DNA from: Candidatus Micrarchaeota archaeon
GTDB taxonomy: Archaea > Micrarchaeota > Micrarchaeia > Anstonellales > Bilamarchaeaceae
Assembly: GCA_014730115.1 (NCBI GenBank)
Contig: WJIU01000009.1
Coordinates: 4,575 to 68,574 of the forward strand
Direction of reading: 5' to 3'
DNA length: 64,000 nt
The notes beneath the pieces are model-generated. The model was not told the DNA's origin. It saw nothing but the letters and a program-made list of their open reading frames with translations, and did not search any database. Within the stretch, counting starts at the first letter, position 1. Each line of letters starts with the position of its first letter. A program made the position numbers and the translations under genes. Of this stretch, positions 1 to 64,000 are shown piece by piece.

Positions 1-1
1 G

Positions 2-499
2 GCTTTCCAGTTCGGCAAAGGGGGTCTGGCCTATGTCTGCCCGAGAAGGCTGGGCAACGTCTTCATAGCAGAGAGCATTGAATCCTTTGTGGAACAAAAG
101 GGGCTAGGGCCAGACGTTTTGGAATTAAAGAAAAATGAATTCGTGGAAATTCTGGAAAACACCTCAGGGATGGCAAAGACCGCCCTCATGAACCAGGGCA
201 AAATGGCTGGAATCGGGAACATATATTCTGATGAGATACTCTACCAGGCGGGCGTGCACCCGGAAAGGCAGGTGCAGTCAATGAGCGGGGATGGGCTTCA
301 GAACCTTTTCAATGTGACCGGCAGGGTTCTGGAAACTGCAATAAGGCACCATGCGGAACCGGAAGAATTCCCGGAAAGGTATCTCAATTACGACCGGAGC
401 GAGGGCAGGAAGTGCAGCATCTGCTCCGGTGAGATTAAAAAGAAAAAAGTTGGCGGCAGGCCTTCTTATTTCTGCCCCCGGCACCAGAAAAAGCAGTGA
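2..499 (+). CDS. Fpg/Nei-family DNA glycosylase, C-terminal part (5' end lies upstream of the window)
   Basis: The frame is open from the window edge (AFQFGKGGLAYVCPRRLGNVF...). It has an H2TH-like segment NQGKMAGIGNIYSDEILYQAGVHP and a C-terminal zinc finger CSICSGEI...YFCPRHQ. Confidence 0.8.
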   Translation, partial: AFQFGKGGLAYVCPRRLGNVFIAESIESFVEQKGLGPDVLELKKNEFVEILENTSGMAKTALMNQGKMAGIGNIYSDEILYQAGVHPERQVQSMSGDGLQNLFNVTGRVLETAIRHHAEPEEFPERYLNYDRSEGRKCSICSGEIKKKKVGGRPSYFCPRHQKKQ

Positions 500-1188
500 T
501 GCACATGGACCTGAAGGAAAAGGTAGTGCTGGTAACCGGCTCCAGTGCCGGAATAGGAAAGGAAACCGCTCTTGCATTCTCAAAAAAGGGATGCAGAACG
601 GTGGTCACCTACAACAGCGGCAGGGAAGAGGGCGAAAAAGTGCATCAGGAATGCAGCAGGAACAGCGAGTCCCTTTTCCTGCAGCTGGATGTCACCAGCA
701 GCGAATCAATCCGGAAAGCTGTTGAGGATACTGTAAAAAAATTCGGAAGGCTGGACATCCTGGTGAACAATGCGGGCATCATCAGATGGAAGCATCTCAT
801 AGAGCAGGAAGAAAGCGACATTGAAGCGCAGATTGATGTGGACCTTAAAGGCCTTATTAAAATGACCAGGAAAGCCCTCCCCACCCTACACAGGCAAAAG
901 GAGGGAATGATAATCAATATCGCGAGCATGGCAGGCAAGCGGGGCTACGCCGAACTCACTGTCTATTGCGCAGCCAAATTCGGGGTGAGGGGCTTCACCC
1001 GGGCCCTTGCAAAGGAGCTGCCAGATGGAATAAGAACCTACTGCGTGAATCCGGGCATGACTGCCACAAAAATGACCGGCTTCAAAGGAGTGCCTCCTTC
1101 CGAGGTTGCGGGAATAATCATCCGGACTGCCGAAGAAAGGCTGGACAAATCTTCAGGAGAAGACGTTGACGTGCCGGATTACCTTTAG
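499..1188 (+). CDS. Short-chain dehydrogenase/reductase (SDR)
   Basis: Contains VLVTGSSAGIGKETA (TGxxxGxG), NNAG and the YCAAKFG (YxxxK) catalytic motif. The ATG overlaps the upstream stop (GTGATG); the track start at 496 is GTG. Confidence 0.85.
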   Translation: MHMDLKEKVVLVTGSSAGIGKETALAFSKKGCRTVVTYNSGREEGEKVHQECSRNSESLFLQLDVTSSESIRKAVEDTVKKFGRLDILVNNAGIIRWKHLIEQEESDIEAQIDVDLKGLIKMTRKALPTLHRQKEGMIINIASMAGKRGYAELTVYCAAKFGVRGFTRALAKELPDGIRTYCVNPGMTATKMTGFKGVPPSEVAGIIIRTAEERLDKSSGEDVDVPDYL

Positions 1189-1195
1189 GGAGAGC

Positions 1196-2350
1196 ATGGA
1201 CAGGAAGAAGGGGAGAAAGAACGTTATACTGCTGGGAATCACCAGTTTTCTCAACGACCTGAGCAGTGAAATGATTATGCCAATCCTGCCTTTCTTTCTT
1301 TCCTCCCTAGGCGCTTCCCCGGTGCTTATCGGTCTGGTGGGCGGGCTGCGAAACTCGCTTGACAAGCTTCTCACGATATTTTTCGGGTATTTTTCCGACA
1401 AGGTAGCCAGGAGAAGGCCCTTTGTCTACGGCGGCTACATTACATCTGCCTTATTCAAGCTGGTACTTGCATTCTCCCCGAATGCCATTTTTGCATCCTC
1501 TTCAGCGTCCCTGGAAAGAATCGGAAAAGGCATGAGGGACGCTCCCAGGGATGCTATGATTGGAAAGTACATGCCGGAAAGGACCGGCGAAGGGTTCGGG
1601 CTCCACCAGATGCTTGACACCGGGGGGGCAGTCTGCGGAGCGGTTGCTGCAGTTGTACTAATCGCGGTATTTGGAACAGGCTATACAACAATAATTCTGG
1701 GTGCGGGAATCATAGCGTTCGCTTCCATCATTCCGTTGTTCTTCCTTGAGGACAATGTAAAAATCAAGAAAAAAGCGGTGGACTTTTTTGGCTCTTTATA
1801 CCAAATTCCGAAAGAGCTTTGGGCATTTAACCTCATTGCCGGCCTTTTCTCTCTTGCCAATTTCAGCTATATGTTCTTCCTGATGAAGGCCCAGCTCTCC
1901 GAAGGCCTGGTTGTTCCGCTAATGCTTTATGCCCTTTTCAATGTTTTCTACGCTGCAGCCGCCTATCCCCTTGGGAAAAAGGCTGATGAGATTGGCAAAA
2001 GGAAGATACTGATTGGCGGGTATCTGCTGTTTTCGCTGGTATCCCTTTCATTTTCAGTGTTTTCAAGCCTGGCCGCACTGCTGCTGATTTTCGTATTTTA
2101 TGGAATTGCATATGCTGCAGTCAACCTCCAGAGGGCCTATGTAGTGGATATTGCCCCCCAGAGGATTAAGGCAACCGCGGTAGGCTCTTTCCAGCTGGTC
2201 GTGGGGCTGGCAGCAATACCCTCCGGCCTGATAGCAGGGGCTTTATGGGAAATCATCTCCCCGGAAGCAACATTCGTATTCGGAGCCCTGCTCTCCATGG
2301 CTGCTGCAATTCTTTTGTTTTTGAAAATGCCCCGGTCCCGAAACGACTAA
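1196..2350 (+). CDS. MFS-type transporter
   Basis: About 12 hydrophobic helices with a charged loop GYFSDKVARRRP typical of MFS. ATG at 1196 is preceded by GGGAGAG; the track start at 1166 is TTG inside the SDR gene. Confidence 0.7.
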   Translation: MDRKKGRKNVILLGITSFLNDLSSEMIMPILPFFLSSLGASPVLIGLVGGLRNSLDKLLTIFFGYFSDKVARRRPFVYGGYITSALFKLVLAFSPNAIFASSSASLERIGKGMRDAPRDAMIGKYMPERTGEGFGLHQMLDTGGAVCGAVAAVVLIAVFGTGYTTIILGAGIIAFASIIPLFFLEDNVKIKKKAVDFFGSLYQIPKELWAFNLIAGLFSLANFSYMFFLMKAQLSEGLVVPLMLYALFNVFYAAAAYPLGKKADEIGKRKILIGGYLLFSLVSLSFSVFSSLAALLLIFVFYGIAYAAVNLQRAYVVDIAPQRIKATAVGSFQLVVGLAAIPSGLIAGALWEIISPEATFVFGALLSMAAAILLFLKMPRSRND

Positions 2351-2382
2351 AGGGATTAAAAGATTGTCTAGGTTATCCCACC

Positions 2383-3330
2383 ATGGTCAGCCATCTTAAG
2401 ATTGCGGTCGTGATGATTCTGCTCACCGTGGTCCTGGCAGCGGGCTATGTGGCCTTTTCCTACCAGCATGAGGCCTCAGCAAAAGTGGCACAGTCTGGGT
2501 CAGTGTTCCTTATTGCCATACTTCTGGATACCCTCATCGATACTTATCTGATAAAGCAGATAAAGGCAAGAAAAGCAAGATTCCTGGTTTCAAAGAGCCT
2601 AGGGTATGCGGCATACCTTGTGGCAACCACCATAATCATTGCAGTATGGATTGAGCAGGCATCCAATCTTTTGTTTACCGTTGGTGTTGTAGGCGCAGGA
2701 ATTGCAGTGGCCCTCCAGCGCCCGATTACAAACCTGGCCGGTTTTGTGGTGATACTGGCAACACGGGCCTATACCCCGGGTGACCGGATAGAAATCGACG
2801 GGGACATGGGAGATGTCATAGACATTGAATTTTTCCACACAACGGTTATGGAAACCGGGAAATGGACCATGTATGACCAGTTCACAGGAAGGATAAAGAC
2901 AATCCCAAACTACTATGTTCTGGAGAAGGTGGTGAACAATTATTCCAGGGATTTCGGGTTCATATGGGAAGAGATTATGGTACCGGTCACCTATGCAAGC
3001 GACTGGGTTAAGGCCAGGAAGATAATGCTGGAGATTGCCGGAAAGCATTCAAAGAAAGCTGTGGAGGAGGGAGAGGGCCAGTTAAAGAAAATGACGTACA
3101 AATACCTCTTGGAGCCAAGGGCAACCGAGCCGGCCGCCTATGTGACTCCCACCGACAACTGGATAGAGCTGAGGCTCAGATTCATCGTCGACGCCCATCA
3201 CCGGAGAAGCAACGTTGACCCGGTATGGGAGGAGATACTCAGAAAGTTCAAAAAGGAAAAGAAAATAAGGGTTTCCAGCAAGACTTCCGCAAGGACCTGG
3301 GATGCCGCAAGGACAAAGGAGGATTACTGA
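2383..3330 (+). CDS. Small-conductance mechanosensitive channel (MscS family)
   Basis: N-terminal TM helices are followed by the MscS beta-domain signature YTPGDRIEIDGDMGDVIDIEFFHTTV. ATG at 2383 lies after the MFS stop. Confidence 0.8.
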   Translation: MVSHLKIAVVMILLTVVLAAGYVAFSYQHEASAKVAQSGSVFLIAILLDTLIDTYLIKQIKARKARFLVSKSLGYAAYLVATTIIIAVWIEQASNLLFTVGVVGAGIAVALQRPITNLAGFVVILATRAYTPGDRIEIDGDMGDVIDIEFFHTTVMETGKWTMYDQFTGRIKTIPNYYVLEKVVNNYSRDFGFIWEEIMVPVTYASDWVKARKIMLEIAGKHSKKAVEEGEGQLKKMTYKYLLEPRATEPAAYVTPTDNWIELRLRFIVDAHHRRSNVDPVWEEILRKFKKEKKIRVSSKTSARTWDAARTKEDY

Positions 3331-4563
3331 ATGGACCTGGAAAGCTTGTTTCTCATAATCGGCTCAATCATCCTCATAGGGTTTACCGGCAGGGTCGTAA
3401 GGCAGACCACCCAGGTTCCGGAATCCCTGTTCCTGATACTCTTCGGGCTGATTCTGGGGCCGCTGACCGGCCTGGTCCCCACCAGGCCGCTTCTTGACTT
3501 CGTGCCTATTATTTCAGCCGCAGCAATGATTGCCATACTGGTGGAATCCGGAATTGAGTTTGAAATCAAGAGGCTGAAGGGGTCTTTGGGTTCTGCCCTG
3601 CTTTTCACCCTGATGGTGGCGGTAGTCACCACCGTGCTTGTCGCCGCTGTCCTCCATTATTTCTTCGGCTGGGAACCGGCCCATGCCGCACTCCTGGGGC
3701 TTATAAGCAGCGGTACCACCACCATAACCGCCATGTCCCTTCTGAAGGGAACCGATGTAAGCAAAAAAGTACAAAGGACCGTGCTGCTGGAGACAATAAT
3801 CAATGACTTTACCCTGATTGTGGGGACATTCCTTATTGTGGAATACATGAAGGTAAAGGATTTCAGCATAAACGAGGCCGCCAAACTGTTCTTCTCTGAA
3901 CTCTCTACAGGCATTCTGATTGGAATCCTTTTTGCGGTCTTCTGGAGATGGGTGCTTCTGGAAATCAACAAGAAAAAGGAGCTCAGCTATGCATCTACCA
4001 TCGGAATCTGCTTTGTAATATACTATCTCGCCTCCTTCTTTGGAGGAAATCCAATAATTGCCATATTCACATTCAGCCTCCTGCTCGGCAACTACCACAG
4101 GATATACCAGCATATAACCACGTCCAAGGTCCGTGAGAAAAGCAAATTTGACCCGGTTCTCCGCTCCATCAAATCGGTGCAGACAGATTTTACGTTCTTT
4201 ATTGCTTCATCTTTCTTTGTCCTGCTGGGAATCACCCTGGACCCCTCACTTTTTGACTTCTCCACAACCCTGCTGATTGCCAGCATCATCGTAATAATCA
4301 TAGCAACCAGATACCTGGCCTCTGAAATTCTTGCAAAAACGGATAAGGACTTTTCCAGCTATTCAATGATAATGTCCCTCATGATTCCAAGGGGTTATGT
4401 TGCGGCTGTCCTTGCCTTCGTCCCCGCACAGGAAGGCATAGAAATCCCCAGGATTACAGACATTATGGTCGTGCTGATAGTGGTTACGACGCTCATCGCC
4501 ATTGGTGGAACTGTGCTGTACACCCGGCTCGGAAAGAAGAAGGCAAAACAGGAGAGTGGATAA
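3331..4563 (+). CDS. Cation:proton antiporter (NhaP/CPA1-like)
   Basis: Polytopic membrane protein. The N-terminus LFLIIGSIILIGFTGRVVRQTTQVPESLFLILFGLILGP is typical of Na+/H+ exchangers. Confidence 0.75.
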   Translation: MDLESLFLIIGSIILIGFTGRVVRQTTQVPESLFLILFGLILGPLTGLVPTRPLLDFVPIISAAAMIAILVESGIEFEIKRLKGSLGSALLFTLMVAVVTTVLVAAVLHYFFGWEPAHAALLGLISSGTTTITAMSLLKGTDVSKKVQRTVLLETIINDFTLIVGTFLIVEYMKVKDFSINEAAKLFFSELSTGILIGILFAVFWRWVLLEINKKKELSYASTIGICFVIYYLASFFGGNPIIAIFTFSLLLGNYHRIYQHITTSKVREKSKFDPVLRSIKSVQTDFTFFIASSFFVLLGITLDPSLFDFSTTLLIASIIVIIIATRYLASEILAKTDKDFSSYSMIMSLMIPRGYVAAVLAFVPAQEGIEIPRITDIMVVLIVVTTLIAIGGTVLYTRLGKKKAKQESG

Positions 4564-4598
4564 TAATTTAAACGCTTATCCCTAAATAGAGAAAAGTT

Positions 4599-4717
4599 GC
4601 CTCGGTAGCTCAGTTGGTAGAGCGGCTGACTGTTAGCAAACTTTTAGTAAAAGTTTGACCAAAACTGAATGTTTAGTTGAAATCAGCAGGCCGGAGGTTC
4701 GAGACCTCCCCGGGGCG
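4599..4717 (+). tRNA. tRNA-Asn (GUU) with a 46-nt intron at the canonical 37/38 position; no encoded CCA
   Basis: Hand-folded cloverleaf: acceptor GCCTCGG/CCGGGGC (one G-U), D arm GCTC-AGTTGGTA-GAGC, anticodon stem GCTGA/TCAGC, loop CTGTTA+A with GTT at 4632-4634, T arm GGAGG-TTCGAGA-CCTCC, discriminator G. The intron is 4636-4681. Confidence 0.9.
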
Positions 4718-4805
4718 TATTTTCATCCATAAAATACGACAAATAACCAAGTTGGCAAAATTTGTGTTTTTTTGTCAACTTTGTCTACTCCTTATCGGAA
4801 ACAGA

Positions 4806-4885
4806 GGTTATCCCCACCATTTTATGCTTGTTTTGTGGGTATAAGAGTTATCCCCACATTTTTTAAATATTTTTGTGGGTATAAC
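4806..4885. promoter_or_regulatory. Two tandem 40-bp units, each an imperfect inverted repeat GTTATCCCCAC-N17-GTGGGTATAA(C), ending 6 nt before the fic ATG
   Basis: Arms are at 4807-4817/4835-4844 and 4847-4857/4875-4885, with an exact 40-bp period. The second spacer contains TTTTTTAAATATTTTT (TATA-like) about 25 nt upstream of ATG 4891. Confidence 0.6.
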
Positions 4886-4890
4886 TATTC

Positions 4891-5853
4891 ATGCCGATAA
4901 AGAAAAGAACGGTCAAAGGAAAGACGTACTTCTATTTAGAGAGGAATATCCGCATCGGGGACAAGACCTGGAAGACTTTCTCTATTTACATAGGTTCAAA
5001 AAAGCCGTCAAAAACCGAAGTTGCGAAGCTTGAAAAGAAACTGGAGCAGAAAATCAGGAAATTCATCAGAAATCAGATTTTGAAGCCCAAAACCCAGCTC
5101 ATAGACGAAAAGACCGCCATGAAACTGGAAAGAATACGGACCTCCCACGAGAAGATACTTACTGCACTTGATAAGGCCAGCAAAGAGAAATACCTGAAAA
5201 GGCAAAGGCAAACCTTCATCACCAATACGAATGCCATAGAAGGGAGCCAGCTGACGCTTGAGCAGACAAAGAAAATACTTGAGCTCAAGGACAGGTATGA
5301 AGCTGAGGGCAGAGAAGAGCTTGAAGTAGTGAATATGGAGCAGTGCCTTGAATTATACGACAAACTATTGGACCAGAAGGCAGAACTGACTGAAAAGATC
5401 ATTCTAAAGCTGCATTTGCTACTTCTGAAGACAATACCAAGTTATGAGGGTTATGCTGGAGTTTGGCGACCAGTTGATGTTCACATCAGGGGCTCCGAAT
5501 ACGACTTCCCACCATGGAAAGATGTACCCAAGCTCATGACCGAACTGCTAAACTGGTATGAAAAGAACAAAGAAAAGATACATCCAGTTGAATTGGCAGC
5601 TATCTTCCACACAAGATTCGTTACGATCCATCCATTTGCAGATGGAAACGGGCGCATGGCCCGTTTGCTTATGAATTACATCCTTCAAATCAATGGATTC
5701 CCTTTCACGGACATCCCTTTCTCCAAGAGGGATGAGTACTTCGATACGCAGGAAGAAGGCCATTTCGGGAAGCACAGGCCATTCGTTCTGTTCTTGGTCA
5801 AAGAGATAAAGAAGCAATTTGCAGAACTAAAGAGAAAAACGAAAAAGGCATGA
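4891..5853 (+). CDS. fic: Fic-domain protein (class II-like, with internal inhibitory motif)
   Basis: Carries the catalytic motif HPFADGNGRMARLL. An upstream TNAIEG matches the [S/T]xxxE[G/N] auto-inhibition motif. The N-terminal roughly 90 aa are basic. Confidence 0.9.
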   Translation: MPIKKRTVKGKTYFYLERNIRIGDKTWKTFSIYIGSKKPSKTEVAKLEKKLEQKIRKFIRNQILKPKTQLIDEKTAMKLERIRTSHEKILTALDKASKEKYLKRQRQTFITNTNAIEGSQLTLEQTKKILELKDRYEAEGREELEVVNMEQCLELYDKLLDQKAELTEKIILKLHLLLLKTIPSYEGYAGVWRPVDVHIRGSEYDFPPWKDVPKLMTELLNWYEKNKEKIHPVELAAIFHTRFVTIHPFADGNGRMARLLMNYILQINGFPFTDIPFSKRDEYFDTQEEGHFGKHRPFVLFLVKEIKKQFAELKRKTKKA

Positions 5854-5903
5854 CCTCAAAGCTAAAAATTGTGGTCACATAGATAGATTAAAAATAAGCA
5901 GTA

Positions 5904-5981
5904 CAAAATGTTGCACATACATGCTGGATACTGCATGTTTCAAGGAGGGTCTGAACCTCTGATTCGGCTCACCACGGGGCA
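5904..5981 (+). repeat. Copy 1 of a ~78-bp direct repeat ending in a degenerate tRNA-Asn 3'-end mimic
   Basis: caaaATGTTGCACATACATGCTGGATACTGCATGTTTCAAGGAGGGTCTGAACCTCTGATTCGGCTCACCACGGGGCA. It is near-identical to 6594-6672 (a few substitutions and one indel, by eye). It contains the hairpin ACATGC-N8-GCATGT. Confidence 0.8.
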
Positions 5982-6107
5982 CTCATTTTAACGTTTTTTA
6001 TAATAATATAATATCAAATTCCCCGAAAGAAATAGACCCGGCCCGAGATTACACAATCTAGTAAGGATTAAAAAGAAGTTTCGACATAAATAAAGATGTG
6101 ATAATAA

Positions 6108-6332
6108 ATGTATAATCTTTCAGCTGTAATAGAAAAAGAAGAAAGCTTGTATGTTGCCCACTGCCTGGAGCTCCAGGTAACGAGCCAGGGCAAAACTATC
6201 GAAGAGGCCCTGGAAAATCTGAAAGAAGCGGCAGAGCTTTACTTAGAACATGCTAGTCCTGAAGAGATTGAAGATCTACAGAAAGCACATGCAAAGAACC
6301 CGATTATTGCTACCATAAGTGTTGGTAACTGA
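6108..6332 (+). CDS. hicB: HicB-like antitoxin (UPF0150 family)
   Basis: The 74-aa sequence MYNLSAVIEKEESLYVAHCLELQVTSQGKTIEEALENLKEAAELYLEH is typical of the HicB N-terminal fold. Its stop overlaps the ATG of the hicA remnant. Confidence 0.8.
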   Translation: MYNLSAVIEKEESLYVAHCLELQVTSQGKTIEEALENLKEAAELYLEHASPEEIEDLQKAHAKNPIIATISVGN

Positions 6333-6564
6333 TGAAACTTCCGATTATTTCTGGACAGGAAGTAATCAAAATTCTCTCAAGGGCAGGTTTCACAAAGCTT
6401 GGGCAAAAAGGAAGCCATGTAATTCTTGTTAAGGAGTTAATGGAAGGAAACTGAAGCCAGTTGTTCCTTTGCATAAGGAACTGGCAATAGGAACTTTATT
6501 GAGCATAATTAGACAGGCCGGCTTGACCAGAGACGATTTCATCCATCTTTATAACAAAAAATAG
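6332..6564 (+). pseudogene. hicA: HicA mRNA-interferase toxin, disrupted by a frameshift
   Basis: Frame 1 reads MKLPIISGQEVIKILSRAGFTKLGQKGSHVILVKELMEGN and stops at 6452-6454. The conserved remainder KLKPVVPLHKELAIGTLLSIIRQAGLTRDDF continues in the -1 frame to TAG 6562-6564. Confidence 0.75.
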
Positions 6565-6593
6565 TTTTGTGAAATATTTAAGATTTTAACCTG

Positions 6594-6672
6594 CAATATG
6601 TTGCACATAGATGCTGGATACTGCATGTTTCAAGGGGGGTCTGAACCTCTGATTCGGCTCATCCCCGGGGCG
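6594..6672 (+). repeat. Copy 2 of the ~78-bp direct repeat; its last 11 nt equal the tRNA-Asn 3' end
   Basis: TCCCCGGGGCG at 6662-6672 is identical to 4707-4717, the last T-stem base plus the acceptor 3' strand and discriminator. GGGGGTCTGAACCTCT resembles the T arm GGAGGTTCGAGACCTCC. Confidence 0.8.
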
Positions 6673-6745
6673 TGAAAATCAAGGCCTGGCAGTAGCCACG
6701 TCGGAGCCATGAACGCAGTTCATGCAATCTCGGGGCATGCCGGAA

Positions 6746-7360
6746 TTAGGGGGATTGCCCCTGTATTTCCTCAAGACGCCTGCCTACTTCCTTCCAGTTT
6801 ACTACATTCCAGAATGCTTCGATGAATTTTCCTTTCTCATTCTTGTAGTCAAGGTAGAAGGCGTGCTCCCAGAGGTCAAGGGTCATTATTATCCTGAACC
6901 CGGGATAGACATTCACGCTGTGCTTCTCCACCTGGCCTATCATCAGCCTTCCGGTCTTGCTGCAGTAAGCCAATACCGCCCAGCCGGAGCCTTCCACTTT
7001 GCATGCATCCCAGAATTCCTTCCTGAAACGCTCAAGGCTTCCGAACTCAGCGTCAATCATCTCTGCCAGCTTTCCTTCCGGCTCCCCCCCGCCGTCGGGG
7101 GACATGTTTTCCCAAAAAAGGGAATGCAGGACATGGCCGCCCACGTTAAAGGAAAGGGCCTTCAGCTCAGACTTCATGTCAAGCTCCTGGTTATTCTTTC
7201 TTGCGTTGTCCAGCGTCTCCAATATGGCATTCGCCCCGTTTACATAGCCGGCATGATGCTTGTCGTGATGCAGGGTAAGGAGCTCTTCTGAAATATTGGG
7301 CTCAAGGTCCTTGTAGCCGTAGGGAAGCTCCGGCAACTGATAGAAATTTTTTCCACTCAT
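6746..7360 (-). CDS. sod: Fe/Mn superoxide dismutase
   Basis: Contains [32 protein letters not shown] and [13 protein letters not shown], the canonical Fe/Mn-SOD motifs. Confidence 0.95.
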
Positions 7361-7472
7361 AATTTACACCGACCACACTCTCTCCGGCAAGCTTTTAAAT
7401 TCTAAACTGGCGAAGCATGCCGTTTTTCAGGCGCCTGCCAACATTTATAGTTCCTGAGCACACAATCGCCCC

Positions 7473-8036
7473 ATGGGAAAAATGCTCGAGAAATACCAGG
7501 AAAAAAGAAAATTCGAGGCGACCACAGAGCCTTCCGGAGAAAAGGGGAAAAGTCCAGCCGGCAATATTTTCGTAATTCAAAAGCATGATGCAAGCAGCCT
7601 CCACTATGATTTCCGGCTAAGAATCGGGGATGTGCTCAAATCGTGGGCAGTGCCCAAGGGGCCTTCCACCGACCCTTCTCAAAAAAGGCTGGCCGTTCCA
7701 ACGGAAGACCACCCCCTCCAATATGCGGATTTCGAGGGAATAATACCGGAAGGCGAATACGGAGCGGGAACAGTGATGGTCTGGGACACAGGAAAATTCC
7801 GGAACATCGGGGAAAAAGGCCTGGAGGATTCCTATAAAGAAGGAAAAATCAAAGTCTGGCTGGAAGGGAAAAAACTGGGAGGGGGATATTCCCTTGTAAA
7901 AACAGGAAAGAACTGGCTGTTAATTAAAATGGATGATGAGAAAGCTGACGCACGGAGAAATCCGACAAGTACAGAGCCGCTGTCTGTGAAAAGCAGCCGC
8001 TCTCTGAAGGAGATAAAACAGGAATCCAAAGGCTGA
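7473..8036 (+). CDS. Stand-alone LigD-type 3'-phosphoesterase domain protein
   Basis: FVIQKHDASSLHYDFRLRIGDVLKSWAVPKGPSTDPSQKRLAVPTEDHPLQYADFEGIIPEGEYGAGTVMVWDTG matches the LigD PE domain. The start could instead be ATG 7482. Confidence 0.85.
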   Translation: MGKMLEKYQEKRKFEATTEPSGEKGKSPAGNIFVIQKHDASSLHYDFRLRIGDVLKSWAVPKGPSTDPSQKRLAVPTEDHPLQYADFEGIIPEGEYGAGTVMVWDTGKFRNIGEKGLEDSYKEGKIKVWLEGKKLGGGYSLVKTGKNWLLIKMDDEKADARRNPTSTEPLSVKSSRSLKEIKQESKG

Positions 8037-8092
8037 CCAGGCGAAAAAGGCAGTTTTATAATGCTCGGGGGGCAAGCCTTTGATGTGATAGA

Positions 8093-9400
8093 ATGGATAG
8101 AATGCCTGTCTTGATCGCTTCTCTGAGCCTTTTTGCGCTGCTTCTTTTCGGATGTACGGCCCCGCCGGAAACGCCGGCCCTGAACGACTCCGAAGAACCG
8201 GAACAGGAAAACATTTCTGAAGGTGTAAACTATTCCAATAAAACAACCGCTGGAAGGCCAAAAGGAATAATGTTCATGATTGAGTATGAGAATACCACCG
8301 GGCTGTCCAATTTTGTAAATGAAATGGACAAAAGGGACATATCAGGACTTCTGATGGTGAGTCCGGAGTTCGTCAACAGCAACTGCGGGGATATAAAGCA
8401 GGTAATCAAGCACGATGTTGAGATTGTAGCCTGCAATGTGGAATCGCCCTTCTGGGACGCGCCTTACGATGAGCAGAAAGAAAGAATTATTGAAATGACA
8501 GAGGGAATAGAAAACTGTACCGGAGAACCGGTCAGGATAGTCTCCTCAAGATATTTTGCATCAGACATGAACACCATAAAAGTTGCGGAGGAGCTGGGAA
8601 TCCCCTATGTAACCGCAAGAGGAACGACAAACACAAAAGCAACAGTTTACCAGCCCGAAGGATATAATGTGTCGGTGCTTTCGGTTTCAAATATCCCCTG
8701 GGTTTTATTTGAGTATGGCAGCCTTTGCGACTATTCATTCTATGAAAGAGCAGGGACCCCGGAAAATATGTCCGAAGAATTGAGAAGGGCAGTGGAACCG
8801 CTGAGTGAAAAGGAGAAAGAGCGGTATGGTAAATACCACAGGATATCTCCGGTGTCCCATACCCGCATCGGAGGCCTACTCAGGCCCTGGAACGACATGT
8901 GGCTTGAATTCTGGGACACCACTGATGTGGAATGGGTCGGGCTGGACGAATTCATGGAAAATCCTGACTGGAGGATGCCTCTGTGGCAGCTTCCCATCAA
9001 CAAGAACGCTCCTTATACTGCCGAGAAAATCCGGCCCCTAACCCCTTATGAGGAGGAAGAAAAGGTCCAGAATCCCTGTGCAGCTCCCGGTATTGGTTCT
9101 GACGGAAACGCAAGTGCCCAGTACGTGGGTGACAGGATAGTCATGTACCACAACGGCCAGGGGGAGATGTGCCTGGAAGCCATGGATTTTCTGGAAACGG
9201 TCAACTACACTGTGGAAACGCATCTTGAAAATGAAACAGGTTTCGAATCTGAGCTGAATTCACTTATCGATGCGTATGGGGAAAGCAAAGGAAAATCCAG
9301 TTCTTATGGGTACTATCCGATAATATTCGTGAAAAACAAATCCTATTCGGGTTTCGGCGACCAGATAAAGAACGAGATTCTGGAGGGCATCTCTGAATAG
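8093..9400 (+). CDS. Secreted/lipid-anchored protein of unknown function with a C-terminal glutaredoxin-like (monothiol) domain
   Basis: Signal peptide with lipobox-like LLFGC and many NxS/T sequons. The C-terminal segment VMYHNGQGEMCLEAMDFL...YYPIIFVKNKSYSGF has a Trx/Grx fold pattern. Confidence 0.5.
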   Translation: MDRMPVLIASLSLFALLLFGCTAPPETPALNDSEEPEQENISEGVNYSNKTTAGRPKGIMFMIEYENTTGLSNFVNEMDKRDISGLLMVSPEFVNSNCGDIKQVIKHDVEIVACNVESPFWDAPYDEQKERIIEMTEGIENCTGEPVRIVSSRYFASDMNTIKVAEELGIPYVTARGTTNTKATVYQPEGYNVSVLSVSNIPWVLFEYGSLCDYSFYERAGTPENMSEELRRAVEPLSEKEKERYGKYHRISPVSHTRIGGLLRPWNDMWLEFWDTTDVEWVGLDEFMENPDWRMPLWQLPINKNAPYTAEKIRPLTPYEEEEKVQNPCAAPGIGSDGNASAQYVGDRIVMYHNGQGEMCLEAMDFLETVNYTVETHLENETGFESELNSLIDAYGESKGKSSSYGYYPIIFVKNKSYSGFGDQIKNEILEGISE

Positions 9401-9444
9401 CCCATTATTCTCCCTTTTTATTTGTTTTTCTGCAGAATTCACTT

Positions 9445-9789
9445 ATGACCGGCCGCAGGAGCGCAGTCCCCACCAGGACTGGGCAAAGTGCTTTTATCGT
9501 AGATGTGAGAGACTCGGAAAAGGGAGGGGGCAGCGGAATTGCTTTCACCTATTCCTTCTGGCATGAGAACCAGGAGTTCCAGTTCAACGTGCACTTCGGT
9601 TCCGAACAGGTTGCTGATCCTGAAGAGAGGAAAGGGGCTGTAGGCACTGCCAGAGACGAAATCGTACAGATTATTGAAACCCGGACCGGAAAAGAGCTCC
9701 AGCCTTTCCAGCTGAAAATGATTGAAAACGACCTGTCCAGCAGGATGAGGGCCCCCAGGCAGGAGAGAAGAGCCCCTATCCGGGGGTAG
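9445..9789 (+). CDS. Hypothetical protein
   Basis: ATG-initiated 114-aa ORF with ordinary composition. No motif was recognised. Confidence 0.4.
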   Translation: MTGRRSAVPTRTGQSAFIVDVRDSEKGGGSGIAFTYSFWHENQEFQFNVHFGSEQVADPEERKGAVGTARDEIVQIIETRTGKELQPFQLKMIENDLSSRMRAPRQERRAPIRG

Positions 9790-9881
9790 TGCCCTTACAC
9801 GGGTCTGTTTTTTCGTTAATTTTATAAATATTTATGAATATATATTCTTTATACTATTAAAAAGAAAATGAGGTGATTTGA

Positions 9882-10166
9882 ATGCCGTGGGGAGACGGAA
9901 CAGGCCCCTGGTGGGCAAACGGAAGATGGAACTGCTGGAATCGCGGGCGCGGATTTGGCAGGGGTTTCGGAGCCGGCTTTGGAAGAGGCTTCGGACGTTG
10001 GAACCGGGGGGGTTTCGGGTCCTATCCGGAGGGCGCGAATTATCAGCCAGCCCCCCAGATTCCAAGAGAACAGGAAATCAATGAGCTGAAATCCTATGCT
10101 GACGAGCTGAAGGCGGAATTGGAAGAAGTTAAAAGGAAGATAGCTGCTATTGAAAAGAGTGATTAA
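9882..10166 (+). CDS. DUF5320-like protein (W/RGG-rich N-terminus, coiled-coil C-terminus)
   Basis: Begins MPWGDGTGPWW...NRGRGFGRGFGAGFGRGFGRWNRGGFG, followed by ELKSYADELKAELEEVKRKIAAIE. GAGGTGA lies 5 nt before the ATG. Confidence 0.7.
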   Translation: MPWGDGTGPWWANGRWNCWNRGRGFGRGFGAGFGRGFGRWNRGGFGSYPEGANYQPAPQIPREQEINELKSYADELKAELEEVKRKIAAIEKSD

Positions 10167-10592
10167 ATGAAAATAGCAGTTTCAACCAATGAAGGCGGCC
10201 TGCAGGATGGTGTAGCCCCTGTCTTCGGCCGCTGCCCTACTTTTACCATAGTAACAGTTGAAGAAAAAAATATCAAAAATGCCAATGTTGTGCCCAATCC
10301 TGGAAGCAGGGCCGGGGGAGGGGCAGGGGTAGCCGCTGCCCAGGCAGTAATTGATGCCGGTGTTCAGGCAGTGATAACCCAGAACTGCGGGCCCAATGCA
10401 ATGGCGGTCCTGAAAAACGCAAAAATAGACGTATACATTTCTTCAGGCACCGTAGAATCTGCAGTAAAACAACTCCTTTCAGGAAATCTGAATGCAATAG
10501 ATGCGCCCAGCACGCCGGGATTCCCGGGGGGCCGGGGCTTCCGCAGAGGCGGCAGAGGATTCGGGCCGGGAAGAGGCGCAGGGCGATGGTAG
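10167..10592 (+). CDS. NifB/NifX-family (dinitrogenase FeMo-cofactor-binding fold) protein with RGG tail
   Basis: MKIAVSTNEGGLQDGVAPVFGRCPTFTIV...AVITQNCGPNAMAVLKNAKIDVY is typical of the family. The C-terminal tail is GFPGGRGFRRGGRGFGPGRGAGRW. Confidence 0.8.
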   Translation: MKIAVSTNEGGLQDGVAPVFGRCPTFTIVTVEEKNIKNANVVPNPGSRAGGGAGVAAAQAVIDAGVQAVITQNCGPNAMAVLKNAKIDVYISSGTVESAVKQLLSGNLNAIDAPSTPGFPGGRGFRRGGRGFGPGRGAGRW

Positions 10593-10617
10593 ATGCTGCT
10601 GGTTTTGAGACGATAGG

Positions 10618-11439
10618 ATGATTATAGGAGTTACCGGAGGCAAGGGCGGTACCGGGAAGACCGTTCTGGCGGTGAATCTGGCTGTTGCCCTTGCCGGGAA
10701 GGCAAGTGTGGCCTATCTTGACTGTGATGCGGACTGCCCCAGCGCCCACATTATCGTCGGTGCAGAACTGCAAAACAAACAAGGGGTTTATTCCTTTCTT
10801 CCTGAGTTCATTGAAGAAAAATGCACACACTGCGGTAAATGCACTTCGGTCTGCCAGTTTAATGCGCTTTATCAGCTGAAGGGAGAAGCCCCTACGCTGG
10901 TGGAATCTCTTTGCAGCGGATGCGGGGCATGCATGCTCGCCTGTCCGTTTGGCGCCATAAAGGAATCAAGAAAAACCATAGGATGGACACATGCTTACGA
11001 GAAATACGGCATAGATTTCTTTTCAGGGGAACTCAGGCCCGGAGAGCCCCTTTCCGAAAAAATAGTGGATGCAGTAAAGGAAAGGGGGCTGGCAAAAGAA
11101 TATGACATTGTAGTTGTGGATACTGCAGCAGGGGCACACTGCCAGGTAGTGTGTGCGCTGGAAGGATGCGACAAGGCGCTGGCAGTCACCGAGCCCACCC
11201 AATTCGGAATGCATGACCTTGAAGTAATCAGCGAAGTGCTGAACAAGCTGGGGATACCCTTCGAAACCATAGTCAACAGAAGCACCATATCGGATAAAAA
11301 GATTGAATCCTCCCTGGAGATACCCTATGACAAGAAAATGATTGAATGCTATGTAGAGGGGGTGCCCATCATTGAAAAATACCCTAAGCACCCAATCTCA
11401 AAAAAGATTGCTGAATTTGCAGAGAGGCTGATTAAATGA
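10618..11439 (+). CDS. MinD/ParA-type P-loop ATPase with inserted 2x[4Fe-4S] ferredoxin domain
   Basis: Deviant Walker A GGKGGTGKT, plus CTHCGKCTSVCQFNA and CSGCGACMLACPFGA. Confidence 0.85.
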   Translation: MIIGVTGGKGGTGKTVLAVNLAVALAGKASVAYLDCDADCPSAHIIVGAELQNKQGVYSFLPEFIEEKCTHCGKCTSVCQFNALYQLKGEAPTLVESLCSGCGACMLACPFGAIKESRKTIGWTHAYEKYGIDFFSGELRPGEPLSEKIVDAVKERGLAKEYDIVVVDTAAGAHCQVVCALEGCDKALAVTEPTQFGMHDLEVISEVLNKLGIPFETIVNRSTISDKKIESSLEIPYDKKMIECYVEGVPIIEKYPKHPISKKIAEFAERLIK

Positions 11440-12308
11440 AGATGGTTGTGCTCAGCGGAAAGGGAGGAACCGGCAAGTCATCATTTGTTTCATCACTGGC
11501 ACTTGGCTTGAAAGAAAAAAACCTGACCCTGGTGGATGCCGATGTAGACTGCCCGAACCAGCACATCCTGTTTTCCGGAAAAACAAAGAGCAGGACTCCG
11601 CTGCATGTTTCCAAGATTGCTGTTTTTGACGAGAGCAAAAGAATTGAATCCCCCCGCTGTGCCGAGGTCTGCCGCTTTGATGCAATCAAAATCATGGATG
11701 GAAAGGCAATAATCAGCAGTACCAAATGCGAGGGTTGCGGTGCATGTGTTCTGGTCTGCCCGGATGAATTAAAACTAGTGCCAAAGCTTAGCGGCCACCT
11801 TATTGTAAGGGAAACAAAGCATTTTCCTTTGGTTTACGGAAGGCTGGAGCCGGGGGAATCCGGAAGCGGCAGAATAATATTTGAAGTAAAGAAAGCAGCT
11901 GAAAAGCTTGCAGCTGAAAGAAAATCCCCCCTTACCATCGTTGATGCCCCGGCCGGAATCGGCTGTCCGGTAATTGCGGCGGTTACCGGCTGTGATTATG
12001 CAGTTGGGGTGGTTGAGCCCACTCCCGCAAGCATCAGGAATATGGAGAGGGCCCTGGATGTTGTAGGGCATTTCAATATCCCGTTTTCAATAGTCATGAA
12101 CAAGGAGGGGATATCGGCCAGGCATGAGGAGGCCATCAGAAAGAAATATGGTGACAGTCTGCTGGCCTGCATACCCTACGACGAAGAAACGCCCCGTCTG
12201 CTTGCCCGGGCAGTGCCCCCCATCAACGGAAAAGGGAAGGGGGCAGAAGGATTCAGGTCTGCAGTAAAGGCTGTTGGAAAACTTATGGGGGAAAGACATG
12301 ATTTTTGA
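11436..12308 (+). CDS. MinD/ParA-type P-loop ATPase with ferredoxin-like insert (second paralogue)
   Basis: Walker A SGKGGTGKSS, plus CAEVCRFDA and CEGCGACVLVCP. It overlaps the upstream gene by 4 nt. Confidence 0.85.
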   Translation: MKMVVLSGKGGTGKSSFVSSLALGLKEKNLTLVDADVDCPNQHILFSGKTKSRTPLHVSKIAVFDESKRIESPRCAEVCRFDAIKIMDGKAIISSTKCEGCGACVLVCPDELKLVPKLSGHLIVRETKHFPLVYGRLEPGESGSGRIIFEVKKAAEKLAAERKSPLTIVDAPAGIGCPVIAAVTGCDYAVGVVEPTPASIRNMERALDVVGHFNIPFSIVMNKEGISARHEEAIRKKYGDSLLACIPYDEETPRLLARAVPPINGKGKGAEGFRSAVKAVGKLMGERHDF

Positions 12309-12736
12309 ATTCCGGCCAATAGGGGTAATCCATACGCCTTTCAGAAACGAGAAAGAAATCCCCATACAGTCAAGGCTGTCCAGGGAAAATGGCAGAGTGG
12401 AGGTATTCGGGGAATACGAAAAGGGCCTTATGGGCATAGAGGGCTTCTCGCACATCCAGCTTCTCTATGTGTTTCACAAGAGAAAAGGCTGCTCGCTGCA
12501 GGTTGTCCCCTACCTGGACACTGAAGAAAGAGGCGTCTTTGCCACCCGCGCGCCTTCCCGGCCGAACGGCATCGGCCTCAGCGTGGTTGAGCTGCTGGAA
12601 AGAAAAGAAAATCTACTTGAGTTCAAAGGTGCCGATATGATTGACGGCACCCCCCCTGCTTGACATCAAGCCATATATTCCGGAATTTGATTCCAATGAA
12701 AATATCAAAACAGGGTGGATAACGGATAGGCTCTAA
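12298..12736 (+). pseudogene. tsaA: TsaA/YaeB-like tRNA methyltransferase interrupted by a +1 frameshift in a C7 run
   Basis: MIFEFRPIGVIHTPFRNEKEIPIQS...RAPSRPNGIGLSVVEL...MIDGTPPA stops at 12661-12663. The conserved LDIKPYIPEFD continues in the next frame to TAA 12734-12736. The C-run is 12650-12656. Confidence 0.75.
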
Positions 12737-12745
12737 AAACAGGAA

Positions 12746-13885
12746 TCATATGATTCCCAGCAACTGATTGAGCATCATCAGAAACAGGATAAAGAGAATC
12801 ACCCCTGAAAAAAGATGAATTTCCTTAATGTACTTATCTTTTGCGCTCTTCAGCTGGTCAACCGTGGTCCTGCCCAGGTATATTGCAACAGCGATGATGA
12901 CCATGGGAAGCACAAAGAAGAAGTTATACAGTATCAGGTAGGATATAGTCTGCAAAGTGGCTGCCTTTGCCAGCATGCCAAGAACCAGGAGATAGGGGCC
13001 GGATGAGCAGGGCACCAGGAACAGGGAGCAGAAAAGGGCAGCGATTGCTACGCCTGCAGGGGATGTTGCACCCTCAGTCGCTTTCTTTGCATAAGGACGC
13101 AAGAACATCGGCATCTCCACGGCCAGAAAGCCCGGCTTGTAATTGAAATAGGCATTGAACTCCATAAGTGAAAGCGCAAGTGCACCAACTGTGACTACTG
13201 CGTAGAAGATGGATGTCAGGTTCAAGGCAGTTATTGCCTTCATAATTCCCAGGCCGTATATCATATACATGATGAATATTACTGCTGCAAAAATCAGCCC
13301 GGAGATGAGCGCATTCTTTTTTCCTTTTGCGCTGATGATTGCGCCTATCAGAAGTATCATCACTGCTATTGTGCAGGGATTCACAGAATCCACGATTGCA
13401 GCGCCAATAAGGACGGAAAGCGTGAGGTCAGTTACGCCGTTTTTCTCTTCAATCGGGTCAATCCGTGATCCGTTTTCAGCTGGTTCGGTTTCATTTGCCG
13501 GCTCGTGGTCAGGCACCACAAAACTGGCATGGGTGAAAACGCCTTCCGGGCACCTCTCCTCTTCACAGGCATCGAACAGGTCGCGCCACTGGGACTCCTC
13601 CATCCCCCCGATTATCATCGTTCTGTCTTCCACAACAGTTGTAGGAACTCCGCCCTGGGCAACATCATAGCCGAAGTTCTCGTATTCGGAAAGCATCTTT
13701 GCCCTTTCCGACGCATGGTAATAGACCTCATGCTCGGTGAGATTAAGCTCGTAATCCTTTGAAAGCTCGGTGAACAGCTGGCTGGTAGAAGCACAATGCG
13801 GACAGCCCTGCCCGTAGTAAAAGTCTATTTCGATGGCAAAGCCCAGCGATACAAATAATAAAAACAAAACACAGAACCTTTTCAT
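12746..13885 (-). CDS. Fusion of an exported thioredoxin/glutaredoxin-like domain (CPHC) with a CcdA/DsbD-type membrane thiol-disulfide transporter
   Basis: Signal peptide, then DFYYGQGCPHCAST. Polytopic C-terminal half with VNPCTIAVMILLIG and LVPCSSGPYL, the two CcdA cysteines. Confidence 0.8.
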   Translation of the reverse strand: MKRFCVLFLLFVSLGFAIEIDFYYGQGCPHCASTSQLFTELSKDYELNLTEHEVYYHASERAKMLSEYENFGYDVAQGGVPTTVVEDRTMIIGGMEESQWRDLFDACEEERCPEGVFTHASFVVPDHEPANETEPAENGSRIDPIEEKNGVTDLTLSVLIGAAIVDSVNPCTIAVMILLIGAIISAKGKKNALISGLIFAAVIFIMYMIYGLGIMKAITALNLTSIFYAVVTVGALALSLMEFNAYFNYKPGFLAVEMPMFLRPYAKKATEGATSPAGVAIAALFCSLFLVPCSSGPYLLVLGMLAKAATLQTISYLILYNFFFVLPMVIIAVAIYLGRTTVDQLKSAKDKYIKEIHLFSGVILFILFLMMLNQLLGII

Positions 13886-13964
13886 CGTATCATTTTTCTC
13901 CCCGAATTTTTATATTTCTGATATGCACGTAAAGATTTTTAAAAAATTTGGATATATATTCATT

Positions 13965-14264
13965 ATGGTGCGCCCCAGAAAGTCCAAAAGAGTCCATGCC
14001 GAGCCGGAGGTAACCTATTTCAAGCCCAGAGGCATACCGCTCCGGGAGCTTGAAGAAGTGGAAATTACTCTGGGGGAATTCGAGGCAATAAGGCTGAATG
14101 ACCTTGAAAATATGAAGCAGACCGAGGTTGCTAAAGAAATGGGCATATCCCAGCCTACCCTGCACCGGTTGCTTCAGAATGCACATGAAAAGATAGCAAG
14201 GGCTCTTTCCGAGGGAAAGGCAATCAAGATATTCGGCGGAACCTACGAGATAAGAAAAAGATAA
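13965..14264 (+). CDS. DUF134 (UPF0251) DNA-binding protein
   Basis: MVRPRKSKRV...YFKPRGIPLRELEEVEITLGEFEAIRLNDLENMKQTEVAKEMGISQPTLHRLL has a sigma-70 region-4-like HTH. A TATA-like GATATATATT lies just upstream. Confidence 0.8.
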   Translation: MVRPRKSKRVHAEPEVTYFKPRGIPLRELEEVEITLGEFEAIRLNDLENMKQTEVAKEMGISQPTLHRLLQNAHEKIARALSEGKAIKIFGGTYEIRKR

Positions 14265-14270
14265 CTGCCT

Positions 14271-14744
14271 TCAGTACTCCTTTAGCTTTCTGAGGATATC
14301 CCTGGCAAACTGCTCAGCCTTTCTTAAATCCTCCTTATTGGGCCTTCCCCTGTTTATCCCCCCAAAAATGCCGAGAAGGCCATAAGTGTCATAGCCCCGG
14401 CAGGAGAATCCCCCGGCCACCTCAAATCCCTTTTCCTGTAGAATTTTCCTCATGTGGGAGTCATAGCTGTTGAGCAGGGAGGGCCCGGTTCCGCTGGTTG
14501 AGAAGAAGAATGCCCTCTTTCCTCCGGCAGGAGGAAGTCTTTCAATCAGGGAAAGAATTTCCTGGTGCAGCTTTCCGAAATAGACCCCTGAGCCAAACCC
14601 CAACACGTCTGCCTTTCCAAGGGCCTCGGGATTCTCCAGCTCTCCGGCCTCAACAAGTTCCGCATCCAGCACCCTGGCAATTGTCTCGGCTACCTTCCTG
14701 GTGTTTCCATGATGGGTTGATTTGAAGACCACTATTGTTTTCAT
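14271..14744 (-). CDS. Flavodoxin-domain protein
   Basis: MKTIVVFKSTHHGNTRKVAETIARVL...VLGFGSGVYFGKLH follows a flavodoxin-like pattern. Confidence 0.7.
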   Translation of the reverse strand: MKTIVVFKSTHHGNTRKVAETIARVLDAELVEAGELENPEALGKADVLGFGSGVYFGKLHQEILSLIERLPPAGGKRAFFFSTSGTGPSLLNSYDSHMRKILQEKGFEVAGGFSCRGYDTYGLLGIFGGINRGRPNKEDLRKAEQFARDILRKLKEY

Positions 14745-14766
14745 AAAGCACACCCTGGGGCCAGCA

Positions 14767-15027
14767 CTAGCTTTTTTCCAGATGCCTCATCCCCTTTTCT
14801 GTAATACAGAGCGTGACCCCGATGCGGGGCTTTGCCTTTGCAATGGGGCAGTCCAGGCAGGCCGGCGAATCCTTCGGGCATTTAAGGCTGTCCGAAGAAA
14901 GGTAGCCCTGCCTCTCCAGGGTTTTAAGGGCGGTTATTACCGCCGATTCCTGCATATCCATTTTCTCGGCAATTTCCGAAACAGAACGGCATCCCTCATT
15001 TATGGATTTTAGTATTTTTTTCAGCAT
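14767..15027 (-). CDS. FeoC-like winged-helix protein with cysteine cluster
   Basis: HTH segment SVSEIAEKMDMQESAVITALKTLERQGYL plus CPKDSPACLDCP. It lies immediately downstream of feoB in the same orientation. Confidence 0.55.
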   Translation of the reverse strand: MLKKILKSINEGCRSVSEIAEKMDMQESAVITALKTLERQGYLSSDSLKCPKDSPACLDCPIAKAKPRIGVTLCITEKGMRHLEKS

Positions 15028-15031
15028 GTCA

Positions 15032-17062
15032 TCACCCGAAACCAAGCATCATGCCCGCATGCAGCACCATATATGAAACAAGCCAGGCCAGAACAAGAGA
15101 ATATGCCACCGAAAATGCTGCCCATTTCAGGGAGCCGGATTCCTTCCAGATTACGGAAACCGTGGCGATGCAGGGCACGTAAAGAAGAGTAAAGACCATG
15201 AATACATATGCCTGCAGGGGCGTCCAGGCACCGGCGATGCTCTCCTGAAGGGCCCCTTCCTCCGCAACCCCGTAAAGAATGCCAAATGCGGATATCACAA
15301 CCTCCTTGGCAAAGAAGCCGAAGACAAGAGCGACCGTTCCAATCCAGTCAAAACCGAGAGGAGCAAAAAGCGGTGCCAGCATTTCACCAAGCAGGCCTAT
15401 GTAGCTTTCCCGGCCGCCATAGGCCGCTTCCTCCGGAAAACTGGCCAGAAACCAGATAACCACCGCAACCAGGAAAATATACGTCCCGGCTGTCTTTACA
15501 AAAAGCTTAGTTCTCTCCCAGGTGTGCAGAAGAATTCCTTTTATGGTGGGAAACTGGTAGGGCGGAAGCTCCATCACAAAAGGCGCTCTGGGCCCTGGAA
15601 AAAGGAATTTCCGGAAAAGGAAGCCAAAGAAAACAACAAGTACAAGAGAAAGCACTACCAGGGACCAAACAACCTGCCCTGCAACCTCTGGAGAGAAAAA
15701 TGCGCCAGCAATAAACACAAAGACCACCATTCTCGCGCTGCAAGGCACAAGTGTGGAGACCAGCATAGTTATAAGCCGGTCCTTCTCATTGTCAAGGTTT
15801 CTGGTAGCCATCACTGCCGGAATATTGCACCCGAAAGCAACGATCATTGAAATAAAAGACTTGCCGTGTAGGCCCATTTTGCTCATGATGCCATCCATCA
15901 CAAAAGCAGCCCTCGCCATATAGCCGCTGTCCTCCAGAACCGCAATTGCCAGGAACAGAAGCGCAATGTTGGGAAGAAACACCAGCACATTTCCCATACC
16001 CTGTATTATTCCTTCGGAAATGAGGCTGGCCAGCCACTCCGGAGCAGCACAAGCGGCCAGGGCCGCTTCGGCCTGCACCGCAACGATTTCAAGCATCTGC
16101 TCAATCAGATAAACAAAAGGCTCTCCGGCAATAAACACCATTTGATAAAGAAGGTACATCACAACAAGGAATATGGGTATCCCCAGCCACCTGTTGGTGA
16201 CGACCCGGTCGATCTTGTCAGAAGCGGTTATCCTTTCAACCGCTGTTCTTTTTACAACCTTTTTGAAGAGCCCGTGGATAAAGCCGTATCTTTTATCAGC
16301 AATTTCAATATCAGTGTCTTCGCCATAAACATCTTCCGCCTGCCTGATGAACTTTTCAAATTCTTTGCCAAAGATACCGGGGTCGGTTTTCTTTAGTTTT
16401 TCCAGCACTTCCTTGTCCTTTTCTATTAATTTTACTGCAATCCACCTGGCGCTGTATTTTTCTGAAAGTTTCGGGGCATGGCTCTTCAGATGCCGGACAA
16501 GCTCACCTATCTTCGGCTCCAGGTCTTTCCCATAATTTATACTGAACTCCTTTCCGGGTTTCTTGCCCGCGGCTTCCAGTGATTCCTCAACAAGCCTTTC
16601 CACACCTTTTTCCCTGTTTGCTATTGTGGAAACCACCGGAATGCCCAATAGCCTGGAAAGGTTTCTTTCGTCGATTCTGAAACCCCTCCGGCGGGCAATA
16701 TCCACCATGTTGAGGCAGAGCACCACATTCGCACCCAGTTCAAGAAGCTGGACGGTCAGGTAAAGGTTTCTTTCCAGGTTTGAGGCGTCGGCAATATCGA
16801 TTACAACATCCGGCTTTTCATTTACAATAAAGTTCCGGGCAATCAGTTCCTCAAGGGAAAATGCACTTAGGGAGTAGGTACCCGGAAGGTCCACCACCTC
16901 CACATTTTTCCTGTCCCTGAGCTGGCCCCACCTCTTTTCAACTGTTTTTCCGGGCCAGTTGCCCACCTGCTGCTTTGAGCCGGTAAGGGCATTGAATATT
17001 GTGCTTTTGCCGGTATTGGGGTTTCCGGCAAGTGCAATCGCCTGCTTTTTCTTTGAAGTCAT
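15032..17062 (-). CDS. feoB: Ferrous iron transporter FeoB
   Basis: N-terminal G-domain [16 protein letters not shown] and DLPGTYSL, followed by a polytopic membrane domain; 676 aa. Confidence 0.95.
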
Positions 17063-17292
17063 TCAGTTTCAACCATTATTTTGGCGGCTTCTCCCCGGCC
17101 CAGTGCCATTCTTCCTGAACCCTTGAGCTCCACAATGAGGGGGCCGGAGGGCCCTGCCCGGATTACCCTTACAGTGGTTCCCTTGGCAAATCCAAGTTCT
17201 GCCATCCTTTTTCTGCACTGCCATCCGGCGCAAAGCTCAACAACAATCGCGCTGCTCCCTTCTTCCAAATCGCTCAAAGGTATGGTTGCCAC
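17059..17292 (-). CDS. feoA: FeoA
   Basis: The 77-aa SH3-like sequence [15 protein letters not shown]...[46 protein letters not shown] overlaps feoB by 4 nt. The start codon is GTG. Confidence 0.85.
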
Positions 17293-17348
17293 AAAAACAC
17301 CAACAGTTAGTCTTGTGCTAATTGAAGTTAGGAAAATAAATAAATGTC

Positions 17349-17363
17349 CCTAATAAAATTAGG
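17349..17363. promoter_or_regulatory. Palindrome CCTAATAAAATTAGG in the feoA upstream region (candidate metalloregulator operator)
   Basis: 6-bp arms CCTAAT/ATTAGG with a 3-nt spacer, about 60 nt upstream of the feoA start. It abuts the AT-rich TATA-like ATTTATTTATTTT on the feoA strand. The same hexamers flank the dtxR-like gene at 42116-42133. Confidence 0.5.
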
Positions 17364-17456
17364 TAAAGCAAATTTAGTCTATTGACGAACCTATACCTTA
17401 ATTATATTTATTATTATAGTAAAAGAATATTGATATCAATAAGAGAGGTGTAATTG

Positions 17457-17612
17457 ATGTCTATGGTTGAATTTAGCGAATATAAGGGAAATAAGATTAT
17501 CATTCTGAAAAGGGATGAGAACGATAGGTATCCGTTCAGCTTTGGAAAGGCAAAGGCAAGGCTGATTGTGGAGAATTTTGACGAAATCAAAAAATTCGCA
17601 GAAGAAGAGTAG
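17457..17612 (+). CDS. Small hypothetical protein (51 aa), below the ORF-track cutoff
   Basis: MSMVEFSEYKGNKIIILKRDENDRYPFSFGKAKARLIVENFDEIKKFAEEE. GAGAGGTG lies 7 nt upstream of the ATG. It fills an otherwise empty gap before the parvulin gene. Confidence 0.5.
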   Translation: MSMVEFSEYKGNKIIILKRDENDRYPFSFGKAKARLIVENFDEIKKFAEEE

Positions 17613-17620
17613 GTGTCCTG

Positions 17621-17899
17621 ATGCAGATTAGGGCAAGCCATATTCTGCTGTCTTCACAGGAGGAGGCAAAATCGGTCCTTGAGGAATTGAAAGTCGGCAG
17701 GGGCTTTGCAGAGCTTGCAAAAAAATATTCGTCCTGTCCAAGTTCAGAGCAGGGGGGAGACCTGGGCTATTTCTCCAAAGGCCAGATGGTAAAGGAGTTT
17801 GAAAATGCTGCATTCTCCCTTGATGTCGGCGATATTTCGGAACCGGTAAAAACCGAGTTTGGCTATCACCTAATCAAGGTTACTGACAAAAAAGACTAG
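17621..17899 (+). CDS. Parvulin-type peptidyl-prolyl cis-trans isomerase
   Basis: ASHILL...AKKYSSCPSSEQGGDLGYFSKGQMVKEFENAAFSL..GDISEPVKTEFGYHLIKV, the PpiC/parvulin signature. Confidence 0.9.
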   Translation: MQIRASHILLSSQEEAKSVLEELKVGRGFAELAKKYSSCPSSEQGGDLGYFSKGQMVKEFENAAFSLDVGDISEPVKTEFGYHLIKVTDKKD

Positions 17900-19086
17900 C
17901 GCTTTGGTTTTCTTCTCTTGTCCCGGCTCTTTCCTCTTTTATTTCTGCTGTTTCCAGTTGTTTTTCTTTCTTTTCTGTGAGAAGGGGGCCGGTAACCTGG
18001 ATTCATCCATGCAAAATCCGGGTGGTCTTCCCTGAAGCGCTCCTCGCGCGTTTCCCTTCTCTCTATGAATGTAACTGCCATTCCTTCTGAGCCCATACGC
18101 CCGGTTCGTCCGACCCGGTGCAGGTGGGTATCGTCGTCCCTTGCCTGGTCGTAATTGACTATAAGGCCGACATCCTCTATATGAAGGCCCCTGGCCGCCA
18201 CATCGGTTGCAACCAGGATATGAATCCTGCCCTGGTGAAGCTTTCTGAGAACCTTTTCCCTTGCAGCCTGGGACATGTCCCCCTGAAGGGCGTCCGCATC
18301 AAAGCCGTTTTTCTGCAGCCGTTCTGCAAGGCGGTTCGCAAATATCTTGGTGGATGTAAATATGATTGCCCTTTGGTTTTTATTGTTTTTCAGGAGCTGC
18401 TTGAGCTTTGAAAACTTTTCCAGTTTAGTTGCCTCGATGATTTCCTCGCGGATTTCCTCCGGCTTCTCCTTTTCGCCTATTTCAACTATGTGCGGCTCTC
18501 CCATGTAACGGGATGCTGCACCGAGAATCGCCTCATCCACGGTGGCGGAAAGCAGAAGAACTGTTCTTTCCCGGGAAATCTGGTCCATAATCCGGTCCAT
18601 TTCATCTCTGAAGCCCATATCCAGCATCCTGTCGGCCTCATCCAGAACCACAATATCAAACTCCGAAAGGTCCACAGTGCCTCTTTCGGCGTGGTCAAGC
18701 AGTCTGCCGGGAGTCGCAACCAGGATGTCCGCCCCTTTTCTAAGAGAACTTATCTGTGGGTTTATGCTATAGCCCCCATAAACTGCAACTGTTTTCAGAG
18801 GGTATTTTACCGTAATTTTCTTGATTTCATCGGAAACCTGCAGGGTAAGCTCCCTGGTGGGGGCAAGGATAAGAGCCTTCCGGGCAGTATTGCCTACCAG
18901 GCGCTCTGTTACACCAACTCCGAATGCCGCGGTTTTACCTGTCCCGGTTTTGCTTCGCGCAACAACGTTTCTTCCCTCAATAATGAGGGGAATGACCTTT
19001 TCCTGCACTTCGGTAGGCTCTTCATAGCCCATTTCCAGAAGTGCGGCCAAAGTGTCTGGCCGTATTTCCATGTCTTTGAATTTCAT
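17896..19086 (-). CDS. DEAD-box RNA helicase
   Basis: Motifs SKTGTGKTAAF, PTRELTLQ, DEAD, SAT and HRVGRTGRMG, with a basic C-terminal tail. Confidence 0.95.
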   Translation of the reverse strand: MKFKDMEIRPDTLAALLEMGYEEPTEVQEKVIPLIIEGRNVVARSKTGTGKTAAFGVGVTERLVGNTARKALILAPTRELTLQVSDEIKKITVKYPLKTVAVYGGYSINPQISSLRKGADILVATPGRLLDHAERGTVDLSEFDIVVLDEADRMLDMGFRDEMDRIMDQISRERTVLLLSATVDEAILGAASRYMGEPHIVEIGEKEKPEEIREEIIEATKLEKFSKLKQLLKNNKNQRAIIFTSTKIFANRLAERLQKNGFDADALQGDMSQAAREKVLRKLHQGRIHILVATDVAARGLHIEDVGLIVNYDQARDDDTHLHRVGRTGRMGSEGMAVTFIERRETREERFREDHPDFAWMNPGYRPPSHRKERKTTGNSRNKRGKSRDKRRKPKR

Positions 19087-19303
19087 TTCGCATCTCTCTA
19101 GAACTAATAATTAAGTCACTATTATATGTATAATACAACATCTTTACTATTTAAACCTATGGGAAACTGATGTAAATAGATTATCTCACAAGGTTTAAAA
19201 TCCTGTCTAAGAAGATGGGAATGGCTGCATGCCGGGATTTTCGCTGGAATTAATGCATATGCCGGAGGCTTAAGGCTAAAAACATAGCATGGTAAAGCAT
19301 GCC

Positions 19304-19429
19304 ATGGCAAGGTGCTTTCTCTGCGGGGAGGAAAAAGACACCCGGAATGTGTTCATGGGCGGAGCCCGCGGCTTTGCAGACCTCTGCTTCGACTGTGTCC
19401 TGAAGTTTTACAAGATTGAGTCTGGATAA
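19304..19429 (+). CDS. Possible 41-aa zinc-ribbon mini-protein
   Basis: MARCFLCGEEKDTRNVFMGGARGFADLCFDCVLKFYKIESG has CxxC-N20-CxxC. It lies 50 nt upstream of cbiM. No family was recognised. Confidence 0.35.
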   Translation: MARCFLCGEEKDTRNVFMGGARGFADLCFDCVLKFYKIESG

Positions 19430-19478
19430 AAATAAATGCAGTAAAACTCCGCAAACCGGTTATTAGGAGATAAATGCT

Positions 19479-20354
19479 ATGCACACGCCCGATGGGTTTA
19501 TCACTGGATGGATTTGTATTCTTATGCTTGTTTTTTCAGGAGCAGTCCTGCTTTTTTCAGCCTGGAAGATACGGAATACCCTGACTAAAGAAAAAATAGT
19601 GAAAATGTCTCTTTTGGGACTGGTAATATTTGCGGCCCAGATGCTTAATTTCCCTGTAGCGGAAGGAACCAGCGGGCACCTTATCGGAGCAGCACTCGCT
19701 GCGATAATGCTGGGCCCCTATGCCGCCGTGGTTGTTCTGGCCGCAGTCCTGCTTTTGCAGTCCCTGGCTTTCGGGGACGGGGGGGTTCTGGCCCTTGGAG
19801 TAAACATCTTCAACATGGCCATTGTTGGCTCCTTTGCGGCCCATGCAGTCTATCAGAGAATTAGTGGCAGGCGCGGGGTCCTGGCCGCCTCGTGGGCCAG
19901 CGTTTTCCTTGCATCAGTTTCAGCATCAGTCCTGCTGGGAATAAGCGGTGCTGCAGACCTGGCTAATGTCCTTTTCGCGATGGGGGCGGTTCATGCAGTA
20001 ATAGGTATGGGGGAAGCGCTGATTACGCTTGCGGTATACGAGTATCTCTTCAAAGCAGCGTCCCTGGTTTCAGATTACGTTGCATTTACAACCGGACTGG
20101 CATTTCTGGTGCTGGCACTGGCCCTTCCTTTCGCGTCCGGAGAGCCTGACGGCATGGAAAAGGTAGCGATAAATCTGGGATTCTTTGACAGCTCCATGGT
20201 CCTATACGAGGCGCCTTTCGCTGATTACCTGCTTCTGGGCTCAGAGCTTGCAGCAGGGCTGGTGGGAATGACAATTACGTTTGGGGCCATATATGTTTCC
20301 TTGCTTTTGATAAAAAGCAGGGAAATCAGAGCAGCAGAGCCCCACAGGCAATAA
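19479..20354 (+). CDS. cbiM: CbiM-type ECF substrate-capture protein fused to a PDGLE (CbiN-like) C-terminal domain
   Basis: N-terminus MHTPDGFITGW, SGHLIGAALAAIMLGP, and a C-terminal GEPDGMEKVA motif with a final TM helix. Confidence 0.8.
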   Translation: MHTPDGFITGWICILMLVFSGAVLLFSAWKIRNTLTKEKIVKMSLLGLVIFAAQMLNFPVAEGTSGHLIGAALAAIMLGPYAAVVVLAAVLLLQSLAFGDGGVLALGVNIFNMAIVGSFAAHAVYQRISGRRGVLAASWASVFLASVSASVLLGISGAADLANVLFAMGAVHAVIGMGEALITLAVYEYLFKAASLVSDYVAFTTGLAFLVLALALPFASGEPDGMEKVAINLGFFDSSMVLYEAPFADYLLLGSELAAGLVGMTITFGAIYVSLLLIKSREIRAAEPHRQ

Positions 20355-21099
20355 CTCCCAGGCCCAGCACAAGTGTTGCCTTAAAGAAATTCACCTGCTC
20401 GGCAAAACGCATCAGGACACCTATAGTGGCGAATCCCACCAGCGCAGCCACTATGCTGCCGGCTATCATCGGGCCGTCAACAGCAAACCCTTCCTCCACA
20501 ACAGGCAATGCCACCTGGGCGCCGAAGCTTACCGGTATGCTCATCAGGAAGCTGAGCCGGAATGCCTGCTTCAGGGGATATTCCTCTGCAATAAGCACTG
20601 GTATTGTTATTCCGGAGCGGCTTATCCCGGGAAGGACTGCAAGCCCCTGGACCAGCCCTGCCAGCCCTGCATTCAGGGGGGTCAACACAGTCTTAGTCCC
20701 CTGTTTGCGGTTTTTCTGGAAGAAAGCAATGAAAACAAGAAAAACCCCGATTAGAATGGTGGCAAAGGCTTCGGGCATCTCAACTGATACTGCAAGAGCA
20801 AGAAGGGGAAATGCCACCACTGCGCTGGCGGCAGTTGCGACGGCCAGAAAGATGAGCAGCTGCCTGCCCGGGCCGGGGGAAAACGAATCTTTTACAAGAT
20901 TGGTGATATCCTTTCTGAAATAAGCCAGGGCAGCGAGCAGGGTGCCGCTGTGGAGCCATATCGCAGTGCTCATTGCTTCCCGGTATTCAAGGCCCGAGAA
21001 AAACTTGCCGGCAAGTGTGACCATTGCCTCTGAGCTTACCGGAAGCCATTCGGCAATGCCCTGTATAAAGCCAAGCAGAATTCCGTCAAAAAGGTCCAT
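20326..21099 (-). CDS. uppP: Undecaprenyl-diphosphatase (UppP/BacA family)
   Basis: GFIQGIAEWLPVSSEAM and LPGISRSGITI motifs in a polytopic protein. Confidence 0.9.
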   Translation of the reverse strand: MDLFDGILLGFIQGIAEWLPVSSEAMVTLAGKFFSGLEYREAMSTAIWLHSGTLLAALAYFRKDITNLVKDSFSPGPGRQLLIFLAVATAASAVVAFPLLALAVSVEMPEAFATILIGVFLVFIAFFQKNRKQGTKTVLTPLNAGLAGLVQGLAVLPGISRSGITIPVLIAEEYPLKQAFRLSFLMSIPVSFGAQVALPVVEEGFAVDGPMIAGSIVAALVGFATIGVLMRFAEQVNFFKATLVLGLGVIACGALLL

Positions 21100-21108
21100 C
21101 CTGAGGCC

Positions 21109-22578
21109 TCACCCCGTCCTCACTGTTCCGCTTCTTCTCAGGTCACCGCCTCCGCCTCCGGGAACAGCAATATGCACGCCTCCAAAGAACATGTTCTTCT
21201 CGGACCAGGCGTTTACCTTGTATTCCTTCTCAAGTTCCACAATGGCCTTCTCCTTTATCCCTTTCTCAAGCTGTAACCCCCCGTATTCGTAATGAACCCG
21301 GCTGGAATTGGCTGCCTTTCTGGGAGCCATCCCGAAGTCAACCATGTTAGAGATTACCTGCATTATTGCACTCCTTATCCTGTTGCTCCCCCCGCTTCCC
21401 AGAACTGCCTTTATCTCTCCGTCTTTGCTGATTATTGTCGGTGACATCATGGTTGTAATCCTTTCTCCGGGCTTGTAAACCGACTTGTATTGCATAAGGT
21501 CCGGCTCGGCAGCAAAATTGTTGAACATGATGCCGGTGTCCCCTATCATGATTCCGGCTCCCTGCCCGTTGCTGGTGGTGATGCCCGCGGCATTCCCCTC
21601 CCTGTCAATTACACTTATATGGGTAGTACTGCCAAGCCTTTCCGGAGTTTTCAGGAATTTTTTCCAGAATCCTGTGGTGTAAAGAAGGTGCCGGAAGAAT
21701 TCCCTGGTGCGCTTGGATTCGCATCTCTTGATGGTTTCTGCAAGCAGCTTCACATGCTCAATGGAGTTGTGTTCCAGCGTGCCAACGTCAATATCTTCTA
21801 TTGACTTCAGGCCGTATGCAATCAGGATTCCCCCCGCAGAGGGCGGGGAAGCCATTTCCAGCTTTCTGCCCCGGTAACCAATCCGGATTGGCTCGTGCTC
21901 TTTTACCCTGTAACCAAGAACATCATCAATTGAAAGCGAGCTCTTGTGCCGGTTCAGTACTTTTCGCATTTCGTCCAGATAAAACTTTCTGGCGCCCTTT
22001 TTGTCTTCGCCCAGCAGCTCCAGGAACCTGGCTTTTTTGGGATTTCTCAGGGTCTCCCCTTTTTCCGGAATCCTGCCCCGGGAAGCGAAGATTTCCCTTG
22101 CTTCGCTGGTGTATATGCAATAGTCCCTCAGTATCTGGAATACTGTCGCCTGGTATTCTGATACCTTGTGGCCTTTTGCATATTGTATGGCCGGTGCGAG
22201 TATATCCCTGAGTTCAAGCGAGCAGTAGTTGGAGTGGATATGCAGAAGGCCGTCAATGCTGCCCGGCACCCCCAGAGAGCCATATCCAAGATAGAACTCC
22301 TGAACTTCATCCCCAAAGCTCACCACCTTCCTAACCGCCCTGACCGGGGGCCGGCGGCCCTTTTTGGGGAAATTGGCCAGGAAGTCGATGCATTTGGTCT
22401 CATCCCCGTTTTTAAGCAACCCTATTCCCGCCCCGGCAAGTGAGGTCAGCATGGGCTCAACCACGGTGCTTGCGAATACTGCAGCGACTGCGGCATCAAA
22501 TGCATTTCCACCTTTCCTGAAAGTATCCATGGCAGCACGGGCGGTCAGAGTATGGCCGCATGCAACAGATTCCTTCAT
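21109..22578 (-). CDS. ggt: Gamma-glutamyltransferase family protein
   Basis: GGNAFDAAVAA near the N-terminus and the autoprocessing site context GSTTHISVIDREGNAAGITTSNG. Confidence 0.85.
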   Translation of the reverse strand: MKESVACGHTLTARAAMDTFRKGGNAFDAAVAAVFASTVVEPMLTSLAGAGIGLLKNGDETKCIDFLANFPKKGRRPPVRAVRKVVSFGDEVQEFYLGYGSLGVPGSIDGLLHIHSNYCSLELRDILAPAIQYAKGHKVSEYQATVFQILRDYCIYTSEAREIFASRGRIPEKGETLRNPKKARFLELLGEDKKGARKFYLDEMRKVLNRHKSSLSIDDVLGYRVKEHEPIRIGYRGRKLEMASPPSAGGILIAYGLKSIEDIDVGTLEHNSIEHVKLLAETIKRCESKRTREFFRHLLYTTGFWKKFLKTPERLGSTTHISVIDREGNAAGITTSNGQGAGIMIGDTGIMFNNFAAEPDLMQYKSVYKPGERITTMMSPTIISKDGEIKAVLGSGGSNRIRSAIMQVISNMVDFGMAPRKAANSSRVHYEYGGLQLEKGIKEKAIVELEKEYKVNAWSEKNMFFGGVHIAVPGGGGGDLRRSGTVRTG

Positions 22579-22639
22579 GCGAAAGACAAATGCAAATGGA
22601 TTTATAAAAAGTAACTGTAAACCTTGGTTGTGAGGTCAA

Positions 22640-24067
22640 ATGGCAAATCCCAATATCCTGTCCGAGAGGTATGCCACCAAGGAAATAAACGCAATTTTTT
22701 CTGAAGAAGGCAAAATAATTGCAGAGAGGGAGCTCTGGATAGCAGTGATGAAGGCCCAGCGCCAGCTGGGGGCTGACATACCCGCCGCAGACATAGCAAA
22801 ATATGAGCGCGCCGTGAGAAAAATTGACCTCCAGAGGATAACGCAGATAGAAAGCAAAACAAAGCATGACGTAAAGGCAAGGATTGAGGCTTTTGTTGAA
22901 GCTGCAGGTGCAAAGGAGCACATCCACAAGGGAATGACCAGCCGGGACCTTACCGACAACGTAGAGCAGGTACAGATAAAAAAGGCTTCAAAAATCATTT
23001 TCGGAAAATACATTTCAATTCTCAGGCACATGGCAGAGCGCTCCGCGGAATACCGGAACATAGTGCTTACCGCAAGAACCCACCACCAGCCTGCCCAGCC
23101 GACACTTTTGGGAAGAAGGTTTGCGATGTGGGCAGAGGAGCTCTATCTTCATGCCGGGGACTTTGAAAGAAGACTGGGGGAATATCCTCTGAGGGGAATC
23201 AAGGGCCCGGCCGGAACCCAGTTTGACATGCTCAATCTTCTTGGAAGCGAAAAGAAAGTAAGAAAGCTGGAGGAAAAGATTGCAAAGCAGCTTGGATTCA
23301 GCAAAGTCCTGGAAGCAACCGGCCAGGTCTACCCGAGGTCGCTTGACTATTCCCTGATTTCCGGCCTTTCCCGGCTGGCTTCAGCATGCGAAAACTTTGC
23401 CAAAGGCATGAGGCTGATGTCAGGATTCGAGCTTGTTACCGAGGGATTCCGGAAAGGGCAGGTAGGCTCAAGCGCGATGCCGCATAAGATGAATACCCGG
23501 AGCTCGGAAAGAATCTGCGGGTTTGCAGAGCTTCTGAAGATGCATGCCGACGGGGCCTCCCGGCTTTCCGGAGACCAGTGGGAAGAGGGAGACGTATCCT
23601 GCTCGGTGGTGAGGAGGGTGATAATACCAGATTCGCTTTATGCCTCTGACGGCCTCTGCGAGACCACCCTTACCGTGCTCAACGGCATGGGGGCTTATCC
23701 GGAAATGGCAGGCCAGGAGCTTGAAAGATACCTGCCCTTCCTTGCAACCACCGAGATAATGATGGCGGCAGTCAAAAAAGGCATCGGCCGGGAAAGGGCC
23801 CACAAAATCATCAAGAGGTATGCCGTCTCCGAAGCCCTGAAGATGAGGCAGGGGGGCAAATCTCCGGAGATTGCAAAACGGCTTTCCCGGGACCCCGAGT
23901 TCCAGAAAGCAGGGATATCAGAGGATGAAATCAACAGAATTCTTCAGGAAAAGGCCCATTTCACGGGCCTGGCTGAAAAGCAGATAAAGTCAGTCAATGC
24001 AAAAATAAGCAACATGACAAAAAAATACAGAAAAGAAGCAAAATATGAGCCTGCGGCAATTCTTTAG
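22640..24067 (+). CDS. purB: Adenylosuccinate lyase
   Basis: LSERYATKEINAIFSEE, TARTHHQPAQPTLLG and the fumarate-lyase signature GSSAMPHKMNTRSSE. Confidence 0.95.
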   Translation: MANPNILSERYATKEINAIFSEEGKIIAERELWIAVMKAQRQLGADIPAADIAKYERAVRKIDLQRITQIESKTKHDVKARIEAFVEAAGAKEHIHKGMTSRDLTDNVEQVQIKKASKIIFGKYISILRHMAERSAEYRNIVLTARTHHQPAQPTLLGRRFAMWAEELYLHAGDFERRLGEYPLRGIKGPAGTQFDMLNLLGSEKKVRKLEEKIAKQLGFSKVLEATGQVYPRSLDYSLISGLSRLASACENFAKGMRLMSGFELVTEGFRKGQVGSSAMPHKMNTRSSERICGFAELLKMHADGASRLSGDQWEEGDVSCSVVRRVIIPDSLYASDGLCETTLTVLNGMGAYPEMAGQELERYLPFLATTEIMMAAVKKGIGRERAHKIIKRYAVSEALKMRQGGKSPEIAKRLSRDPEFQKAGISEDEINRILQEKAHFTGLAEKQIKSVNAKISNMTKKYRKEAKYEPAAIL

Positions 24068-24342
24068 TTGTTTATTATTACTTCCCGGTGTGTCTCATAC
24101 ATAAAAGCCACTGCCTCGTGCTCTTTGGCAAGCTTCTGGATTACCAGTCCGAATATCTGGGTGGAATTAACCTGCTTCTTTCCTTTAACGAACTTTTTCA
24201 CTTCGCTGGTTACGTTGTCTGCAATCCTTTCGGCCTCCTGGGCGGTCAGGTCGCACTCCACGCATGCAGAATAAACCGAAGCATAGACTTTCTTCTCATC
24301 AAACTTCTCTTTTTTCCCTCTTCGCTTAACAATGACTGCCAT
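24064..24342 (-). CDS. Stand-alone ATP-cone domain protein
   Basis: MAVIVKRRGKKEKFDEKKVYASVYSACVECDL...EAERIADNVTSEV follows the ATP-cone pattern. The start is uncertain; upstream in-frame alternatives reach 24453. Confidence 0.55.
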   Translation of the reverse strand: MAVIVKRRGKKEKFDEKKVYASVYSACVECDLTAQEAERIADNVTSEVKKFVKGKKQVNSTQIFGLVIQKLAKEHEAVAFMYETHREVIINN

Positions 24343-24471
24343 CACATCAACCTTGGTTCTGCTTACTATAGAACTGTTAACCATAAAAATTTTGACACCA
24401 TGGGTTTGATATTTCCGGTCCAGCTGACAAAGCATTAAAATGCTGGCTTGCAAAGCACCATTGGTGCAATT

Positions 24472-25029
24472 ATGACATTAACGCCATCCAGTTACAAGGT
24501 TCTTGGAAAAGACGGCAAGGCTCCTGATTTCAGCCTCCCGGGAACGGACGGCAAGCAGTATTCCCTTGAAGATTTCAAGGGGAAAAAGGCGCTCCTGGTT
24601 ATATTCATGTGCAACCACTGTCCCTATGTGCGGCCCAAAATGGACTATTTTGTCGAGCTTCAGGAAAAATACGGGCCGGAGGGCCTCCGGGTTGTCGGGA
24701 TAAATTCCAACAATGCAGAAGAATACCCCGAGGACAGCTTTGAAAAAATGAAGGAGTATGCAGAGAAAAACAACTTCAATTTTCCTTATTTATACGATGG
24801 GAGCCAGGAGGTTGCCAGGGCATATGGAGCGGAATGTACCCCGGACCCCTTTCTTTTTGACGGCGATTTCCGGCTGAAATACCACGGAAGGTTCGATGAT
24901 GCGCATGGCGAGCCGCATTCCAAGGGGACATCCTCCGAGATGGAGAATGCAATAAGGGATGTGCTTGCCGGACGGGAAGTGGGCGTTGAATCCCTGCCTT
25001 CGATGGGCTGCAGCATCAAATGGAAATGA
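24472..25029 (+). CDS. Thioredoxin-fold redoxin (AhpC/TSA-like)
   Basis: FSLPGTDGKQYSLEDFKGKKALLVIFMCNHCPYVRP. First ATG at 24472; the track start at 24448 is TTG. Confidence 0.75.
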   Translation: MTLTPSSYKVLGKDGKAPDFSLPGTDGKQYSLEDFKGKKALLVIFMCNHCPYVRPKMDYFVELQEKYGPEGLRVVGINSNNAEEYPEDSFEKMKEYAEKNNFNFPYLYDGSQEVARAYGAECTPDPFLFDGDFRLKYHGRFDDAHGEPHSKGTSSEMENAIRDVLAGREVGVESLPSMGCSIKWK

Positions 25030-25562
25030 CCCTTAAAGAAATTGAAAATGAGATTAAGAACTGCAAAACATGCAGAAAAGACAAGAAAGGGCTTCCGGTC
25101 CCGGGGGAGGGTCCGTCTGATGCCGGAGCCATGTTCATTGGAATGGCGCCTGGAAAAAAAGAATCAGAGACTGGAAGGCCCTTCGTGGGAAGGGCCGGAA
25201 AGTTCCTGAACGAAATGCTCGAATCCATAGGCATAAACCGGGAGGACGTCTACATCACCTCGCCCGTGAAGTACTATCCCGGGGACAGGAATCTTAGAAA
25301 AGAGGAAATCAGACACGGTGCAGAGCATCTGAAAAAACAGATAGAAGTGCTGTCTCCTGAACTTGTAGTTCTCATGGGGGATGTGGCAGCAGAGGCAGTT
25401 TTTCCGGAAAAAGACATAAAAGTGACCGAGGACCATGGAAAAACCTACAGGAAGGAAGGCACCACTTATTTTGTGACATTTCATCCTGCGGCAGGGATGA
25501 GGTTTCCGAAAATCAGGAAGATGATGAAAAAGGATTTCCAGAAAATCGCTAGCCTAGCATGA
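25020..25562 (+). CDS. udg: Uracil-DNA glycosylase, family 4-like
   Basis: CKTCRK...GEGPSDAGAMFIGMAPGKKESETGRPFVGRAGKFLNEML...FHPAA motifs. Confidence 0.85.
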   Translation: MEMTLKEIENEIKNCKTCRKDKKGLPVPGEGPSDAGAMFIGMAPGKKESETGRPFVGRAGKFLNEMLESIGINREDVYITSPVKYYPGDRNLRKEEIRHGAEHLKKQIEVLSPELVVLMGDVAAEAVFPEKDIKVTEDHGKTYRKEGTTYFVTFHPAAGMRFPKIRKMMKKDFQKIASLA

Positions 25563-26574
25563 GCTTCCACAAAACCCAGTCAAATACTTTTCTTCTGATG
25601 CCCTTGCGGGGGTCTTTAAGTATCCAGTTTATTATCCAGCAGAACGGAAGCTCCGGATTAGTTGCCAGGTCAAAAAACAAAACCTGCCACCGGTGGGAAC
25701 GGGCAAGGGAATTCATCACCCGGCTTCCCTCCGGCTCTCCAAGGATATCCCTGGCCACCCCTTCCCCGCTTTTCACTGCATAATAAATCCCTTCGGTGGT
25801 CAGGGGATTCAAAAGGCCTGCCGCTTCTCCTGCCAGGTACACCTTTCCGAATTTCCATCCCCGGTAATCGGCATTTCCCTTCATTGCCTCGGACTTTGCT
25901 GAATGCCTGCTGATACCAAAATGCTTCAACGCCCAGGCCCTGGCTTTTGCTGCTTTCTTTGGGTCAAAATCACCTGCCCAGGCAAGCCCGGCCATGGCCC
26001 GGCTTCTTCCTTTGGACATCATATAACCGTATGATTTTGGAAATGTCTTCGGCATCCAGCATAGCTGGAATTCCGGGCAGGGGGCATCAAGAACAAAGTG
26101 GTAGGCCCAGCCCTGGATATGCTCTACCGGAAGGTCCAGGTATTTCCTTACTATTGAGAATGCGCCGTCAGCACCAACCAGGTGCTTGTAATTATATCTT
26201 CCCTGTGGCGTTTTCACATGGCTGCCGGCCACACTGGAAACAGGCTCGGAGAAATGAATCTCTGCATCGCATCCCCCCATAAGATGCTTTTCCAGATTCT
26301 CCCTCCCAATGGTCCAGAGAAAAGGCCTGCTATATGAGATTTTCTGCCTGCTGCCTTCAGTGCAGACCACCAGCTCCTTCCATTCCATCCCCCGGTCAAT
26401 ATTTCCACCTGGAAGCACCTTGGGGGATATTTCTCCCGAGCATATCTTCATCCCAAGATTCGGGTTTTTCTCAAGGACCATCACCCTGAGCCCGGAGCCC
26501 TTCAGGGCCCTTGCACAGGAGAGTCCGGCCGGCCCTGCCCCTACAATGATTACATCAAATTCATTTGAATCCAT
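25549..26574 (-). CDS. Geranylgeranyl reductase-family FAD oxidoreductase
   Basis: FDVIIVGAGPAGLSCARAL dinucleotide-binding motif and GEAAGLLNPLTTEGIYYA. ATG at 26574; the track start at 26595 is TTG. Confidence 0.8.
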   Translation of the reverse strand: MDSNEFDVIIVGAGPAGLSCARALKGSGLRVMVLEKNPNLGMKICSGEISPKVLPGGNIDRGMEWKELVVCTEGSRQKISYSRPFLWTIGRENLEKHLMGGCDAEIHFSEPVSSVAGSHVKTPQGRYNYKHLVGADGAFSIVRKYLDLPVEHIQGWAYHFVLDAPCPEFQLCWMPKTFPKSYGYMMSKGRSRAMAGLAWAGDFDPKKAAKARAWALKHFGISRHSAKSEAMKGNADYRGWKFGKVYLAGEAAGLLNPLTTEGIYYAVKSGEGVARDILGEPEGSRVMNSLARSHRWQVLFFDLATNPELPFCWIINWILKDPRKGIRRKVFDWVLWKLMLG

Positions 26575-27193
26575 GCTCACCGACCAGGGGGACAAAAATT
26601 ACCGGAAGAACTCTTCGGAATGATTTGTCTTTTTTCCTGAACACAACGATGTCCTGGGAAAAGCGGTTTCCCACCGGCGCCACCAGCACACCGTCCCCCT
26701 TGAGCTGCACTACCAGGGGATGTTCCTCATCAAGATAGGGCATGGCAGCGGTTACAATCACTCTGTCGTAGGGTGCATCTTTTTCAAATCCGCAGCTCCC
26801 GTCTCCTACCCGGAGTTCAATGTTCTCCGGGAACCCCATTGCCTCAAGGTTCTTTCTGGCGACCTCCTCCAGCTCAGGGATTTTTTCTATGGAAATCACT
26901 TTTCCCTCCGGTCCCACCAGATAAGAAAGCAGGGCAGCATTATAGCCGGAGCCGGTGCCTACCTCAAGCACCTTCATCCCCGGCTCCACTTCAAGACGGT
27001 CTAGCATGAAAGCAACCACGCTGGGCGCGGAAATGGTCTGGCCACTGCCCACCGGAAAGGGGCGGTCCTCATAAGGCAGATAGGAGTCTGATACAAAAAA
27101 GGCCCTGTCCACTGCCAGCATTGCTTCCCCCACCCTTTTGGAGCGCAGATACCCCCTTTGCCGCAGGCTTTCAACTAAAGCAAGGTTAGACAT
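26561..27193 (-). CDS. pcm: Protein-L-isoaspartate O-methyltransferase
   Basis: GQTISAPSVVAFML, VLEVGTGSGYNAALL and VGDGSCGF...PYDRVIVTAA. Confidence 0.9.
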   Translation of the reverse strand: MSNLALVESLRQRGYLRSKRVGEAMLAVDRAFFVSDSYLPYEDRPFPVGSGQTISAPSVVAFMLDRLEVEPGMKVLEVGTGSGYNAALLSYLVGPEGKVISIEKIPELEEVARKNLEAMGFPENIELRVGDGSCGFEKDAPYDRVIVTAAMPYLDEEHPLVVQLKGDGVLVAPVGNRFSQDIVVFRKKDKSFRRVLPVIFVPLVGEHGFK

Positions 27194-27231
27194 ATATTTT
27201 TTTATTTAAGGGATACGGATATAAGAGTATT

Positions 27232-28008
27232 ATGCCAAAGGAAGCTTTCGGGGGAGACGACGAGGAGGGCGAAGGAGCAGAAATCAAAAGGCTCGACCTT
27301 TCCAAGTACGGTCTTGCCCCGGACAAAAACATAAGGGATATATTCTGGAATATCATGGCTTCTTACTCTGCTACAAAGAAGCCGGGGACAGACTTGTCCC
27401 TGCTCCGGCCGGACCGGTTTGCGCTGATGAGGGTGGCGCTTTCGGTCCTTTCCCGCCCCAACCAGGACTATGGCCTGTCCCCTCGCTTCATTGCGAGATA
27501 TACCCTGATGATGCTCATTGACGCAGGGTGGGAAGACGCCCTGATGAAATTCCTGGAAAAAAGTTCAGAGTCCATGGCAAAGGAGAATGTTGGCCAGGCA
27601 GTTAAAAACCTCTTGCTGCTGGAAAACTACAGGGAGCTGATTGGCAAGGCGCTTTCCAAGATGCTGAGAAACAGGGAAACCCTGGGAACTGCCCTGAACT
27701 ATATTGCAGAAAGCGAAAGCAGAGAGCTGGCGGAAGCAGCCAAGCAGGAGCTGATAATCCTGGCAAGGGGAGACATCGGAACAAACCAGCTGAACGCAAT
27801 CAGGGCACTTTCCCAAATGAAGGATGATGCCGGGGCAAAGAAGGCTTTCCTGATTCTGCTTTCCCACTGGGACGAGAGAGCCCGGCTTGCAGCGGCCCGG
27901 GCGCTTCTGGACATGAAGGACGGGGAAGTCAAAAAAGCAGCCCAAAAAAGACTGGCCAAGGAAACTTCCCAGGAAGTGCAGAAAGTTTTGGAGAGGCTAG
28001 CAAAATGA
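27232..28008 (+). CDS. HEAT-repeat-like hypothetical protein
   Basis: Helical repeats such as NAIRALSQMKDDAGAKKAFLILLSHWDERARLAAARALLDMKDGEV. No catalytic motif. Confidence 0.5.
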   Translation: MPKEAFGGDDEEGEGAEIKRLDLSKYGLAPDKNIRDIFWNIMASYSATKKPGTDLSLLRPDRFALMRVALSVLSRPNQDYGLSPRFIARYTLMMLIDAGWEDALMKFLEKSSESMAKENVGQAVKNLLLLENYRELIGKALSKMLRNRETLGTALNYIAESESRELAEAAKQELIILARGDIGTNQLNAIRALSQMKDDAGAKKAFLILLSHWDERARLAAARALLDMKDGEVKKAAQKRLAKETSQEVQKVLERLAK

Positions 28009-28547
28009 ATGAAAAGGAAACCGAAATAGTGAAGATACCCGAAGAAAGGGTGGGTGTACTGATAGGAAAGGAGGGAAGCGCAAGGCAGCTTCTGGAAAAG
28101 AAATGCAACGTTGAGCTGAGCATAGATTCAGAGGGCGAGGTCCGGATAACCGGGAACCCCACCAGTGTATTCTTCTGCCTTGATGTCGTAAAGGCGATAG
28201 GGAGGGGATTCAAGCCAAAAACCGCACTCCTCCTTCTCAAGGATGATTACCTGCTTTACATAATACACTTGAAGGAAATAGTGGACTCAGACCGGGCAAA
28301 GACCAGGGTGAAAGGCAGGGTAATAGGCGAAAAGGGAAAGATAAAGGAACAGATTGAAAGCTCCACCGAATCCTGCATATCTGTCTACGGAAATACCATA
28401 AGCCTGATTGCAAAGATGGATGCAATGGAGCGGGTAAAGGAGGCGGTTAACATGCTTCTCAACGGTGCCAAGCACACCACCGTCCTGAACTTTCTGGCAA
28501 AAACAAAAAGGGAGCTCATGACGGAAAGGCTTAGGAACAGCCAATAA
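28005..28547 (+). CDS. KH-domain RNA-binding protein (archaeal Dim2/Pno1-like)
   Basis: VKIPEERVGVLIGKEGSARQLLEKKCNVELSIDSEGEV and a second KH-like segment RVKGRVIGEKGKIKEQIE. Confidence 0.8.
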   Translation: MNEKETEIVKIPEERVGVLIGKEGSARQLLEKKCNVELSIDSEGEVRITGNPTSVFFCLDVVKAIGRGFKPKTALLLLKDDYLLYIIHLKEIVDSDRAKTRVKGRVIGEKGKIKEQIESSTESCISVYGNTISLIAKMDAMERVKEAVNMLLNGAKHTTVLNFLAKTKRELMTERLRNSQ

Positions 28548-28599
28548 TTAACATTTTTAATCATATTCTACCATATATATTGCATGCATGTTTCAAAGG

Positions 28600-28855
28600 C
28601 AGACAGCCCGGGCAGGGCAAACGTTTCTGCGTCGCCCGCTCAAAAAAGAACCTTCCCGGGGGAGCCAGAAATGTTGCCTCTTCCCTGGTGATTGGGCAGG
28701 GGATGTAGTACTTTGTATGCCCGCTGCTTTCCGAGACTCCGGGCATCCGCAGATGCCGCAGGATGGCTGGCGTGGGAGGCTCGGGCAAGCTTTTCCTGGC
28801 ATCAGACCAGCTGCTTTTCATAACCACTGTCGGCCGGGCAGTTGACAGGTTTTTC
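28600..28855 (+). ncRNA. Candidate structured RNA of unassigned class
   Basis: The 387-nt gap has only junk-looking ORFs (R/P/G-rich). ATATATAT at 28574-28581 lies about 25 nt upstream and a T5 run sits at 28850-28854. The ends pair (28602-28611 with 28834-28843). A helix of roughly 20 bp joins 28664-28685 to 28774-28800, and its G-U pairs are valid only on the + strand. There is also a hairpin GGCATC-CGCA-GATGCC at 28742-28757. Confidence 0.35.
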
Positions 28856-28934
28856 AAAAAGATTGCAAAACGGACCGGGCTGAAAAAGCTGGGAAAAAAA
28901 TAAGGAATGCGGCAGAAGAAAGGGAAGGCAGTCC

Positions 28935-29327
28935 ATGCAGGCCATAGAAAAGGTGCTGGGCCCGGAAAAATACCTTGCCCTGAAATACATGCGGGCTGCA
29001 GACTCCGGGAAGACCTGGAAATGGAATCCTTTCAAGCCGGCGCTTTCCGTTGAAAAGGCGGCAGATTTAACCAACAGATTCAACGAGCTTGTTGCAAGGG
29101 TGGCATCCCGGGAAAACTTAAGGGAGGAGAAGGACGCCTTCAGAAAACAACTGGAAGAGGCCCTTAAGGACGTTACCGACATTTTCGGGAGAAGGCACAT
29201 CCGCAGGATGCCGGAGTACAAAACCGCAAGGGAATCAATAACTTCCGGCGGCCCGGGGCTGCACGAAGCCTGCGATGATTTTTCTGCGCTTCTCCAGGAA
29301 CTGCAGGCAGAAAGAGAGCTCAGCTGA
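28935..29327 (+). CDS. Hypothetical protein (130 aa)
   Basis: Balanced, helical-looking composition. The overlapping 210-aa minus-strand ORF is Ser/Leu-rich, as expected for an antisense artefact. Confidence 0.5.
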   Translation: MQAIEKVLGPEKYLALKYMRAADSGKTWKWNPFKPALSVEKAADLTNRFNELVARVASRENLREEKDAFRKQLEEALKDVTDIFGRRHIRRMPEYKTARESITSGGPGLHEACDDFSALLQELQAERELS

Positions 29328-29398
29328 TTTTTTCCGCAAAATATTAATAGAACCTCAGGCAATAAAGTATCAGCGACCAAACCAAAGAGGGCTGTACC

Positions 29399-30964
29399 AT
29401 GGCAGAAGATATGTTCGAGCAGTTCAGGGAGCATTCCGTGGCAGAATTTTTCAAGAAGAACAGGCAGATGCTTGGATTTTCAGGGAAAGTGCGTTCACTA
29501 ACTATGATTGTGCATGAGTTCACAACCAATGCACTTGATGCCTGCGAGGAAGCGGGAATTCTCCCAGAAATACTTGTGGAAGTTGAAGAGCTTGACAGGA
29601 ACAAGGACCACTACCGGATGACAATCAAGGACAACGGTCCGGGAATACCAAAGTCCCACCTGGGCAAGGCCCTGGGCCAGATGCTTGCAGGAACAAAGTT
29701 CCACCGCTATCTCCAGCAGAGGGGGCAGCAGGGGATAGGGGCTGCGGCCTGCACCATGTTTTCCTATGTAACCACCGGCCAGTCCACCAAGGCAGTCACC
29801 TGCCACAAGGGAAAAAGAATCGTTGCCGACATAGCGATAGACTTCAAGAAAAACAAGCCGGTCATCACCGTTCTGGAAGAGAATTCTGCCGAGGAAACAG
29901 GGCTTACCGTTACCGCGGAATTCAAGGATGTAAGATATGAAAGAAGCAATTATGGAGTCTATGAATACCTGAAAAGGACTGCGCTGGCCAACCCCCATTG
30001 CAGCATAACCCTGGTCGAGCCGGACAATGAGCAGACAACATTCCCGCGCTCGGTTGAAAAAAACCCCAACAGGCCTTACGAAATACAGCCCCATCCGCTG
30101 GGCCTTACTCCCCACGACCTTCTGGAATTCGCCAAGCACAGCAGGGAAAACAAGAGGCTGTCCTCGTTTCTGCAGAACACGTTTGCAAGAGTGAGTGCGG
30201 CCAAGGTAAATGAGCTGAGGGAGCTCACACCTAAACTGAACTTCAACAAACGGCCCGACAAGCTGACCTGGGACGAGGCGGAGAGGCTGGTCAAGGCATT
30301 TTCCCAGGTCAAGTGGATTGCCCCGGCCATGGACTCTCTTGTCCCCATAGGTAAAGAACGGGTTGAGGCGTCCTTCACCAACATATTCAATCCCGAGGTG
30401 CTGATGGTCACCGAAAGAAAGCCAAAGGTATACCGCGGGGGAATCCCGTTCATGGTGGAAGTTGGAATAGCCTATGGCGGGGGGGTATCCGCAGCCCAGA
30501 AAAGGGGAGAGGTGATGCGTTTTGCCAACAAGGTGCCACTATTGTTTGACGCCGGAGGCTGTGCAATCACCGAGACCATAAAGACCATGGACTGGAAGAG
30601 GTACAACATCAGGAATTTCGAGGAAGAGCCTATTGCAGTGCTGATAAACCTTGTTAGCGTCCATGTTCCCTACACCAGTGCAGGAAAGCAGGCGATTTCC
30701 CATGAGGAAGACGTCATGCTGGAGATAAAAAACTCGGTGATGGAGGCCTCCCGGGGGATACAGCGGTACATATCCAGCAAGAAGAAGGCCCATGAGATTG
30801 CAACCAAGAAAAAGGTGATTGGCCGCTATGTCCACCAGCTTTCCTCTGACCTGGCCAGCCTGGCTGATGCAGATGCCGAGAGGATTGAGAAAAAACTGAA
30901 TAAGCTGATAGAGGAAAGGTACGTTAGAAGAAAAGAAGAGGGTGATTCAACTGAAAACAACTAA
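29399..30964 (+). CDS. top6B: DNA topoisomerase VI subunit B
   Basis: Bergerat-fold motifs HEFTTNALDACEEAG, DNGPGIP and GQQGIGAAA; 521 aa. It overlaps top6A. Confidence 0.95.
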   Translation: MAEDMFEQFREHSVAEFFKKNRQMLGFSGKVRSLTMIVHEFTTNALDACEEAGILPEILVEVEELDRNKDHYRMTIKDNGPGIPKSHLGKALGQMLAGTKFHRYLQQRGQQGIGAAACTMFSYVTTGQSTKAVTCHKGKRIVADIAIDFKKNKPVITVLEENSAEETGLTVTAEFKDVRYERSNYGVYEYLKRTALANPHCSITLVEPDNEQTTFPRSVEKNPNRPYEIQPHPLGLTPHDLLEFAKHSRENKRLSSFLQNTFARVSAAKVNELRELTPKLNFNKRPDKLTWDEAERLVKAFSQVKWIAPAMDSLVPIGKERVEASFTNIFNPEVLMVTERKPKVYRGGIPFMVEVGIAYGGGVSAAQKRGEVMRFANKVPLLFDAGGCAITETIKTMDWKRYNIRNFEEEPIAVLINLVSVHVPYTSAGKQAISHEEDVMLEIKNSVMEASRGIQRYISSKKKAHEIATKKKVIGRYVHQLSSDLASLADADAERIEKKLNKLIEERYVRRKEEGDSTENN

Positions 30965-32048
30965 TGCCCAGAAAAAGCTGAAAGAGCTCGGAGAGCAGAT
31001 GGTCAGTGAAATCAGGAAAGGGGAAGGGCCAAAGTTTGAGAGCACCCTGAGGACCAGGAGCAATACCATTTATGACGAGGCAGTGGGATGCCTCCGGACC
31101 GGAGACAAAAAGGAGACAAGGAAATTCCTGAGCGTCGCCCAGGCAAGGACATTCATGCAGACAGTCGCAATCGCTGCAAAAACCAGGAGGTTCCTGCAGG
31201 AGGAACTGCACACCTCAATCAGGGGCCTTTTCTACCAGCTGAAATTCACCCTGGGGGAAGACATTGATGAGGACTTGTTTACCGAACAGGGGGAGTCCAA
31301 CGCCCTGATTGAAGACCTTGAAGTTGCACTGAACGTGAAGAGGGAGGACCTGCACCTTACCACTGACCGGAAGGGCTTTGTTGCCGGCTCCATGAAAATC
31401 AAGGACAAGTTCGGGGGGGAAGAAACGACAATTGACCTCTCCAGGCAGGGAAGAAGCGGGTGGAGCGTCCCCAGCGACGTGGACAACAACATGGAGATAG
31501 ACAGCCTGGATGCTGATTTTGTGCTGGTGGTGGAGAAAGACGCGCTCTGGCAGCGCCTCAACGAAGACAAGTTCTGGAGAGAGGAAAACTGCCTTCTGGT
31601 AACCCCCAAGGGGCAGTCCACCAGGGGGACGAGAAGGCTGCTTCGCAAGCTTGCGGACAAAAAGCTGCCGGTATACTGCCTCATGGACTGCGATGCATGG
31701 GGGTGGTACATCTACTGGACAATCAAGACCGGAAGCATGAACCTTGCCTATCTGGGCAGGGACTTTGCTGTTCCTGAAGCAAAATTCATCGGAGTCACAA
31801 TGAGCGACATCAAGGAGTTCCCGTTCCTGGAGAAGCTGACCATCAGGGCCAAGGATGTTGATGTAAAGCGTGCCGAAGAAATGATGGGCTACCCCTGGAT
31901 AAACCGGCACAAGGACTGGGTCAGGGAACTCAAGCTTGTTTTGAAAACCAGGAAAAAGCTGGAGCAGGATGCCCTCCAGGGAGAGAGGCTTACATTTGTT
32001 GGCGAATACATAAAGAAGAAAATAGAGAACAAGGAATGGCTGAGATAA
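30942..32048 (+). CDS. top6A: DNA topoisomerase VI subunit A (Spo11 family)
   Basis: IRGLFYQL (catalytic Tyr context), FVLVVEKDALWQRL and the Toprim segment VTPKGQSTRGTRRLL...YCLMDCDAWGWYI. Confidence 0.95.
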   Translation: MIQLKTTNAQKKLKELGEQMVSEIRKGEGPKFESTLRTRSNTIYDEAVGCLRTGDKKETRKFLSVAQARTFMQTVAIAAKTRRFLQEELHTSIRGLFYQLKFTLGEDIDEDLFTEQGESNALIEDLEVALNVKREDLHLTTDRKGFVAGSMKIKDKFGGEETTIDLSRQGRSGWSVPSDVDNNMEIDSLDADFVLVVEKDALWQRLNEDKFWREENCLLVTPKGQSTRGTRRLLRKLADKKLPVYCLMDCDAWGWYIYWTIKTGSMNLAYLGRDFAVPEAKFIGVTMSDIKEFPFLEKLTIRAKDVDVKRAEEMMGYPWINRHKDWVRELKLVLKTRKKLEQDALQGERLTFVGEYIKKKIENKEWLR

Positions 32049-32049
32049 A

Positions 32050-34629
32050 TTACTCTTCCCCTGTTTCATCTTCTTCGTCAAGTATGTACGGGCTTCCGCT
32101 GGAAGGCAGATAATCCTCCCAGTCATCTTCATAGGCAAGCTGAATCAGCCTCTTGTCCGGCGGGCACCACGCGATTTCACAGCCGTTCTTCAGCTGGTAG
32201 TAAGCGGCCATCTTGTTGGCACCGGGGTCTGCCTGCCTTGGGAGGTACTGTATTTCACAGTCATGGACATACTCCACGAAATCAGTGTAGCCGTAGCACT
32301 GGTCAAGGTCGGGAAGGCCGTCATCAGTGCATTCCGGAGGATACTCGTCCTTGTCCCTGTTGTCCTCGCACCACTCTGCATCAATCTCCCAGCTGTCCCT
32401 GAAATTGTCCGCCCAGCACCTCCCGTTGTTCCACGATGACGGACATTCCGGGTTGGAGGAGCCGGCATACCAGAATCCTGCGTACATGTTGGCTGCTATG
32501 TAGGCGGCAAAGACGCTGTCCTTTTCATAGTCCTCCTCTCCCCAGTTGAGATAGGCACGGTTGTTCTCTATCCAGGTCCTTGCATCCCCCAGGTTTTCGG
32601 CCATCTTGGCGGTTCCGAAGCAGAGGGTATGGCTTACATTGAACGGGTTGAAACGGCCGTCCGGAGCACAGGCGCGGGCTGCTGGAATCCTCTGGTCTCT
32701 CATGCTCGGGGTGTCAAAGCCGCTCCGGTCGAATATGTCATAGTAGGGGTTGTCCACTCCCGGGGTGAGGCCCTCGGGAAGCTTGTCGTCGGGCCAGAAG
32801 GTGTACGGGGGGTCGGTAACCTGCATAAGCCCCAGGGCGCACCACCTCCACTGCGGGGAATCGGTATCTGAGTCAGGGGCAATGGCAAACGTGCAGTTGC
32901 CGGCAGGGTCGTACATCTCATCATAGGCAGGCTTGGCATAGCATTCACTGGCGCCGCTGGTCACCCGTGCAAAACACCCGGCCCCTTCGTAATCGGCGGC
33001 ACACACCTTGGCCGCGGCACAGGGGTCGAATCCCGATTCGGTGCGTATGAAAGCGCGCACAAGCAGGGGGTCGATGTTCCTGCGGTCTGCCCATGCCTCT
33101 ATCTCAGGGAAAGAAGTGCACCATTCCTCGGGGGGCGTTCCGGTCATTGAAACGCTTGCCACGCCGAAGTTGAACGGCGGCTCTTCCCTGGTCAGATTGT
33201 TGGTGATGCAGTCCATGCACCGGTAGAGCACAGGGTCTGGGTCGTCAAGCTCGGACTGTACAGGGTTTAGAAGGTCCCCTCCCCCGCCAAGGTTGGCATA
33301 CTGCACCTGCCTAATCATGAAGTCAAGGTTTCCTCCCTGGTCGCAGTAGCCTGCAGATTCATTTGGAAATATAATAGGGGTTCCCGCACCGCGGGTATTT
33401 GTGGAGCCGCTGGAAATCTGGGCATAGTCCTGGCATCCTGCGAACCAGGAGCGCAGCCGGTTCTGGTTTTTGGCCAGGTCACAGTCGTTGCACTCCAGGG
33501 GGTTCATGACCCCATATTGAGTGGAGTACATGGAATAGGGAGCCGCCCCTATTACGCCCTTCTGCTGAAGGGCAAGTATGGTGTCCGGCCAGAACGCTGA
33601 GTATGCCTCGGTCATGAGGTTCTCGCTCCACTGGCAGGTGTTGTCTGCATCCGGGCCGGACGAATCAAAGAGAATGTAGGGTATTATGGTCGGCTTTCCA
33701 TGGTTGTACAGTGCATGCTCGGAAAAGTTCAGGGCCTGGCTCATGATTATGTCATCAGGGTCGCAACCATGGGCATACCTGTAGTCAATGCCATAGGCAA
33801 CCAGGTCCACCTCTTCCTTGATTCCGGGGGTGTTGAGCAGTGCATCCATCGCCTCGTAGTCATTGAACTTGGGGGCAACCGCCACAAAGCAGTTGATTTC
33901 CCCGCTCTCGGCATGGCGGTTGGGATTGCATTCATCGTTGATTCTCCTCACCTGCTCTGCCACCAGGTCGGCCTGGCTGGCGTCGGCGTTCATCTCTGTG
34001 ACCACCACTACCGGTCCGACCGGTCCCTCGGTCAGGGTGCCCAGGGTCACATCATCCCCTTCGGTATAAAGCACATGGGCAATGTCCCCTGCCCTGGTGG
34101 CATCAATGTCCTCGCCCCCGCTGTACATTACATACACCGGCATGACATCCTTGGTCAAAAGGCATATTGCCCGGCTGGCGTCGGGAAGCCCATAGGGGTT
34201 CTCTTCATCAGCAAGCAGCCACTGCACCGCCATGCTGAGCCCGTAATGGCAGTAGGTCTGTGCATCCGAAAAGTCGGAAATAGAAGGCCCCTGGCCTATC
34301 ATGAACTGCCGTATCATGATGCCCTCATTGTCATCCCCCCAGAGCAGGTCGGAGGTTGTCTGCCTTGTGCAGTTGGTATTCCACTGACAGCTCCCGCCGG
34401 CCAGGTTGTTTGACATGCCAAGTGATTCGATGTTCAGGCCGCTCTCGCACACGAAGCAGTGGCAGCTTCCAACCTGGCATTCCTCCAGCTGGCTGGGGTC
34501 GGAAACCGCAATCCTGCCGTGCTGCCGGATGTCGTCGTAATAGCTTTGTGCGTACTGGGAGCCGCCCATGTTGCTTACGCATCCGTATGCAAGCAGGAGC
34601 AACATTACAAATATGGCAAATTTTCTCAT
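32050..34629 (-). CDS. Secreted, cysteine-rich 859-aa protein with a lytic-transglycosylase (SLT/GH23)-like core and acidic C-terminal tail
   Basis: Signal peptide with lipobox-like LLAYGC and about 36 Cys by my count. LLVRAFIRTESGFDP (aa 522-536), CALGLMQVTDP (aa 597-607) and FAAYIAANMYAG (aa 707-718) resemble the three SLT motifs. AGGAG lies 6 nt before the ATG. Confidence 0.6.
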   Translation of the reverse strand: MRKFAIFVMLLLLAYGCVSNMGGSQYAQSYYDDIRQHGRIAVSDPSQLEECQVGSCHCFVCESGLNIESLGMSNNLAGGSCQWNTNCTRQTTSDLLWGDDNEGIMIRQFMIGQGPSISDFSDAQTYCHYGLSMAVQWLLADEENPYGLPDASRAICLLTKDVMPVYVMYSGGEDIDATRAGDIAHVLYTEGDDVTLGTLTEGPVGPVVVVTEMNADASQADLVAEQVRRINDECNPNRHAESGEINCFVAVAPKFNDYEAMDALLNTPGIKEEVDLVAYGIDYRYAHGCDPDDIIMSQALNFSEHALYNHGKPTIIPYILFDSSGPDADNTCQWSENLMTEAYSAFWPDTILALQQKGVIGAAPYSMYSTQYGVMNPLECNDCDLAKNQNRLRSWFAGCQDYAQISSGSTNTRGAGTPIIFPNESAGYCDQGGNLDFMIRQVQYANLGGGGDLLNPVQSELDDPDPVLYRCMDCITNNLTREEPPFNFGVASVSMTGTPPEEWCTSFPEIEAWADRRNIDPLLVRAFIRTESGFDPCAAAKVCAADYEGAGCFARVTSGASECYAKPAYDEMYDPAGNCTFAIAPDSDTDSPQWRWCALGLMQVTDPPYTFWPDDKLPEGLTPGVDNPYYDIFDRSGFDTPSMRDQRIPAARACAPDGRFNPFNVSHTLCFGTAKMAENLGDARTWIENNRAYLNWGEEDYEKDSVFAAYIAANMYAGFWYAGSSNPECPSSWNNGRCWADNFRDSWEIDAEWCEDNRDKDEYPPECTDDGLPDLDQCYGYTDFVEYVHDCEIQYLPRQADPGANKMAAYYQLKNGCEIAWCPPDKRLIQLAYEDDWEDYLPSSGSPYILDEEDETGEE

Positions 34630-34672
34630 GGAAAACTCCTGAATAAAATAAGATAAGAAAGAAATAAAAGGG

Positions 34673-37600
34673 CTAATACAGCACCGTTCCGCAGGAACAC
34701 CTGCTGCCCCTCACGCCGGCCCTGCTGCATCTCGGGCAGTAGACCACCATGTGGAGCTTGTGCGGCTGCATGAGCCTTGAGGTTCCCCTTCCGAGGCTGC
34801 GTGCAGTGCTCTTGAGGCCCTGTCCGTAGCCTCCCCTGCGTCCCTCCTTTGCACGCCTCACATAATTGGACACCATGTCCCTGGGCGTAAGGCTGGTCGG
34901 GTAGAGAGGCACTGGCATGTGCCACATGAACGCTATGGGGTTGGCCCACCCCATAAGCGGGTTCTGCATTGCACCGAAGCCCCTGAGCTCCTGGTCCCTT
35001 CTCAATGCAAGGGCCTCTGCCGACACCGTCCTTCTGGTGGTGTTGGTCCAGGCTGCCTCCTGCACCTTCTTGTCATGCATATAGGTGGCTTCGTTGGCCC
35101 TCAGCATGTATTCTGCCATGGGCGCGTCCAGCTGCATCTCGTGCCTGTAGTTGTAGAAGCTGGCACCGGGGTTTACCTCACCGGTCCTTGCGTTTGCATA
35201 CACACCCTTCTTGTGCAGGAATACATCCTGGGGTGCCTGCCTAAGGCCGGCTGCAAACTCCGGACCTGCAAGCTGGTGCTGCTCAAGGCTTCCGCCGAAC
35301 TTATTGAGCTTGGATATCCTTTCGCTGGTCTTGCCCGGGAACCACTTGAAGGAGAACGGGTTCAGCGACTGCATTGCCTCCCTGAGCCTGGGCGGGGTGT
35401 AGTTGAACTGCCTGAGCGCATCGCCGGTTGCATCGAACTTGGCAGGAGCGCCCTGCATGGACATCTGGAGGCCCCTTATCATTCCAGTGTATGGCCTCAT
35501 CATCTTGCCCGCAAGGTTCATCGGGAACCCGTAGCCTGCCATGAAGCTAGCGTACTCGCCCCGGTCCATGTAGGCCCTGAGGTTGCTTCTGACATCAAAG
35601 TTGGCTGAAGGCCCGTAGTGGAAGAACGCCTGCCAGCTCTGCTGCTGACCGAACGAGGTCGACATCCTCCAGGGATTTCTGTCAATTGCAAAGTCCCAGA
35701 CCTGGTGGTAGGAATAATGCTGCATTGCAACATTCCTGTATGCAACCTTCTCCTCCTCGGTAAGGTTCTGCATGTCGCGGCCAGACATTATCCGGTTGGA
35801 AAGCTGCCAGGAGTGCTGCCTGTAATACTCAGACACCGGGGTAATGTCATACGATGCCTTGTGGAGCGGCCCTCCTGCGGCAAGCGCTGTCTTGGATATG
35901 TAGTCTCCGGCATGCATTCCCATGTCCCTGAACGGCTTGATGACCTTGCTGGTAAAGCCGGGGGCCTCCACGCCAAAGAACCTCATTGGCGACGGAGCCG
36001 AAGGTGTTACCTGGCGCTTGGCTTCAACCGAGACCGAGCTGTTCCTCCAGAACCTCTCGTAGTCATGGGTGGTGTTCGCATACTGCCACAGAACCGCTGC
36101 AAATACTTTCTCCTTTTCGTAGTTGTAGCCCCCTCCCTTGGCCCACTTGGTGGCCGAGCCTATGAAGTTGTCCCAGTCATGGGTGTTCTGGGAGCCGGCG
36201 ACCCGGTAGAACTCCCTCAGCAGGTCGTCCCTGTCCCCGAACTTGATTGGAATGTCTTCAGGTATGAACTTCCTGAGCTGCCCTTTCTCGTCCCTGAGTG
36301 CGACCTCGCCGGAGAGCACACGGTCCTGGTCGCTCAGCATCATGTTCTTTTTGTAGAATGCAAAGCCACCTTCATGAAGCATGACCAGGGCCTGGTTGGT
36401 CTTGGCCACATCATCGTAGGTAACCGGCTTGCTGAGCAGCGCCTCGTATTCCTTCTGGTGGGACTGCATTATGTTGGACAGGTTGGACAGGTCCCTGGGA
36501 TTGGTGGTGTCCATCTCCTCCAGGAACCTTATAGTCGGGTTGTTCTTGGCAAAGCCCTTGTCCTTTAGCGCTTTCTCCATGAAGCCGGCCATTATGCCCC
36601 CGTAGAACCTCACTGTTTCCGCAGTGGTTCCGTAGGTGTTGTGCCCGAAGTGAGAGTTGAACCTCTGCTCCATGTCCTGCTGGAGCTGGTCAAGCACCCA
36701 CAGCTTCTTTGCCTCGGAAGTGCGCTGCTGGACGGTCCAGTTGGCTGAGCCGGCTGCCCTGTCCAGCTCTGCTTCTATTGATGCCTGGTAAGGGGGCACA
36801 TAGCTCTTGGTGAACCTGGACTCAACCCACTGGCCGATTGCATAGTTCTCCCTGGGGTCAAGGCCGGAAACCCAGTGCCTCTTCATGTCCACAAGGGTAG
36901 AGCCCTTGGGCAGGGTAAGCTCCTCGTCGGCTCCCCACCAGACCATCTTCTTGGTCTTGGGGTCTATATGTCCGGTCTTGGGCATGTTCCCTCCGTACAT
37001 GAACTGCACTATCTCGTTCATTGAAGCGTTGTTTATGCTCTTGTTGTTGGTCTGCTGGAAGAGCTTTCTGCCGTCCTCGCTGAACAGGGTTATCATGTCC
37101 TTCCTGTTTCTCTCTGCAACAGCCTCCAGCTGTGTCATGTTCCGCATGTGCTCGGGAAGCTCGTGCGCGCCATGTACCGGGTTGAGGGTTCCAATCCTGT
37201 TGGCAACGTTCAGCCTGGCTGAAAGCAGCTCCTCCTTCATTCCGGCATTGGCTGCCAGGTGGCCGTTCTCCGCATCCCAGATATATGTCCGGAAAATCAT
37301 GGTTTCCCAGATCTGCGATCCCTTCAGCGAATCCCCGCCTACATGGCAGAGATAGGCATCCTCATTTGCCATCCCGCCGGTGTTTACTGACATGCGCACC
37401 TTGTTCTGCTGCTCAAGCTCCTCCTGAAGCAGAAGCAGCTTCACATGGTCAGGATGGGCAGACTGCTCTATGCTCTGGACGCTGTTGGCAAGCTTGAGAA
37501 GCTCGCCGTCAACGGTGGCACCCCTGGACTTTGCAAGGTCCAGAAGCGCGCTGAGCTTCTGCTGGCCGTCTCCGGAACCGGTAAGTATCTTTCTTATCTG

Positions 37601-39400
37601 GCCTTCCAGCTGCCGGAGCTCCTCGGACGATGTATATCCTGACCTTTTCAGGATGTCCAGGTCCCTGTAGCCCATCTCCGCAAGCTCGTGCTCGCTGATA
37701 TTGAACTTTATGCCCATCTTGCGGTAAAGCTGCCTTAGTACATACCTCATCTCATCGCGGAGCGTTTCCTTCCGCAGGGTGCGGTAGAGGTGGGCCATCT
37801 TGTCGTTTACCGGGAACATCTGCCCCACGACTATATCTGACGGGTGTTTCTTGGTAAGCCATGCCGCAGTGGCAGACGTCTTTGCCCTTTCCTCCAGCTG
37901 CTCGACTGCGCGCCTTCCACCGACCATTCCCATGGTGGTCCTGGTTACTCCGCGGGCAAGCTCGGGAACCCCCTTGGCCATCTGCTTGGTCATTCTGCCG
38001 GCAACCTTTCCTGTCCTTATTGTTGAGTCGTACATTGCCGGTGCAAAGCCTCCTATGACTGCATACCTGTTGGCCCCGAACGCCTTGCCGATTTTGCTGG
38101 TGACCCTGGAGTGGAATGCGTCCCTTTTGCCTACATCATTGTGGCCGGTAATGGCTTCCAGGCTCTGGTATGTCCTCTGGCCGAGCATGTAGTCCTTAAG
38201 CGTCATTGCCAGGAGTGCGTTCTTGCCGCCCTTTGCTTCAAGCGCTTCCACAATCTGGGCAACAGTGCGGTGGGCCCTGTCATCCCAGTGGTAGGGAAGG
38301 CGCCCTGCGAGATGCTCAAGCTCCTCGGTGCTCATGCCGACCTGGCGTCCTGCGGTTACCGCCGCCTCTGCAATTTTCTTTCCTTCTTCCACATCTCCGG
38401 CTGCACGGTCGCCAGCAGTCCCCTTCAGGCCCTTTATCCCCCTTTTAAGTCTGTCAAGCGTAGCGTCTCCAGCCATCCTCCTGCTCATGCCTCTGGCAGT
38501 AAGCAGGGCTGCACCGGCAGCCTTGCCCATCTTTCCCCTGGTGGTCCTTTTCAGCTCTGTGTAGCCGAAAGGCATCAGCACCTGGCCGCCCGCAGCCACA
38601 CCCTTGGGCTGGGGCATTCTGGGCGTGGTAATGTCAAGCAGTGTTATGGGCGACTTTCCTGCAAAGTAAAGCGATGCAAGCAGCAGGCCCAGTATCATGA
38701 ATACGCCGAGGCAAAGCGGCGAGGTTGAAACCCCTGAAATCTGTGCAACTATGAGGTCCCTGAGGTTCTTGGTGAACTGCTCGGCAGCAGGCACCCGTAC
38801 ATTGTTGAAGTAATATAATGACCTGCTGGGCCTTATGTCCTGGCCCGGCTCCGGGTCGTAGTTTATTCTTAATGTAGTCCTTCCGGGCTGTCCTTCCACT
38901 GCCGGAGCGAAGTCACACTCTGCATAATAGTAGCTTACTGTCTCCAGCCCGCCGGGGTCAGTAGCGGAAGGGGTTGTTGCGGTGCCGGGGGTGCTGGTAA
39001 TTCTATTTGAACACCCCTGGACAGGTGTGTAGCTCCCTGATATTGTATTATAATATTCCACTGTAATCCTGGCATCGCTGAGGAATTCGAATTCGGGGTT
39101 GTATCCTGCAGAGGCCGCAGTCCTCCGGTTGGCCTCTTCCATAATGCATGCCTGGTCTCCTTCACAATCTTCTACAATTTCCTGCATAACCAAGCGTATG
39201 TCGGTCCCGGACTGGCCGGTTGCAGGGTTGAAAACCATCACGCTGACGTGGAGAACGGTGTCCTCATCCTCAACAGGAGTGACTACCACCTGGCTCTCCC
39301 TGAGGCTGCTGTCTCCCCCTGTCGGGAAGCCGCCGGCAAACACGCTGGCGGCAAGGAGCAGCAGCAACACGGCCCCGAAAACATAATTTTTAGATGTCAT
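34673..39400 (-). CDS. Orphan 1575-aa membrane protein: signal/anchor, ~200-aa ectodomain, one TM helix, ~1300-aa cytosolic region, C-terminal zinc ribbon
   Basis: An uninterrupted 4.7-kb ORF. N-terminal VFGAVLLLLLAASVFAGG and a TM helix LCLGVFMILGLLLASLYFAG (aa ~227-247) followed by a K/R-rich stretch. It ends in CPRCSRAGVRGSRCSCG. No P-loop or HExxH was seen, and the antisense ORFs look artefactual. Confidence 0.75.
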   Translation of the reverse strand: MTSKNYVFGAVLLLLLAASVFAGGFPTGGDSSLRESQVVVTPVEDEDTVLHVSVMVFNPATGQSGTDIRLVMQEIVEDCEGDQACIMEEANRRTAASAGYNPEFEFLSDARITVEYYNTISGSYTPVQGCSNRITSTPGTATTPSATDPGGLETVSYYYAECDFAPAVEGQPGRTTLRINYDPEPGQDIRPSRSLYYFNNVRVPAAEQFTKNLRDLIVAQISGVSTSPLCLGVFMILGLLLASLYFAGKSPITLLDITTPRMPQPKGVAAGGQVLMPFGYTELKRTTRGKMGKAAGAALLTARGMSRRMAGDATLDRLKRGIKGLKGTAGDRAAGDVEEGKKIAEAAVTAGRQVGMSTEELEHLAGRLPYHWDDRAHRTVAQIVEALEAKGGKNALLAMTLKDYMLGQRTYQSLEAITGHNDVGKRDAFHSRVTSKIGKAFGANRYAVIGGFAPAMYDSTIRTGKVAGRMTKQMAKGVPELARGVTRTTMGMVGGRRAVEQLEERAKTSATAAWLTKKHPSDIVVGQMFPVNDKMAHLYRTLRKETLRDEMRYVLRQLYRKMGIKFNISEHELAEMGYRDLDILKRSGYTSSEELRQLEGQIRKILTGSGDGQQKLSALLDLAKSRGATVDGELLKLANSVQSIEQSAHPDHVKLLLLQEELEQQNKVRMSVNTGGMANEDAYLCHVGGDSLKGSQIWETMIFRTYIWDAENGHLAANAGMKEELLSARLNVANRIGTLNPVHGAHELPEHMRNMTQLEAVAERNRKDMITLFSEDGRKLFQQTNNKSINNASMNEIVQFMYGGNMPKTGHIDPKTKKMVWWGADEELTLPKGSTLVDMKRHWVSGLDPRENYAIGQWVESRFTKSYVPPYQASIEAELDRAAGSANWTVQQRTSEAKKLWVLDQLQQDMEQRFNSHFGHNTYGTTAETVRFYGGIMAGFMEKALKDKGFAKNNPTIRFLEEMDTTNPRDLSNLSNIMQSHQKEYEALLSKPVTYDDVAKTNQALVMLHEGGFAFYKKNMMLSDQDRVLSGEVALRDEKGQLRKFIPEDIPIKFGDRDDLLREFYRVAGSQNTHDWDNFIGSATKWAKGGGYNYEKEKVFAAVLWQYANTTHDYERFWRNSSVSVEAKRQVTPSAPSPMRFFGVEAPGFTSKVIKPFRDMGMHAGDYISKTALAAGGPLHKASYDITPVSEYYRQHSWQLSNRIMSGRDMQNLTEEEKVAYRNVAMQHYSYHQVWDFAIDRNPWRMSTSFGQQQSWQAFFHYGPSANFDVRSNLRAYMDRGEYASFMAGYGFPMNLAGKMMRPYTGMIRGLQMSMQGAPAKFDATGDALRQFNYTPPRLREAMQSLNPFSFKWFPGKTSERISKLNKFGGSLEQHQLAGPEFAAGLRQAPQDVFLHKKGVYANARTGEVNPGASFYNYRHEMQLDAPMAEYMLRANEATYMHDKKVQEAAWTNTTRRTVSAEALALRRDQELRGFGAMQNPLMGWANPIAFMWHMPVPLYPTSLTPRDMVSNYVRRAKEGRRGGYGQGLKSTARSLGRGTSRLMQPHKLHMVVYCPRCSRAGVRGSRCSCGTVLY

Positions 39401-39463
39401 GAATAGTTCGGGCCTCTGGCGCTTTAAAAATGTTTAGGTTTAAAGGTAATGGTGAAACTACAA

Positions 39464-39484
39464 AAACTACAAGGCTTGTAGTTT
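39464..39484. promoter_or_regulatory. Perfect 10+1+10 palindrome AAACTACAAG-G-CTTGTAGTTT between divergent promoters
   Basis: It lies between TTTTTAAA (minus-strand TATA-like, 39421-39432 region) and TATAATA (39491-39497). AACTACAA also occurs in tandem at 39457-39472. Confidence 0.6.
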
Positions 39485-39515
39485 ATTGTCGTATAATAGG
39501 CAAAAAGGTGTTGTT

Positions 39516-40532
39516 ATGAAAGGACCAAACCCGTTTTCACCATGGGAGGAAGCTCCCGGAAGCATTATAGGAAGAAAAGAGGAAACCAGGATATTTAATG
39601 CTTTCCTCAACGCCACATCCTCCAAGCAGACCGGAATGATAGTGATGACCGGCACCCCCGGCCTGGGAAAAAGCTCCCTTCTCAGGTATTTCCGACAGAT
39701 GGCAGAAAAAGAGGGAATGCTCGCTCCCCTGGTAAAGGTTGAAAAGGGAGAAAACGAAGAGGCAGTGGCCGAGAAGCTCCACCACGAACTGGCCATCCTT
39801 CCCGGCTTTGCAACCCGGGGAAAGGGGGCCCCCTCAAGGCTAGATGAGCTCCCTGATAAAACAAAGCTGGACAAGCAGCATTTCGGGATTGTTTTCTTTA
39901 TAGACGATATAGACCTGATGAAAAAAAACGAGCGTGCTGTGAAGAAACTGGCAGAAACTGTCAGGAAGCATTACGGAAAAAAGCCGTTTTCATTTGTTGT
40001 CAGCTCCACCAGGGAATTCAGGGTAAGGTCAGAGCTTGTCCAGCTGATTGAGCTGGAGCCTTTTACCGAGGAAAATGCAAGGGAGATGGTGGAAAAGGCG
40101 CTCAAGGAGAAAAAACTGAAGATGGGGGAGGGGTGCCTGAAGACAATCCTGGCAGACACCAACGGAAACCAGAAGCTGTTCAAGAGCGTGTGCCGTTACA
40201 TCTACGACCGCCTCCGGGAAAATGAAAAGGTCATGACCAAGGGGCATTACCTCGCCTATCTCCCCTATATAATGAGCATGCTGTCCAGGGAATCCTTTGG
40301 CAGGATGTACCAGGAAACGCCGCCGGCGGAAAGAAGCATACTCCATGAGATAGCAAAAAATGAAAAAGGAGGGCACATATCGGATGTTGCCGGAGAAATC
40401 GGCCGCCCCCTCGGCCAGGTTACCGCGCTAGCAAAAAGACTGCTGGACCGGGGGCAGATTGTGAGGATGGAAAGGGGGAAGTACAGGATTTTTTCACGGC
40501 TTTATGCCCGGTATGTCCTCCAGAGGGGCTAG
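39516..40532 (+). CDS. P-loop NTPase (archaeal-ATPase/AAA-like) with C-terminal winged-helix domain
   Basis: Walker A GTPGLGKSS, Walker B-like IVFFIDDID, and a C-terminal ISDVAGEIGRPLGQVTALAKRLLDRGQIVRMERGKYRI. ATG at 39516 after AAAAAGGTG. Confidence 0.7.
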   Translation: MKGPNPFSPWEEAPGSIIGRKEETRIFNAFLNATSSKQTGMIVMTGTPGLGKSSLLRYFRQMAEKEGMLAPLVKVEKGENEEAVAEKLHHELAILPGFATRGKGAPSRLDELPDKTKLDKQHFGIVFFIDDIDLMKKNERAVKKLAETVRKHYGKKPFSFVVSSTREFRVRSELVQLIELEPFTEENAREMVEKALKEKKLKMGEGCLKTILADTNGNQKLFKSVCRYIYDRLRENEKVMTKGHYLAYLPYIMSMLSRESFGRMYQETPPAERSILHEIAKNEKGGHISDVAGEIGRPLGQVTALAKRLLDRGQIVRMERGKYRIFSRLYARYVLQRG

Positions 40533-41047
40533 TAGGCAAGCAGCCAGTCAGTCTCAAAAACATAGAGAAATTCTTCCACAGACCCCCTGTCTCTGATTAT
40601 TACCGATGCCTCACGGTTTTTCGTAAGGGCAGAATTGCTGAGGTTATGGGAACCGACAAGCACTGCCTTTCCGTCAACAAGTATGAATTTGGAGTGGGTA
40701 AGCTTGTATGTGTCCGAAGCATAACGGACATTGAAACCCTTGGAAGCCAGCTCGCGGTAGATTTCCTGGTTTTTTGTTCCCAGGGTGTTTCTCTCTATTA
40801 TTATCCTAATACTGACTCCGCGGGCCTTTGCCCGCTCCAGGGCCTCAATAACATCCCTAGAGGATATCACATAGATTTCAATGTCAATAGTTTCCTCGGC
40901 TGTATCTATGAAATCAATTATTTTCTGCCCGCCCTCCGGAGAGAATACAGCAGTAATCACAGGAGAAAAGACGAATTCCGAAAGCAGAAAATGGATTGAT
41001 AATCCAAGAATCAGCCCCACAAAAACAAAAGTTGCGTCACGCCTCAT
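40529..41047 (-). CDS. Membrane-anchored single-HKD phospholipase D-family protein (Nuc-like nuclease/phosphodiesterase)
   Basis: N-terminal TM helix FVFVGLILGLSIHFLL and the HKD motif HSKFILVDGKAVLVGSHNLSNSA. Confidence 0.8.
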   Translation of the reverse strand: MRRDATFVFVGLILGLSIHFLLSEFVFSPVITAVFSPEGGQKIIDFIDTAEETIDIEIYVISSRDVIEALERAKARGVSIRIIIERNTLGTKNQEIYRELASKGFNVRYASDTYKLTHSKFILVDGKAVLVGSHNLSNSALTKNREASVIIRDRGSVEEFLYVFETDWLLAY

Positions 41048-41119
41048 GAAAGCCCCCCAAAAACTTTCACAGTTTATTGCAGGGCGATATTATAATTACT
41101 ATTGTTAAAGTGTTATCCG

Positions 41120-41407
41120 ATGGAATTTGTAAACGAATTCGGCCAGAGGATTACAGAAAAAGAGCTAAAGGAACTTACAGAAAGAATTCAGAGGCTTGAA
41201 GACAGGGGCATTGACGAACTGTGGTACCGCTGCGGATTCGTAATGAAAGACAAGGAGAAAGAATACAGGGCCCTGCGGCAATTTGACATGGACCGTCTCC
41301 GGAGCGGTTTGGACACTGCAAAAAAGGTGGTTCTCGGCCTTTTCCTTGAGACAAAGGTAAAGGAGATAGAAGAGAATCTGGAAAACATTGAAAGCCAGGC
41401 CACCTGA
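41120..41407 (+). CDS. Hypothetical coiled-coil protein
   Basis: MEFVNEFGQRITEKELKELTERIQRLEDRG... No motif was recognised. ATG at 41120; the track start is TTG. Confidence 0.45.
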   Translation: MEFVNEFGQRITEKELKELTERIQRLEDRGIDELWYRCGFVMKDKEKEYRALRQFDMDRLRSGLDTAKKVVLGLFLETKVKEIEENLENIESQAT

Positions 41408-41447
41408 ACAGGGTAAAAATCTTTCAGAACTCAAGATCGTCGTCACA

Positions 41448-41592
41448 GAAACTTTTTAGGAAAAAGTTTCATCAAAAACTGGTTTTGGTGAAGCTTTTCC
41501 CAAAAGCTTCTCAGAGGTATTGCTTTTTCATCACTATGGCAGAGTATATTGAAAAGAAGTTAAAAGCATATGCGGCTGAAGTTTGGAAACTT
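41448..41592. repeat. Cluster of related short perfect inverted repeats
   Basis: GAAACTTTTT-AGG-AAAAAGTTTC (41448-41470), GAAGCTTTT-CCC-AAAAGCTTC (41490-41510) and AAGTTT-GG-AAACTT (41579-41592). Compare the tRNA intron hairpin CAAACTTTT-AGT-AAAAGTTTG (4637-4657). Confidence 0.6.
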
Positions 41593-41622
41593 TACAATTA
41601 AGGGAAATTGTCAGATGTGATA

Positions 41623-42117
41623 ATGTCATCATCGGGAGGCCCTCAGTCTGTCGAACAATCATCACTAATTAAAATATATTCTCATGGGTATTTAAACACC
41701 ATGAAAAAGATGTTCTTTGCCAGGGTGGGCGCCGCCAGGAGAATAAACCCCAGATTCAGGTCATCGGACCGCGACCCTGCGCATGACAGAAAATTTGTTG
41801 ATGCGCTGAAAGGAATTGTTGAGGGGAGAACGCCCTGGGTCCATTCCACCTTTCTCGGACAGATTGTGGTCAAGACACCCGAAGGCCTTGGAAGCCCGGA
41901 ACTTAGAATAGTTGGAATCGTGGAAAGGAAGATGGATTTCAGTGAAAATTTTACTCCGGAAGAAAGCAGAAAAGTTGTAGATACTCTTTTTGCGAGATAC
42001 CTTGTCCGCAAGCCTTCTGAAAGGGAGTCTGCGGAACTCAGGCCCCTCCTTCTCGGGCTGGGGCAGAGGTTTCTGGAGGACAGGAAAGCGGGGCAGGAGC
42101 GGCAGAAACACTTTTAA
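41623..42117 (+). CDS. Hypothetical protein
   Basis: The ORF is open from TTG 41608, with ATG options at 41623 and 41701. No motif was recognised. It lies directly upstream of the dtxR-like gene. Confidence 0.4.
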   Translation: MSSSGGPQSVEQSSLIKIYSHGYLNTMKKMFFARVGAARRINPRFRSSDRDPAHDRKFVDALKGIVEGRTPWVHSTFLGQIVVKTPEGLGSPELRIVGIVERKMDFSENFTPEESRKVVDTLFARYLVRKPSERESAELRPLLLGLGQRFLEDRKAGQERQKHF

Positions 42118-42133
42118 TTAGGTTTCCCTAATT
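42116..42133. promoter_or_regulatory. DtxR-box-like palindrome AATTAGGTTTCCCTAATT immediately upstream of the dtxR-like gene
   Basis: 7-bp arms AATTAGG/CCTAATT with a 4-nt spacer, ending 6 nt before ATG 42140. It resembles the DtxR/IdeR consensus TTAGGTTAGCCTAACCTAA. Confidence 0.55.
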
Positions 42134-42139
42134 CTATTC

Positions 42140-42586
42140 ATGGAAAAAATAAGCAGAAAAATCGAGGATTACCTTGAGTGCATTTATCTTATCCAGAAGG
42201 AAAAAGGATATCTCAGAGTAAAGGACATAGCCAGAAAGATGAAAGTAAAGCCTCCCAGCGTGGTTGAGATGCTGCGCAGGCTGCAGAGCCAGGGTTTTGT
42301 AAGATATGAAAGGCATGGGGCCCTGCTTCTCACCAAGAAAGGCGCGGCACTGGGAAGAAATACCGCAGAAAAGCACGAAACGTTCAGAAAACTGCTGGTT
42401 TTCATCGGGCTTCCGGAAGAAACTGCCTCCGAGGATGCATGCGAGATGGAGCACCACCTTCACCCTGAGACAATCTCCCATTTCATAGACTTCGTGGACT
42501 ACCTGGAAAATTCAGAAGAAGGAAAGAAGCACAGGAAAAACTTTCTTGAATATTCAAAAATAAATGAAATGAAAAGAAAAAATTGA
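42140..42586 (+). CDS. DtxR/MntR-family metal-dependent transcriptional repressor
   Basis: IEDYLECIYLIQKEKGYLRVKDIARKMKVKPPSVVEMLRRLQSQGFV (HTH) plus the metal-site region EDACEMEHHLHPE. Confidence 0.9.
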   Translation: MEKISRKIEDYLECIYLIQKEKGYLRVKDIARKMKVKPPSVVEMLRRLQSQGFVRYERHGALLLTKKGAALGRNTAEKHETFRKLLVFIGLPEETASEDACEMEHHLHPETISHFIDFVDYLENSEEGKKHRKNFLEYSKINEMKRKN

Positions 42587-42590
42587 AAAA

Positions 42591-43505
42591 TCAGAGATTG
42601 ACCTTAAGGCCGAGTTCTTTTTTGAGCTCCCGGTACCTGTTTCTTATTGTAACCTCGGTAACTCCCGCAACGTCGGCAACCTCTTTCTGGGTCTTTTTCT
42701 CACCGTGCATCGCGCTGGCAATGTACAGCGCCGCAGCAGCAACGCCGGTGGGGCCTCTTCCTGATATCAGCCCCTTTCTCAAGGCCTTTTTAATGAGCTT
42801 CACCGCTTCCTCCTGAACCTCCGGGCCAAGCTTCAGTGCAGTGGCAAATTTGGGCACATACTGGGCCGGGTCAGTAAGGGGGACGTCCACGCCCAGCTCG
42901 CTCTTCAGGAAACGATAGGCTCTCCCGATTTCCTTTTTCTCTATTCCTGAGGCCCTGGAAATCTCGTCCAGCGTTCTGGGAATTCCCTGAAGCCTGCAGA
43001 CCGCATAGATAACTGCTGACACCACGCTCTCAATCAGCCTTCCGCGGATAAGCTCCTCCTTTACCGCACGCCTGTACAGCAAAGCGGCGCTCTCCTTGAT
43101 GTTCTCGGGAAGCCCGAGTGCGGAGGCCACCCTGTCCAGCTCGGCAAGGGCAATTACCAGGTTCCTCTCCATGGAAGTTGCAATGGAAACCCTCTTGTGC
43201 CATTTCCTCATACGGTAGAGCTGGGCCTGCTTCTTGGGACTGATTCTGCCTCCCCTGATATCACGGTTGTACTGGTCAATTTCAGTCACCAGCCCTTTGT
43301 TGGGCCGCATGTACTTGATTGGGGCGCCCCCTCTTGCCTTTTTCTCCTTCTGCTCGGCATCAAAAGCCCGCCATTCCGGCCCCATATCGTGGATGTTTTC
43401 CGCAATAATCAAGCCGCAGTTTGCACAGAGAAGCTCTCCTTTCTCATAATCACGAATAATCCTCTTGCTTTTACATTCAGGGCATTTTGTTGTTGCAGAA
43501 CCCAT
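42591..43505 (-). CDS. tfb: Transcription initiation factor IIB (TFB)
   Basis: N-terminal zinc ribbon CPECKS...CANCG, the B-reader MGPEWRAF and two cyclin-fold repeats; 304 aa. Confidence 0.95.
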   Translation of the reverse strand: MGSATTKCPECKSKRIIRDYEKGELLCANCGLIIAENIHDMGPEWRAFDAEQKEKKARGGAPIKYMRPNKGLVTEIDQYNRDIRGGRISPKKQAQLYRMRKWHKRVSIATSMERNLVIALAELDRVASALGLPENIKESAALLYRRAVKEELIRGRLIESVVSAVIYAVCRLQGIPRTLDEISRASGIEKKEIGRAYRFLKSELGVDVPLTDPAQYVPKFATALKLGPEVQEEAVKLIKKALRKGLISGRGPTGVAAAALYIASAMHGEKKTQKEVADVAGVTEVTIRNRYRELKKELGLKVNL

Positions 43506-43535
43506 GCAATACCTCCGCGAATCATAGTAACGTTT

Positions 43536-43751
43536 TTAAAAATTCGCATTAGAAATATGAACGTACTCATTTATAAAGTTTTCTATTACCAGTGGTAGAG
43601 AGTGGTAATTAGAAATAATAAAAAACCATGCCTTGTTACGACGGAGAACACGTGCTGCCGCCTGAATTTGCTCGTGAATCAGCCCAAAATCCCCATTCAT
43701 CCTTGCTTTGGGCCCCACATCCCCAGAAAACACTGCCGGCCATGTCTCCAT
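43536..43751 (-). CDS. Possible 71-aa protein in the long tfb upstream gap
   Basis: The ATG directly abuts the methyltransferase stop (TGAATG) and the composition is not obviously artefactual. However, the 3' third runs through the AT-rich tfb promoter region. Confidence 0.25.
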   Translation of the reverse strand: METWPAVFSGDVGPKARMNGDFGLIHEQIQAAARVLRRNKAWFFIISNYHSLPLVIENFINEYVHISNANF

Positions 43752-44360
43752 TCATGGTTTTTTGCCCTTGAGAACGTAAAGGGCAGCCAAATCAGGTTCC
43801 TTGCTTTCAAAGATATTTTTCTTTTCAACCCCTAAGAAATACTCTGTTTCAACACAAGCAAAGTGTGTCCGGACTTTCCCTTCAATAGGAGCCAGGCGTG
43901 GGTGCCTGATTTTGTTGACATAAGAGTCTGCCTGCTTTCTCTTTTCCCTGAAAAATTCAGATTCGGGGTTCAGGAGCATTACAATCAGTTTTCCATCTGG
44001 CCTGAGCACCCTTTCTGTCTCCTGAAGCGCTTTTTGATAATTTTCAATGAACTGCAGGGAAGCAACAAAAATTACGGCATCAAAACCGGCATCATCGAAT
44101 TCCATGTCTTCAGCAGACCCGACTACTGTCCTGATGCGGTCAGGGGCGCCTTCCAATGCTTCTTCGGAAACATCAAGGCCAGTTACATCGAAGCCTTCTT
44201 CCTGCAGCCCCAGTTCTATTATGGCAGGGCCGCAGCCCACGCTCAAAACATTTTGATATCCTTTCAACTCCTTTACCAGGTAACCCAGTTCCTCCCTGAA
44301 CACCCCTTTCCAGAAATCTGACTGGCACGATTCAAGGTACGATTCCGCTGTCAATGCCAT
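43752..44360 (-). CDS. Class I SAM-dependent methyltransferase
   Basis: Motif I VLSVGCGPAIIELGL, then DVTGLDVSEEAL. ATG at 44360 chosen because upstream in-frame codons overlap the preceding gene. Confidence 0.8.
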   Translation of the reverse strand: MALTAESYLESCQSDFWKGVFREELGYLVKELKGYQNVLSVGCGPAIIELGLQEEGFDVTGLDVSEEALEGAPDRIRTVVGSAEDMEFDDAGFDAVIFVASLQFIENYQKALQETERVLRPDGKLIVMLLNPESEFFREKRKQADSYVNKIRHPRLAPIEGKVRTHFACVETEYFLGVEKKNIFESKEPDLAALYVLKGKKP

Positions 44361-44454
44361 ATGTGAGCATAGCAAAAAGGATGTTAAAGCCTTGTGGCTG
44401 TGCCCGCATTCAAGAATTGAGAGAAAAGGCAGAAGCAGGAAAGTTGTTCTCCTT

Positions 44455-45462
44455 CTAGCTTCCCAGGATTTTTTTGACGGTTTCAACCACTACCCTGTCT
44501 TTTTCAGGTGCCGATGTAACAAACTTGACAAAATCCCCTTCCAGGCCAGCCTGTTTCAGGGGTTTCACCATGACGCCATTCCTGAGCATCTCAGATGCAA
44601 ATTTTTCGGCATTGACAGGCAGCCGGGCCAGAAAGAAATAGCCTTCACTGGGATAAGTCTTAATGCCCAGCTCTTCCAATTCGGCAGAAAGGCCCTGCGC
44701 CCAGCCCTTCAGCCTTTTCACTCTTTCCCTTATCCTGTCTATGTTTCTCAGGGAGGCAATAGCAGCGGCCTCACCCGGCCGGGCAATGGGATATGCATCA
44801 TTGCCCATATTGAAGTGATTCGCCCATTTCTCAGGAAGGATAGCATACCCAACCCTGAATCCGGCCAGGCTGAATCCCTTGGAGAATGTGCGGGTCACAA
44901 TCAGATTGTCATAATCCTCCACCAGGTCGCTCACCGGCCTGCCCCCGAATTCAATGAACGCCTCGTCCACAAGGAAAAACGTTTCCGGATTGTCATCCAG
45001 CAGATGAAGCGAATCCCTGATGTCAAAAACGCCCCCGGTGGGATTGTTTACATTAACAATTGTTACTATGGTCGTTTTTTCCGGTACTTTCAAATTGGCA
45101 AGGTCGAACCTGAAGCCCTCTTCTTCCCTGAGGTAAGTGCAAGTCTTGCTTTTCGATATTTCCTCAAAAAGGGAATACGTCGGGACTATCAGGTGTGGCC
45201 TGCTCCCGAAAAGCTCGAAAATCTGCCTCAGGATAAGTTCCGAGCCTGCATTGATATGAATAAGCTCCTCCGGTGCTTTGGCATATTTCGATATCTCCTT
45301 CCTGAGTTCCGGTGAGTAGGGCTCGGTATACCTGTTGCTTTTCTCCAGTTCACCGGCCGCTGCAGAAACCGCTTCCGGAATCGGAGGGAGGGGGTTTTCA
45401 CACAATGCAAGCTTTATGCCTTCGAATTTTCCGCCCCCTTTCTCTTCTGCAGCTTTTGTCAT
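44455..45462 (-). CDS. PLP-dependent aminotransferase, HisC/CobD-like (class I/II)
   Basis: NVNNPTGG and the PLP-lysine context TFSKGFSLAGFRVGY. Confidence 0.8.
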   Translation of the reverse strand: MTKAAEEKGGGKFEGIKLALCENPLPPIPEAVSAAAGELEKSNRYTEPYSPELRKEISKYAKAPEELIHINAGSELILRQIFELFGSRPHLIVPTYSLFEEISKSKTCTYLREEEGFRFDLANLKVPEKTTIVTIVNVNNPTGGVFDIRDSLHLLDDNPETFFLVDEAFIEFGGRPVSDLVEDYDNLIVTRTFSKGFSLAGFRVGYAILPEKWANHFNMGNDAYPIARPGEAAAIASLRNIDRIRERVKRLKGWAQGLSAELEELGIKTYPSEGYFFLARLPVNAEKFASEMLRNGVMVKPLKQAGLEGDFVKFVTSAPEKDRVVVETVKKILGS

Positions 45463-45500
45463 ATTACGACCCTGGATTACAAAATATTAATGCTTAACTG

Positions 45501-46775
45501 TCATCTTTCCATGATTTCTCCGGCAAGTTCATTGGCCTTTTCCATAACGGCAGGCTCATCAAGGGTCAGTATATGCCGGTCCTGCAACACCAGGCGGCCG
45601 TTGACAACAACGTCGGTGACATTTTGGGGGCCCGCAGAGAACACCAGATTGGAAACAATGTCGTGCCCGGGCCTGAGGTTCGGTCCCTTTTCCAGCAGCA
45701 CAATGTCTGCGGGCTTTCCTGCCTCAATTGCTCCTGAGTCAAAGCCGGCAGCCCTGGCTCCCCCGATAGTTGCAAAGTCAAGAACTCTCTGGGCCGGAAT
45801 TGCATCAGCCTTCCAGTAATGGAATTTCTGCAGTAGTGCGGCCATTTTCATGGTCTCGAACATGTTCATTGAGTTGTTGCTGGCCACGCTGTCGGTGCCC
45901 AGGCAGACGCTGGCACCTGAGGAGTCCAGTTCCTTTATCTGGGCGATTCCGCCGGTTGCCAGCTTGAGGCTGCTTACCGGGCAGGCACACATGCTTATGC
46001 GCCGTTTCCCGGCAAGCCCGATTTCCCTCTTGGTAAGCCATCCTCCGTGCACAAAAATGGAATCCTCATCCATCAGGCCAATGCTCTCAAGATATTCGTA
46101 AGGGTATTTTCCCGTCTTTTTTAAAACCTCAAACACTTCTTTTCTTGTTTCACTGACATGAATCTGGTATTTCAGCTTGTTTTTCCTTGCCAGCTCCTTT
46201 GTTTTAAGAAGCAGCTCTTCCGAGCATGTATGGGGAGCATGGGCAGCGACCGAGCCGTGGAGCATGCCATTCCGGTAACCAAGAACCGATTTTGCATTTT
46301 CAAGTAGCTCTTTTGTCCCGGAAGAATCGCCCATGTCAATAATGCCCTGGGCTATGGTGCCCCTTAGGCCAGCTTCTTTCGCAGCCTTGAAAATGTGATT
46401 GGGGTCATGGATGCACATCTCCACAAAGCAGGTCGTGCCGCTGCGGAGCATCTCACAGAATCCAAGGCGGGCAGAGATTCCCGCTTCTTCAGGAGTCTGC
46501 TTTGCCTCAGCCGGCCATATCCTCTCCTCAAGCCATTGATGCAAAGGCATGTCCTCGCCATAGCCACGGAACACATGCATGGCAAGATGGGTATGTGTGT
46601 TTACCAGCCCGGGCATCGCAATCTTCCCGGAGGCATCCAGAACCTGCCCGGTAGTGTCAGCATCCTTTCCGACCGAGGCGATAGTGCCGCCTTCAATGAG
46701 GATATTGCCCTTCAGAACCTCCCTTTTTCTGTTCTGGGTGACAATTGTTGCATTTTTTATAAGAAGCGGCATCAT
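45501..46775 (-). CDS. Amidohydrolase, MTA/SAH (5'-deoxyadenosine) deaminase-like
   Basis: GLVNTHTHLAMHVFRGYGEDMPLHQWLEERIWPAE, HVSET and LGTDS motifs of the MtaD/DadD group. Confidence 0.8.
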   Translation of the reverse strand: MMPLLIKNATIVTQNRKREVLKGNILIEGGTIASVGKDADTTGQVLDASGKIAMPGLVNTHTHLAMHVFRGYGEDMPLHQWLEERIWPAEAKQTPEEAGISARLGFCEMLRSGTTCFVEMCIHDPNHIFKAAKEAGLRGTIAQGIIDMGDSSGTKELLENAKSVLGYRNGMLHGSVAAHAPHTCSEELLLKTKELARKNKLKYQIHVSETRKEVFEVLKKTGKYPYEYLESIGLMDEDSIFVHGGWLTKREIGLAGKRRISMCACPVSSLKLATGGIAQIKELDSSGASVCLGTDSVASNNSMNMFETMKMAALLQKFHYWKADAIPAQRVLDFATIGGARAAGFDSGAIEAGKPADIVLLEKGPNLRPGHDIVSNLVFSAGPQNVTDVVVNGRLVLQDRHILTLDEPAVMEKANELAGEIMER

Positions 46776-46832
46776 TAGGATAGGGGATGAAAGGCATTAA
46801 AAGCTGACAGTGGTTTATGATGTGGTGATAAA

Positions 46833-47234
46833 ATGGTAGTCGGACTTGTTCCTCCTGACGAGCAGGAGAGTATAGCAGAAAAGCTGGTAGAATACTACAA
46901 GAACCTGTATCCTGGAATTGAATTTGCACGGGAGCGGGAAGAGCTGAGCCATGAGCAGGTCGGGGAGCTGCTTTACACCTATCCCGGAGAGGAAACCGAA
47001 GCCACCGCAAAGGAAAAAATGAGAATGATAAGCTCGGCAATAGGGGAGGGTTACAACACTCCGATAATTGTTCTCAAAAAAGGAGACAAGCACATCCTGC
47101 TGGACGGGCACCGGAGGGTCAGGGTGGCCTATTCCGAAGGCCTGAAATGGCCGGCTATGGTTATCGCCCCAAACAAAGAGGTAAAATTCGGAATTGAGGA
47201 CATGGTACTTGGGAAAGTAAAGGAGCTGTTCTAG
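46833..47234 (+). CDS. ParB/sulfiredoxin-like nuclease-domain protein
   Basis: PIIVLKKGDKHILLDGHRRVRVAYSEG (ParB-N DGHHR-like motif). Confidence 0.65.
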   Translation: MVVGLVPPDEQESIAEKLVEYYKNLYPGIEFAREREELSHEQVGELLYTYPGEETEATAKEKMRMISSAIGEGYNTPIIVLKKGDKHILLDGHRRVRVAYSEGLKWPAMVIAPNKEVKFGIEDMVLGKVKELF

Positions 47235-47278
47235 CCGGAATTGCGCCTGCCGGCAACCGCATCGGCAGGTTTTTGTTT

Positions 47279-47935
47279 TTATAGTTCTATCGTAGTTCCT
47301 GAGCTGCACGACCTTGCAGTATCGGGGTACATATCCAGTATCTTCTGCTTGTGGGCAGTGCAGTGGCAGGGCATGATAATTTCCAGGTCTTTCAGCATTT
47401 CCAGCTTGTCAAAGCCGTGGAATCCCCCCGCAATCATTGACACCTTCCCATATTCCCCTGCCTTTCTCAGGATGTTGTCCACTCCGGGATGGGCGCAGCC
47501 GCAGATTACAGCATTGCCGCCCTCTCTCTGCACAACCAGCGACTGCTCTATGCCCTTCATTTCCCCGGTGGTGTAGAAACCGGGCAATATCTCCGCGGAA
47601 TCAGTAATCCAGTTCAGGTCTGCCTGCCCCTGAAAAGGCTGCAGCCCCGGCCTGGCCGATGCCGGAGCAAAAACCGGAAGCCTTCCTCTTTTTTCCAGGA
47701 ACTTTTTTATTCCGCCGCAGTGGTCCCGGTGGCCGTGGGAAACGAACAGGGCATCAATGCTGGGAATATCAACGGAAAGCTTTTCCATGTTGAATACCAG
47801 GGCATCACCATTGTCGCCGGTGTCAAAAAGAATTCTTTTTCCATGGGCATCCACCAGACAGGAAAATCCCCAACCTAATTTTAGTGCAACGTCTCCTTCA
47901 TTGTCGTAAAGTACAGTAATCTGCATCAGATACAC
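47279..47935 (-). CDS. Metallo-beta-lactamase-fold hydrolase
   Basis: FVSHGHRDHCGG (HxHxDH motif) and a later CGCAHPG. Confidence 0.8.
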   Translation of the reverse strand: MYLMQITVLYDNEGDVALKLGWGFSCLVDAHGKRILFDTGDNGDALVFNMEKLSVDIPSIDALFVSHGHRDHCGGIKKFLEKRGRLPVFAPASARPGLQPFQGQADLNWITDSAEILPGFYTTGEMKGIEQSLVVQREGGNAVICGCAHPGVDNILRKAGEYGKVSMIAGGFHGFDKLEMLKDLEIIMPCHCTAHKQKILDMYPDTARSCSSGTTIEL

Positions 47936-47950
47936 CTCCGATGAAAAAGG

Positions 47951-49063
47951 TCAGCCTGTTTGTTGGGAAAGAAGCCCAGTAGTCCTGACCCACCAGTAAG
48001 CAAGTACAATGGAAAGTATCGTGGATGCTGCAATTATCAGAAGATAATAAGGAAGAAAGTCTGCTCCGAACGTGAAAAACGGGACCCCGAATATGGTGGC
48101 TATGGTGTTTGGAACAAGAACCGCTGTTCCCAGAACCGTTAGATAGCCTACCAGCAGGGCAAGCTTGTTGTTTAGGATCTGGAGCTGATTGTTGTAGATG
48201 CTCTGCATGACCTCCAGCCCGCTGGCCAGGACCTCGCCCATGTGCTCAGCCAGCTGAATTTGGTAGTTTACCTCTATAACCAGCGCCCCAATGCGTTCCA
48301 GAAGCCTTTCGTCATCGCTGAGCAGCTCCGGGTCCCCGTAGCGCAGGGTGTTGAGCACATCAATGGTCTGCCAGAGGCCGTGGAGATATATCATCAGGGC
48401 ATGCTTCATAAGGTGGATTTCCTGCCCTATCTCTTCCCTTGGGGTGTCGGTACGTGAGAGCTTTTCACTTACCTTGTCCGCACTCTGCTCGATATGCCTC
48501 AGGGAATCAAAGTTGCGGCTGTTGTTCTCATCAAGAAGCCTGGTCAGCACCATAGTAACCTGGTCCTGCTTCTTGTCCCTGGGCTGGATTTTCTGCATGA
48601 AAATTTTGCCATATCTCCGGAGCCTGAAAAAACGGGATGCCTCGGTAGTGTGGATTGTAACAACCACGTTCTTTTTGATTAAAAGAAGAAGATGGTCAAT
48701 TTCAACCTCAAAACCCTTTGCAAAAATGACCGGAACCAGAAGGCCGAACTCCTTGTCAAGGTCCTCATAACCGCTTTCCGAAGCCCCCTTGAGCAGGGTG
48801 GATACCAGCTGGTCGCTGAATCCAAGTGAGGATGCCACCCCCAATGCATCCTTCTGAAGGTCTTCCACTATATAGTCGACCCAGGAAACCGAGGATTTCC
48901 TGATAAGCTTGCTGAATTCCTTTGCCACCCTGGCCTCTTTTTCGGCAGTCTTTCCGTTTTTCAGCAGGGCAACACAGAAGCCTTTCTGCTCGAGGGAAAG
49001 GATGACCTTTCCGTCTCCATAGGTGCTCCTTGCCTTCTCCACCAGTTCCTTGTTGACATTCAT
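47951..49063 (-). CDS. CorA-like divalent cation transporter with non-canonical pore motif
   Basis: Cytosolic funnel-like domain plus two C-terminal TM helices. FGVPFF occupies the position of the usual YGMNF. ATG at 49063; the track start is TTG. Confidence 0.65.
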   Translation of the reverse strand: MNVNKELVEKARSTYGDGKVILSLEQKGFCVALLKNGKTAEKEARVAKEFSKLIRKSSVSWVDYIVEDLQKDALGVASSLGFSDQLVSTLLKGASESGYEDLDKEFGLLVPVIFAKGFEVEIDHLLLLIKKNVVVTIHTTEASRFFRLRRYGKIFMQKIQPRDKKQDQVTMVLTRLLDENNSRNFDSLRHIEQSADKVSEKLSRTDTPREEIGQEIHLMKHALMIYLHGLWQTIDVLNTLRYGDPELLSDDERLLERIGALVIEVNYQIQLAEHMGEVLASGLEVMQSIYNNQLQILNNKLALLVGYLTVLGTAVLVPNTIATIFGVPFFTFGADFLPYYLLIIAASTILSIVLAYWWVRTTGLLSQQTG

Positions 49064-49124
49064 AAAAGCACCTCTTGCAGATAAGTTCAAACAGTAAATT
49101 GCCCCCGTAATATAAAAAGGTAAG

Positions 49125-49430
49125 CTAAATCCTGCATTTCCAGTATTTCACCTGCCCGAACAGACCGGCAACGGCTATCATAAGGTAACTGAGAAGAAAG
49201 GAAAGGTCAGTAAGAAAAAAGCCGATGCCTATGAAAACCTCCTGCCCGCTCAGGCGAAGAACATAACCTGCCGAGAAGAAAAAGACAACTGTAAGAACCA
49301 TGCCTGATATCCGCGCTTCCTGTTTTCCGGCACCAATAAGCATGGAGAATCTTCTGAAATTTCTGGAAGCCAGAAAAATAGCAGCAGCAAGCACAGGCAG
49401 AAACAGCAGGTATTGGTGCATGAGTTTCAA
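49125..49430 (-). CDS. Small integral membrane protein, unknown function
   Basis: 101 aa with three hydrophobic helices. Confidence 0.45.
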   Translation of the reverse strand: MKLMHQYLLFLPVLAAAIFLASRNFRRFSMLIGAGKQEARISGMVLTVVFFFSAGYVLRLSGQEVFIGIGFFLTDLSFLLSYLMIAVAGLFGQVKYWKCRI

Positions 49431-49475
49431 TGAAAGGGCGGTTTTTATAAAGTTGTGGTAATTAATATAAAAAAA

Positions 49476-50702
49476 TTATAATTCAGGAAAGTCCTTCTCG
49501 TTTTCCTCCAGTGCCTCCAGGCCGGCAAGCTTCTCTCCGCAGAGATAGCTCATCAGGGCCTTCCCGGAAAGGCTGACATATCCAAAACGTCTGGGGCTTA
49601 TGCCGAACTTTTCAATTGCAGCAAGGGTGTGCCCTCCGCCCAACAGGGAAAATGCATCGCTTTCGGCAACGGCCTCAAGTATCCGCCGGGTGCCCGCCGA
49701 AAAGCCATCAACCTCGTATACCCCCACCGGTCCATTCATCACTACAAAACTGGAGTTGTTTATGACCTTTCTGTAATTTTCTATTGTTTTCGGGCCGATA
49801 TCCCATATCTGTCCCTCGCTGATTTCACCGACGTCAGAATCCTTTCTCTCTATTGTAGTTGCGCCGTTTGCACCATTTTCTTTTTTTAGAGAAACGCCGG
49901 CATCCACCGGAAGCACAATCCTTCCGTCGTATTTCTCCAGCATCTCTCTTGCCCGGGGTATCTTTTCATCAAGCCCGGAATTCTTCAGGTAATCCCTGGA
50001 ACCTGCAACATCATGCCCCCTGGCATACAGCAAAAGGACGGAAAGCGCACCGCCCACGAGCACCTTCCTGGCACGCCCGTCGGTTAGCCATCTGTCCATT
50101 ATCTTGAATGAATCGTCGGCCTTGGACCCCCCCAGGATAAAGGTAACTTCGCGTCCATGGCACACTTTGTCCACCGCATCCACCTCCTCGGAAAGCACCT
50201 CCCCTGCAAAGCAGGGAATCCTGTCCTTGAATCCTATGATGCTGGAATGCCTGCGGTGGGCTACCGAAAGCGCGTCCAGCACAAAATAATCAGCCACCGG
50301 GGAGAGGTGGTACACTATTTCTCCCTTTCCGCCGGGATGGTTTGTCTCGCAGTGCAGATTCCTTACATTGTCAAGCACCAGGACCTGGCCGTCCTGGAGT
50401 TTCTCGATTGCACCTACTGCCTTTTCCCCCACAACATCATCAATATACAGTACTGGGATTCCAGTAATATCCTGCAGCCTTTCAGCGTGCTGCTCCAGGC
50501 TTAGGAAATCCCCTCTCCCCTTTCTTCCCTGGTGGGACAGGACAATTACCCTGGCCCCTCTCCGGCTCAGGTTCATTATCGTACGGGCATGGGCCTTGAT
50601 TCTTATGTCAGAAGTTATTTTTTTATTTTCAAGCGGGCAGTTGAAATCAACCCTTACCAGCACTTTCTTTCCTTTAACTTCGTGATTTGCTATCCTTCGC
50701 AT
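49476..50702 (-). CDS. pgk: Phosphoglycerate kinase
   Basis: KKVLVRVDFNCP, SHQGRKG and LLGGGHT motifs. ATG at 50702; the track start at 50711 is GTG. Confidence 0.95.
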   Translation of the reverse strand: MRRIANHEVKGKKVLVRVDFNCPLENKKITSDIRIKAHARTIMNLSRRGARVIVLSHQGRKGRGDFLSLEQHAERLQDITGIPVLYIDDVVGEKAVGAIEKLQDGQVLVLDNVRNLHCETNHPGGKGEIVYHLSPVADYFVLDALSVAHRRHSSIIGFKDRIPCFAGEVLSEEVDAVDKVCHGREVTFILGGSKADDSFKIMDRWLTDGRARKVLVGGALSVLLLYARGHDVAGSRDYLKNSGLDEKIPRAREMLEKYDGRIVLPVDAGVSLKKENGANGATTIERKDSDVGEISEGQIWDIGPKTIENYRKVINNSSFVVMNGPVGVYEVDGFSAGTRRILEAVAESDAFSLLGGGHTLAAIEKFGISPRRFGYVSLSGKALMSYLCGEKLAGLEALEENEKDFPEL

Positions 50703-52722
50703 CTGCACCACGTTTCTGCCAGCTGTCTTTTGAAGGGCAGTTGGGGTCTATGCACATTGTATATCTCGCCCTCCCCTTTCTAACATTTATTGTGGGCTTG
50801 CCGCACGTTGCACAAGCCTTTCCGGTCGGCCTCACTGTCGCGCCGGTCGGAAGGGGATAGGTGTTCTTGCATTCCGGATATCCGGTGCATCCGATGAACT
50901 GCCTTCCGCCCTTCATCCTGATTATGCGGAGCTGCTTGCCGCATTTGTCGCATTCTCCCACGATGTTTTCCTTTTCAATCGTGGTTCTCAGGGCATCCAG
51001 CAGTTCAGAACCTATTTTATCCTCGTTGTTTTTCCACTTGTCCAGTATCTGGGTCAGAACCTCCCTGCTGTTTTTGACAACTTTTTCCTTTTCCAGCTTG
51101 CCCATCTGTATTGCTTCCATATCCTCCTCAATCTTCTGGGTAAGGTTCTCGTCAAGTATTTCCGGTGCATACTTCTGGAGAATCTCGCATACCTTCAGTC
51201 CAAAGTCACTTACCTCGATGGACTTTCCCTGGATATAGTCCCTGCGGAACAGTGTATCCACTATGCTGGACCGGGTTGCCTTTGTGCCCAGGTGGCGCTT
51301 CTCCAGCTCCGAAACTATGGATGCCTGGGTGTATCTTTTCGGGGGCTTGGTTTCTTTACTTGTTTTCTTTTTGCCGGAAACGTCGACTTCCTCATCCTCT
51401 TCAAATTTGGGAACATGCTTGTCTTCGGTCTTGTAGTATTTGCCGTAGAACTCTGTCCAGCCCGGCTCGATGAGCCTGCTGCCTGAAGCGGCATAAACCT
51501 CTCCACCGGCATCTACCTCCACCCTGGTCCTTTCCCTTTTCGCCGGCGGCGCGAAGCAGGCCAGGAATCTTCTTACAATCAGGTCGTAGAGATTTTTCTG
51601 GGGACCGCTAACAGCACCGCTCATGCCGGTAGGGTGGATTGCCGGGTGGGCGGGGTCTTCCTTTTTGCCCTGGGCAGGCCTGAACCACCGGTTATCCTGG
51701 ATAATCTCTGCCAGTTTTTTATACTCAGGGTTTTTGGCAAGCGCATTTATTATCGGCGGCAGTTTTATCGAGGGCGGAATTTTCTGGGAAGAGGTCCTTG
51801 GATAGGTAATCAGCGATGCCTCGTACAGGTTCTGGGCAATCTCCAGGGTTTGGGAAGGGGAGTACTTGAAAAGCCGGTAGGCCTCCATCTGGAGGGTGGT
51901 AAGGTCAAAACAGGGCTGGGCGTATATCTGCTGCTCCTTCCTGTCCACACTGCTGACCACGCCATCTTCGGTGGTTTTCTTCAGGGCAGTGTCTGCCTTT
52001 TCCTCATCCAGGAACCTGCCCTGCTTATGCAGGAACTCTGTTTTCTTTATAAGGGCGGTCAGCTCCCAGTAGGGGGTCGGTACGAAAGCCCGTATATTTT
52101 TTTCAAGATTGGAGAGTATGGAAAGTGCAGGTCCCTGCACCCTTCCGATTGAAAGCACCCTGTAGCGGTTCATCCTCCTTAATGCGCTCATCAGGGCCCG
52201 GCTGAGGTTGATGCCGTAAAACCAGTCGATGATATGCCTGGTTTCCCCGGCATAGGCATTGTTGTAGTCAAAATCCCCCCTTTTCTCATAGGCTTCAAGA
52301 AGGTCGGACTTGGTAAGTGCGGAGAACTTCATCCTTTCCCCGTCCCTTATTGTGGTTGCAAAACGGAAGACATTATACGCAATGGTGCTTCCCTCAATAT
52401 CATAGTCGCAGGCCGAGATGAATGTATCCGCCTTTCTTCCCAGCTTCTGCAGAAGCATAACATAGCCCTTGGTGTAGGCAGCCCCCTTGGAGGCCTCAAA
52501 GGCCGGAACCCACTCAATGTCGAAAACCGGATATCCCCTTGACTTCTCTCTTTCCACCAGGGTGTACACATGGCCCACTGCAGGTGCCACTGCGATGTCC
52601 CTGCCATTCCTTGAAGTCTGATAATAGTATATGCCGTTGTGGGCCTTTTTGACAACTTTTTCCCCGACAGCATTGGCAATTTTTTCAGCTACCCTTGGCT
52701 TTTCTGCAACGATTAGGTCCAT
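50674..52722 (-). CDS. topA: DNA topoisomerase I (type IA)
   Basis: Toprim start MDLIVAEKPRVAEKIA, the active-site region ITYPRTSSQ and C-terminal Cys4 zinc fingers. ATG at 52722. Confidence 0.95.
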   Translation of the reverse strand: MDLIVAEKPRVAEKIANAVGEKVVKKAHNGIYYYQTSRNGRDIAVAPAVGHVYTLVEREKSRGYPVFDIEWVPAFEASKGAAYTKGYVMLLQKLGRKADTFISACDYDIEGSTIAYNVFRFATTIRDGERMKFSALTKSDLLEAYEKRGDFDYNNAYAGETRHIIDWFYGINLSRALMSALRRMNRYRVLSIGRVQGPALSILSNLEKNIRAFVPTPYWELTALIKKTEFLHKQGRFLDEEKADTALKKTTEDGVVSSVDRKEQQIYAQPCFDLTTLQMEAYRLFKYSPSQTLEIAQNLYEASLITYPRTSSQKIPPSIKLPPIINALAKNPEYKKLAEIIQDNRWFRPAQGKKEDPAHPAIHPTGMSGAVSGPQKNLYDLIVRRFLACFAPPAKRERTRVEVDAGGEVYAASGSRLIEPGWTEFYGKYYKTEDKHVPKFEEDEEVDVSGKKKTSKETKPPKRYTQASIVSELEKRHLGTKATRSSIVDTLFRRDYIQGKSIEVSDFGLKVCEILQKYAPEILDENLTQKIEEDMEAIQMGKLEKEKVVKNSREVLTQILDKWKNNEDKIGSELLDALRTTIEKENIVGECDKCGKQLRIIRMKGGRQFIGCTGYPECKNTYPLPTGATVRPTGKACATCGKPTINVRKGRARYTMCIDPNCPSKDSWQKRGADAKDSKSRS

Positions 52723-52933
52723 TGATTTGGAGTTAAAATGAGAAGCTATAAATACCTGATGGCAGACGGAAATAAAAGGCCAGACAGCAAATTTCCTTTG
52801 GCTGCCTCTTGTTATCAAGGCCGGGTTTCAGGAATTTTATGTGGCAATTGACGGATTTTTATTCTTGCTCAATAAGGTATAAAAAAGTAAACTGGGATAC
52901 AATACCAATTCGGGAGGCAGGAGTATTGATATA

Positions 52934-54550
52934 ATGGCAAAAAGAAACGGTGGCAATCTTTTCAGGACCGCGGAATACAGGAGAGACGCCAGCAGGACAT
53001 TCGGAAGGATGTCCCGGACTACCTTGAGGGTCACCGGGCTTGAAACCGTTTTTGAGCAGGCAAATGCAAAAAACAAGGGGGTTCTGAAGCACTTAATCGG
53101 AGACCGCATACAATACGAGGACATAATAAAGGGATGCGGGGACAATCCGGAAGCAATATGGAAAGAGGTAAGGGAAAGAGATGGGGAAAAGCAGGGGCAG
53201 GCGGTGCGTGTTGTAGGAATGTCCCTGGGAAACCCCAATGCCTATCCTGCATTCCCCCCAAACCCGACCCTGATGGGATGCATACGGGAAAGCATGGCCG
53301 AGGAAAACGACCGGGCTTCCTGCAGCTATACTGCCTCCTACGGCCTTCCCCCGCTGAGGGAATATCTCCGAAGCGTCAACCTCTCCGACCCCTCCAGCGT
53401 AAACAAGGACCCCGGAAAGTTCAAGGACGTGAAAGTGCTGGTTACTGCAGGCGGGAGCCAGGCTGCCCATTATGGAATGGCGCCTTCGCTGCTGAGGCCT
53501 GAACACACTGTTGCAGTCCATGACTGGATTTACATCATCCACCTTGGCGCTGCCTATTACCGGAATGCCCGCCTGAAGAACTTTGAACTCAGGAATGACG
53601 GGGTTCCCGACCCCGAATCGCTGAGGGCAGTGCTTCATGAAAGTGCCCAGAACGGAGCTGAAATAAGGTGCATGGTTTCCACCACTATCGGGAATCCCAT
53701 CGGCTCCGCGACTCCGCGGGGTGTACTGGTTGAAACCATGGAAGTAATCAGGCATCAGTCTGAGCATGAGGGGCGGCCAATAATAGCATTCTTTGATACT
53801 GCCTATGAGGCCTTCCGGCCGGACGGAAAGCCAATTGACCCCATCGAGGTTGCGATTGATGAAGGCATTGAAATCCCGGTTGGGGTGTTTGAGACTGCCT
53901 CCAAGGGCCATGGCCTCTGCGGGTTCAGGCTGGGCGCATTGAGGATGTGGTGGCCTCCATCTTATTTCTCAAGGCTGAGGGAGGATTATCTGAGCTCCCT
54001 TGATTTCATTGTACAGCCGACCCTTGGCCTGGTGGCAAATCCCATACAAAGAGGGCTGCTGAGCTACCTCACCAGGATTGAAATGAACTCGGGGGAGCTT
54101 GCCAGAGATATGCAGTTTCTTGAAGAAAGAAGGGGGCGGGCCAGCGCAAACCTGATTGACATAGGCAACAAATTAAGGGAGATTGACGGGGTTTACCTGG
54201 GAAGGTACTATGACCATTCTGGCGAGCTGGACAGCATAGACCCGAATACGCTTGCATCGTTCTACCTCACCTTTGGCTTCCACGGCCTCACCAAATTCGG
54301 TGCAAGGTGCAACCAGGCGCGGGAGCTTGCAAGATTCTGCCTGGATAACGGGCTTCCGGTTATCAGCGCAGTGCCTGGATTTTCATTTCTTCCCGAAGAA
54401 AGATGGTCGGACCATCCCGCGCTTATCCGGGTAACCGGCCTCACTGATGAGGAAAACACCCGGGCATTCCTGAAGAGCGTATCTTCCTACGCAGACCATC
54501 TGGCAAGGAAAAAGAAGTCTGTTGTTCCCATAAGCAGCGGCTACTCATAG
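52934..54550 (+). CDS. PLP-dependent aminotransferase-fold protein with ~100-aa N-terminal extension
   Basis: GNPNAYPAFPPNP, TIGNPIGS and the PLP-lysine context ETASKGHGLCGFRLGAL. Confidence 0.7.
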   Translation: MAKRNGGNLFRTAEYRRDASRTFGRMSRTTLRVTGLETVFEQANAKNKGVLKHLIGDRIQYEDIIKGCGDNPEAIWKEVRERDGEKQGQAVRVVGMSLGNPNAYPAFPPNPTLMGCIRESMAEENDRASCSYTASYGLPPLREYLRSVNLSDPSSVNKDPGKFKDVKVLVTAGGSQAAHYGMAPSLLRPEHTVAVHDWIYIIHLGAAYYRNARLKNFELRNDGVPDPESLRAVLHESAQNGAEIRCMVSTTIGNPIGSATPRGVLVETMEVIRHQSEHEGRPIIAFFDTAYEAFRPDGKPIDPIEVAIDEGIEIPVGVFETASKGHGLCGFRLGALRMWWPPSYFSRLREDYLSSLDFIVQPTLGLVANPIQRGLLSYLTRIEMNSGELARDMQFLEERRGRASANLIDIGNKLREIDGVYLGRYYDHSGELDSIDPNTLASFYLTFGFHGLTKFGARCNQARELARFCLDNGLPVISAVPGFSFLPEERWSDHPALIRVTGLTDEENTRAFLKSVSSYADHLARKKKSVVPISSGYS

Positions 54551-55770
54551 CCCAGGGCCTCAACCGGGTCCATCTTTGCGGCCCGCCTTGCCGGAAGATA
54601 GCCGGCCAGCAGTCCGGTGCCCACTGAAAAGAGGAATACAAAGGCAATTATCGAAGGAGTGATGAGCACAGGTACGTCAAAAAGGTCCTTCAGCACCTCA
54701 AGAGCAGCATATCCAAGTATCAGACCTATTATTCCGCCGGTGAAACCGATTATTGCACTCTCGGTAAGGAAGAGGAACAGGATATCATTCCCGGTTCCAC
54801 CCATTGATTTCAGTATTCCGATTTCCTTTACTCTTTCCAGGACATTCATGAACATGGTATTGGCTATGCCTATTGCACCCACCAGCGAAGCGATAAGGGT
54901 TATTACTGCCAGCATCAGCTGGGCAGTGAACAGAATTGTTCCGACAATCTCCATTATCTGGTCGGAGGTTATTACGGAAAAGTCAAGGTCGTCCATCTTC
55001 ACCCGGTGGTTGGCGGCAAGCTTGCGCTCTATTGTCTCCTTTATGTTCTCCGGATTGAATCCTTCATCCACCTCTACGAATATAACCCCCACCTCATCTT
55101 CCAGCAGCTGGCCCTCGAAAAGCTCCCTGCCGTCTTCAAAGGGAATGTATATGTTGGCGTCATCAGTGCCCCCCAGGGAAGTGCCTATTTCCTCCTGAAT
55201 GCCGACCACCCGGTAGTTGATTCCGTTTATCTGGATTACGCTTCCCACGTCTACTTTCTTTTTTCTGAACAATTCATTGGCGGCGGCGTAGCCGAAGAAG
55301 GCTACCCTGGTCTCGCCGTTCCGGTAGAGCCTTCCCTCCTGGACCTCGATGTAGTCGCCATAAATCTCAAACATTTCCTTGTCGGTGGGATAAATCATGG
55401 TGGAGATATTATGGTCCTTGTAGGAGAGAGAAACCCTTCCGAAAACGGTGCGCGCAACCCTCTCCACCCCCGGAATGTTCTGAATGTCCTCCACATCCTC
55501 ATCAAACAGTTTTCCGCTGGTCTGGAGCAGGGAAAAGGAGCCTCCGCCAAAGCCCTCACCTGCAGAAGAAATAGGATAAACAAACATCATGTCTGCACCG
55601 AAGGCAGAAAGCTGGTCCCTTATGTCCTGGTTGAATCCCTCGCTGATGGAGAGTATTACCACAATCGCGATTACACCCACCACCATGCCAATGATGGTAA
55701 GCCAGCTGCGCAGGCTCCTGGTGCGGAGGTTTTTGATTGAGTATAGGAATGCTTCCTGGATATTCATCAT
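54541..55770 (-). CDS. ABC transporter permease (MacB/FtsX family)
   Basis: N-terminal TM helix, a large extracytoplasmic domain and a C-terminal FtsX 3-TM bundle with RVKEIGILKSMGGT. Confidence 0.9.
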   Translation of the reverse strand: MMNIQEAFLYSIKNLRTRSLRSWLTIIGMVVGVIAIVVILSISEGFNQDIRDQLSAFGADMMFVYPISSAGEGFGGGSFSLLQTSGKLFDEDVEDIQNIPGVERVARTVFGRVSLSYKDHNISTMIYPTDKEMFEIYGDYIEVQEGRLYRNGETRVAFFGYAAANELFRKKKVDVGSVIQINGINYRVVGIQEEIGTSLGGTDDANIYIPFEDGRELFEGQLLEDEVGVIFVEVDEGFNPENIKETIERKLAANHRVKMDDLDFSVITSDQIMEIVGTILFTAQLMLAVITLIASLVGAIGIANTMFMNVLERVKEIGILKSMGGTGNDILFLFLTESAIIGFTGGIIGLILGYAALEVLKDLFDVPVLITPSIIAFVFLFSVGTGLLAGYLPARRAAKMDPVEALGYE

Positions 55771-56984
55771 TCATACCTCAGTGCTACGATTGGGTCCACC
55801 TTTGCAGCATCAATTGCCGGAAAGGTGCCGGAGATGATTCCTATGAGTATGGAAAACACAATTGCGCCCGCAATGACAAACGGGTCAAACACAAATGTCA
55901 GTTCCAGCAGACTGTCAAGGGCAAGTCCGGCCAGCACTGCTATCAGGAGCCCCATCAAGCCGCCAGTCAGACCTATGATTGCCGACTCCACCAGGAACAG
56001 GTTCCTGATTGTCTCCTGGCTTGCACCCACCGCCTTCATAGTGCCAATTTCCCTTCTTCTTTCCATCACGCTCATGAACATAGTGTTGGAGATTCCTATC
56101 CCCCCCACAATAAGCGATATCGAGGCTATTGCCCCAAGGAAGATGGTGAGCAGGTCAAGGATGCTGCTGAACCGCTCATTGATGAAGGTGGGGGTTATAA
56201 CTCCGAAATCCTTTTCCTCCTCTGTGACCCGGTGGGATGCGAGAAGGATGTCCTCTATCTCCTCCCCGATTGCATCAACGTCGCTTCCTTCCACCAGGGT
56301 AAGATATATCGCAGATATCTCATTTTCCAGAAGGGACCGGTTGAAAAGTTTCCTGGCATCGTCTTTTGGTATGAATACCACATTGTCTATAGGGGCAAAA
56401 GAATTGCCGGTGGGCTTGAGCACGCCCACTACCTTGAACCGTTTCTCGCTCAGATAGACGTTGGAGTGGGTCCTGACTTCCTCGTCGAATCCCTCCGCAA
56501 CGTCCGCCCCCAGACCGGCCACGTTCCTGTCATTTTCCTGCAGGAACCTCCCCTGCTCAATCTCAACCGGAACAGCATCATCGAACACGTCAGCCTCAAT
56601 CCCGAATATGGATACGCTGATGGATTCATCCTTGTAGGTCATCGTTGTCTGCCCAATGATGACCTGGGTAATTGATTTTATTTCCGGTATTTTTTTTACC
56701 CGCTCGAAATCCTTTTCCCAGAGCTTTCCGGTGGTAGGGGAGAACGAAGAGCCGGGGCCGATGCTGGCCCCCCCTCCTTCCGGATTGGTTGGGGTGATAA
56801 TAATAGTGCGCGGGCCAAAGTCCTCCAGCTGCTCCAGCACATCCTCCTTGAATCCCTGCACAATTCCAACCAGGATGATAACCGACGATATGCCCACTAT
56901 TATCCCAAGAACCGTAAGAAAGGAGCGGAGCTTCTGGTGAAGCAGGGAATTCAGAGTGAAGTCAACCATCTCCTTAAGGTTCAT
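55767..56984 (-). CDS. ABC transporter permease (MacB/FtsX family), second paralogue
   Basis: Same architecture, with RRREIGTMKAVGAS. It overlaps its neighbour by 4 nt. Confidence 0.9.
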   Translation of the reverse strand: MNLKEMVDFTLNSLLHQKLRSFLTVLGIIVGISSVIILVGIVQGFKEDVLEQLEDFGPRTIIITPTNPEGGGASIGPGSSFSPTTGKLWEKDFERVKKIPEIKSITQVIIGQTTMTYKDESISVSIFGIEADVFDDAVPVEIEQGRFLQENDRNVAGLGADVAEGFDEEVRTHSNVYLSEKRFKVVGVLKPTGNSFAPIDNVVFIPKDDARKLFNRSLLENEISAIYLTLVEGSDVDAIGEEIEDILLASHRVTEEEKDFGVITPTFINERFSSILDLLTIFLGAIASISLIVGGIGISNTMFMSVMERRREIGTMKAVGASQETIRNLFLVESAIIGLTGGLMGLLIAVLAGLALDSLLELTFVFDPFVIAGAIVFSILIGIISGTFPAIDAAKVDPIVALRYE

Positions 56985-56990
56985 CCACCG

Positions 56991-58463
56991 TCACTTCTTT
57001 GATGGCTTCCTCAGCCTGAAGTACCAGAGCAGCAAAGCTCCAACAACCACTATCGAGCCCGCAACATAGGGAATGGATGAAGATTCCTCCTGGGTTCCGT
57101 TGTAGATGCTTATGTCCTGCTTCAGGGTTTTCTGCTTCCACCCCCCGGACTGGTCACGGTAGTTGACAGTGATATGCGCAGGGTATGTCCCCGGCCCGGT
57201 GGCATTGACCTCCATCTGGAACTGTACGGTAGAGAAGTCGTCCCTCTGCAGCCCCCCTATGTACTGCTGGTCGGAGATGTCTATGCTCTTGAGAGCCGGG
57301 GAGGAAAACTGCACATCCACATTTTCAATATTGAATGAGCCAAGGTTGGACACCAGGACAGATATTGTATGCTCCTGGCCCACAATAAGGGGAAGTGGTT
57401 TTGCCTCCAGGAAAACACCGACATCCGCATCAGAGGTTACAGTTACCGGAACCATTCTGCTGGTGCTTTTCTGCACGTCCCTTTCAATCCATTCAAGCTC
57501 TGCATCAACCAGGTTTACGCCGGCCGGAAGCTCGGTGAACACACTCAGGGAAACCGTGCTGCTTTCCCCGGGACCGATGTCACCGAAATCATACTCTTCC
57601 TTTTCGGTTATCTTAATGCTGCCGTTTGAAAACATCAGGGTGACATCCTCAAGCCGCTCGCTTCCTTCATTGGTAACCTCCAGTGTCAGGGTATCGGTGC
57701 TCCTTGTCCTGATGTCGGAAGCCTGGAGGATTTGAAGGTCAAGCTTCTCGTTTCTGACTGTCATCCTGAGGAACGTTTCATCGATGTGGTGTATGCCAAT
57801 CTCATCCTCATATTCAATCTTGAAGGGAACATCAACCGGCCCGTCCTCCGCATTCCTGGAATCCAGGGAAACCGGCACCACAGTAGAATTTTCCCCAAGG
57901 GAAGAAATAAAAATCTCGTTTCTTCCGTAAAGGGCTATTTCGGAATCCCCGGGGATACGTATCCTCACATTGTTGGCAGTGCCTCCGCTGTTGGATATGT
58001 TCAGGTTTATCTGCTCAATGCCATTCAGTACCTTTTCCTCAGCGGAAAGCCCGAACACGGGGGCATGCACCACTGTAATTGGAAACGAGAGCCTCCGGGT
58101 GAAGACTTCGTAGCCGCCCATCGGCTTGTCCGAGACTCCGCTGATGTCCACCCGCACCGTATATATGGCGCTCTTTGCATCCTTGTCTACCTTGAAAGGC
58201 AGGGATACCGTGGTGGAGCCTCCAGGCTCAAGGTCTCCTATGAAAATCTCTCCGCTGATTGTAATCTGCGGCGGAGAATCCACCTCCATATTTACGCCGG
58301 TTATGGCCTTGGTGGCAGCCTCCGTGTTTGCAACCACCAGGGTTACTACCCCGTTGGTCCCGGGCTTGAAACTTTCCTGGGAAACGCTTGTGCTGGTTAC
58401 TGAAAGCCCGGCAAAAGAGGCGCTAAACAGTACCAGCAATAACAATACATGCTTCATATTCAT
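56991..58463 (-). CDS. Surface protein with repeated beta-sandwich (CARDB/S-layer-like) modules and a C-terminal membrane anchor
   Basis: Signal peptide and repeated segments such as TLVVANTEAA / NLNISNSGGTA / TLEVTNEGSE / SVLVSNLGSF. The C-terminal TM helix is followed by RLRKPSKK. Confidence 0.7.
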   Translation of the reverse strand: MNMKHVLLLLVLFSASFAGLSVTSTSVSQESFKPGTNGVVTLVVANTEAATKAITGVNMEVDSPPQITISGEIFIGDLEPGGSTTVSLPFKVDKDAKSAIYTVRVDISGVSDKPMGGYEVFTRRLSFPITVVHAPVFGLSAEEKVLNGIEQINLNISNSGGTANNVRIRIPGDSEIALYGRNEIFISSLGENSTVVPVSLDSRNAEDGPVDVPFKIEYEDEIGIHHIDETFLRMTVRNEKLDLQILQASDIRTRSTDTLTLEVTNEGSERLEDVTLMFSNGSIKITEKEEYDFGDIGPGESSTVSLSVFTELPAGVNLVDAELEWIERDVQKSTSRMVPVTVTSDADVGVFLEAKPLPLIVGQEHTISVLVSNLGSFNIENVDVQFSSPALKSIDISDQQYIGGLQRDDFSTVQFQMEVNATGPGTYPAHITVNYRDQSGGWKQKTLKQDISIYNGTQEESSSIPYVAGSIVVVGALLLWYFRLRKPSKK

Positions 58464-59161
58464 ACCAACACCTTGTGATTCTTTCCATCAACTATCTTTC
58501 CGTCCATCAGCCGCACCATCTTGTCGGTGACCTTGGCGATGTATTCATCATGGGTGATTATTACTATTGTTGTTCCTTCATTGTGGAGCTCTTCCAGAAC
58601 ATCCAAAACATCATGTCCGGTTTTGGAGTCAAGGTTTCCGGTCGGCTCATCGGCAAGAATAACCTCCGGCTCATTAACCAGTGCCCTTGCAATTGCCACC
58701 CTCTGCCTCTGGCCTCCGGAAAGCTGGCTGGGCCGGTGGTCAAGCCTTTCCCCCAGCCCGACCCTTTCCAGAAGTTCCTTTGCCTTTCCCCTCCTGTCCT
58801 TGCAGTGCTGCTGGCAAAGCATAAGGGGAAGCATTACGTTCTCAAGGGCGGTAAGGGAAGGAATCAGGTTAAAGGTCTGGAATATAAACCCTATCTTGTT
58901 TCCCCTTATCCTGGCCTCCTCATCCGGGGAAAATCCGCTGGTATCCTTTCCGTCAATGTACCGCTTGCCTGAAGTGGGAGAATCCAGAAGCCCGAGGATG
59001 TGAAGCAGGGTGGACTTTCCGGAGCCGCTGGGTCCCAGGATGGTGATGAAATCACTCTCGTTGATAGTGAGGTTCACCCCCCGGAGTGCCCGGACTTCGA
59101 TTCCTTCCCCCATATGGTAAACCTTTTCGATGTCCTTGAGCTTCAGAACTTCTTTTTTCAT
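58460..59161 (-). CDS. ABC transporter ATP-binding protein (MacB/LolD-like)
   Basis: Walker A GPSGSGKST, signature LSGGQRQRVAIARAL and Walker B ILADEPTGNLD. Confidence 0.95.
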   Translation of the reverse strand: MKKEVLKLKDIEKVYHMGEGIEVRALRGVNLTINESDFITILGPSGSGKSTLLHILGLLDSPTSGKRYIDGKDTSGFSPDEEARIRGNKIGFIFQTFNLIPSLTALENVMLPLMLCQQHCKDRRGKAKELLERVGLGERLDHRPSQLSGGQRQRVAIARALVNEPEVILADEPTGNLDSKTGHDVLDVLEELHNEGTTIVIITHDEYIAKVTDKMVRLMDGKIVDGKNHKVLV

Positions 59162-59514
59162 TTCAGCAAGTCCTCCGCATATTCCGTCATAAGCCTGCTT
59201 TTCTTGAAATGTTCCTTGGCTTTTGCAAGCACCTTTCTTCCCTTCGGGGTGATGCCGTATATCTTTCTGGCCCTTTTTCCCTGCATGGTCTTTTTGTGGG
59301 TGATGAGCCCTTTCTTCTCCAAGCCTTTTAAAATAGGGTATATCCTGCTGGCCGGAAGCCTGAGAATGGAGTGGTCTTCCTCCAGTGTCTTGATGATTTC
59401 GTACCCGTGCTGAGGCTTCCTGGAAATCATCCAGAGAAGGAAAATTGCAAGTTTTTCCTTGCCTATCCTTTTTTCCAGGTTTTTTCCAGAAAATGACTTT
59501 CCGTCGAGTATCAT
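59158..59514 (-). CDS. PadR-family transcriptional regulator
   Basis: HGYEIIKTLEE...RIYPILKGLEKKGLITHKK...RKIYGITPKGRKVL. It is the first gene of the ABC operon. Confidence 0.85.
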   Translation of the reverse strand: MILDGKSFSGKNLEKRIGKEKLAIFLLWMISRKPQHGYEIIKTLEEDHSILRLPASRIYPILKGLEKKGLITHKKTMQGKRARKIYGITPKGRKVLAKAKEHFKKSRLMTEYAEDLLK

Positions 59515-59606
59515 GGAGCCGATATATCTAAATACGGATATGTATTTAAACCAATATGTTTCGGCAAACCTGAATCGTTTTAATGGGTTTCCTATCCATC
59601 ATCCCC

Positions 59607-60857
59607 ATGGCTGATTATGAAGTTAAAGACACCGGACTGGCAGAACAGGGAAAGCTGAATATTGAGTATGCAGAAAGAAACATGCCCATCATGGAAAAGA
59701 TAAAGAAGCGGTTTGCAGGGGAGCAGCCTTTCAAGGGCCTCACCATAGGGCTGGCCCTCCATGTGACCAAGGAAACCGCAGTTCTGGTACGAACCCTTAT
59801 TGCCGGGGGGGCAGGCGTTGCAATAGCAAGCTGTAATCCGCTATCCACCCAGGACGATGTAGCCGCCGCGCTTGCCGGGGATGATGTTCATGTGTATGCC
59901 AAGAAGGGCGAAACCCGGGAGGAATATTACCAGTACATTGAGAAAGTAATCGGCCACGGGCCTGACATCACCATAGATGACGGGTGCGACCTGGTCACTG
60001 CCCTGCACACTAAGCACAAGGACAGGCTGAACAGGGTAATAGGGGGGTGCGAGGAAACGACCACCGGGGTAATCAGGCTCCATGCAATGGAAAAGGACGG
60101 TGTTCTCAAAGTGCCGATGATAGCAGTGAACGACAACAAGACCAAGCACCTCCTTGACAATTATTACGGCACAGGCCAGTCAACCATTGACGGCGTCCTG
60201 AGGGCCACCAACGTCCTGCTTGCCGGAAAGAACTTTGTGGTGTGCGGCTACGGCGACTGCGGGAAGGGCCTGTCCCTGCGCGCAGAGGGAATGGGGGCCA
60301 ATGTAATAGTCACCGAAGTGGATGCCTTCCGGGCAATGAAGGCAAGGCTGGACGGCTACCGGGTAATGCCCATTGCAGAAGCAGCAAAATCAGGGGACAT
60401 TTTCGTAACGGTCACCGGAGACAAGCATGTGATTACCACTGACCACATAAAAACAATGAAGCCAGGCGTAATCCTGGCAAACGCCGGTCATTTCGACAAT
60501 GAAGTTGATGTGGAAGGCATGGACAGGTTATGGAAGAAAAGAAGGATTAGGACATCGCTTGAGGAATATAATGTAGAAGGGAAAGCAGTCTACCTGTGTG
60601 CCGAAGGGCGGCTGGTTAATCTTGCTGCCGCGGAAGGGCATCCTTCCGAGGTTATGGCAACATCATTTGCCGGGCAGGCCCTGGCATGCGAATACCTGGT
60701 AAAGAACAGGAACCGGCTCAAGCCCGGGGTGCTTACCCTGCCGGGGGAAATTGACAAACACATTGCCGAGCTCCAGCTGGAAGCCATGGGCGTGGAAAAG
60801 GACACGCTCACCACTGAGCAGAAGAAATACCTGGAAAGCTGGGAAGAAGGCACATGA
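59607..60857 (+). CDS. ahcY: Adenosylhomocysteinase
   Basis: YEVKDTGLAEQGKLNIEYAERNMPIM, the NAD site VCGYGDCGKG and HFDNE. Confidence 0.95.
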   Translation: MADYEVKDTGLAEQGKLNIEYAERNMPIMEKIKKRFAGEQPFKGLTIGLALHVTKETAVLVRTLIAGGAGVAIASCNPLSTQDDVAAALAGDDVHVYAKKGETREEYYQYIEKVIGHGPDITIDDGCDLVTALHTKHKDRLNRVIGGCEETTTGVIRLHAMEKDGVLKVPMIAVNDNKTKHLLDNYYGTGQSTIDGVLRATNVLLAGKNFVVCGYGDCGKGLSLRAEGMGANVIVTEVDAFRAMKARLDGYRVMPIAEAAKSGDIFVTVTGDKHVITTDHIKTMKPGVILANAGHFDNEVDVEGMDRLWKKRRIRTSLEEYNVEGKAVYLCAEGRLVNLAAAEGHPSEVMATSFAGQALACEYLVKNRNRLKPGVLTLPGEIDKHIAELQLEAMGVEKDTLTTEQKKYLESWEEGT

Positions 60858-60886
60858 ATATAAATACATCCCCCTCTTAATTTTTC

Positions 60887-61300
60887 ATGGGTTCTGAAAA
60901 AGAATACGAACAGCTACTGGACAATATATACTCCAGCCTGCCCAAGAAGGCAGAAACAACAGAAAGATTTGAGATGCCCCAATTTTCTTATTTCACAGAA
61001 GGGAACAAAACAATCATAAAGAATTTCAGGGCAGTAGCCGAAAAAATCAGAAGGGAGCCTGCCTTTCTTTCAAAATATCTCTCCAAGGAACTGGCAGTGC
61101 CCGCCGAGCAGCAGGGGGAGAGGCTGGTGCTGCAGAGAAAGCTGAGCGGAGGCATATTGAACAAAAAACTGGAAGAGTTCATAAACAAATACGTGATTTG
61201 CAAGCAGTGCAATCGTCCGGACACCCACATAGAGGAAGCTGGCAACCGCCTGCAGATGCTTGTCTGCGAAAGCTGCGGTGCAAGTGCGCCCATAAGGTGA
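60887..61300 (+). CDS. Translation initiation factor aIF-2 beta
   Basis: YEQLLDNIYSSLP...RFEMPQ...NKYVICKQCNRPDTHI...CESCGA zinc ribbon. Confidence 0.9.
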   Translation: MGSEKEYEQLLDNIYSSLPKKAETTERFEMPQFSYFTEGNKTIIKNFRAVAEKIRREPAFLSKYLSKELAVPAEQQGERLVLQRKLSGGILNKKLEEFINKYVICKQCNRPDTHIEEAGNRLQMLVCESCGASAPIR

Positions 61301-61304
61301 TTTC

Positions 61305-61667
61305 TTGGGAGGAAGAAAACCACGCGGCAGGGGCCGCAGCAGAGGAAAGGGAAAGAAAAAAGGTGCCAGGCCCCAGCTCAGCAAGGAAGAGGAAAGACGG
61401 CGCATTCGGATGCCCAGGGAAAGCGAAGGGGAAGTTCTCGGCGTGGTTCTGGGCCTGATGGGCGGTTCCAGGATGAAGGTTGCCTGCAAGGACGGCAAGG
61501 AAAGGATGTGCCGTATTCCCGGAAAGCTCAGGAATAGGGTCTGGGTCCGCGAAGGAGATGTCGTCATAGTAAGAAAATGGGAAATAGAGGGCGACAAGAA
61601 AGGTGACGTGATCTGGAGGTACTGGCCGCTCCAGGCAAGGATTCTCAAGGAAGAGGGCCATATCTGA
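61305..61667 (+). CDS. Translation initiation factor aIF-1A
   Basis: The S1-like core EGEVLGVVLGLMGGSRMKVACKDGKERMCRIPGKLRNRVWVREGDVVIV. TTG start at 61305 after GGTGA; the first ATG is at 61410. Confidence 0.85.
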   Translation: MGGRKPRGRGRSRGKGKKKGARPQLSKEEERRRIRMPRESEGEVLGVVLGLMGGSRMKVACKDGKERMCRIPGKLRNRVWVREGDVVIVRKWEIEGDKKGDVIWRYWPLQARILKEEGHI

Positions 61668-61688
61668 TTTTAATCAAAGGTAGCTTTC

Positions 61689-62435
61689 ATGGCCAGAAAG
61701 GTCTCCAAGAGAAAACGACCCGAAAAGGAGAAGCACCAGCTGAAGGAGCGTTTCAAGATAGAAAGCGAGGTATTTGACCGGCAGAGCCTTCTCCTGCTTT
61801 ACCGGCTGCTGAAAAAGAGAATAATATCATCTGTAGACTACTGCGTGTCGACCGGAAAGGAGGCAAACGTATTCAGGGCAACTGCCCCAAGCGGAAAGTT
61901 TGTCGCCATCAAGATATACAAAATTGAGACTACCCATTTTCTTAAAAGGCAGCAGTACCTTACCGGGGACCCCCGCTTCGAAAAAATCAAGCCCTCAGGA
62001 AAAGAAATAGTCAAGGCATTTGCCAGGAAGGAGTACAAGAATCTTGAGATATGTGAAAGGGCGGGGGTGCACGCCCCAATGCCGTACTACCTTCTGGAAA
62101 ACATCCTAGTAATGGAGTTCCTGGGGGTGGGGGAGCTGCCCTTCCCCACCATGGACATGGTAGGGCCGCTGCACGGAGAGAAAGACCTTGATTCAATACT
62201 GGATGACATAAGGAAAATGTATCAGGCGAACCTCGTGCATGCAGACGTCAGCGAATACAATATTATGATAGGGGACATCCCCTATTTCATAGACTGGGGA
62301 CAGGGCGTCGTCAAGGGCCATCCCAATGCAGAGAAATTCCTGGAAAGGGATGTTTCCATCATTCTGGATTTTTTTGAAAAGCACGGGATTAAAAGAAGTC
62401 TCCGGAAGGCACTGAAAGCAATACGGGGGGGTTGA
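61689..62435 (+). CDS. RIO-type serine protein kinase
   Basis: STGKEANVFRA, AIKIYK and LVHADVSEYNIM (RIO catalytic loop). Confidence 0.9.
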   Translation: MARKVSKRKRPEKEKHQLKERFKIESEVFDRQSLLLLYRLLKKRIISSVDYCVSTGKEANVFRATAPSGKFVAIKIYKIETTHFLKRQQYLTGDPRFEKIKPSGKEIVKAFARKEYKNLEICERAGVHAPMPYYLLENILVMEFLGVGELPFPTMDMVGPLHGEKDLDSILDDIRKMYQANLVHADVSEYNIMIGDIPYFIDWGQGVVKGHPNAEKFLERDVSIILDFFEKHGIKRSLRKALKAIRGG

Positions 62436-62747
62436 ATGGGCATTTTTTATGACCGCACAGAAACCGAAGACCGGATTACAATAGTATACAAAAACATGAT
62501 TCTGTACTACATTGTGTTCTTCGGCCTGGTTTTTCTGGCCCTGGCAGGACTTATCTTCACCTACCTGAATCCCGGAATCGGCTGCTTCCTGATACCCTTT
62601 GTTGTACTCCCCCTGCTTGTTTTCCATTCCTATATGAGCAGCATAAATTCGGAGATAAACAAGGCGATGAAGGCAGGAAAAACCAATGTTTCCGGAAGCA
62701 GGTTCTCAGCCGAGGACCCCCTTACTTTCATAATAGAAAAACAATAG
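62436..62747 (+). CDS. Small membrane protein, unknown function
   Basis: 103 aa with two hydrophobic helices. The ATG abuts the rio stop. Confidence 0.45.
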   Translation: MGIFYDRTETEDRITIVYKNMILYYIVFFGLVFLALAGLIFTYLNPGIGCFLIPFVVLPLLVFHSYMSSINSEINKAMKAGKTNVSGSRFSAEDPLTFIIEKQ

Positions 62748-64000
62748 CTACATCCTTTCCGGGCATTCCAGCCCCATCAGGTTCAGGGTATTCCTAAGCA
62801 CAATGCTGGTGGCCCTGGTGATTGCAAGGCGGGTCTTCCTTACTGATTCGCTTTCTGCCCCCAGCACCGGGGAGGTGGTGTAGAACCTGCTGAAATCTGT
62901 GGATATGTCCAGTGCATACTGGGCAAGATGGTGTGGGGCAAGCTCACGGCCGCACCTGGCAGAAACTTCGGAAATCTGGGTAAGCCGTTTCAAGAGCTGC
63001 TTTTCCTCTTGACTGAATTCAATTGCTTCTGCGGCGGGAGTCTCCTCGGATTTCCTGAGAATGCCCTTGGTTCTTACATAGGCATACTGAAGGTAGGGGC
63101 CGGAATCGCCTTCCATGTTAAGGGCCTCCTCCCATTTGAAAGTAATGCGCTTTTCGGAGCTGGTCCGCAGAAATGAAAACTTGATTGCCCCTGCCCCCAC
63201 CACCTTGGAAATCTCCTGCCTCTCTTTTTCCGGAACATCGAGCTTAATCCTTTCCAAGACCTTTTCCCTGGCCTCTTCCAGAAGGTCGTCTGCAGTGTAT
63301 CCAACCCAGGTTCCCCTTCTCCCCGAAAATTTGCCTTCGGGAAGAGCCACGTGCTCGTAGGAAAGATGGTGTAGTTTTTCTGCCTCTTCGGCAAAATCAA
63401 GCTTGTTGAGAACCTGCACAATCACCTTTTGGGGGTACTTCTGCTCCACTCCGATAACGTTCACTGCCCGGTCGCTGCCCCCAAACTCCATGTCCTCCCC
63501 TTCCGGAGAGGTCATGTATGCAGTACTGTCGCCAGGCTGGTCGATAAACGGACTGTACCTGAACTTATCCTGGAGTTTTCCAAATTTCCAGAGATGGAAT
63601 ATCACATCCTTGCCGGTATAAACCGCAGTCCCGTCGCTCCGGATGAGAACCTTGTCGGGGTTCTCCATCTTCCCGAATTCAGAATCAGGAGGGAACCTCA
63701 CCGCCCAACATCCTGCATTCTTTCCTTCGGTCTCATGGAACACTGCATCCGACTGCTTGAGCAGCTCCACCCCATCTTCGAACAGGGTGCGCATTATATC
63801 GCTCTCAAAGACCAGAACATCGTGGTAGATTCCAAAGTCAAATGCGGTCTGGTACTGGGCCTTGACGCACTTCTCGGCCATGTCCCTGGCAGCAGCGGCT
63901 ATCTGGTTGTCTCCCTCCTCCATTGCCTGGAGGGTGTCCCTGACCCCCTTCACCACTTCCTTTTCCTCCTCAAAACGCTTTGCAATGCCAACGTACTGTT
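62748..64000 (-). CDS. argS: Arginyl-tRNA synthetase, C-terminal part (5' end beyond the window)
   Basis: The frame stays open to the window edge; the track M at 63956 is an internal GTG. Anticodon-binding DALR-type C-terminus ending ...NLMGLECPERM. Confidence 0.9.
   Translation of the reverse strand, partial: QYVGIAKRFEEEKEVVKGVRDTLQAMEEGDNQIAAAARDMAEKCVKAQYQTAFDFGIYHDVLVFESDIMRTLFEDGVELLKQSDAVFHETEGKNAGCWAVRFPPDSEFGKMENPDKVLIRSDGTAVYTGKDVIFHLWKFGKLQDKFRYSPFIDQPGDSTAYMTSPEGEDMEFGGSDRAVNVIGVEQKYPQKVIVQVLNKLDFAEEAEKLHHLSYEHVALPEGKFSGRRGTWVGYTADDLLEEAREKVLERIKLDVPEKERQEISKVVGAGAIKFSFLRTSSEKRITFKWEEALNMEGDSGPYLQYAYVRTKGILRKSEETPAAEAIEFSQEEKQLLKRLTQISEVSARCGRELAPHHLAQYALDISTDFSRFYTTSPVLGAESESVRKTRLAITRATSIVLRNTLNLMGLECPERM

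Follow-up and report, generated by a model that had tools for sequence, protein, structure and literature searches.

Bacterial wall hydrolases can be controlled from inside the cell via FtsEX-EnvC or the membrane-anchored MltG. Lytic transglycosylases of family 1 (Slt70, MltE) belong to GH23, a family that includes chitinases too. The DPANN group accounts for a considerable part of archaeal diversity, yet almost nothing is known of the molecules that form its surfaces and mediate its contacts with other cells. Large extracellular SLT-domain proteins have been reported in the DPANN lineages Woesearchaeota and Pacearchaeota, where they are read as acting on bacterial walls (PMC8204110).

The locus analysed here lies in a window of 64,000 nt from a Candidatus Micrarchaeota MAG (GCA_014730115.1, contig WJIU01000009.1, forward-strand positions 4,575 to 68,574). 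The source is a DPANN archaeon, and the carriers of the module belong to Anstonellales/Bilamarchaeaceae and relatives. Two co-oriented genes occupy the minus strand: GF318_00980 (34673-39400), encoding a bitopic membrane protein of 1575 aa (the giant), and GF318_00975 (32050-34629), encoding a Cys-rich, predicted extracellular, two-domain glycanase-like protein of 859 aa (the partner), analysed with 48 homologues and an AF2 model. The two genes take up 7,351 nt, or 11.5% of the window, in agreement with the first-pass annotation, which had put them at more than 11%. The surroundings are archaeal, as it had also stated; genes for topo VI B/A and TFB were identified in the window, which further encodes adenylosuccinate lyase (purine synthesis) and PGK (glycolysis). 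Searches of Pfam, NCBIfam, PDB, BFVD, PADLOC and PHROGs, and exhaustive HMMER searches, returned no described system matching the pair, and the earlier suspicion on this point holds. We tentatively favour the view that these genes form a vertically inherited, Micrarchaeota-specific cell-envelope module with its own regulator, built around an extracellular glycan-cutting enzyme.

The giant had been considered an orphan. The searches contradict this: at 90% clustering, 58 full-length homologues were recovered (the identical NCBI protein, P0001, and 57 others), the giant was found in 49 GTDB species loci with identities from 68% down to about 30%, and an exhaustive HMMER search returned 116 representatives, all of them Micrarchaeota giants of the same architecture. 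Giant and partner are conserved as neighbours, at 30-70% identity and always near topo VI and TFB, in some 50 Micrarchaeota genomes at the species level, which argues for vertically inherited core genes. The co-occurrence elsewhere that the first-pass annotation had proposed to check was confirmed: of the 44 informative loci (those of the 49 GTDB species loci with enough downstream DNA), 43 have the partner directly downstream of the giant and on its strand. The same arrangement was found in locus L055, whose giant is 1,950 aa long, and in L022 the partner is tandemly duplicated, still beside the giant. Topo VI lies upstream in three loci (L001, L041 and L044) and downstream in most others; the pair is immediately adjacent and co-oriented in both arrangements. 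The most distant giant examined (P0163, locus L056) has no partner nearby, and a barrel-only homologue of the partner (P0219) stands alone. The GC content of the module is 0.566, versus 0.498 in the rest of the window, and an excess of 2 to 6.5 points over the flanks was present in every genome (36 to 62% GC), tracking genome GC. No integrase, repeats or tRNA were found near the module. The synteny, the GC content that follows that of the genome and the lack of matches of either protein to PADLOC or PHROGs point to core genes rather than a mobile element.

The predicted topology of the giant agrees with the earlier description of a small ectodomain and a very large cytosolic mass. Kyte-Doolittle analysis revealed hydrophobic segments at residues 7-25 (peak 2.38) and 229-247 only. 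Residues 1-25 (39326-39400, minus strand, as are all segments of the giant) would act as a signal peptide or N-terminal anchor, and are followed by an acidic ectodomain of about 200 aa (residues 26-225; 38726-39325) with conserved cysteines at positions 79, 85, 130 and 162. The ectodomain is weakly conserved (mean identity 30%) and, scanned alone against Pfam, gave no match. The best-conserved segment (residues 226-285; 38546-38725) comprises the TM helix and a juxtamembrane motif (..ASLYFAGKSPITLLDITTPRMPQPKGVAAGGQ..), with 74% mean identity and 21 invariant residues; even P0163 and P0171, the most distant of the giants, keep the motif. A basic linker and a stalk of long helices follow (residues 286-520; 37841-38545), with a net charge of +20 over residues 251-520 and a pLDDT of 57-79 for the stalk in the AF2 model. 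Next comes a globular, mostly alpha-helical core of about 1,000 aa, predicted to be cytoplasmic (residues 521-1490; 34931-37840), which was modelled confidently (AF2 pLDDT 83.1, pTM 0.85) and shows 51-59% identity, in contrast to the 30% of the fast-evolving ectodomain. The protein ends in a basic disordered tail with a C4 zinc ribbon (residues 1491-1575; 34676-34930), the cysteines of which (C1555, C1558, C1568 and C1570) are invariant. Cysteines are thus partitioned: four conserved outside, one in about 1,300 cytoplasmic residues, and then the C-terminal C4 set. We infer the giant to be a type-I-like bitopic protein.

Comparison of the giant with Pfam and NCBIfam gave no match below E = 0.1, and the best hit of a PDB profile search had E = 1.2. 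For the core, the best Foldseek match in PDB had E = 0.19 and TM <0.1, and the best in BFVD had E = 0.017, the BFVD matches having TM <0.1 and probabilities of at most 0.12; the top weak BFVD matches were tape-measure and internal virion proteins. Membership of any known enzyme class is unlikely and, set against PDB and BFVD, the modelled cytoplasmic domain appears to have a new fold.

The partner was modelled with high confidence (AF2 pLDDT 88.2, pTM 0.88). It is an acidic protein with 36 Cys and an N-terminal signal, in accordance with the earlier description of a Cys-rich, exported product. The signal peptide (residues 1-22; 34564-34629, minus strand) contains a lipobox-like AYG|C17 sequence, and a match to LPAM_1, the lipoprotein signal family of Pfam, was obtained for one member of the family. 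Compared with the consensus [LVI][ASTVI][GAS]C, the -3 and -2 positions of A-Y-G-C17 are non-canonical. Since G16 and C17 are each more than 90% conserved and lipobox-like, the partner is probably lipid-anchored; the export signal noted before therefore stands, while free secretion is less probable than a lipid anchor at Cys17.

The SLT-like core had been described as the only recognisable part of the partner. However, residues 101-425 (33355-34329, minus strand) also form a clan GH-A-type (beta/alpha)8 TIM barrel, as indicated by Foldseek, DSSP and conservation. Foldseek matched this region to GH53, GH26, GH113, GH39, GH2 and GH30 (probability 1.0, E = 1e-5 to 1e-3), and DSSP analysis of the model showed strands and helices alternating across it. 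Compared with Pfam and NCBIfam, either as residues 94-423 alone or as the whole partner, it matched no GH family. E212, at the end of beta4 after strand 207-210, is invariant, although it is preceded by Thr (T211) and not Asn. After the beta7 strand (314-320) there is an Asp (D322, 89% conserved) in place of Glu; E336 (91%) lies 14 residues further on. Since T211-E212 replaces N-E-P and the end of beta7 lacks a Glu, catalysis by the barrel is putative.

The SLT/GH23-like domain covers residues 501-720 (32470-33129, minus strand) and carries large Cys-rich insertions. With a Pfam gathering score of 21.3 bits for SLT (PF01464), the whole partner scored a weak 21.4 bits and the isolated domain 27.0 bits (E = 3.5e-6), and the family was matched by 22 of 44 partner-family members (E <=0.1). 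Its motifs were recognised as D520-P..R525..E531-S532, G600-L-M-Q603 and Y716-A-G718, with long insertions widening the spacing between them. E531 (98% conserved, next to S532 at 93%) ends helix 521-531 in the model and is the candidate catalytic Glu; in the second motif G600 is 100% and Q603 98% conserved, and the third is reduced to Y716-A-G718 (89% and 100%). Score and motifs together show that the SLT-like domain proposed earlier is genuine at the level of sequence motifs. The domain had no sequence match in PDB, an hhalign comparison with a single Slt70 sequence (C-terminal domain) gave no match, and none of the 50 Foldseek matches listed for the partner, all of them to the barrel half, had a lysozyme fold.

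The 43-nt spacer between the genes (34630-34672, minus strand) contains a T-rich block and an AGGAG sequence 6 nt before the partner ATG, from which co-transcription had been considered plausible. Both spacer and AGGAG are present as described; the AGGAG, however, is not conserved, an SD-like motif being found in only 4 of 38 related giant-partner spacers. These spacers have a median length of 76 nt and reach 455 nt, and 28 of the 38 contain runs of at least five T (T5-8). Past the stop codon of the giant there is a T-rich, TATA-like block, semi-conserved and so placed that the mRNA of the partner could be leaderless. Co-transcription of the two genes is uncertain, and the frequent T5-8 runs and the TATA-like block suggest that they may be transcribed separately.

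A divergent ATPase gene and an operator upstream of the giant are additions to the earlier description. The ATPase (39516-40532, plus strand; 338 aa) is a P-loop protein matching AAA_16, nSTAND1 and ATPase_2 in Pfam, with a wHTH-like C-terminal region. Its true start is Met11 of the open reading frame 39486-40532, the CAT (ATG on the ATPase strand) being conserved in alignment A6, and the gene occupies the divergent position in 47 of the 49 species loci. Two TATA boxes and the operator take up the 115-nt region that separates it from the giant. The TATA box of the giant promoter (TTTTTAAAG; 39422-39430, minus strand) appears in alignment A6 as a conserved TTTATAAAG block and lies at -30 to -22 from the ATG, so that the leader should be short or absent. 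The operator (39455-39484) consists of the palindrome ACTACA-N5-TGTAGT and a third half-site, N3-TGTAGT; its 26 bp extend from -82 to -57, with half-sites at -82, -71 and -62 from the giant ATG, and the -82 position is fixed across loci. It was found once in the window (0.02 matches expected), related loci totalling 1.12 Mb contained 36 exact palindromes, every one of them at this site, and 26 of 28 metagenome matches flanked the ATPase and/or the giant. The operator occurs essentially at the giant-ATPase intergenic region alone. The ATPase is probably a nucleotide-dependent regulator of the module and the candidate operator binder.

Orc proteins adjoin ORB elements, and an Orc1/Cdc6 gene with an origin was considered for this region and disfavoured. 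The match of the ATPase to TIGR02928 (orc1/cdc6) reached 21 bits, where the cut-off is 181.3, the 115-nt region has no AT-rich unwinding element, and the flanking genes converge on it rather than diverge. The low score, the placement of the 26-bp site between TATA boxes and the gene orientation make an operator likelier than an origin. Beyond the ATPase lies a gene (40529-41047, minus strand) for a small single-HKD nuclease of the PLD family (Pfam PLDc_2, E = 7.6e-30) with an N-terminal hydrophobic anchor; it matches NucT and DrmC in NCBIfam and accompanies the module in about two of every three loci. Its membership of the module is uncertain.

In the envelope module that we tentatively favour, the partner would be exported and probably lipid-anchored at Cys17 on the outer face of the membrane, its two carbohydrate-active domains (GH-A-type barrel and SLT/GH23) stabilised by many disulfides. 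It would most likely cleave beta-1,4-linked glycans of the GlcNAc/MurNAc type outside the cell. As these archaea have no known ability to make polymers of this kind, murein or exopolysaccharide of neighbouring bacteria or necromass would be the most likely target. The disulfide-bonded ectodomain of the giant would face the same compartment as the enzyme, and the TM helix with its near-invariant motif would join it to the cytoplasmic domain of about 1,300 residues, the basic tail and the zinc ribbon. The giant might accordingly be a membrane-spanning organiser or transducer that positions or controls the surface enzyme and couples its site of action to a cytoplasmic partner, a physical coupling that the synteny of the two genes suggests. 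By binding the three-half-site operator that lies between the TATA boxes, the ATPase would control the giant as well as its own gene. A more ambitious version, possible though doubtful, makes the giant the membrane-spanning core, novel in fold, of an unrecognised envelope machine specific to Micrarchaeota: its ectodomain would dock the lipid-anchored dual glycanase, the TM motif would signal or form an oligomeric conduit, the core and zinc-ribbon tail would carry a new cytoplasmic activity (e.g. capturing or processing material set free from the walls or DNA of other cells), and the nucleotide-dependent wHTH regulator would switch the unit at its private operator.

The first-pass annotation had seen in the pair an apparatus for cell-to-cell contact or for breaching host walls, used by an episymbiont or predator: the SLT domain would open a bacterial or pseudomurein host wall at a site anchored by the giant. 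That lifestyle was a reasonable guess for a DPANN archaeon. The SLT motifs are conserved, the fast ectodomain beside a conserved core is what would be expected of a surface facing another organism, an anchored NucT-like nuclease often adjoins the module, and the Woesearchaeota and Pacearchaeota proteins have been read likewise (PMC8204110). However, no adhesin, pilus or secretion components were found among the module genes (Pfam), a 200-aa ectodomain with 30% mean identity is short for spanning two envelopes, and in being single, syntenic and under tight regulation the module resembles a housekeeping locus. The Micrarchaeota known in culture have hosts without walls, which belong to the Thermoplasmatales. 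Further, a rich metabolism and a putatively free-living state have been described for Anstonellales/Bilamarchaeaceae and relatives (PMC8561730), and the window carries purine-synthesis and glycolysis genes. Host-wall breaching is possible but, given a lineage described in this way, unsupported, and the apparatus as proposed is unlikely.

Just as improbable, in our estimate, is that the enzyme trims a glycan of the archaeon itself during growth or division, be it a wall polymer not yet recognised, an S-layer glycan or EPS, with the giant as a scaffold resembling those of the divisome or elongasome. The single-copy, phylum-wide, vertically inherited module beside housekeeping genes, the strong purifying selection on cytoplasmic core and TM motif, and the dedicated regulator and operator would suit such a role, and so huge a cytoplasmic domain makes most sense if a signal or positioning originates inside the cell. 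Against this, Micrarchaeota have no known glycan wall, none of the loci examined has glycan-synthesis genes linked to the module, and Pfam, PDB profile and Foldseek PDB searches found no similarity of the giant to divisome proteins. The S-layer reported to cover the cytoplasmic membrane of Ca. Micrarchaeum harzensis (bioRxiv 10.1101/2021.04.28.441871) likewise counts against it.

The chances are lower again that the adjacency is conserved synteny with no functional link. The partner would then be a nutritional glycanase that stands alone under a promoter of its own, while the giant would have an unrelated role in the cytoplasm or membrane. Adjacency by itself is weak evidence, because the whole neighbourhood (topo VI, TFB, PLD) is syntenic, and the long, T-run-bearing spacers with a TATA-like block fitting a leaderless mRNA, the most distant giant without a partner and the stand-alone barrel homologue speak for this reading. 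Against it speak a pair whose members remain immediate, co-oriented neighbours when the gene order around them differs, tandem partner copies that stay by the giant, and two proteins that would both expose Cys-bearing domains to the same compartment. A mobile element, prophage remnant or defence island, to which the raised GC, the DrmC matches of the PLD protein, the STAND-like ATPase, the virion-type BFVD matches and the occurrence of SLT domains in phage tail and ejection proteins might have pointed, is effectively refuted by the scaling of the GC excess with genome GC, the fixed chromosomal position across about 50 species, the missing PADLOC and PHROGs matches of giant and partner, the low quality of those BFVD matches and the lack of integrase, repeats or tRNA nearby.

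For a phylum with few cultured members, the module offers testable handles: a dual-domain enzyme, a large family of giants, modelled with confidence and lacking known relatives, and a 26-bp operator with a candidate regulator. The substrate of the partner would reveal whether its target is a bacterial wall, a matrix or the cell's own envelope. If the enzyme attacks murein, this would be direct evidence for interaction with bacteria, or feeding on them, by Micrarchaeota that are not acidophilic ARMAN members; should the enzyme prove to be coupled to the cytoplasm by the giant, the latter would represent a new kind of trans-envelope device. Even if the pair were merely syntenic, the partner would still be a new GH-A and GH23 fusion and the giant a phylum-defining protein of no known family.

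Compared with described systems, the module would be analogous to FtsEX-EnvC-amidase and MltG in that an extracytoplasmic hydrolase, of glycan or peptide, is encoded or operated with a membrane protein connecting to the cytoplasm; the giant, however, has a single TM, neither an ABC nor a YceG domain, and no similarity to them in sequence or fold. The ATPase resembles the archaeal ATPase_2 (PF01637), AAA_16 and Orc1-Cdc6-like NTPases in its P-loop, its wHTH-like tail and its position next to an inverted repeat, but differs from Orc1/Cdc6 in its weak TIGR02928 score (21 bits versus 181) and in the 26-bp, three-half-site element between TATA boxes. The barrel of the partner aligns with clan GH-A endo-glycanases (GH53 galactanase 4bf7, GH26 7xs3, GH113 4cd6 and GH39 PslG 4zn2) at a target TM of about 0.4-0.57 and shares the invariant Glu at the end of beta4, whereas its sequence identity to them is 9-14%, with no Pfam or CAZy-type match; it has T-E for N-E at beta4, Asp (89%) for Glu at beta7, and an extra Cys-rich N-terminal module. 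Like the family 1 lytic transglycosylases of GH23 (E. coli Slt70 and MltE), the partner exceeds the SLT threshold when residues ~510-720 are isolated, and it keeps DP..A....ES.F.P, GLMQ and a Y-x-G version of AYNxG. Unlike them, it has two long stretches inserted between its motifs, of about 55 and about 110 residues and each rich in disulfides when taken together, and its domain, of predicted activity, is fused to a GH-A-type barrel and found in an archaeon. With the proteins of Woesearchaeota and Pacearchaeota (PMC8204110) it has in common being an extracellular SLT-domain protein of DPANN archaea. Neither a bitopic giant as counterpart nor a dedicated regulator with its operator is described there, and those proteins (including fam00969) are, by their description, up to 3,000 aa long, whereas the partner, in Micrarchaeota, joins lipobox, barrel and SLT domain in 859 aa.

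The two co-oriented minus-strand ORFs reported in the first-pass annotation were recovered with exactly the coordinates and lengths it gave: the giant membrane protein (1575 aa) is encoded at window positions 34673-39400 (-) and its Cys-rich partner (859 aa) at 32050-34629 (-). Both are 100% identical to NCBI entries of a Candidatus Micrarchaeota MAG, in which their locus tags are consecutive (GF318_00980 and GF318_00975, respectively). The 43-nt gap between the genes and the AGGAG located 6 nt ahead of the partner ATG were also present, as were the archaeal surroundings, with genes for topo VI B and A, TFB, an iron-dependent repressor and aminotransferases near the pair. Other window genes code for FeoB, adenylosuccinate lyase, PGK, topoisomerase I and SAH hydrolase; the presence of adenylosuccinate lyase, PGK, SAH hydrolase and FeoB is consistent with a metabolically richer Micrarchaeota lineage. 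ARAGORN detected no tRNA genes across the 64-kb window. The product of 56991-58463 (-), 490 aa long and containing NPCBM_assoc and CARDB domains, is probably a further surface or adhesion-type protein.

The giant had been considered an orphan, a view that has to be abandoned: its full-length homologues number 58 (32-68% identity, 1,560-1,670 aa), and a scan in which each GTDB species was represented by a single genome located it at 49 loci, every one in Micrarchaeota. The partner has 48 homologues, and all named homologues of either protein belong to Micrarchaeota or Bilamarchaeaceae. When the window proteins were used in tblastn searches, the partner was found directly 3′ of the giant and co-oriented with it in 43 of the 44 loci with sufficient downstream DNA. 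The single exception, locus L032, has just 1.8 kb remaining downstream, while the other five contigs of the 49 stop within or shortly past the giant and were left out of this count. The identical arrangement occurs in independent metagenome contigs, and at locus L055 the partner likewise adjoins a 1,950-aa variant of the giant; the proposal that the two genes form a conserved pair was thus borne out. In most loci the topo VI and TFB genes are no more than 10 kb away from the pair. Downstream of the module, loci L001 (18179-20608) and L002 (14227-16653) carry a radical-SAM gene split by an intein (Intein_splicing plus LAGLIDADG). The GC content of the module exceeded that of its flanks by 2-6.5 points in each genome examined (L001-L055; flank GC 0.36-0.62), the values for the window being 0.566 for the module and 0.498 for the remainder. 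Since the excess is seen at 36% and 62% GC alike, it is a property of the genes and not a sign of transfer. Searches of PADLOC and PHROGs gave no match for either protein. The synteny, the GC tracking and the lack of PADLOC and PHROGs matches lead us to conclude that the giant and the partner are core genes, vertically inherited.

The partner was modelled with AlphaFold2 from the family alignment (pLDDT 88.2, pTM 0.88). Foldseek comparison to the PDB showed residues ~100-425 to match the (beta/alpha)8 glycosidases of clan GH-A (E down to 1e-5, probability 1.0), including GH53 galactanases, GH26, GH113 and GH39 PslG; all PDB matches listed fell on this barrel half. A lytic-transglycosylase core had been described as the only recognisable part of the protein, so the GH-A-type barrel had been missed. 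Invariant E212 sits where the fourth core strand ends, which is the GH-A acid/base position; Thr, not Asn, precedes it. The seventh barrel strand ends in D322 (89% conserved), not Glu, with E336 (91%) nearby. The lytic-transglycosylase-like region itself held up at the motif level. Pfam SLT scored 21.4 bits on the whole protein (cut-off 21.3) and 27.0 bits on the isolated domain (E=3.5e-6), and matched 22 of 44 family members. Residues D520, R525, E531-S532, G600-L-M-Q603, W612 and Y716-x-G718 are 89-100% conserved, E531 being at a helix end in the model, and the motifs are kept apart by long Cys-rich insertions. An hhalign comparison of the family with one Slt70 domain yielded no alignment, a single-sequence template making this a weak test, and PDB sequence searches, including phmmer of the isolated SLT-like domain, gave chance matches at most. 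We accept the C-terminal half as SLT/GH23-like on the strength of these motifs. The signal peptide ends in a lipobox-like G16-C17, more than 90% conserved, and the protein is acidic and contains 36 Cys. These features suggest that the muramidase-like partner is extracellular, as the first-pass annotation held, and that it is most likely lipid-anchored rather than freely secreted.

A homology search with the partner profile added only one protein, P0219 (444 aa, from a MAG labelled Ca. Parvarchaeota), which shares 25% identity with the partner over residues 2-444. It consists of a Cys-rich N-terminus and a GH-A-type barrel, lacks the SLT domain and is encoded alone, indicating that the barrel exists as an independent module. 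At locus L022 (14770-21344) the partner is present in two tandem copies of 852 and 878 aa. About 1.4 kb of low-complexity DNA separates giant and partner there, and also in L021; a 384-aa ORF in this part of L022 is low-complexity, has no Pfam match and is probably no gene.

The giant contains only two hydrophobic segments, residues 7-25 and 229-247. The stretch between them is acidic and bears four conserved Cys, the ~270 residues past the TM segment have a net charge of +20, the next ~1,300 residues contain one Cys, and the C-terminus consists of a basic tail and an invariant C-x2-C-x9-C-x-C ribbon. Hydrophobicity, charge and Cys distribution together indicate an order from outside, through the TM segment, to inside. 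The ectodomain has a mean identity to the query of 30%, the TM and juxtamembrane block one of 74% and the cytoplasmic core one of 51-59%; the TM/juxtamembrane block (..YFAGKSP[IL][ST]LLDITTPR.P.PKG..GGQ..) has 21 invariant residues. The AF2 model of residues 376-1575 (pLDDT 83.1, pTM 0.85) consists of a stalk of long helices, a large globule that is mostly alpha-helical, a basic, disordered tail and a small ribbon. The best Foldseek matches of this model had E=0.19 in the PDB and E=0.017 in BFVD, both with TM<0.1; matches to importin, ATM, ABC-transporter, tape-measure and internal-virion folds, at TM<0.1, were taken as meaningless. No match was found in Pfam or NCBIfam, as in PHROGs and PADLOC, and the DHHC palmitoyltransferase and L32 zinc-ribbon matches in the PDB (phmmer and profile searches) had E>1 and are noise. 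Five distant giants scanned contained no Pfam domains, and inspection of the invariant-column list revealed no conserved Walker motifs. We conclude that the giant is predicted to have a fold new to the libraries searched (PDB and BFVD), and to be a bitopic protein with this fold in its cytoplasmic domain.

A HMMER search with a profile of the giant core gave 116 matches among 1.84 billion representative proteins. The full-length matches were all 1,420-2,009 aa long and aligned from ~residue 500 onward, and those with a name were Micrarchaeota. In giants as distant as E~1e-30, the TM/juxtamembrane motif, the signal peptide and the ectodomain with its Cys are all retained, as is the zinc ribbon. 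No partner gene lies within 10 kb of P0163 (1753 aa, locus L056), the giant that diverges most among those examined; its flanking genes are of the AAA_16 and ATPase_2 types, with a rhomboid protease and a GT2 a few kb off. As judged from these sequence matches, we conclude that the giant constitutes a phylum-restricted family.

Upstream of the giant and divergent from it, in 47 of the 49 species loci, lies a gene for an ATPase of ~340 aa with an AAA_16/nSTAND1/ATPase_2 P-loop (Pfam) and a wHTH-like C-terminus (39516-40532, +). The mechanical ORF (39486-40532) opens with a TTG at 39486; a conserved CAT, which reads ATG on the ATPase strand, in 15 upstream regions and the tblastn alignment starts place the real start at the ATG at 39516 (Met11), giving 338 aa. 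The 115-nt region separating the start codons contains a predicted operator, ACTACA-N5-TGTAGT-N3-TGTAGT (39457-39482; feature span 39455-39484), a perfect palindrome plus a third half-site spanning -82 to -57 from the giant ATG. The window has one copy of the palindrome against 0.02 expected. The related loci (1.12 Mb) contain 36 exact palindromes, each of them upstream of the giant and ~20 at exactly -82; two were scored elsewhere by the script, at loci where the giant tblastn match opens at residue 52 or 71. The 26-nt element was found in 28 metagenome contigs, flanked by the ATPase and/or the giant in the expected orientation in 26; the remaining two contigs match by chance and bear no relation to the module, one match being within a gene Cas6-like by eye. 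The element is, in effect, confined to this locus. Alignment of the 15 upstream regions showed the complete divergent promoter to be conserved at the nucleotide level, in the order ATPase ATG, ATPase TATA box abutting the operator (~39492-39498, +), three half-sites and the giant TATA box, TTTATAAAG (39422-39430, -). Because the latter is just ~30 nt ahead of the giant ATG, the giant leader should be short or absent. An origin of replication at the palindrome is unlikely, given the weak score with the Orc1/Cdc6 model (21 bits versus a 181-bit cut-off), the lack of room for an unwinding element and the convergence of flanking genes on the region. The simplest inference is that the ATPase-wHTH protein would bind the operator and control both promoters; that it is the operator-binding regulator seems to us an evenly balanced proposition.

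Over 38 loci, the giant-partner spacer had a median of 76 nt and a maximum of 455 nt. A run of T>=5 was present in 28 of these spacers and an SD-like motif in just four, so the AGGAG of the window is not a conserved feature. The spacers of related loci, like that of the window (34630-34672), contain a semi-conserved T-rich block (TTTTATTTCTTTC..TAATTTTAT) after the giant stop codon. Possible roles for this block are termination or attenuation of transcription or, alternatively, that of a TATA box from which the partner would be expressed as a nearly leaderless mRNA. A giant-partner operon is still plausible. The ATPase-wHTH gene, the operator, the giant and the partner form a syntenic unit with predicted regulation.

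Our reading of this unit, offered tentatively, combines a glycan-cutting surface enzyme, an organising or coupling giant and an ATPase switch. The partner, which is of extracellular type, Cys-rich and built of a GH-A-type barrel plus SLT motifs, would be tethered at the cell surface and cleave beta-1,4 GlcNAc/MurNAc-type or related glycans; the giant would organise this activity or couple it to the cytoplasm, and the ATPase would turn the unit on or off. We know of no beta-1,4 GlcNAc/MurNAc-type polymer in these archaea, so the substrate would most likely be bacterial, from living neighbours or necromass. Encoded at 40529-41047 (-) is a PLD-family protein of 172 aa with a single HKD motif, a NucT/DrmC-like nuclease that has a hydrophobic anchor at its N-terminus. 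Its gene overlaps the ATPase 3′ end by 4 nt, a position kept in about two thirds of related loci; a nuclease predicted to be anchored outside the cell, next to an enzyme that would cut walls, hints at scavenging. We hold it to be quite probable that the partner acts on glycans as an extracellular enzyme, and the chances that giant and partner act together to be about equal either way; a trans-envelope machine of a new kind, with a fold also new, is rather doubtful. The pair was initially proposed as an apparatus for breaching host walls. The conserved SLT motifs favour this idea; against it, Anstonellales, Bilamarchaeaceae and relatives are reported to be metabolically rich and possibly free-living (PMC8561730), and the module has no adhesion or secretion parts, leaving breaching improbable. 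Self-directed envelope remodelling, with the giant as a divisome-like scaffold, is equally improbable, and mere synteny with no functional link slightly more so. A mobile or defence element is rejected as hardly conceivable, in view of the synteny, the GC tracking and the failure to find hallmark genes.

Literature searches found no description of the giant family, of its pairing with an enzyme or of the regulator/operator unit, in agreement with the earlier statement that no described system matches the pair. In a phylum with so many hypothetical proteins the module is no great surprise; it does stand out, though, by its unusually clear definition, its deep conservation and its openness to direct testing. 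Large extracellular SLT-domain proteins of Woese- and Pacearchaeota have been interpreted as targeting bacterial walls (PMC8204110), and one extracellular GH23 has been noted in a Micrarchaeota MAG (PMC8561730). We file the module with these DPANN surface glycan-lytic proteins, from whose known SLT/GH23 members the partner differs in its new architecture, which joins a lipobox, a GH-A barrel and an SLT domain.

What the first reader, a model, noticed from the sequence alone, without database searches (positions are those of the whole stretch)
32455..33117. SLT/GH23-like catalytic core with a long Cys-rich insertion inside an archaeal exoprotein
Three segments appear in the order of the SLT-domain motifs: RAFIRTESGFDP, CALGLMQVTDPPY and FAAYIAANMYAG. 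These correspond to the catalytic Glu-Ser, GLMQ and an AYNAG-like motif.

About 60 residues carrying 5-6 Cys are inserted between ES and GLMQ, where typical SLT domains have roughly a dozen. The whole protein has about 36 Cys, a lipobox-like signal end (LLAYGC) and an acidic tail (DEEDETGEE). The N-terminal ~450 aa have alternating beta/alpha-like segments that I could not assign.

The SLT call rests on motif memory, not on a search.
Basis: partly seen in the sequence, partly recalled or inferred. Interest (0 to 1): 0.65.

Follow-up and report, generated by a model that had tools for sequence, protein, structure and literature searches.

The report
Divergent lysozyme-like glycanase of Micrarchaeota
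A tiny symbiotic archaeon encodes a membrane-tethered, disulfide-rich surface enzyme that joins an unclassified sugar-cleaving barrel to a highly divergent version of the bacterial cell-wall-cutting "SLT" domain, and this protein always sits next to a giant membrane protein, which suggests a conserved envelope- or host-directed tool.

Summary
The 859-aa ORF (32050-34629, minus strand) carries ES (E531), GLMQ (600-603), NPFN...GT and AAYIAxxxYxG motifs. All are nearly invariant in 47 to 144 homologues. Pfam SLT is the only family hit. It is borderline on the native sequence and rises to 31 bits once the 53-aa Cys-rich insertion is removed. A spliced family profile finds only GH23 lytic transglycosylases among solved structures, and E531 aligns with the Glu of MltC's TES motif. 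Foldseek's best neighbours in two libraries are GH23 enzymes, although none is individually significant.

New findings:
- The unassigned N-terminal half is a (beta/alpha)8 glycosidase-like barrel with an invariant Glu after strand 4. No sequence family matches it.
- The lipobox-type signal end and about 36 Cys are family traits. The acidic tail is not.
- The family is closed, with 297 clusters in 1.84 billion representatives. Every named source is Micrarchaeota (order Anstonellales where a family is given).
- In 46 of 48 genomes the gene directly follows a gene for a bitopic membrane protein of about 1600 aa. A divergently transcribed P-loop ATPase gene lies beyond that.

The substrate is unknown. 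Peptidoglycan is my leading guess. I rate this a new variant of a known kind, of moderate interest.

The parts
32050..34629 (-). Whole gene: an 859-aa Cys-rich two-domain exoprotein
   Evidence: ORF. There are 47 full-length homologues at E down to 0. AF2 model has pLDDT 88.4 and pTM 0.87.
34579..34629 (-). Signal peptide ending in the lipobox-like ...AYG-C17 (aa 1-17)
   Evidence: The n-region, h-region and G-C end recur in nearly all full-length homologues. C17 is Cys in 135 of 144. Lipidation itself is inferred.
34330..34497 (-). Small N-terminal Cys-rich module (aa ~45-100; C51, C56, C58, C61, C81, C87)
   Evidence: These Cys are conserved. C58 and C87 are lost together (phi 0.85). The model shows short beta-strands here.
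33334..34329 (-). (beta/alpha)8 TIM-barrel, glycoside-hydrolase-like domain (aa ~101-432)
   Evidence: All top 50 Foldseek PDB matches are TIM-barrel proteins, nearly all clan GH-A glycosidases (GH26, GH53, GH5, GH39, GH30). The best is E 8.7e-6, probability 1.0. No Pfam family matches at E<=1.
33994..33996 (-). Codon of E212, the candidate catalytic acid of the barrel (two residues after strand beta4)
   Evidence: Glu in 47 of 47 and 137 of 144. The strand numbering comes from the DSSP string of the model.
32455..33117 (-). GH23/SLT-like catalytic core (aa 505-725); these are the finding's own coordinates
33037..33039 (-). Codon of E531, the putative catalytic Glu, at the C-terminal end of helix 521-531
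   Evidence: Glu in 46 of 47 and 134 of 144. It aligns with the Glu of MltC's TES motif. A second MltC PDB sequence (4cfo) has Gln at that same column.
32842..33000 (-). Conserved Cys-rich insertion between the ES and GLMQ motifs (aa 544-596)
   Evidence: S-to-G spacing is 45-101 residues (median 70) with 2-8 Cys (median 6) across the family, against 13 residues in Slt70. Y564, D574, P575 and C579 are at least 90% conserved. pLDDT is 87-96.
32821..32832 (-). GLMQ motif (aa 600-603)
   Evidence: G600 is kept in 47 of 47 and Q603 in 46 of 47. It aligns to GLMQ of MltC and of Slt70.
32095..32454 (-). C-terminal helical, Cys-rich extension of the GH23-like domain (aa 726-845)
   Evidence: Helices with pLDDT around 90. 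Conserved Cys at 754, 767, 778, 791, 817 and 822. Co-loss pairs are C729-C738, C754-C767 and C537-C791.
34673..39400 (-). Upstream partner gene: a 1575-aa bitopic membrane protein. It has a signal or TM1 segment, an ectodomain of about 200 aa, TM2 at aa 223-241, a long tail that I infer to be cytoplasmic, and a C-terminal CPxC..C..C motif. The gap to the target gene is 43 bp.
   Evidence: A homologue lies directly upstream on the same strand in 46 of 48 loci. No Pfam, PDB, PADLOC or PHROGs match.
39486..40532 (+). Divergently transcribed P-loop ATPase (AAA_16/AAA_22 type), the third member of the conserved module
   Evidence: Pfam hits. Present in 40 of 48 loci, essentially all with enough upstream sequence. 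It is not Orc1/Cdc6: 21 bits against a cutoff of 181.

Best explanation
The gene encodes an extracellular, probably lipid-anchored, disulfide-stabilised enzyme with two glycan-cleaving domains.

Export and anchoring. The protein is exported by its signal peptide and tethered to the outer face of the cytoplasmic membrane through Cys17. Anchoring by a thioether-linked archaeol is inferred by analogy with Haloferax lipoproteins.

C-terminal domain. The C-terminal half is a very divergent member of the GH23/SLT lysozyme-like superfamily. E531 sits at the end of a helix and would act as the single general acid/base on a beta-1,4-linked N-acetyl-hexosamine glycan. The GLMQ strand, the NPFN...GT segment and the Y716-x-G718 segment would line the substrate groove. 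A conserved, disulfide-stapled insertion of about 55 residues and a helical C-terminal extension remodel that groove.

N-terminal domain. The N-terminal half is a (beta/alpha)8 glycosidase-like barrel with an invariant Glu (E212) just after strand 4. I infer that it is a second glycosidase activity.

Substrate. My most likely guess is peptidoglycan of neighbouring or host bacteria, cut in the manner of a lytic transglycosylase or muramidase (about 45%). Chitin-like or chitobiose-containing archaeal glycans are the main alternative.

Module. The gene is almost certainly co-transcribed with a giant bitopic membrane protein and sits next to a P-loop ATPase gene. I infer that the enzyme works at, or is positioned by, that membrane complex.

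Shown: the motifs and their conservation, the fold-level relationships, the export signal, and the synteny. Inferred: catalysis, substrate, lipidation, disulfides and the functional coupling.

The confidence figure of 0.7 applies to the general statement (a genuine divergent GH23-type catalytic domain in an exported two-domain glycanase), not to the peptidoglycan substrate specifically.
For: SLT homology:
- Pfam SLT is the sole family hit, at the gathering cutoff.
- 24 of 47 homologues hit it.
- With the insertion spliced out, 10 of 10 members hit SLT only, up to 31.2 bits.
- The spliced profile finds 17 PDB sequences, all GH23 lytic transglycosylases, and E531 falls on the Glu of MltC's TES motif.
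- Foldseek's top 45 PDB neighbours are almost all GH23 (MltF probability 0.92, MltE TM 0.52-0.56), including the GH23 chitinase and g-type lysozyme. The named top neighbours in the viral library are also mostly LT/SLT proteins.

Conservation: E531, S532, G600, Q603, N661, P662, Y716 and G718 are conserved.

Barrel: Foldseek E 8.7e-6 to clan GH-A enzymes. E212 is 47/47 and 137/144; Y318 and Y365 are above 96%.

Export and anchor: a conserved signal peptide ending in G-C. AliA is reported in DPANN (PMC12462473).

Disulfides: about 36 Cys in every member, and Cys are lost in pairs.

Module: 46 of 48 loci have the giant gene directly upstream, and 40 of 48 have the ATPase. The pairing is kept even in the divergent Anstonellaceae subfamily.

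Archaeal context: topoisomerase VI A/B, TFB and a KRR1-type KH protein.
Against: - No individual structural match reaches E<=0.001, and RMSDs are large (7-10 A).
- HMMER aligns only the ES-to-GLMQ part (profile positions 3-45). The rest of the SLT model is not aligned.
- hhalign against a single Slt70 sequence aligned only GLMQ.
- The AYNAG motif is not matched strictly.
- The splicing test involves a choice made by me.
- The beta7 acid of the barrel is not conserved (Ser in 24 of 144), so a classical clan GH-A retaining mechanism is doubtful, and that domain could be non-catalytic or use another mechanism.
- Nothing in the window points to peptidoglycan use.
- The hosts named for Micrarchaeota in the papers I read are Thermoplasmatales archaea rather than bacteria. 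That Thermoplasmatales lack a cell wall is my own knowledge.
Confidence: 0.7

Rival explanations
1. The fold and catalytic Glu are as above, but the natural substrate is not peptidoglycan. The enzyme would cut GlcNAc-containing archaeal glycans, in the way the GH23 chitinase does. Candidates are the chitobiose core or glycocalyx of a host's S-layer glycoproteins, or the organism's own envelope. Its role would be to open the host surface or remodel its own.
For: - GH23 includes a chitinase, and MltE binds chitopentaose. Both are among the structural neighbours (3w6e and 4hjy).
- The gene is single-copy at every locus found, is syntenic with housekeeping genes, and the family is confined to one archaeal phylum. 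That pattern suits a core cell-biology or host-interface role better than an accessory antibacterial weapon.
- Cultivated Micrarchaeota carry glycosylated S-layers and depend on archaeal hosts.
- The second domain resembles mannanases, galactanases and PslG rather than muramidases.
Against: - The best sequence matches are peptidoglycan lytic transglycosylases (MltC, MltE).
- The ES/GLMQ motif set is typical of family-1 lytic transglycosylases (my own knowledge).
- The hosts of these non-acidophilic Anstonellales are unknown and could be bacteria.
Confidence: 0.3
2. The GH23-like domain is a catalytically inert glycan-binding or adhesion module, and the protein is mainly an adhesin or structural envelope component.
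For: - Two short paralogues have Gln in place of the catalytic Glu (P0123 and P0132), so binding-only versions do exist.
- The large insertions could occlude the groove.
- Castelle et al. proposed attachment roles for DPANN proteins with lytic transglycosylase domains (PMC8204110).
Against: E531 is kept in 134 of 144 and S532 in 126 of 144 full-length members, along with the rest of the motif set. Such purifying selection on the catalytic dyad is not expected for a pure binding module.
Confidence: 0.1
3. The similarity to SLT is convergent or a chance resemblance of short motifs, and the C-terminal half is an unrelated helical domain.
For: - The native Pfam score sits exactly at the threshold.
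- The full-length profile and the single sequence find nothing in PDB sequences.
- No Foldseek hit is individually significant.
Against: Independent lines converge on one family only:
- Pfam.
- PDB sequences, where all 17 hits are GH23.
- Two structure libraries, whose top lists are dominated by GH23/LT proteins.
- A motif order that matches Slt70.
Confidence: 0.05
4. The gene is a recent horizontal acquisition of a bacterial or phage lytic transglycosylase or endolysin.
For: GC content is higher over 32-38 kb (0.56-0.57) than in the rest of the window (about 0.50). SLT domains are overwhelmingly bacterial or phage-borne.
Against: - The family is closed: only 297 clusters in 1.84 billion representatives, and the listed best 150 are family members or fragments with no sign of bacterial SLT proteins.
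- Named sources are all Micrarchaeota.
- Synteny is conserved down to 26-33% identity.
- No PHROGs hit.
Confidence: 0.03

Closest known systems
Family-1 lytic transglycosylases / GH23 SLT domain (Pfam PF01464), e.g. E. coli MltC, MltE (EmtA) and Slt70
   Same: - The catalytic Glu-Ser lies at the end of a helix.
- GLMQ follows on the next strand.
- A D/N-P-x-N...G-T segment is present.
- It has a lysozyme-like alpha+beta fold.
- These enzymes are the best sequence and structure neighbours.
- Like MltC and MltE, it has a lipoprotein-type signal end.
   Different: - 67 residues with 6 Cys separate ES from GLMQ, against 13 in the known enzymes.
- Two further expansions occur: Q-to-N spacing has a median of 52 residues against 25, and GT-to-Y about 37 against about 19.
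- There is a Cys-rich helical extension of about 130 aa.
- AYNAG is replaced by AAYIAxxxYxG.
- The domain is fused to a TIM barrel.
- The host is archaeal, and the sequence is too divergent for routine annotation: none of the 47 homologues has a precomputed Pfam hit, and only P0198 among the relatives has one.
Large extracellular proteins with lytic transglycosylase domains in Pacearchaeota/Woesearchaeota, and the 'lytic murein transglycosylase' noted in three Micrarchaeota genomes (PMC8204110; PMC5864196)
   Same: These are DPANN archaea that encode secreted SLT-like domains, interpreted as tools for binding or degrading bacterial cell walls.
   Different: Those proteins were found by standard annotation and reach 3000 aa. 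They are described for other phyla or for only three genomes. No TIM-barrel fusion, Cys-rich insertion or link to a giant membrane protein is described for them. I could not test whether the three Micrarchaeota genes belong to this family.
Clan GH-A (beta/alpha)8 glycosidases (GH26, GH53, GH5, GH39 PslG, GH30)
   Same: The N-terminal domain has the overall barrel fold, with an invariant Glu after beta4 at the position of the clan's acid/base.
   Different: - It has no sequence-family membership.
- Thr rather than Asn precedes the Glu.
- The beta7 position is Asp in most members and Ser in the divergent subfamily, not the clan's nucleophile Glu.
Goose-type lysozyme and the Ralstonia GH23 chitinase
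   Same: Same superfamily, with ES and GLMQ-type motifs, and both are among the structural neighbours (3gxk and 3w6e).
   Different: From my recollection of the goose lysozyme sequence, its extra catalytic Asp residues have no clearly conserved counterpart here. An acid two residues after GLMQ is present in only about 60% of members. D574 in the insertion is conserved, but I could not determine where it sits in space.

Membership tests
GH23 / SLT domain (PF01464) | Profile match at or above Pfam's gathering cutoff | tested here: met
   21.4 bits against a cutoff of 21.3 on the native protein, and it is the only family hit. 24 of 47 homologues hit at E<0.1. After removing the insertion, 8 of 10 members exceed the cutoff, up to 31.2 bits. 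The native match is marginal, and only profile positions 3-45 truly align.
GH23 / SLT domain (PF01464) | Catalytic Glu (ES motif) at the C-terminal end of a helix, and conserved | tested here: met
   E531 ends helix 521-531. It is kept in 46 of 47 and 134 of 144. It aligns with the Glu of MltC's TES motif, and a second MltC PDB sequence has Gln at that column.
GH23 / SLT domain (PF01464) | GLMQ motif on the strand following the ES loop | tested here: met
   G600 is kept in 47 of 47 and Q603 in 46 of 47. The strand at 594-599 precedes the motif. It aligns to GLMQ of MltC and Slt70. The spacing from ES is 67 residues rather than about 13.
GH23 / SLT domain (PF01464) | AYNAG-type motif in the C-terminal lobe | tested here: inconclusive
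   AAYIAANMYAG is present, with Y710, Y716 and G718 conserved. It lacks the Asn, is one helical turn longer, and was never aligned to the profile by HMMER.
GH23 / SLT domain (PF01464) | Lysozyme-like alpha+beta fold superposable on solved GH23 enzymes | tested here: inconclusive
   The top 45 PDB neighbours are almost all GH23, with TM 0.52-0.56 normalised to MltE and MltF at probability 0.92. The same family heads the named hits in the viral library. However, no hit reaches E<=0.001 and RMSDs are 7-10 A. The result is favourable but not statistically decisive.
GH23 / SLT domain (PF01464) | Cleavage of the MurNAc-beta-1,4-GlcNAc bond (1,6-anhydro-MurNAc product for lytic transglycosylases) | not testable with these tools
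   This needs biochemistry.
Clan GH-A TIM-barrel glycosidases | (beta/alpha)8 barrel fold | tested here: met
   Foldseek against PDB: E 8.7e-6 to 1e-3, probability 1.0, about 330 aligned columns, to GH26, GH53, GH5, GH39 and GH30 enzymes.
Clan GH-A TIM-barrel glycosidases | Acid/base Glu at the end of beta4 (the N-E motif) | tested here: inconclusive
   E212 is invariant two residues after strand 207-210, but it is preceded by Thr rather than Asn. The strand numbering is inferred from the model only.
Clan GH-A TIM-barrel glycosidases | Nucleophile Glu at the end of beta7 | tested here: not met
   Position 322 is Asp in 42 and Glu in 5 of 47. In 144 sequences it is Asp 90, Glu 13 and Ser 24. 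I therefore do not file the domain as a clan GH-A member, only as a GH-A-like barrel.
Clan GH-A TIM-barrel glycosidases | Membership of a described sequence family | tested here: not met
   No Pfam or NCBIfam family matches the N-terminal half, even at E<=1. No PDB sequence match either.
Lipobox lipoproteins (archaeal AliA-type or bacterial Lgt-type substrates) | Signal peptide ending in [LVI][ASTVI][GAS]C | tested here: inconclusive
   G16-C17 is conserved (C17 in 135 of 144). Many homologues have canonical ends such as ISGC, IAGC and LSGC. The window protein reads A-Y-G-C, which deviates at positions -3 and -2. Lipidation is not testable here.

The most novel reading that the evidence does not exclude
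The P-loop ATPase, the giant bitopic membrane protein and the two-domain glycanase form one conserved, Micrarchaeota-specific envelope machine. In this reading the cytoplasmic ATPase and the roughly 1300-aa tail of the giant protein control or position the lipid-anchored glycanase through the small ectodomain. That would be analogous in logic to FtsEX-controlled wall hydrolases, or to the specialised lytic transglycosylases of secretion systems. The machine would breach the glycan layer of a host or prey cell, or remodel the symbiont's own envelope, at the cell-cell contact site. This would give DPANN-host attachment a concrete and testable molecular component.
Probability: 0.18. Interest if true: 0.8.

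Novelty: new variant of a known kind. Interest (0 to 1): 0.5.

Why it matters
How DPANN archaea attach to other cells and take material from them is an open question, and most of their lineage-specific surface proteins have no predicted function. This finding assigns a concrete, testable biochemical function (glycan strand cleavage, with named catalytic residues E531 and E212) to a previously unannotated protein family. That family is found in many genomes of the one order (Anstonellales) its named sources can be placed in. It also ties the protein to two equally uncharacterised neighbours.

If the substrate is peptidoglycan, these Micrarchaeota would be implicated in interactions with bacteria rather than, or as well as, archaea. 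If the substrate is an archaeal glycan, GH23 chemistry would extend to a new target.

The result also shows that the SLT superfamily tolerates an insertion of about 55 residues directly between its two core catalytic motifs. That explains why routine annotation misses the family.

Tried and rejected
- phmmer of the full protein, and hmmsearch of the full-length family profile, against PDB sequences gave nothing relevant. The insertions hide the domain.
- hhalign of the C-terminal family profile against a single Slt70 catalytic-domain sequence aligned only GLMQ, at probability 1%. I judged this uninformative and did not build a proper SLT profile.
- PADLOC and PHROGs gave no hit for the target or the giant partner. 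I rejected a defence-system or phage origin for these two genes.
- I considered that the conserved ATPase is Orc1/Cdc6 and the synteny merely marks a replication origin. I rejected this: 21 bits against a cutoff of 181, and the intergenic gap is only 85 bp.
- The acidic tail as a functional feature is rejected, because it is not conserved.
- A classical clan GH-A double-Glu mechanism for the barrel is rejected, because the beta7 acid is variable.
- Pseudomurein as a lytic transglycosylase substrate is unlikely on chemical grounds (my own knowledge, not tested). Its linkages are beta-1,3, and its uronic acid sugar has no C6-OH with which to form a 1,6-anhydro ring.
- I searched the window for a second copy or paralogue and found none.
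- The C563-C597 disulfide guess received only partial support (phi 0.46).
- Literature searches found no description of this family.
Full report
**The object**

The finding lies inside one ORF, window 32050-34629 on the minus strand, 859 aa. The neighbourhood is plainly archaeal. Topoisomerase VI B and A converge on the gene, and TFB, a KRR1-type KH protein and PCMT are nearby. The rest of the window is ordinary housekeeping.

**The family**

A homology search returned 47 full-length relatives at 32-61% identity. All are "hypothetical protein", none has a precomputed Pfam domain, and all named sources are Micrarchaeota or Bilamarchaeum.

An exhaustive profile search of 1.84 billion representative proteins found only 297 proteins at E<=0.001, of which 194 are at E<=1e-30. 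The family is therefore closed and does not grade into the huge bacterial SLT superfamily.

A scan of species-representative genomes gave 48 loci, one copy per locus. Titles read Micrarchaeota, Micrarchaeia, Bilamarchaeaceae or generically "archaeon", apart from two records labelled "Candidatus ainarchaeum sp.".

A more divergent subfamily of about 750 aa comes from Candidatus Anstonellaceae and other Micrarchaeota. Both named families belong to order Anstonellales, class Micrarchaeia.

**Is the C-terminal half an SLT/GH23 domain?**

- Pfam SLT (PF01464) is the only family hit. It scores 21.4 bits against a gathering cutoff of 21.3. At E<0.1, 24 of 47 homologues hit it individually.
- The motifs are nearly invariant, while mean column identity is 31%. 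In the 47-sequence alignment the counts are E531 46, S532 44, G600 47, Q603 46, N661 44, P662 47, Y716 41 and G718 47. The pattern holds in 144 near-full-length representatives.
- Read against the genuine E. coli Slt70 sequence, the order is the same...ARQES...GASGLMQ...LLDPETNINIGTSYL...SSAAYNAG in Slt70, and ...IRTES...CALGLMQ...RFNPFNVSHTLCFGTAKM...FAAYIAANMYAG here.
- HMMER cannot bridge the insertion cheaply. I therefore removed only aa 544-596, the segment between the two beta-strands of the model, from ten diverse members. All ten then hit SLT and nothing else. Eight passed the cutoff, and the window protein rose to 31.2 bits (E 1.8e-7) over profile positions 3-45.
- A profile of these spliced domains, searched against all PDB sequences, returned 17 sequences at E<=10. 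Every one is a GH23 lytic transglycosylase: MltC at 1.1e-4, then MltE, LtgA and EtgA. E531 aligns with the Glu of MltC's TES motif, and a second MltC PDB sequence (4cfo) has Gln at that same column.
- A confident model of aa 455-859 (pLDDT 90) has no PDB neighbour at E<=0.001. Even so, nearly all of its top 45 neighbours are GH23 enzymes: MltF (probability 0.92), MltE (TM 0.52-0.56 normalised to the target), Slt70, LtgA, the Ralstonia GH23 chitinase and a g-type lysozyme. The named top hits in the viral structure library are also mostly LT/GEWL proteins.

I conclude that the domain is a true but very divergent GH23 relative. The weak points are these:
- the marginal native score;
- the lack of any individually significant structural hit;
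- the failure of any method to align the C-terminal lobe, so the "AYNAG-like" call is unproven;
- an uninformative hhalign run against a single Slt70 sequence.

**The insertion**

Between S532 and G600 there are 67 residues with six Cys, against 13 residues in Slt70 and MltC. Across the family the spacing is 45-101 residues (median 70), with a median of six Cys.

It is not a floppy loop. pLDDT is 87-96, and Y564, D574, P575 and C579 are at least 90% conserved. Two further expansions follow GLMQ and the GT segment, and a helical, Cys-rich extension of about 130 aa follows the core.

Cys residues are lost in pairs across 144 sequences:

| Pair | phi |
|---|---|
| C380-C383 | 1.0 |
| C729-C738 | 0.91 |
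| C58-C87 | 0.85 |
| C754-C767 | 0.80 |
| C537-C791 | 0.69 |

This is what disulfide partners would do. It remains an inference, and both shared ancestry and alignment error are caveats.

**The N-terminal half**

The full-length model (pLDDT 88.4, pTM 0.87) shows eight beta/alpha units between about aa 101 and 432. All top 50 Foldseek PDB matches are TIM-barrel proteins, and nearly all are clan GH-A glycosidases (GH26, GH53, GH5, GH39 PslG, GH30). The best E-value is 8.7e-6, at probability 1.0. No sequence family matches, even at E<=1.

E212, two residues after strand 4, is invariant (47 of 47; 137 of 144). Y318 and Y365 are kept in more than 96% of sequences.

The acid after strand 7 is Asp or Glu in only 103 of 144 sequences, and Ser in the divergent subfamily. 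I therefore describe the domain as a GH-A-like barrel with one conserved Glu, not as a clan GH-A member.

**Export**

Nearly all full-length homologues begin with a basic n-region and a hydrophobic core, and end in G-C. C17 is kept in 135 of 144. Archaeal lipobox proteins are lipidated by AliA, which is reported in DPANN (PMC12462473).

The window's A-Y-G-C is not a canonical lipobox, so lipidation is plausible but unproven. The acidic tail is not conserved.

**Genomic module**

The gene starts 43 bp after the stop of a 1575-aa ORF on the same strand, with an AGGAG six bases upstream of the ATG. A homologue of that giant protein lies directly upstream in 46 of 48 loci. A divergently transcribed P-loop ATPase gene is present in 40 loci, which is essentially all that have enough sequence.

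The divergent Anstonellaceae-type subfamily keeps the pairing. The 1913-aa partner at locus L055 shares the ectodomain, the TM helix and a DIT(T/A)PR(M/L)P motif with the window's protein (E 2e-10).

The giant protein has a signal or TM1 segment, an ectodomain of about 200 aa, a second TM helix and about 1300 further residues. It ends in a conserved CPxC...C...C zinc-ribbon-like motif, which implies a cytoplasmic tail. It matches nothing in Pfam, PDB, PADLOC or PHROGs. The ATPase is not Orc1/Cdc6.

**Mechanism proposed**

- Shown: the motifs, their conservation, the fold relationships, the signal peptide and the synteny.
- Inferred:
  - The protein is exported and tethered at Cys17, and its many Cys form disulfides.
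  - E531 acts as the single general acid/base of a GH23-type cleavage of a beta-1,4 HexNAc glycan.
  - The barrel supplies a second glycosidase activity through E212.
  - The enzyme operates together with the giant membrane protein and the ATPase.
- Substrate: peptidoglycan is my first guess (about 45%), because the nearest relatives are peptidoglycan lytic transglycosylases. A chitin-like or archaeal glycan is the main rival (about 30%). The reasons are the core-gene behaviour, the GH23 chitinase precedent, and the Thermoplasmatales (archaeal) hosts named for Micrarchaeota in the papers I read.

**Comparison with what is known**

SLT-like domains in DPANN have been reported before. They occur in large Pacearchaeota and Woesearchaeota proteins (PMC8204110) and in three Micrarchaeota genomes (PMC5864196). 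The idea of an archaeal exoprotein with an SLT domain is therefore not new.

Several things are new:
- this specific, unannotated family, found in many Micrarchaeota genomes;
- the conserved Cys-rich insertion that splits the catalytic motifs;
- the fusion to an unclassified glycosidase-like barrel;
- the existence of short paralogues that carry only the GH23-like domain, two of them with Gln for the catalytic Glu;
- the conserved three-gene arrangement.

**Verdict**

I rate this a new variant of a known kind, with interest 0.5.

Noticed in passing
window 34673-39400 (-): A 1575-aa protein with no match in any library. It has a signal or TM1 segment, an ectodomain of about 200 aa, TM2, a juxtamembrane LLDITTPRMP motif, a tail of about 1300 aa and a conserved C-terminal CPxC..C..C zinc-ribbon-like end. 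A homologue lies directly upstream of the target's homologue in 46 of 48 genomes.
   Followed up: partly
window 39486-40532 (+) and 40529-41047 (-): A P-loop ATPase (AAA_16/AAA_22; not Orc1/Cdc6) is transcribed divergently from the giant gene. A PLD-family nuclease-like gene (DrmC/NucT-like) overlaps its 3' end by 4 bp on the opposite strand. The ATPase is conserved in 40 of 48 loci and the PLD gene in 24 of 48.
   Followed up: partly
window 4599-4717 (+): Rfam finds a complete tRNA (model positions 1-71, 56.6 bits) spanning 119 nt, but ARAGORN reports no tRNA in the window. It is probably an intron-containing archaeal tRNA.
   Followed up: no
window 32001-38000: GC content is 0.56-0.57 across the target and the giant gene, against about 0.50 (0.43-0.53) elsewhere in the window. 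Given the conserved synteny, this more likely reflects amino-acid composition than recent transfer.
   Followed up: no
proteins P0111, P0118, P0120, P0121, P0123, P0129, P0132, P0162; locus L056:6001-7131: Short (344-445 aa) lipoprotein-type paralogues carry only the GH23-like domain, with fewer Cys. P0123 and P0132 have Gln instead of the catalytic Glu.
   Followed up: partly
L009:7001-12086, L020, and L005:10788-14696 (the same contig region as L042): In L009 the tblastn match to the target spans about 5 kb with doubled score, which suggests a tandem duplicate. In L009 and L020 about 1.4 kb separates the giant gene from the target. In L005 a further 1302-aa ORF with no Pfam hit follows the target.
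   Followed up: no
window 54541-58463 (-): Two tandem MacB/FtsX-type permease genes are followed by a 490-aa surface protein with CARDB and NPCBM-associated domains. This is another candidate cell-surface module.
   Followed up: no
window 4891-5853 (+): A Fic/DOC-domain protein, 320 aa.
   Followed up: no

Follow-up and report, generated by a model that had tools for sequence, protein, structure and literature searches.

Here we describe a family of giant type-I membrane proteins that is specific to the Micrarchaeota and whose genes, judged by the conservation of their sequences, are real, translated and vertically inherited. In these proteins a conserved anchor module is fused to a very large cytosolic body of alpha helices that varies from clade to clade. 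DPANN archaea, to which the tiny Micrarchaeota belong, account for much of the diversity of archaea, and to our knowledge the proteins that form their cell surface or their contacts with other cells are almost wholly uncharacterized. The founding member, which an earlier note on this DNA had wrongly called an orphan, now belongs to a large, defined family with a diagnostic signature and a confident structural model that has no match in PDB or BFVD. The family comes with an extracellular lysozyme-like partner, together with a candidate regulator and its putative binding site. These are testable handles for the few cultivated Micrarchaeota-host co-cultures, and experimental structure determination gains a further target, an all-alpha protein of great size without a counterpart in PDB or BFVD. 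Even if the protein were only a lineage-specific scaffold, the family would still be a useful annotation for about 200 clusters of 'hypothetical proteins'.

The giant gene and its family

The window, meaning the whole stretch of DNA that was analyzed, comprises 64,000 nt of contig WJIU01000009.1 (GCA_014730115.1) from a Candidatus Micrarchaeota archaeon. The giant gene lies on its minus strand (34673..39400), begins with ATG, and encodes 1575 aa that are 100% identical to GF318_00980 from Candidatus Micrarchaeota archaeon. Since an open frame of 1575 codons would be vanishingly unlikely without selection, the frame is not a product of chance. It is preserved at full length in 49 species-level genomes, and the misgiving that it might be split or untranslated is answered by dozens of genomes in which it is intact. 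Its G+C content falls from the third codon position (0.714) to the first (0.549) and the second (0.437). The product had been described as rich in methionine and aromatic residues; this holds for methionine, at 4.9% about twice the 2.5% of the 24 other window genes, but the aromatic share (9.0% versus 8.2% in the same genes) is only marginally raised.

The giant protein has 57 homologues with 32-68% identity, nearly all of 1560-1670 aa, and the family is carried by 49 species-level Micrarchaeota MAGs. A profile search with the family, built on aa 226-1380, retrieved 206 cluster representatives at E<=1e-3. Members with a taxon label fall in Micrarchaeota/Micrarchaeia/Anstonellales, barring some isolated exceptions (one Parvarchaeota, the names 'ainarchaeum' and 'uncultured archaeon', and a partial cluster member labeled Halobacteria), so that by its sequence distribution the family is confined to this phylum and inherited vertically within it. 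None of the homologues belongs to a known adhesin or secretion family, and the family is not described in the passages of the literature that were searched.

Architecture of the protein

The order of parts given in the earlier note, with a signal peptide, a four-Cys ectodomain, one transmembrane (TM) helix, a motif-less cytosolic part of about 1300 aa and a C-terminal four-Cys knuckle, describes the protein well. That note had missed the conserved TM and juxtamembrane motif, the downstream GH23/SLT-like partner, and the operator with its AAA+-wHTH gene. The Kyte-Doolittle profile climbs to 2.3 or more in just two places, aa 7-25 (peak 2.38) and aa 229-247 (2.42), in agreement with the predicted signal sequence and single TM helix. 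The signal peptide (aa 1-22; 39335..39400, minus strand) has K4, a hydrophobic core at aa 7-20, and a conserved ..FA ahead of the likely cleavage site, where A22 is nearly invariant (alignment A3); it is probably cleavable.

The ectodomain (aa 23-226; 38723..39334, minus strand) is modeled as a beta-sandwich with two helices, with AlphaFold2 (AF2) pLDDT mostly 81-96 over aa 31-200 and near 65 in two short stretches (aa 61-70 and aa 91-100). It carries a net charge of -15 and is the fastest-evolving part of the protein, with a column identity of 0.35-0.46; its noted enrichment in threonine and proline is there to a modest degree (T 9.3%, P 6.2%). The cysteines of the whole protein stand at positions 79, 85, 130, 162, 230, 685, 1555, 1558, 1568 and 1570. 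The four assigned to the ectodomain were correctly placed (79/85 and 130/162), and in 37 aligned homologues they are invariant, as are C230 and the four terminal cysteines; the ectodomain is predicted to bear disulfides. Across 131 superfamily proteins, the ectodomain has 2.38 Cys per 100 aa versus 0.36 in the cytosolic part, and 1.02 N-glycosylation sequons per 100 aa versus 0.45. Foldseek searches of PDB with the N-terminal model returned nothing at E<=1e-3, and query-normalized TM-scores stayed below 0.15; only small Ig-like targets reached a TM-score of about 0.45, on their own length.

The single TM helix (aa 227-247; 38660..38722, minus strand), placed by AF2 at aa 228-246, contains invariant C230, G238, L239, L240, S243, Y245 and F246, and runs into a juxtamembrane signature (aa 248-282; 38555..38659, minus strand) of sequence GKSPITLLDITTPRMPQPKGVAAGGQVLMPFGYTE. 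The two together have the consensus GLLxASxYFxGKSPxxLLDITTPRLPxPK. The signature is the most conserved stretch in both the family and the wider superfamily (column identity 0.83-0.86), and of the 144 superfamily proteins that exceed 1300 aa, 133 have its core, G[KR][SDN]P...[LFM]D; in the AF2 monomer model the pLDDT of the signature is below 50. The TM helix and the motif remain even where the cytosolic body is unrecognizable: hhalign joins the window clade to a clade of 2000-2300-aa proteins with 99% probability (E=2e-18), over a match confined to the TM helix, the motif and, of the ectodomain, the C-terminal half. A variable linker follows (aa 283-350; 38351..38554, minus strand), the K/R/G-rich stretch of the earlier note, with 16% Gly and a net charge of +9 as against -15 for the ectodomain. 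This agrees with the positive-inside rule and with the proposed topology, which leaves more than 80% of the protein in the cytosol.

The cytosolic body (aa 351-1500; 34901..38350, minus strand) is compact, non-repetitive and almost all-alpha, with a small beta subdomain at about aa 990-1045. The AF2 model of aa 376-1575 has a mean pLDDT of 84.4 and a pTM of 0.85, and includes single helices of 37-59 residues. Within the window clade the body is evenly conserved and almost gapless; between clades its sequence differs. Foldseek found no match for this model in PDB and BFVD at E<=1e-3, and TM-scores were below 0.15 under either normalization. The generic matches to alpha-solenoids, ABC transporters and tape-measure proteins were below threshold (TM<0.1) and were set aside. 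An alpha-solenoid of HEAT, ARM or TPR type was rejected as well, the importin/HEAT matches having E>0.5 and TM<0.1 and the body having no repeats: self-BLASTP finds none, and the best segment-wise hhalign probability is 5%, as had been proposed from the letters alone.

The lack of a recognizable enzymatic motif also survived every search that was made. A regex scan found no Walker A ([AG]xxxxGK[ST]) and no HExxH, as had been claimed, and no GxGxxG either. Pfam and NCBIfam gave noise only (DUF6197, E=0.13; alr0857_fam, E=0.15), PADLOC and PHROGs gave no match, and phmmer and profile searches of PDB gave nothing below E=0.4. When 20 members were scanned against Pfam, no match recurred in more than three; DUF6197 and ANIS5_cation-bd each appeared in 3/20, with best E-values of 0.016-0.024 that fall below the threshold for a match. 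A family-library scan of four distant members had no match.

In the window's clade the body ends in a basic linker and a four-Cys knuckle. The flexible, Arg/Gly-rich linker (aa 1501-1554; 34739..34900, minus strand; RRAKEGRRGGYGQGLKSTARSLGRG..., net charge +9) has the lowest pLDDT of the cytosolic model, below 50 at about aa 1520-1537, and its counterpart in each of the 55 close relatives is basic too (+2 to +9). The knuckle (aa 1555-1575; 34676..34738, minus strand) rises again to a pLDDT of 83-87 and has four invariant cysteines spaced CPRC-x9-CSC; the earlier note had seen the knuckle and given its spacing as x10. Across the family the spacing is CxxC-x9-CxC or CxxC-x9-CxxC, comparable to a zinc ribbon, which we define as two Cys knuckles (CxxC ... 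CxxC/CxC) about 9-15 residues apart on one metal, and the knuckle may bind metal. Its sole similarity in PDB, to ribosomal protein L32 ribbons, is non-significant (E>3). The ribbon is found in 74 of 144 superfamily members and is missing from, among others, L048 and L049.

A lysozyme-like partner gene

The gene 43 nt downstream of the giant gene (32050..34629, minus strand), predicted to be co-transcribed with it, encodes a Cys-rich protein of 859 aa that has a signal peptide and a lipobox-like ..GC (aa 16-17), and so is probably secreted and lipid-anchored. It is the immediate 3' neighbor of the giant gene at 44 of 49 MAG loci and at six distant ones (L055-L060), the two genes overlapping in L055; wherever downstream sequence is available, the partner is the next gene. 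The three distant partners tested are homologous to the window partner (E 1e-36 to 1e-39) and share about 25% identity with it along some 700 aa, and across loci the partner has about 720-900 aa and about 24-36 Cys.

A putative, divergent GH23/SLT domain occupies aa 498-745 (32395..33138, minus strand), as indicated by Pfam SLT, PDB profiles and invariant columns. Such a domain is recognized by an E-S motif that holds the catalytic Glu, with GLMQ after it and an AYNxG-like aromatic motif further along. In the partner alignment E531, G600 and Q603 (of GLMQ) are invariant and S532 and Y716 nearly so, and the two motifs are separated by an insert of about 70 aa that is rich in Cys; by this conservation, the presumed catalytic Glu is retained. 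The window partner scores 21.4 bits against Pfam SLT (gathering cut-off 21.3, E=2e-4), only 6 of 28 partner members match it at E<=0.01, and the best PDB profile matches of the region, with both motifs aligned, are the EtgA lytic transglycosylase (E=0.018) and goose-type lysozyme (E=0.074), so that at the sequence level (E 2e-4 to 0.07) the assignment is a weak one. A profile of the whole partner found no PDB match for the N-terminal half, and the partner had none in PHROGs or PADLOC. Read by eye from the consensus, the N-terminal half has an alternating beta/alpha look.

The upstream region and the wider neighborhood

Upstream of the giant gene, a TATA-like box, TTTTTAAAG (39422..39430, minus strand), stands 22-30 nt before the ATG, leaving a short leader or none; a TTTA(T/A)AAAG-type box at a matching distance occurs in most related loci, and the box is a putative promoter element of the giant gene. 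Between this gene and its divergently transcribed neighbor lies an operator-like element, AAACTACAAGCCTTGTAGTTTTTGTAGTTT (39455..39484, minus strand), consisting of an inverted pair and a third, direct TGTAGT half-site. It is unique in the window, with 0 occurrences expected by chance. The neighbor (39516..40532, plus strand; ATG at 39516) encodes a 338-aa AAA+ ATPase with a C-terminal winged helix, Walker A GTPGLGKSS and Walker B IVFFIDD, which matches Pfam AAA_16, AAA_22 and ATPase_2 and lies upstream of the giant gene in 46 of 49 loci. Element and gene co-occur: a regex finds the element in 47 of 60 loci, and it is missing from all six fully sequenced loci that have no AAA+-wHTH gene. The AAA+-wHTH protein is thus a candidate regulator that may bind the operator. 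An assignment to Orc1/Cdc6 was rejected as the main reading: the protein scores 21 bits against TIGR02928, which has a cut-off of 181.3, and is divergent and non-canonical, and phmmer against PDB gave no sequence match and no Orc1/Cdc6 chain at E<=0.1. Nor do the repeats read as a replication origin, since no AT-rich unwinding element lies between the inverted half-sites and the GC skew of the window tracks gene strand.

Housekeeping genes (Topo VI, TFB, PGK) flank the module, in an order kept in dozens of related MAGs; Of the 49 loci, 34 have Topo VI A/B beside the module, and in window-type loci the upstream neighbors encode a PLD nuclease and the AAA+-wHTH protein. The PLD protein matches DrmC models. 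In type-B loci the Topo VI, PLD and AAA genes are missing, and the only neighbor that stays is the lysozyme-like partner. Six tandem polytopic paralogues take the upstream slot in L055, L056 and L060, and in a fourth genome a polytopic paralogue (AUJ17_04285) and the giant gene (AUJ17_04320) are seven genes apart by locus tag. When an HMM of 12 such paralogues was used to screen every ORF in the window and in 57 loci, its only matches lay in L055 and L056, and Pfam yielded neither TrbL/VirB6 nor any other family for them.

Between L009 and the window, the giant protein is 58% identical and the partner 42%, as against 84% for Topo VI A and 96% for TFB; this faster divergence of the first two would fit a surface system. 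The G+C content is 0.56-0.57 at 32-38 kb of the window and about 0.50 elsewhere. A mobile element or horizontal transfer was rejected as its source, because the excess lies mainly in third codon positions, where Topo VI A has it too, and synteny is kept.

Possible functions

The best explanation as a whole, which we put forward tentatively and at less than even confidence, is that the giant protein is a transmembrane coupling scaffold that forms one envelope machine with its lysozyme-like partner, a link suggested by gene order. The small ectodomain would keep the glycan-cleaving partner in place, or position it, at the external surface of the membrane, and the large cytosolic body would connect that site with cytoplasmic components. 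The invariant TM and juxtamembrane segment might pack against other membrane subunits or against itself, and the AAA+-wHTH protein, acting at the operator, might set the expression of the machine. Archaea are not known to have murein. The place of action could be the cell surface or a site of cell-cell contact of these DPANN archaea, and the task to breach or remodel the glycan-containing envelope of a partner, or else to remodel their own. An S-layer is present in the one cultivated Micrarchaeon examined (bioRxiv 10.1101/2021.04.28.441871). A free-living way of life is proposed for some Anstonellales (PMC8561730), which weakens a host-contact reading. A pure scaffold this large and without repeats would be unusual, so an enzymatic activity that has escaped recognition is possible.

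A broader version of the coupling scaffold seems to us possible and rather doubtful: the giant protein, the lysozyme-like lipoprotein and, in other clades, the six polytopic paralogues would be the core of an envelope-spanning machine, specific to Micrarchaeota and not recognized before, with a fold and an AAA+-wHTH/operator control peculiar to it. The machine would serve the physical contact between cells, or the breaching of envelopes, that these DPANN archaea rely on, or else it would build their internal cages.

It is unlikely that the protein instead belongs to a cytoskeleton or builds an organelle, its anchored all-alpha body polymerizing or scaffolding a structure peculiar to Micrarchaeota, such as the large protein cages observed in cells of this phylum, with the lysozyme-like neighbor only loosely related. 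Restriction to the phylum, in 49 species-level MAGs, would fit this, as would 1300-2000 aa of cytosolic helices, single ones of 37-59 residues among them, and the absence of an enzymatic motif; however, a pTM of 0.85 points to a globular, compact body and not to a coiled coil of the kind that forms filaments, repeats are absent, and what is conserved between clades is the membrane module and not the body.

We consider it quite improbable that the protein is a membrane tether for nucleic acids, in which the Arg/Gly linker and the zinc ribbon would bind DNA or RNA and anchor the chromosome, a transcript or a ribonucleoprotein. The RGG-like linker does keep its basic charge in the 55 relatives, the four-Cys ribbon is invariant in the aligned homologues and has L32 ribbons among its weak PDB similarities, and DNA-related genes lie close by (Topo VI A/B in 34 of 49 loci, PLD nuclease and AAA+-wHTH upstream). 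Against this, the L32 matches are non-significant, the ribbon is lacking in many superfamily members, L048 and L049 included, and type-B loci have none of the Topo VI, PLD and AAA genes and retain the lysozyme-like partner.

A T4SS-like apparatus for secretion, conjugation or DNA transfer, with a VirB1/EtgA-type transglycosylase, VirB6-like paralogues and a large bitopic subunit, is very improbable. EtgA, a type III secretion system transglycosylase, is the best PDB match of the partner's GH23 region, and polytopic paralogues adjoin the pair in three loci, but we rejected this reading because secretion ATPases were not found: the gene tables of nine loci list no VirB4, VirD4, HerA/FtsK-type ATPase, pilin or relaxase, and the window neighbors likewise have no such Pfam domains. 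The polytopic paralogues do not match TrbL/VirB6, and a housekeeping context with synteny conserved in dozens of MAGs is unlike a mobile element. That the gene is cargo of an integrated virus, plasmid or defense island is scarcely credible, for although local G+C is raised and a PLD nuclease with DrmC matches and a STAND-like ATPase lie next door, the gene order recurs in 49 species between Topo VI, TFB and PGK, the G+C excess is mainly one of third positions common to Topo VI A, no tRNA, integrase or repeat boundary was seen in the window, and neither protein matches PHROGs or PADLOC.

Comparison with known systems

Secreted SLT-domain proteins of DPANN archaea were proposed in 2021 to act on the walls of other cells (PMC8204110), and Chen et al. 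2018 (PMC5864196) noted lytic murein transglycosylases in three genomes of Micrarchaeota. Both papers treat SLT proteins alone, and a keyword search of their texts turned up no operator, no TM motif and no giant membrane partner with a cytosolic part; fam00969 may be comparable to our partner. EtgA of the T3SS, VirB1 of the T4SS and the GH23 goose-type lysozymes are the closest relatives of the partner, and not of the giant protein. The partner shares with them the conserved ES and GLMQ motifs, and differs in its 720-900 aa, its many cysteines, its large N-terminal half with no match, its insert of about 70 aa, and the absence of secretion-system genes nearby.

In bacteria, bitopic proteins such as RodZ with MreB, and FtsEX with EnvC and amidases, couple the cytoplasm to extracellular wall hydrolases or synthases. 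By analogy only, the giant protein is likewise single-pass, with a cytoplasmic domain and a small domain outside, and its gene is likewise linked genetically to an extracellular glycan-cleaving enzyme. It differs in that it has no sequence or fold similarity to them, its cytosolic part is more than 10 times larger, its locus has no ABC ATPase or actin-like partner nearby, and the organism is an archaeon, with no known murein.

Among giant surface proteins of DPANN archaea, the SPEARE proteins of Nanohaloarchaeota, reportedly described by Hamm et al. 2019, are said to be mostly extracellular and to have recognizable protease, adhesion and nuclease domains; the giant protein, in contrast, is mainly cytosolic and has no recognizable domain. 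What it would have in common with them is great size, restriction to one lineage, association with the membrane and a small DPANN genome, along with a suspected role in cell-cell interaction.

Results

The 1575-aa reading frame at 34673..39400 on the minus strand, called an orphan in the earlier note, does start with an ATG and is conserved in other genomes; this conservation, its codon-position G+C (GC3 0.714 > GC1 0.549 > GC2 0.437) and a TATA-like box 22-30 nt 5' of the ATG establish that this giant gene is real. It is no orphan, having 57 homologues, 49 MAGs that carry it and 206 profile matches. The homologues of the giant protein (GF318_00980 of a Micrarchaeota MAG), found by a word-indexed search, share 32-68% identity with it, are nearly all 1560-1670 aa long and are without exception annotated as "hypothetical"; they come from Candidatus Micrarchaeota, Bilamarchaeum, Bilamarchaeaceae or MAGs labelled "ainarchaeum". 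The 49 MAGs, found when a single genome of each species was scanned, include one closed 1.57-Mb chromosome, and two "ainarchaeum" MAGs whose TFB is 93-96% identical to that of the window and which therefore belong to its clade. With a profile of aa 226-1380, an exhaustive search of 1.84 billion cluster representatives returned 206 proteins at E<=1e-3, 75 of them at E<=1e-30. Where members of the distant clusters carry a taxon name, it is nearly always Micrarchaeota, Micrarchaeia or Anstonellales; the labels that differ are Parvarchaeota and "uncultured archaeon", on one protein each, and Halobacteria, on one partial cluster member. The family is limited to Micrarchaeota.

Among 22 genes checked, third-position G+C is highest in the giant gene and its downstream partner (together 32050-39400) and in Topo VI A (30942-32048), at 0.69-0.71 vs 0.47-0.63, which explains the local rise in G+C in the window; this may be codon bias and not foreign origin.

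Hydropathy of the giant protein peaks strongly only twice (aa 7-25, aa 229-247), matching the hydrophobic N-terminus and single TM helix read earlier, and the stretch described as K/R/G-rich and juxtamembrane (aa 283-350, after the TM helix) is basic, with a net charge of +9, between an ectodomain of -15 and a cytosolic body of +17. Its cysteines lie at positions 79, 85, 130, 162, 230, 685, 1555, 1558, 1568 and 1570; the knuckle at the C-terminus reads CPRC-x9-CSC, with a spacing one residue below the x10 first reported. A motif check found no Walker A, HExxH or GxGxxG, the first two as the earlier note had said, and its statement that there are no obvious internal repeats agrees with self-BLASTP and with hhalign of 150-aa profile segments (best probability 5%), neither of which found any. 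The claimed richness in Met stands (4.9% vs 2.5% in 24 other window genes), that in aromatic residues barely (9.0% vs 8.2%).

When 37 full-length members are aligned, the invariant cysteines are the four of the ectodomain, C230 and the four at the C-terminus. Column identity is 0.35-0.46 in the ectodomain, rises to 0.83-0.86 in the TM helix and the 35 residues that follow, falls to 0.32-0.44 in the linker at aa 301-350, and is 0.49-0.77 in the nearly gap-free cytosolic body (aa 351-1525). Spanning the TM helix, at residue ~190-290, is the signature C-x7-GLLxASxYFxG[KR][SDN]PxxL[LF]DITTP[RK]LPxPK, whose G[KR][SDN]P...[LFM]D core is present in 133 of 144 proteins longer than 1300 aa in the wider superfamily. 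In 131 superfamily proteins, the ectodomain holds 2.38 cysteines and 1.02 N-glycosylation sequons per 100 aa vs 0.36 and 0.45 in the rest; together with the distribution of charge, these densities favour an N-terminal domain outside and the bulk of the C-terminal part in the cytosol, as the earlier note had proposed, so that a type-I topology is supported by sequence statistics. Two divergent members of about 1970-1984 aa (L048 4159-10110 and L049 5782-11694) have C-termini without the Cys knuckle (...KKWATSWSIWARRGRV), so the putative zinc ribbon is not universal, even in relatives with both the operator and the AAA+-wHTH gene described below.

An AF2 model built from 55 sequences for aa 1-640 (pLDDT 76.9) predicts the ectodomain as a beta-sandwich with two helices, at pLDDT mostly 81-96 with dips to about 65, and a stalk helix (205-223) leading into the TM helix (228-246), with helical domains after the invariant motif. 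Confidence is low at exactly that motif, aa 248-277, and for this reason we take it that the motif would need a partner or an oligomer. The second AF2 model, built from 58 sequences and covering aa 376-1575 (mean pLDDT 84.4, pTM 0.85), predicts a single compact body that is alpha-helical almost throughout, contains a small beta subdomain and includes several very long helices; a low-confidence Arg/Gly-rich linker and an ordered Cys knuckle come after it. The Foldseek comparison that had been suggested gave no match for either model in the PDB at E<=1e-3, nor for the C-terminal model in BFVD at the same threshold, and all query-normalised TM-scores were <0.15; the predicted cytosolic fold has no counterpart in the PDB or BFVD, and "no known fold" holds for these two libraries. 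Sequence or profile searches with the giant protein against Pfam, NCBIfam, PADLOC, PHROGs and the PDB returned nothing, no weak Pfam match recurred in more than 3 of 20 members (those at 3 being below threshold), and four distant members had no known-family match either.

The partner gene (32050-34629, minus strand), 43 nt downstream of the giant gene, encodes 859 aa with a signal peptide, a nearly invariant, lipobox-like G16-C17 and about 24 invariant cysteines, and has homologues only in Micrarchaeota. It contains a putative, divergent GH23/SLT domain, which Pfam SLT matches at the gathering threshold (E=2e-4) and at E<=0.01 in 6 of 28 family members; E531, G600 and Q603 are invariant, and S532 and Y716 nearly so. 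Against the PDB, a profile of aa 498-745 matches the EtgA lytic transglycosylase best (E=0.018), followed by goose-type lysozyme (E=0.074), in alignments that span the ES and GLMQ motifs. Between aa ~100 and 400, short hydrophobic strands and helices alternate regularly (PVYVLYS, IVVTE, CFVAVAPK, VDLVAYGIN, PTIIPYVLFD, GVIGIAPYS). By its sequence, the N-terminal half looks like a TIM-barrel glycosidase; no library match was found for it.

In 44 of 49 MAG loci, the next gene downstream of the giant gene is the partner; the rest give no match, mostly at contig ends. Six distant loci (L055-L060), with giant proteins of 1750-2300 aa, again have a Cys-rich gene of 717-895 aa downstream, and the three of these proteins tested are homologous to the window partner, with E 1e-36 to 1e-39 and an identity of about 25% across some 700 aa, which makes the pair a deeply conserved unit. 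The GH23-like gene is an obligatory neighbour of the giant gene.

Divergently upstream in 46 of 49 loci is a gene for an ATPase with Walker A and B motifs and a C-terminal winged helix (AAA+-wHTH; 39516-40532, plus strand, 338 aa), which was rejected as a canonical Orc1/Cdc6. Its start is most likely ATG 39516 and not TTG 39486, the mechanical call, given the conserved N-terminal MKGPNPF and the position of the operator. The operator-like element, AAACTACAAGCCTTGTAGTTTTTGTAGTTT (39455-39484, minus strand), is a 30-bp inverted pair with a third direct half-site in the 115-bp intergenic region, about 25 nt 5' of the TATA-like box; it is unique within the window, where chance predicts none. A loose regular expression recovers it from the corresponding position of 47 of 60 related loci, and it is kept at the nucleotide level even between loci whose proteins share only 35-40% identity. 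Recognisable variants occur in five missed loci (L014, L022, L025, L028, L049), and in two others (L018, L057) the upstream sequence is missing. None of the six fully sequenced loci without the AAA+-wHTH gene (L053-L056, L059, L060) has it; from this co-occurrence we infer that the AAA+-wHTH protein binds the candidate operator.

Topo VI A/B genes are adjacent in 34 of 49 loci, and a PLD-type nuclease gene is present in 32. In the window the latter encodes a 172-aa PLD-family nuclease-like protein (40529-41047, minus strand; PLDc_2, best PADLOC models DrmC of DISARM), is convergent with the AAA+-wHTH gene with a 4-bp overlap, and recurs with it in 32 of 49 loci; the two could be a separate small defence or DNA-processing pair. 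Several related contigs also carry intein-containing housekeeping genes near the module (radical SAM, RtcB and SufB, with Intein_splicing and LAGLIDADG matches), at L001 18179-20608, L055 23057-25909 and L056 26328-26885.

The order PLD, AAA+-wHTH, then divergent giant gene and partner defines type A loci (the window, L001-L052, L058). In type B loci, which represent a second clade, six tandem paralogous polytopic membrane proteins are encoded divergently adjacent to the giant gene (L055 2782-9959, L056 2687-9764, L060 2251-9895). These paralogues, of about 310-560 aa, share the motif LPxGxxLRAFPxTRxxGG and a C-terminal tail ...GxExxxxxLxKLI, have no Pfam match and are confined to Micrarchaeota; none turned up in the window or in type A flanks. 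In a fourth genome, paralogue AUJ17_04285 and giant gene AUJ17_04320 are seven genes apart by locus tag. In profile-profile comparison, type A and type B giants are related only from the C-terminal half of the ectodomain through the TM helix to the juxtamembrane motif (99% probability, E=2e-18), with no homology detected between the cytosolic bodies; the family thus combines a conserved membrane "anchor module" with a huge cytosolic part that varies in sequence from clade to clade.

Discussion

Together, the giant protein and its neighbours represent a protein family and a gene module that are both new and well defined. Tentatively, we suggest that giant protein and partner would work together as one envelope module, in which the giant protein might serve as a scaffold that provides coupling across the membrane, either at the cell surface or where two cells are in contact. 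As rivals to this reading, the giant protein may build some structure inside the cell, for example the protein cages, as yet unexplained, that a cultured Micrarchaeon has shown (PMC11329633), or it may tether nucleic acid to the membrane by means of its RGG-like linker and putative zinc ribbon. Poorly supported are a part in a secretion or conjugation-like machine, as no secretion ATPases were found, and mobile-element cargo, against which stands the conserved core-genome synteny.

Full-text literature searching found no description of this family, and we consider family and module of real interest to DPANN biology and structural genomics. The SLT/GH23 passages of three papers mention neither the giant partner nor the signature, the paralogue array or the operator; what these passages describe are SLT-domain proteins in Pacearchaeota and Woesearchaeota (PMC8204110), three Micrarchaeota genomes with lytic transglycosylases (PMC5864196) and a Norongarragalina MAG with a GH23 enzyme (PMC8561730).
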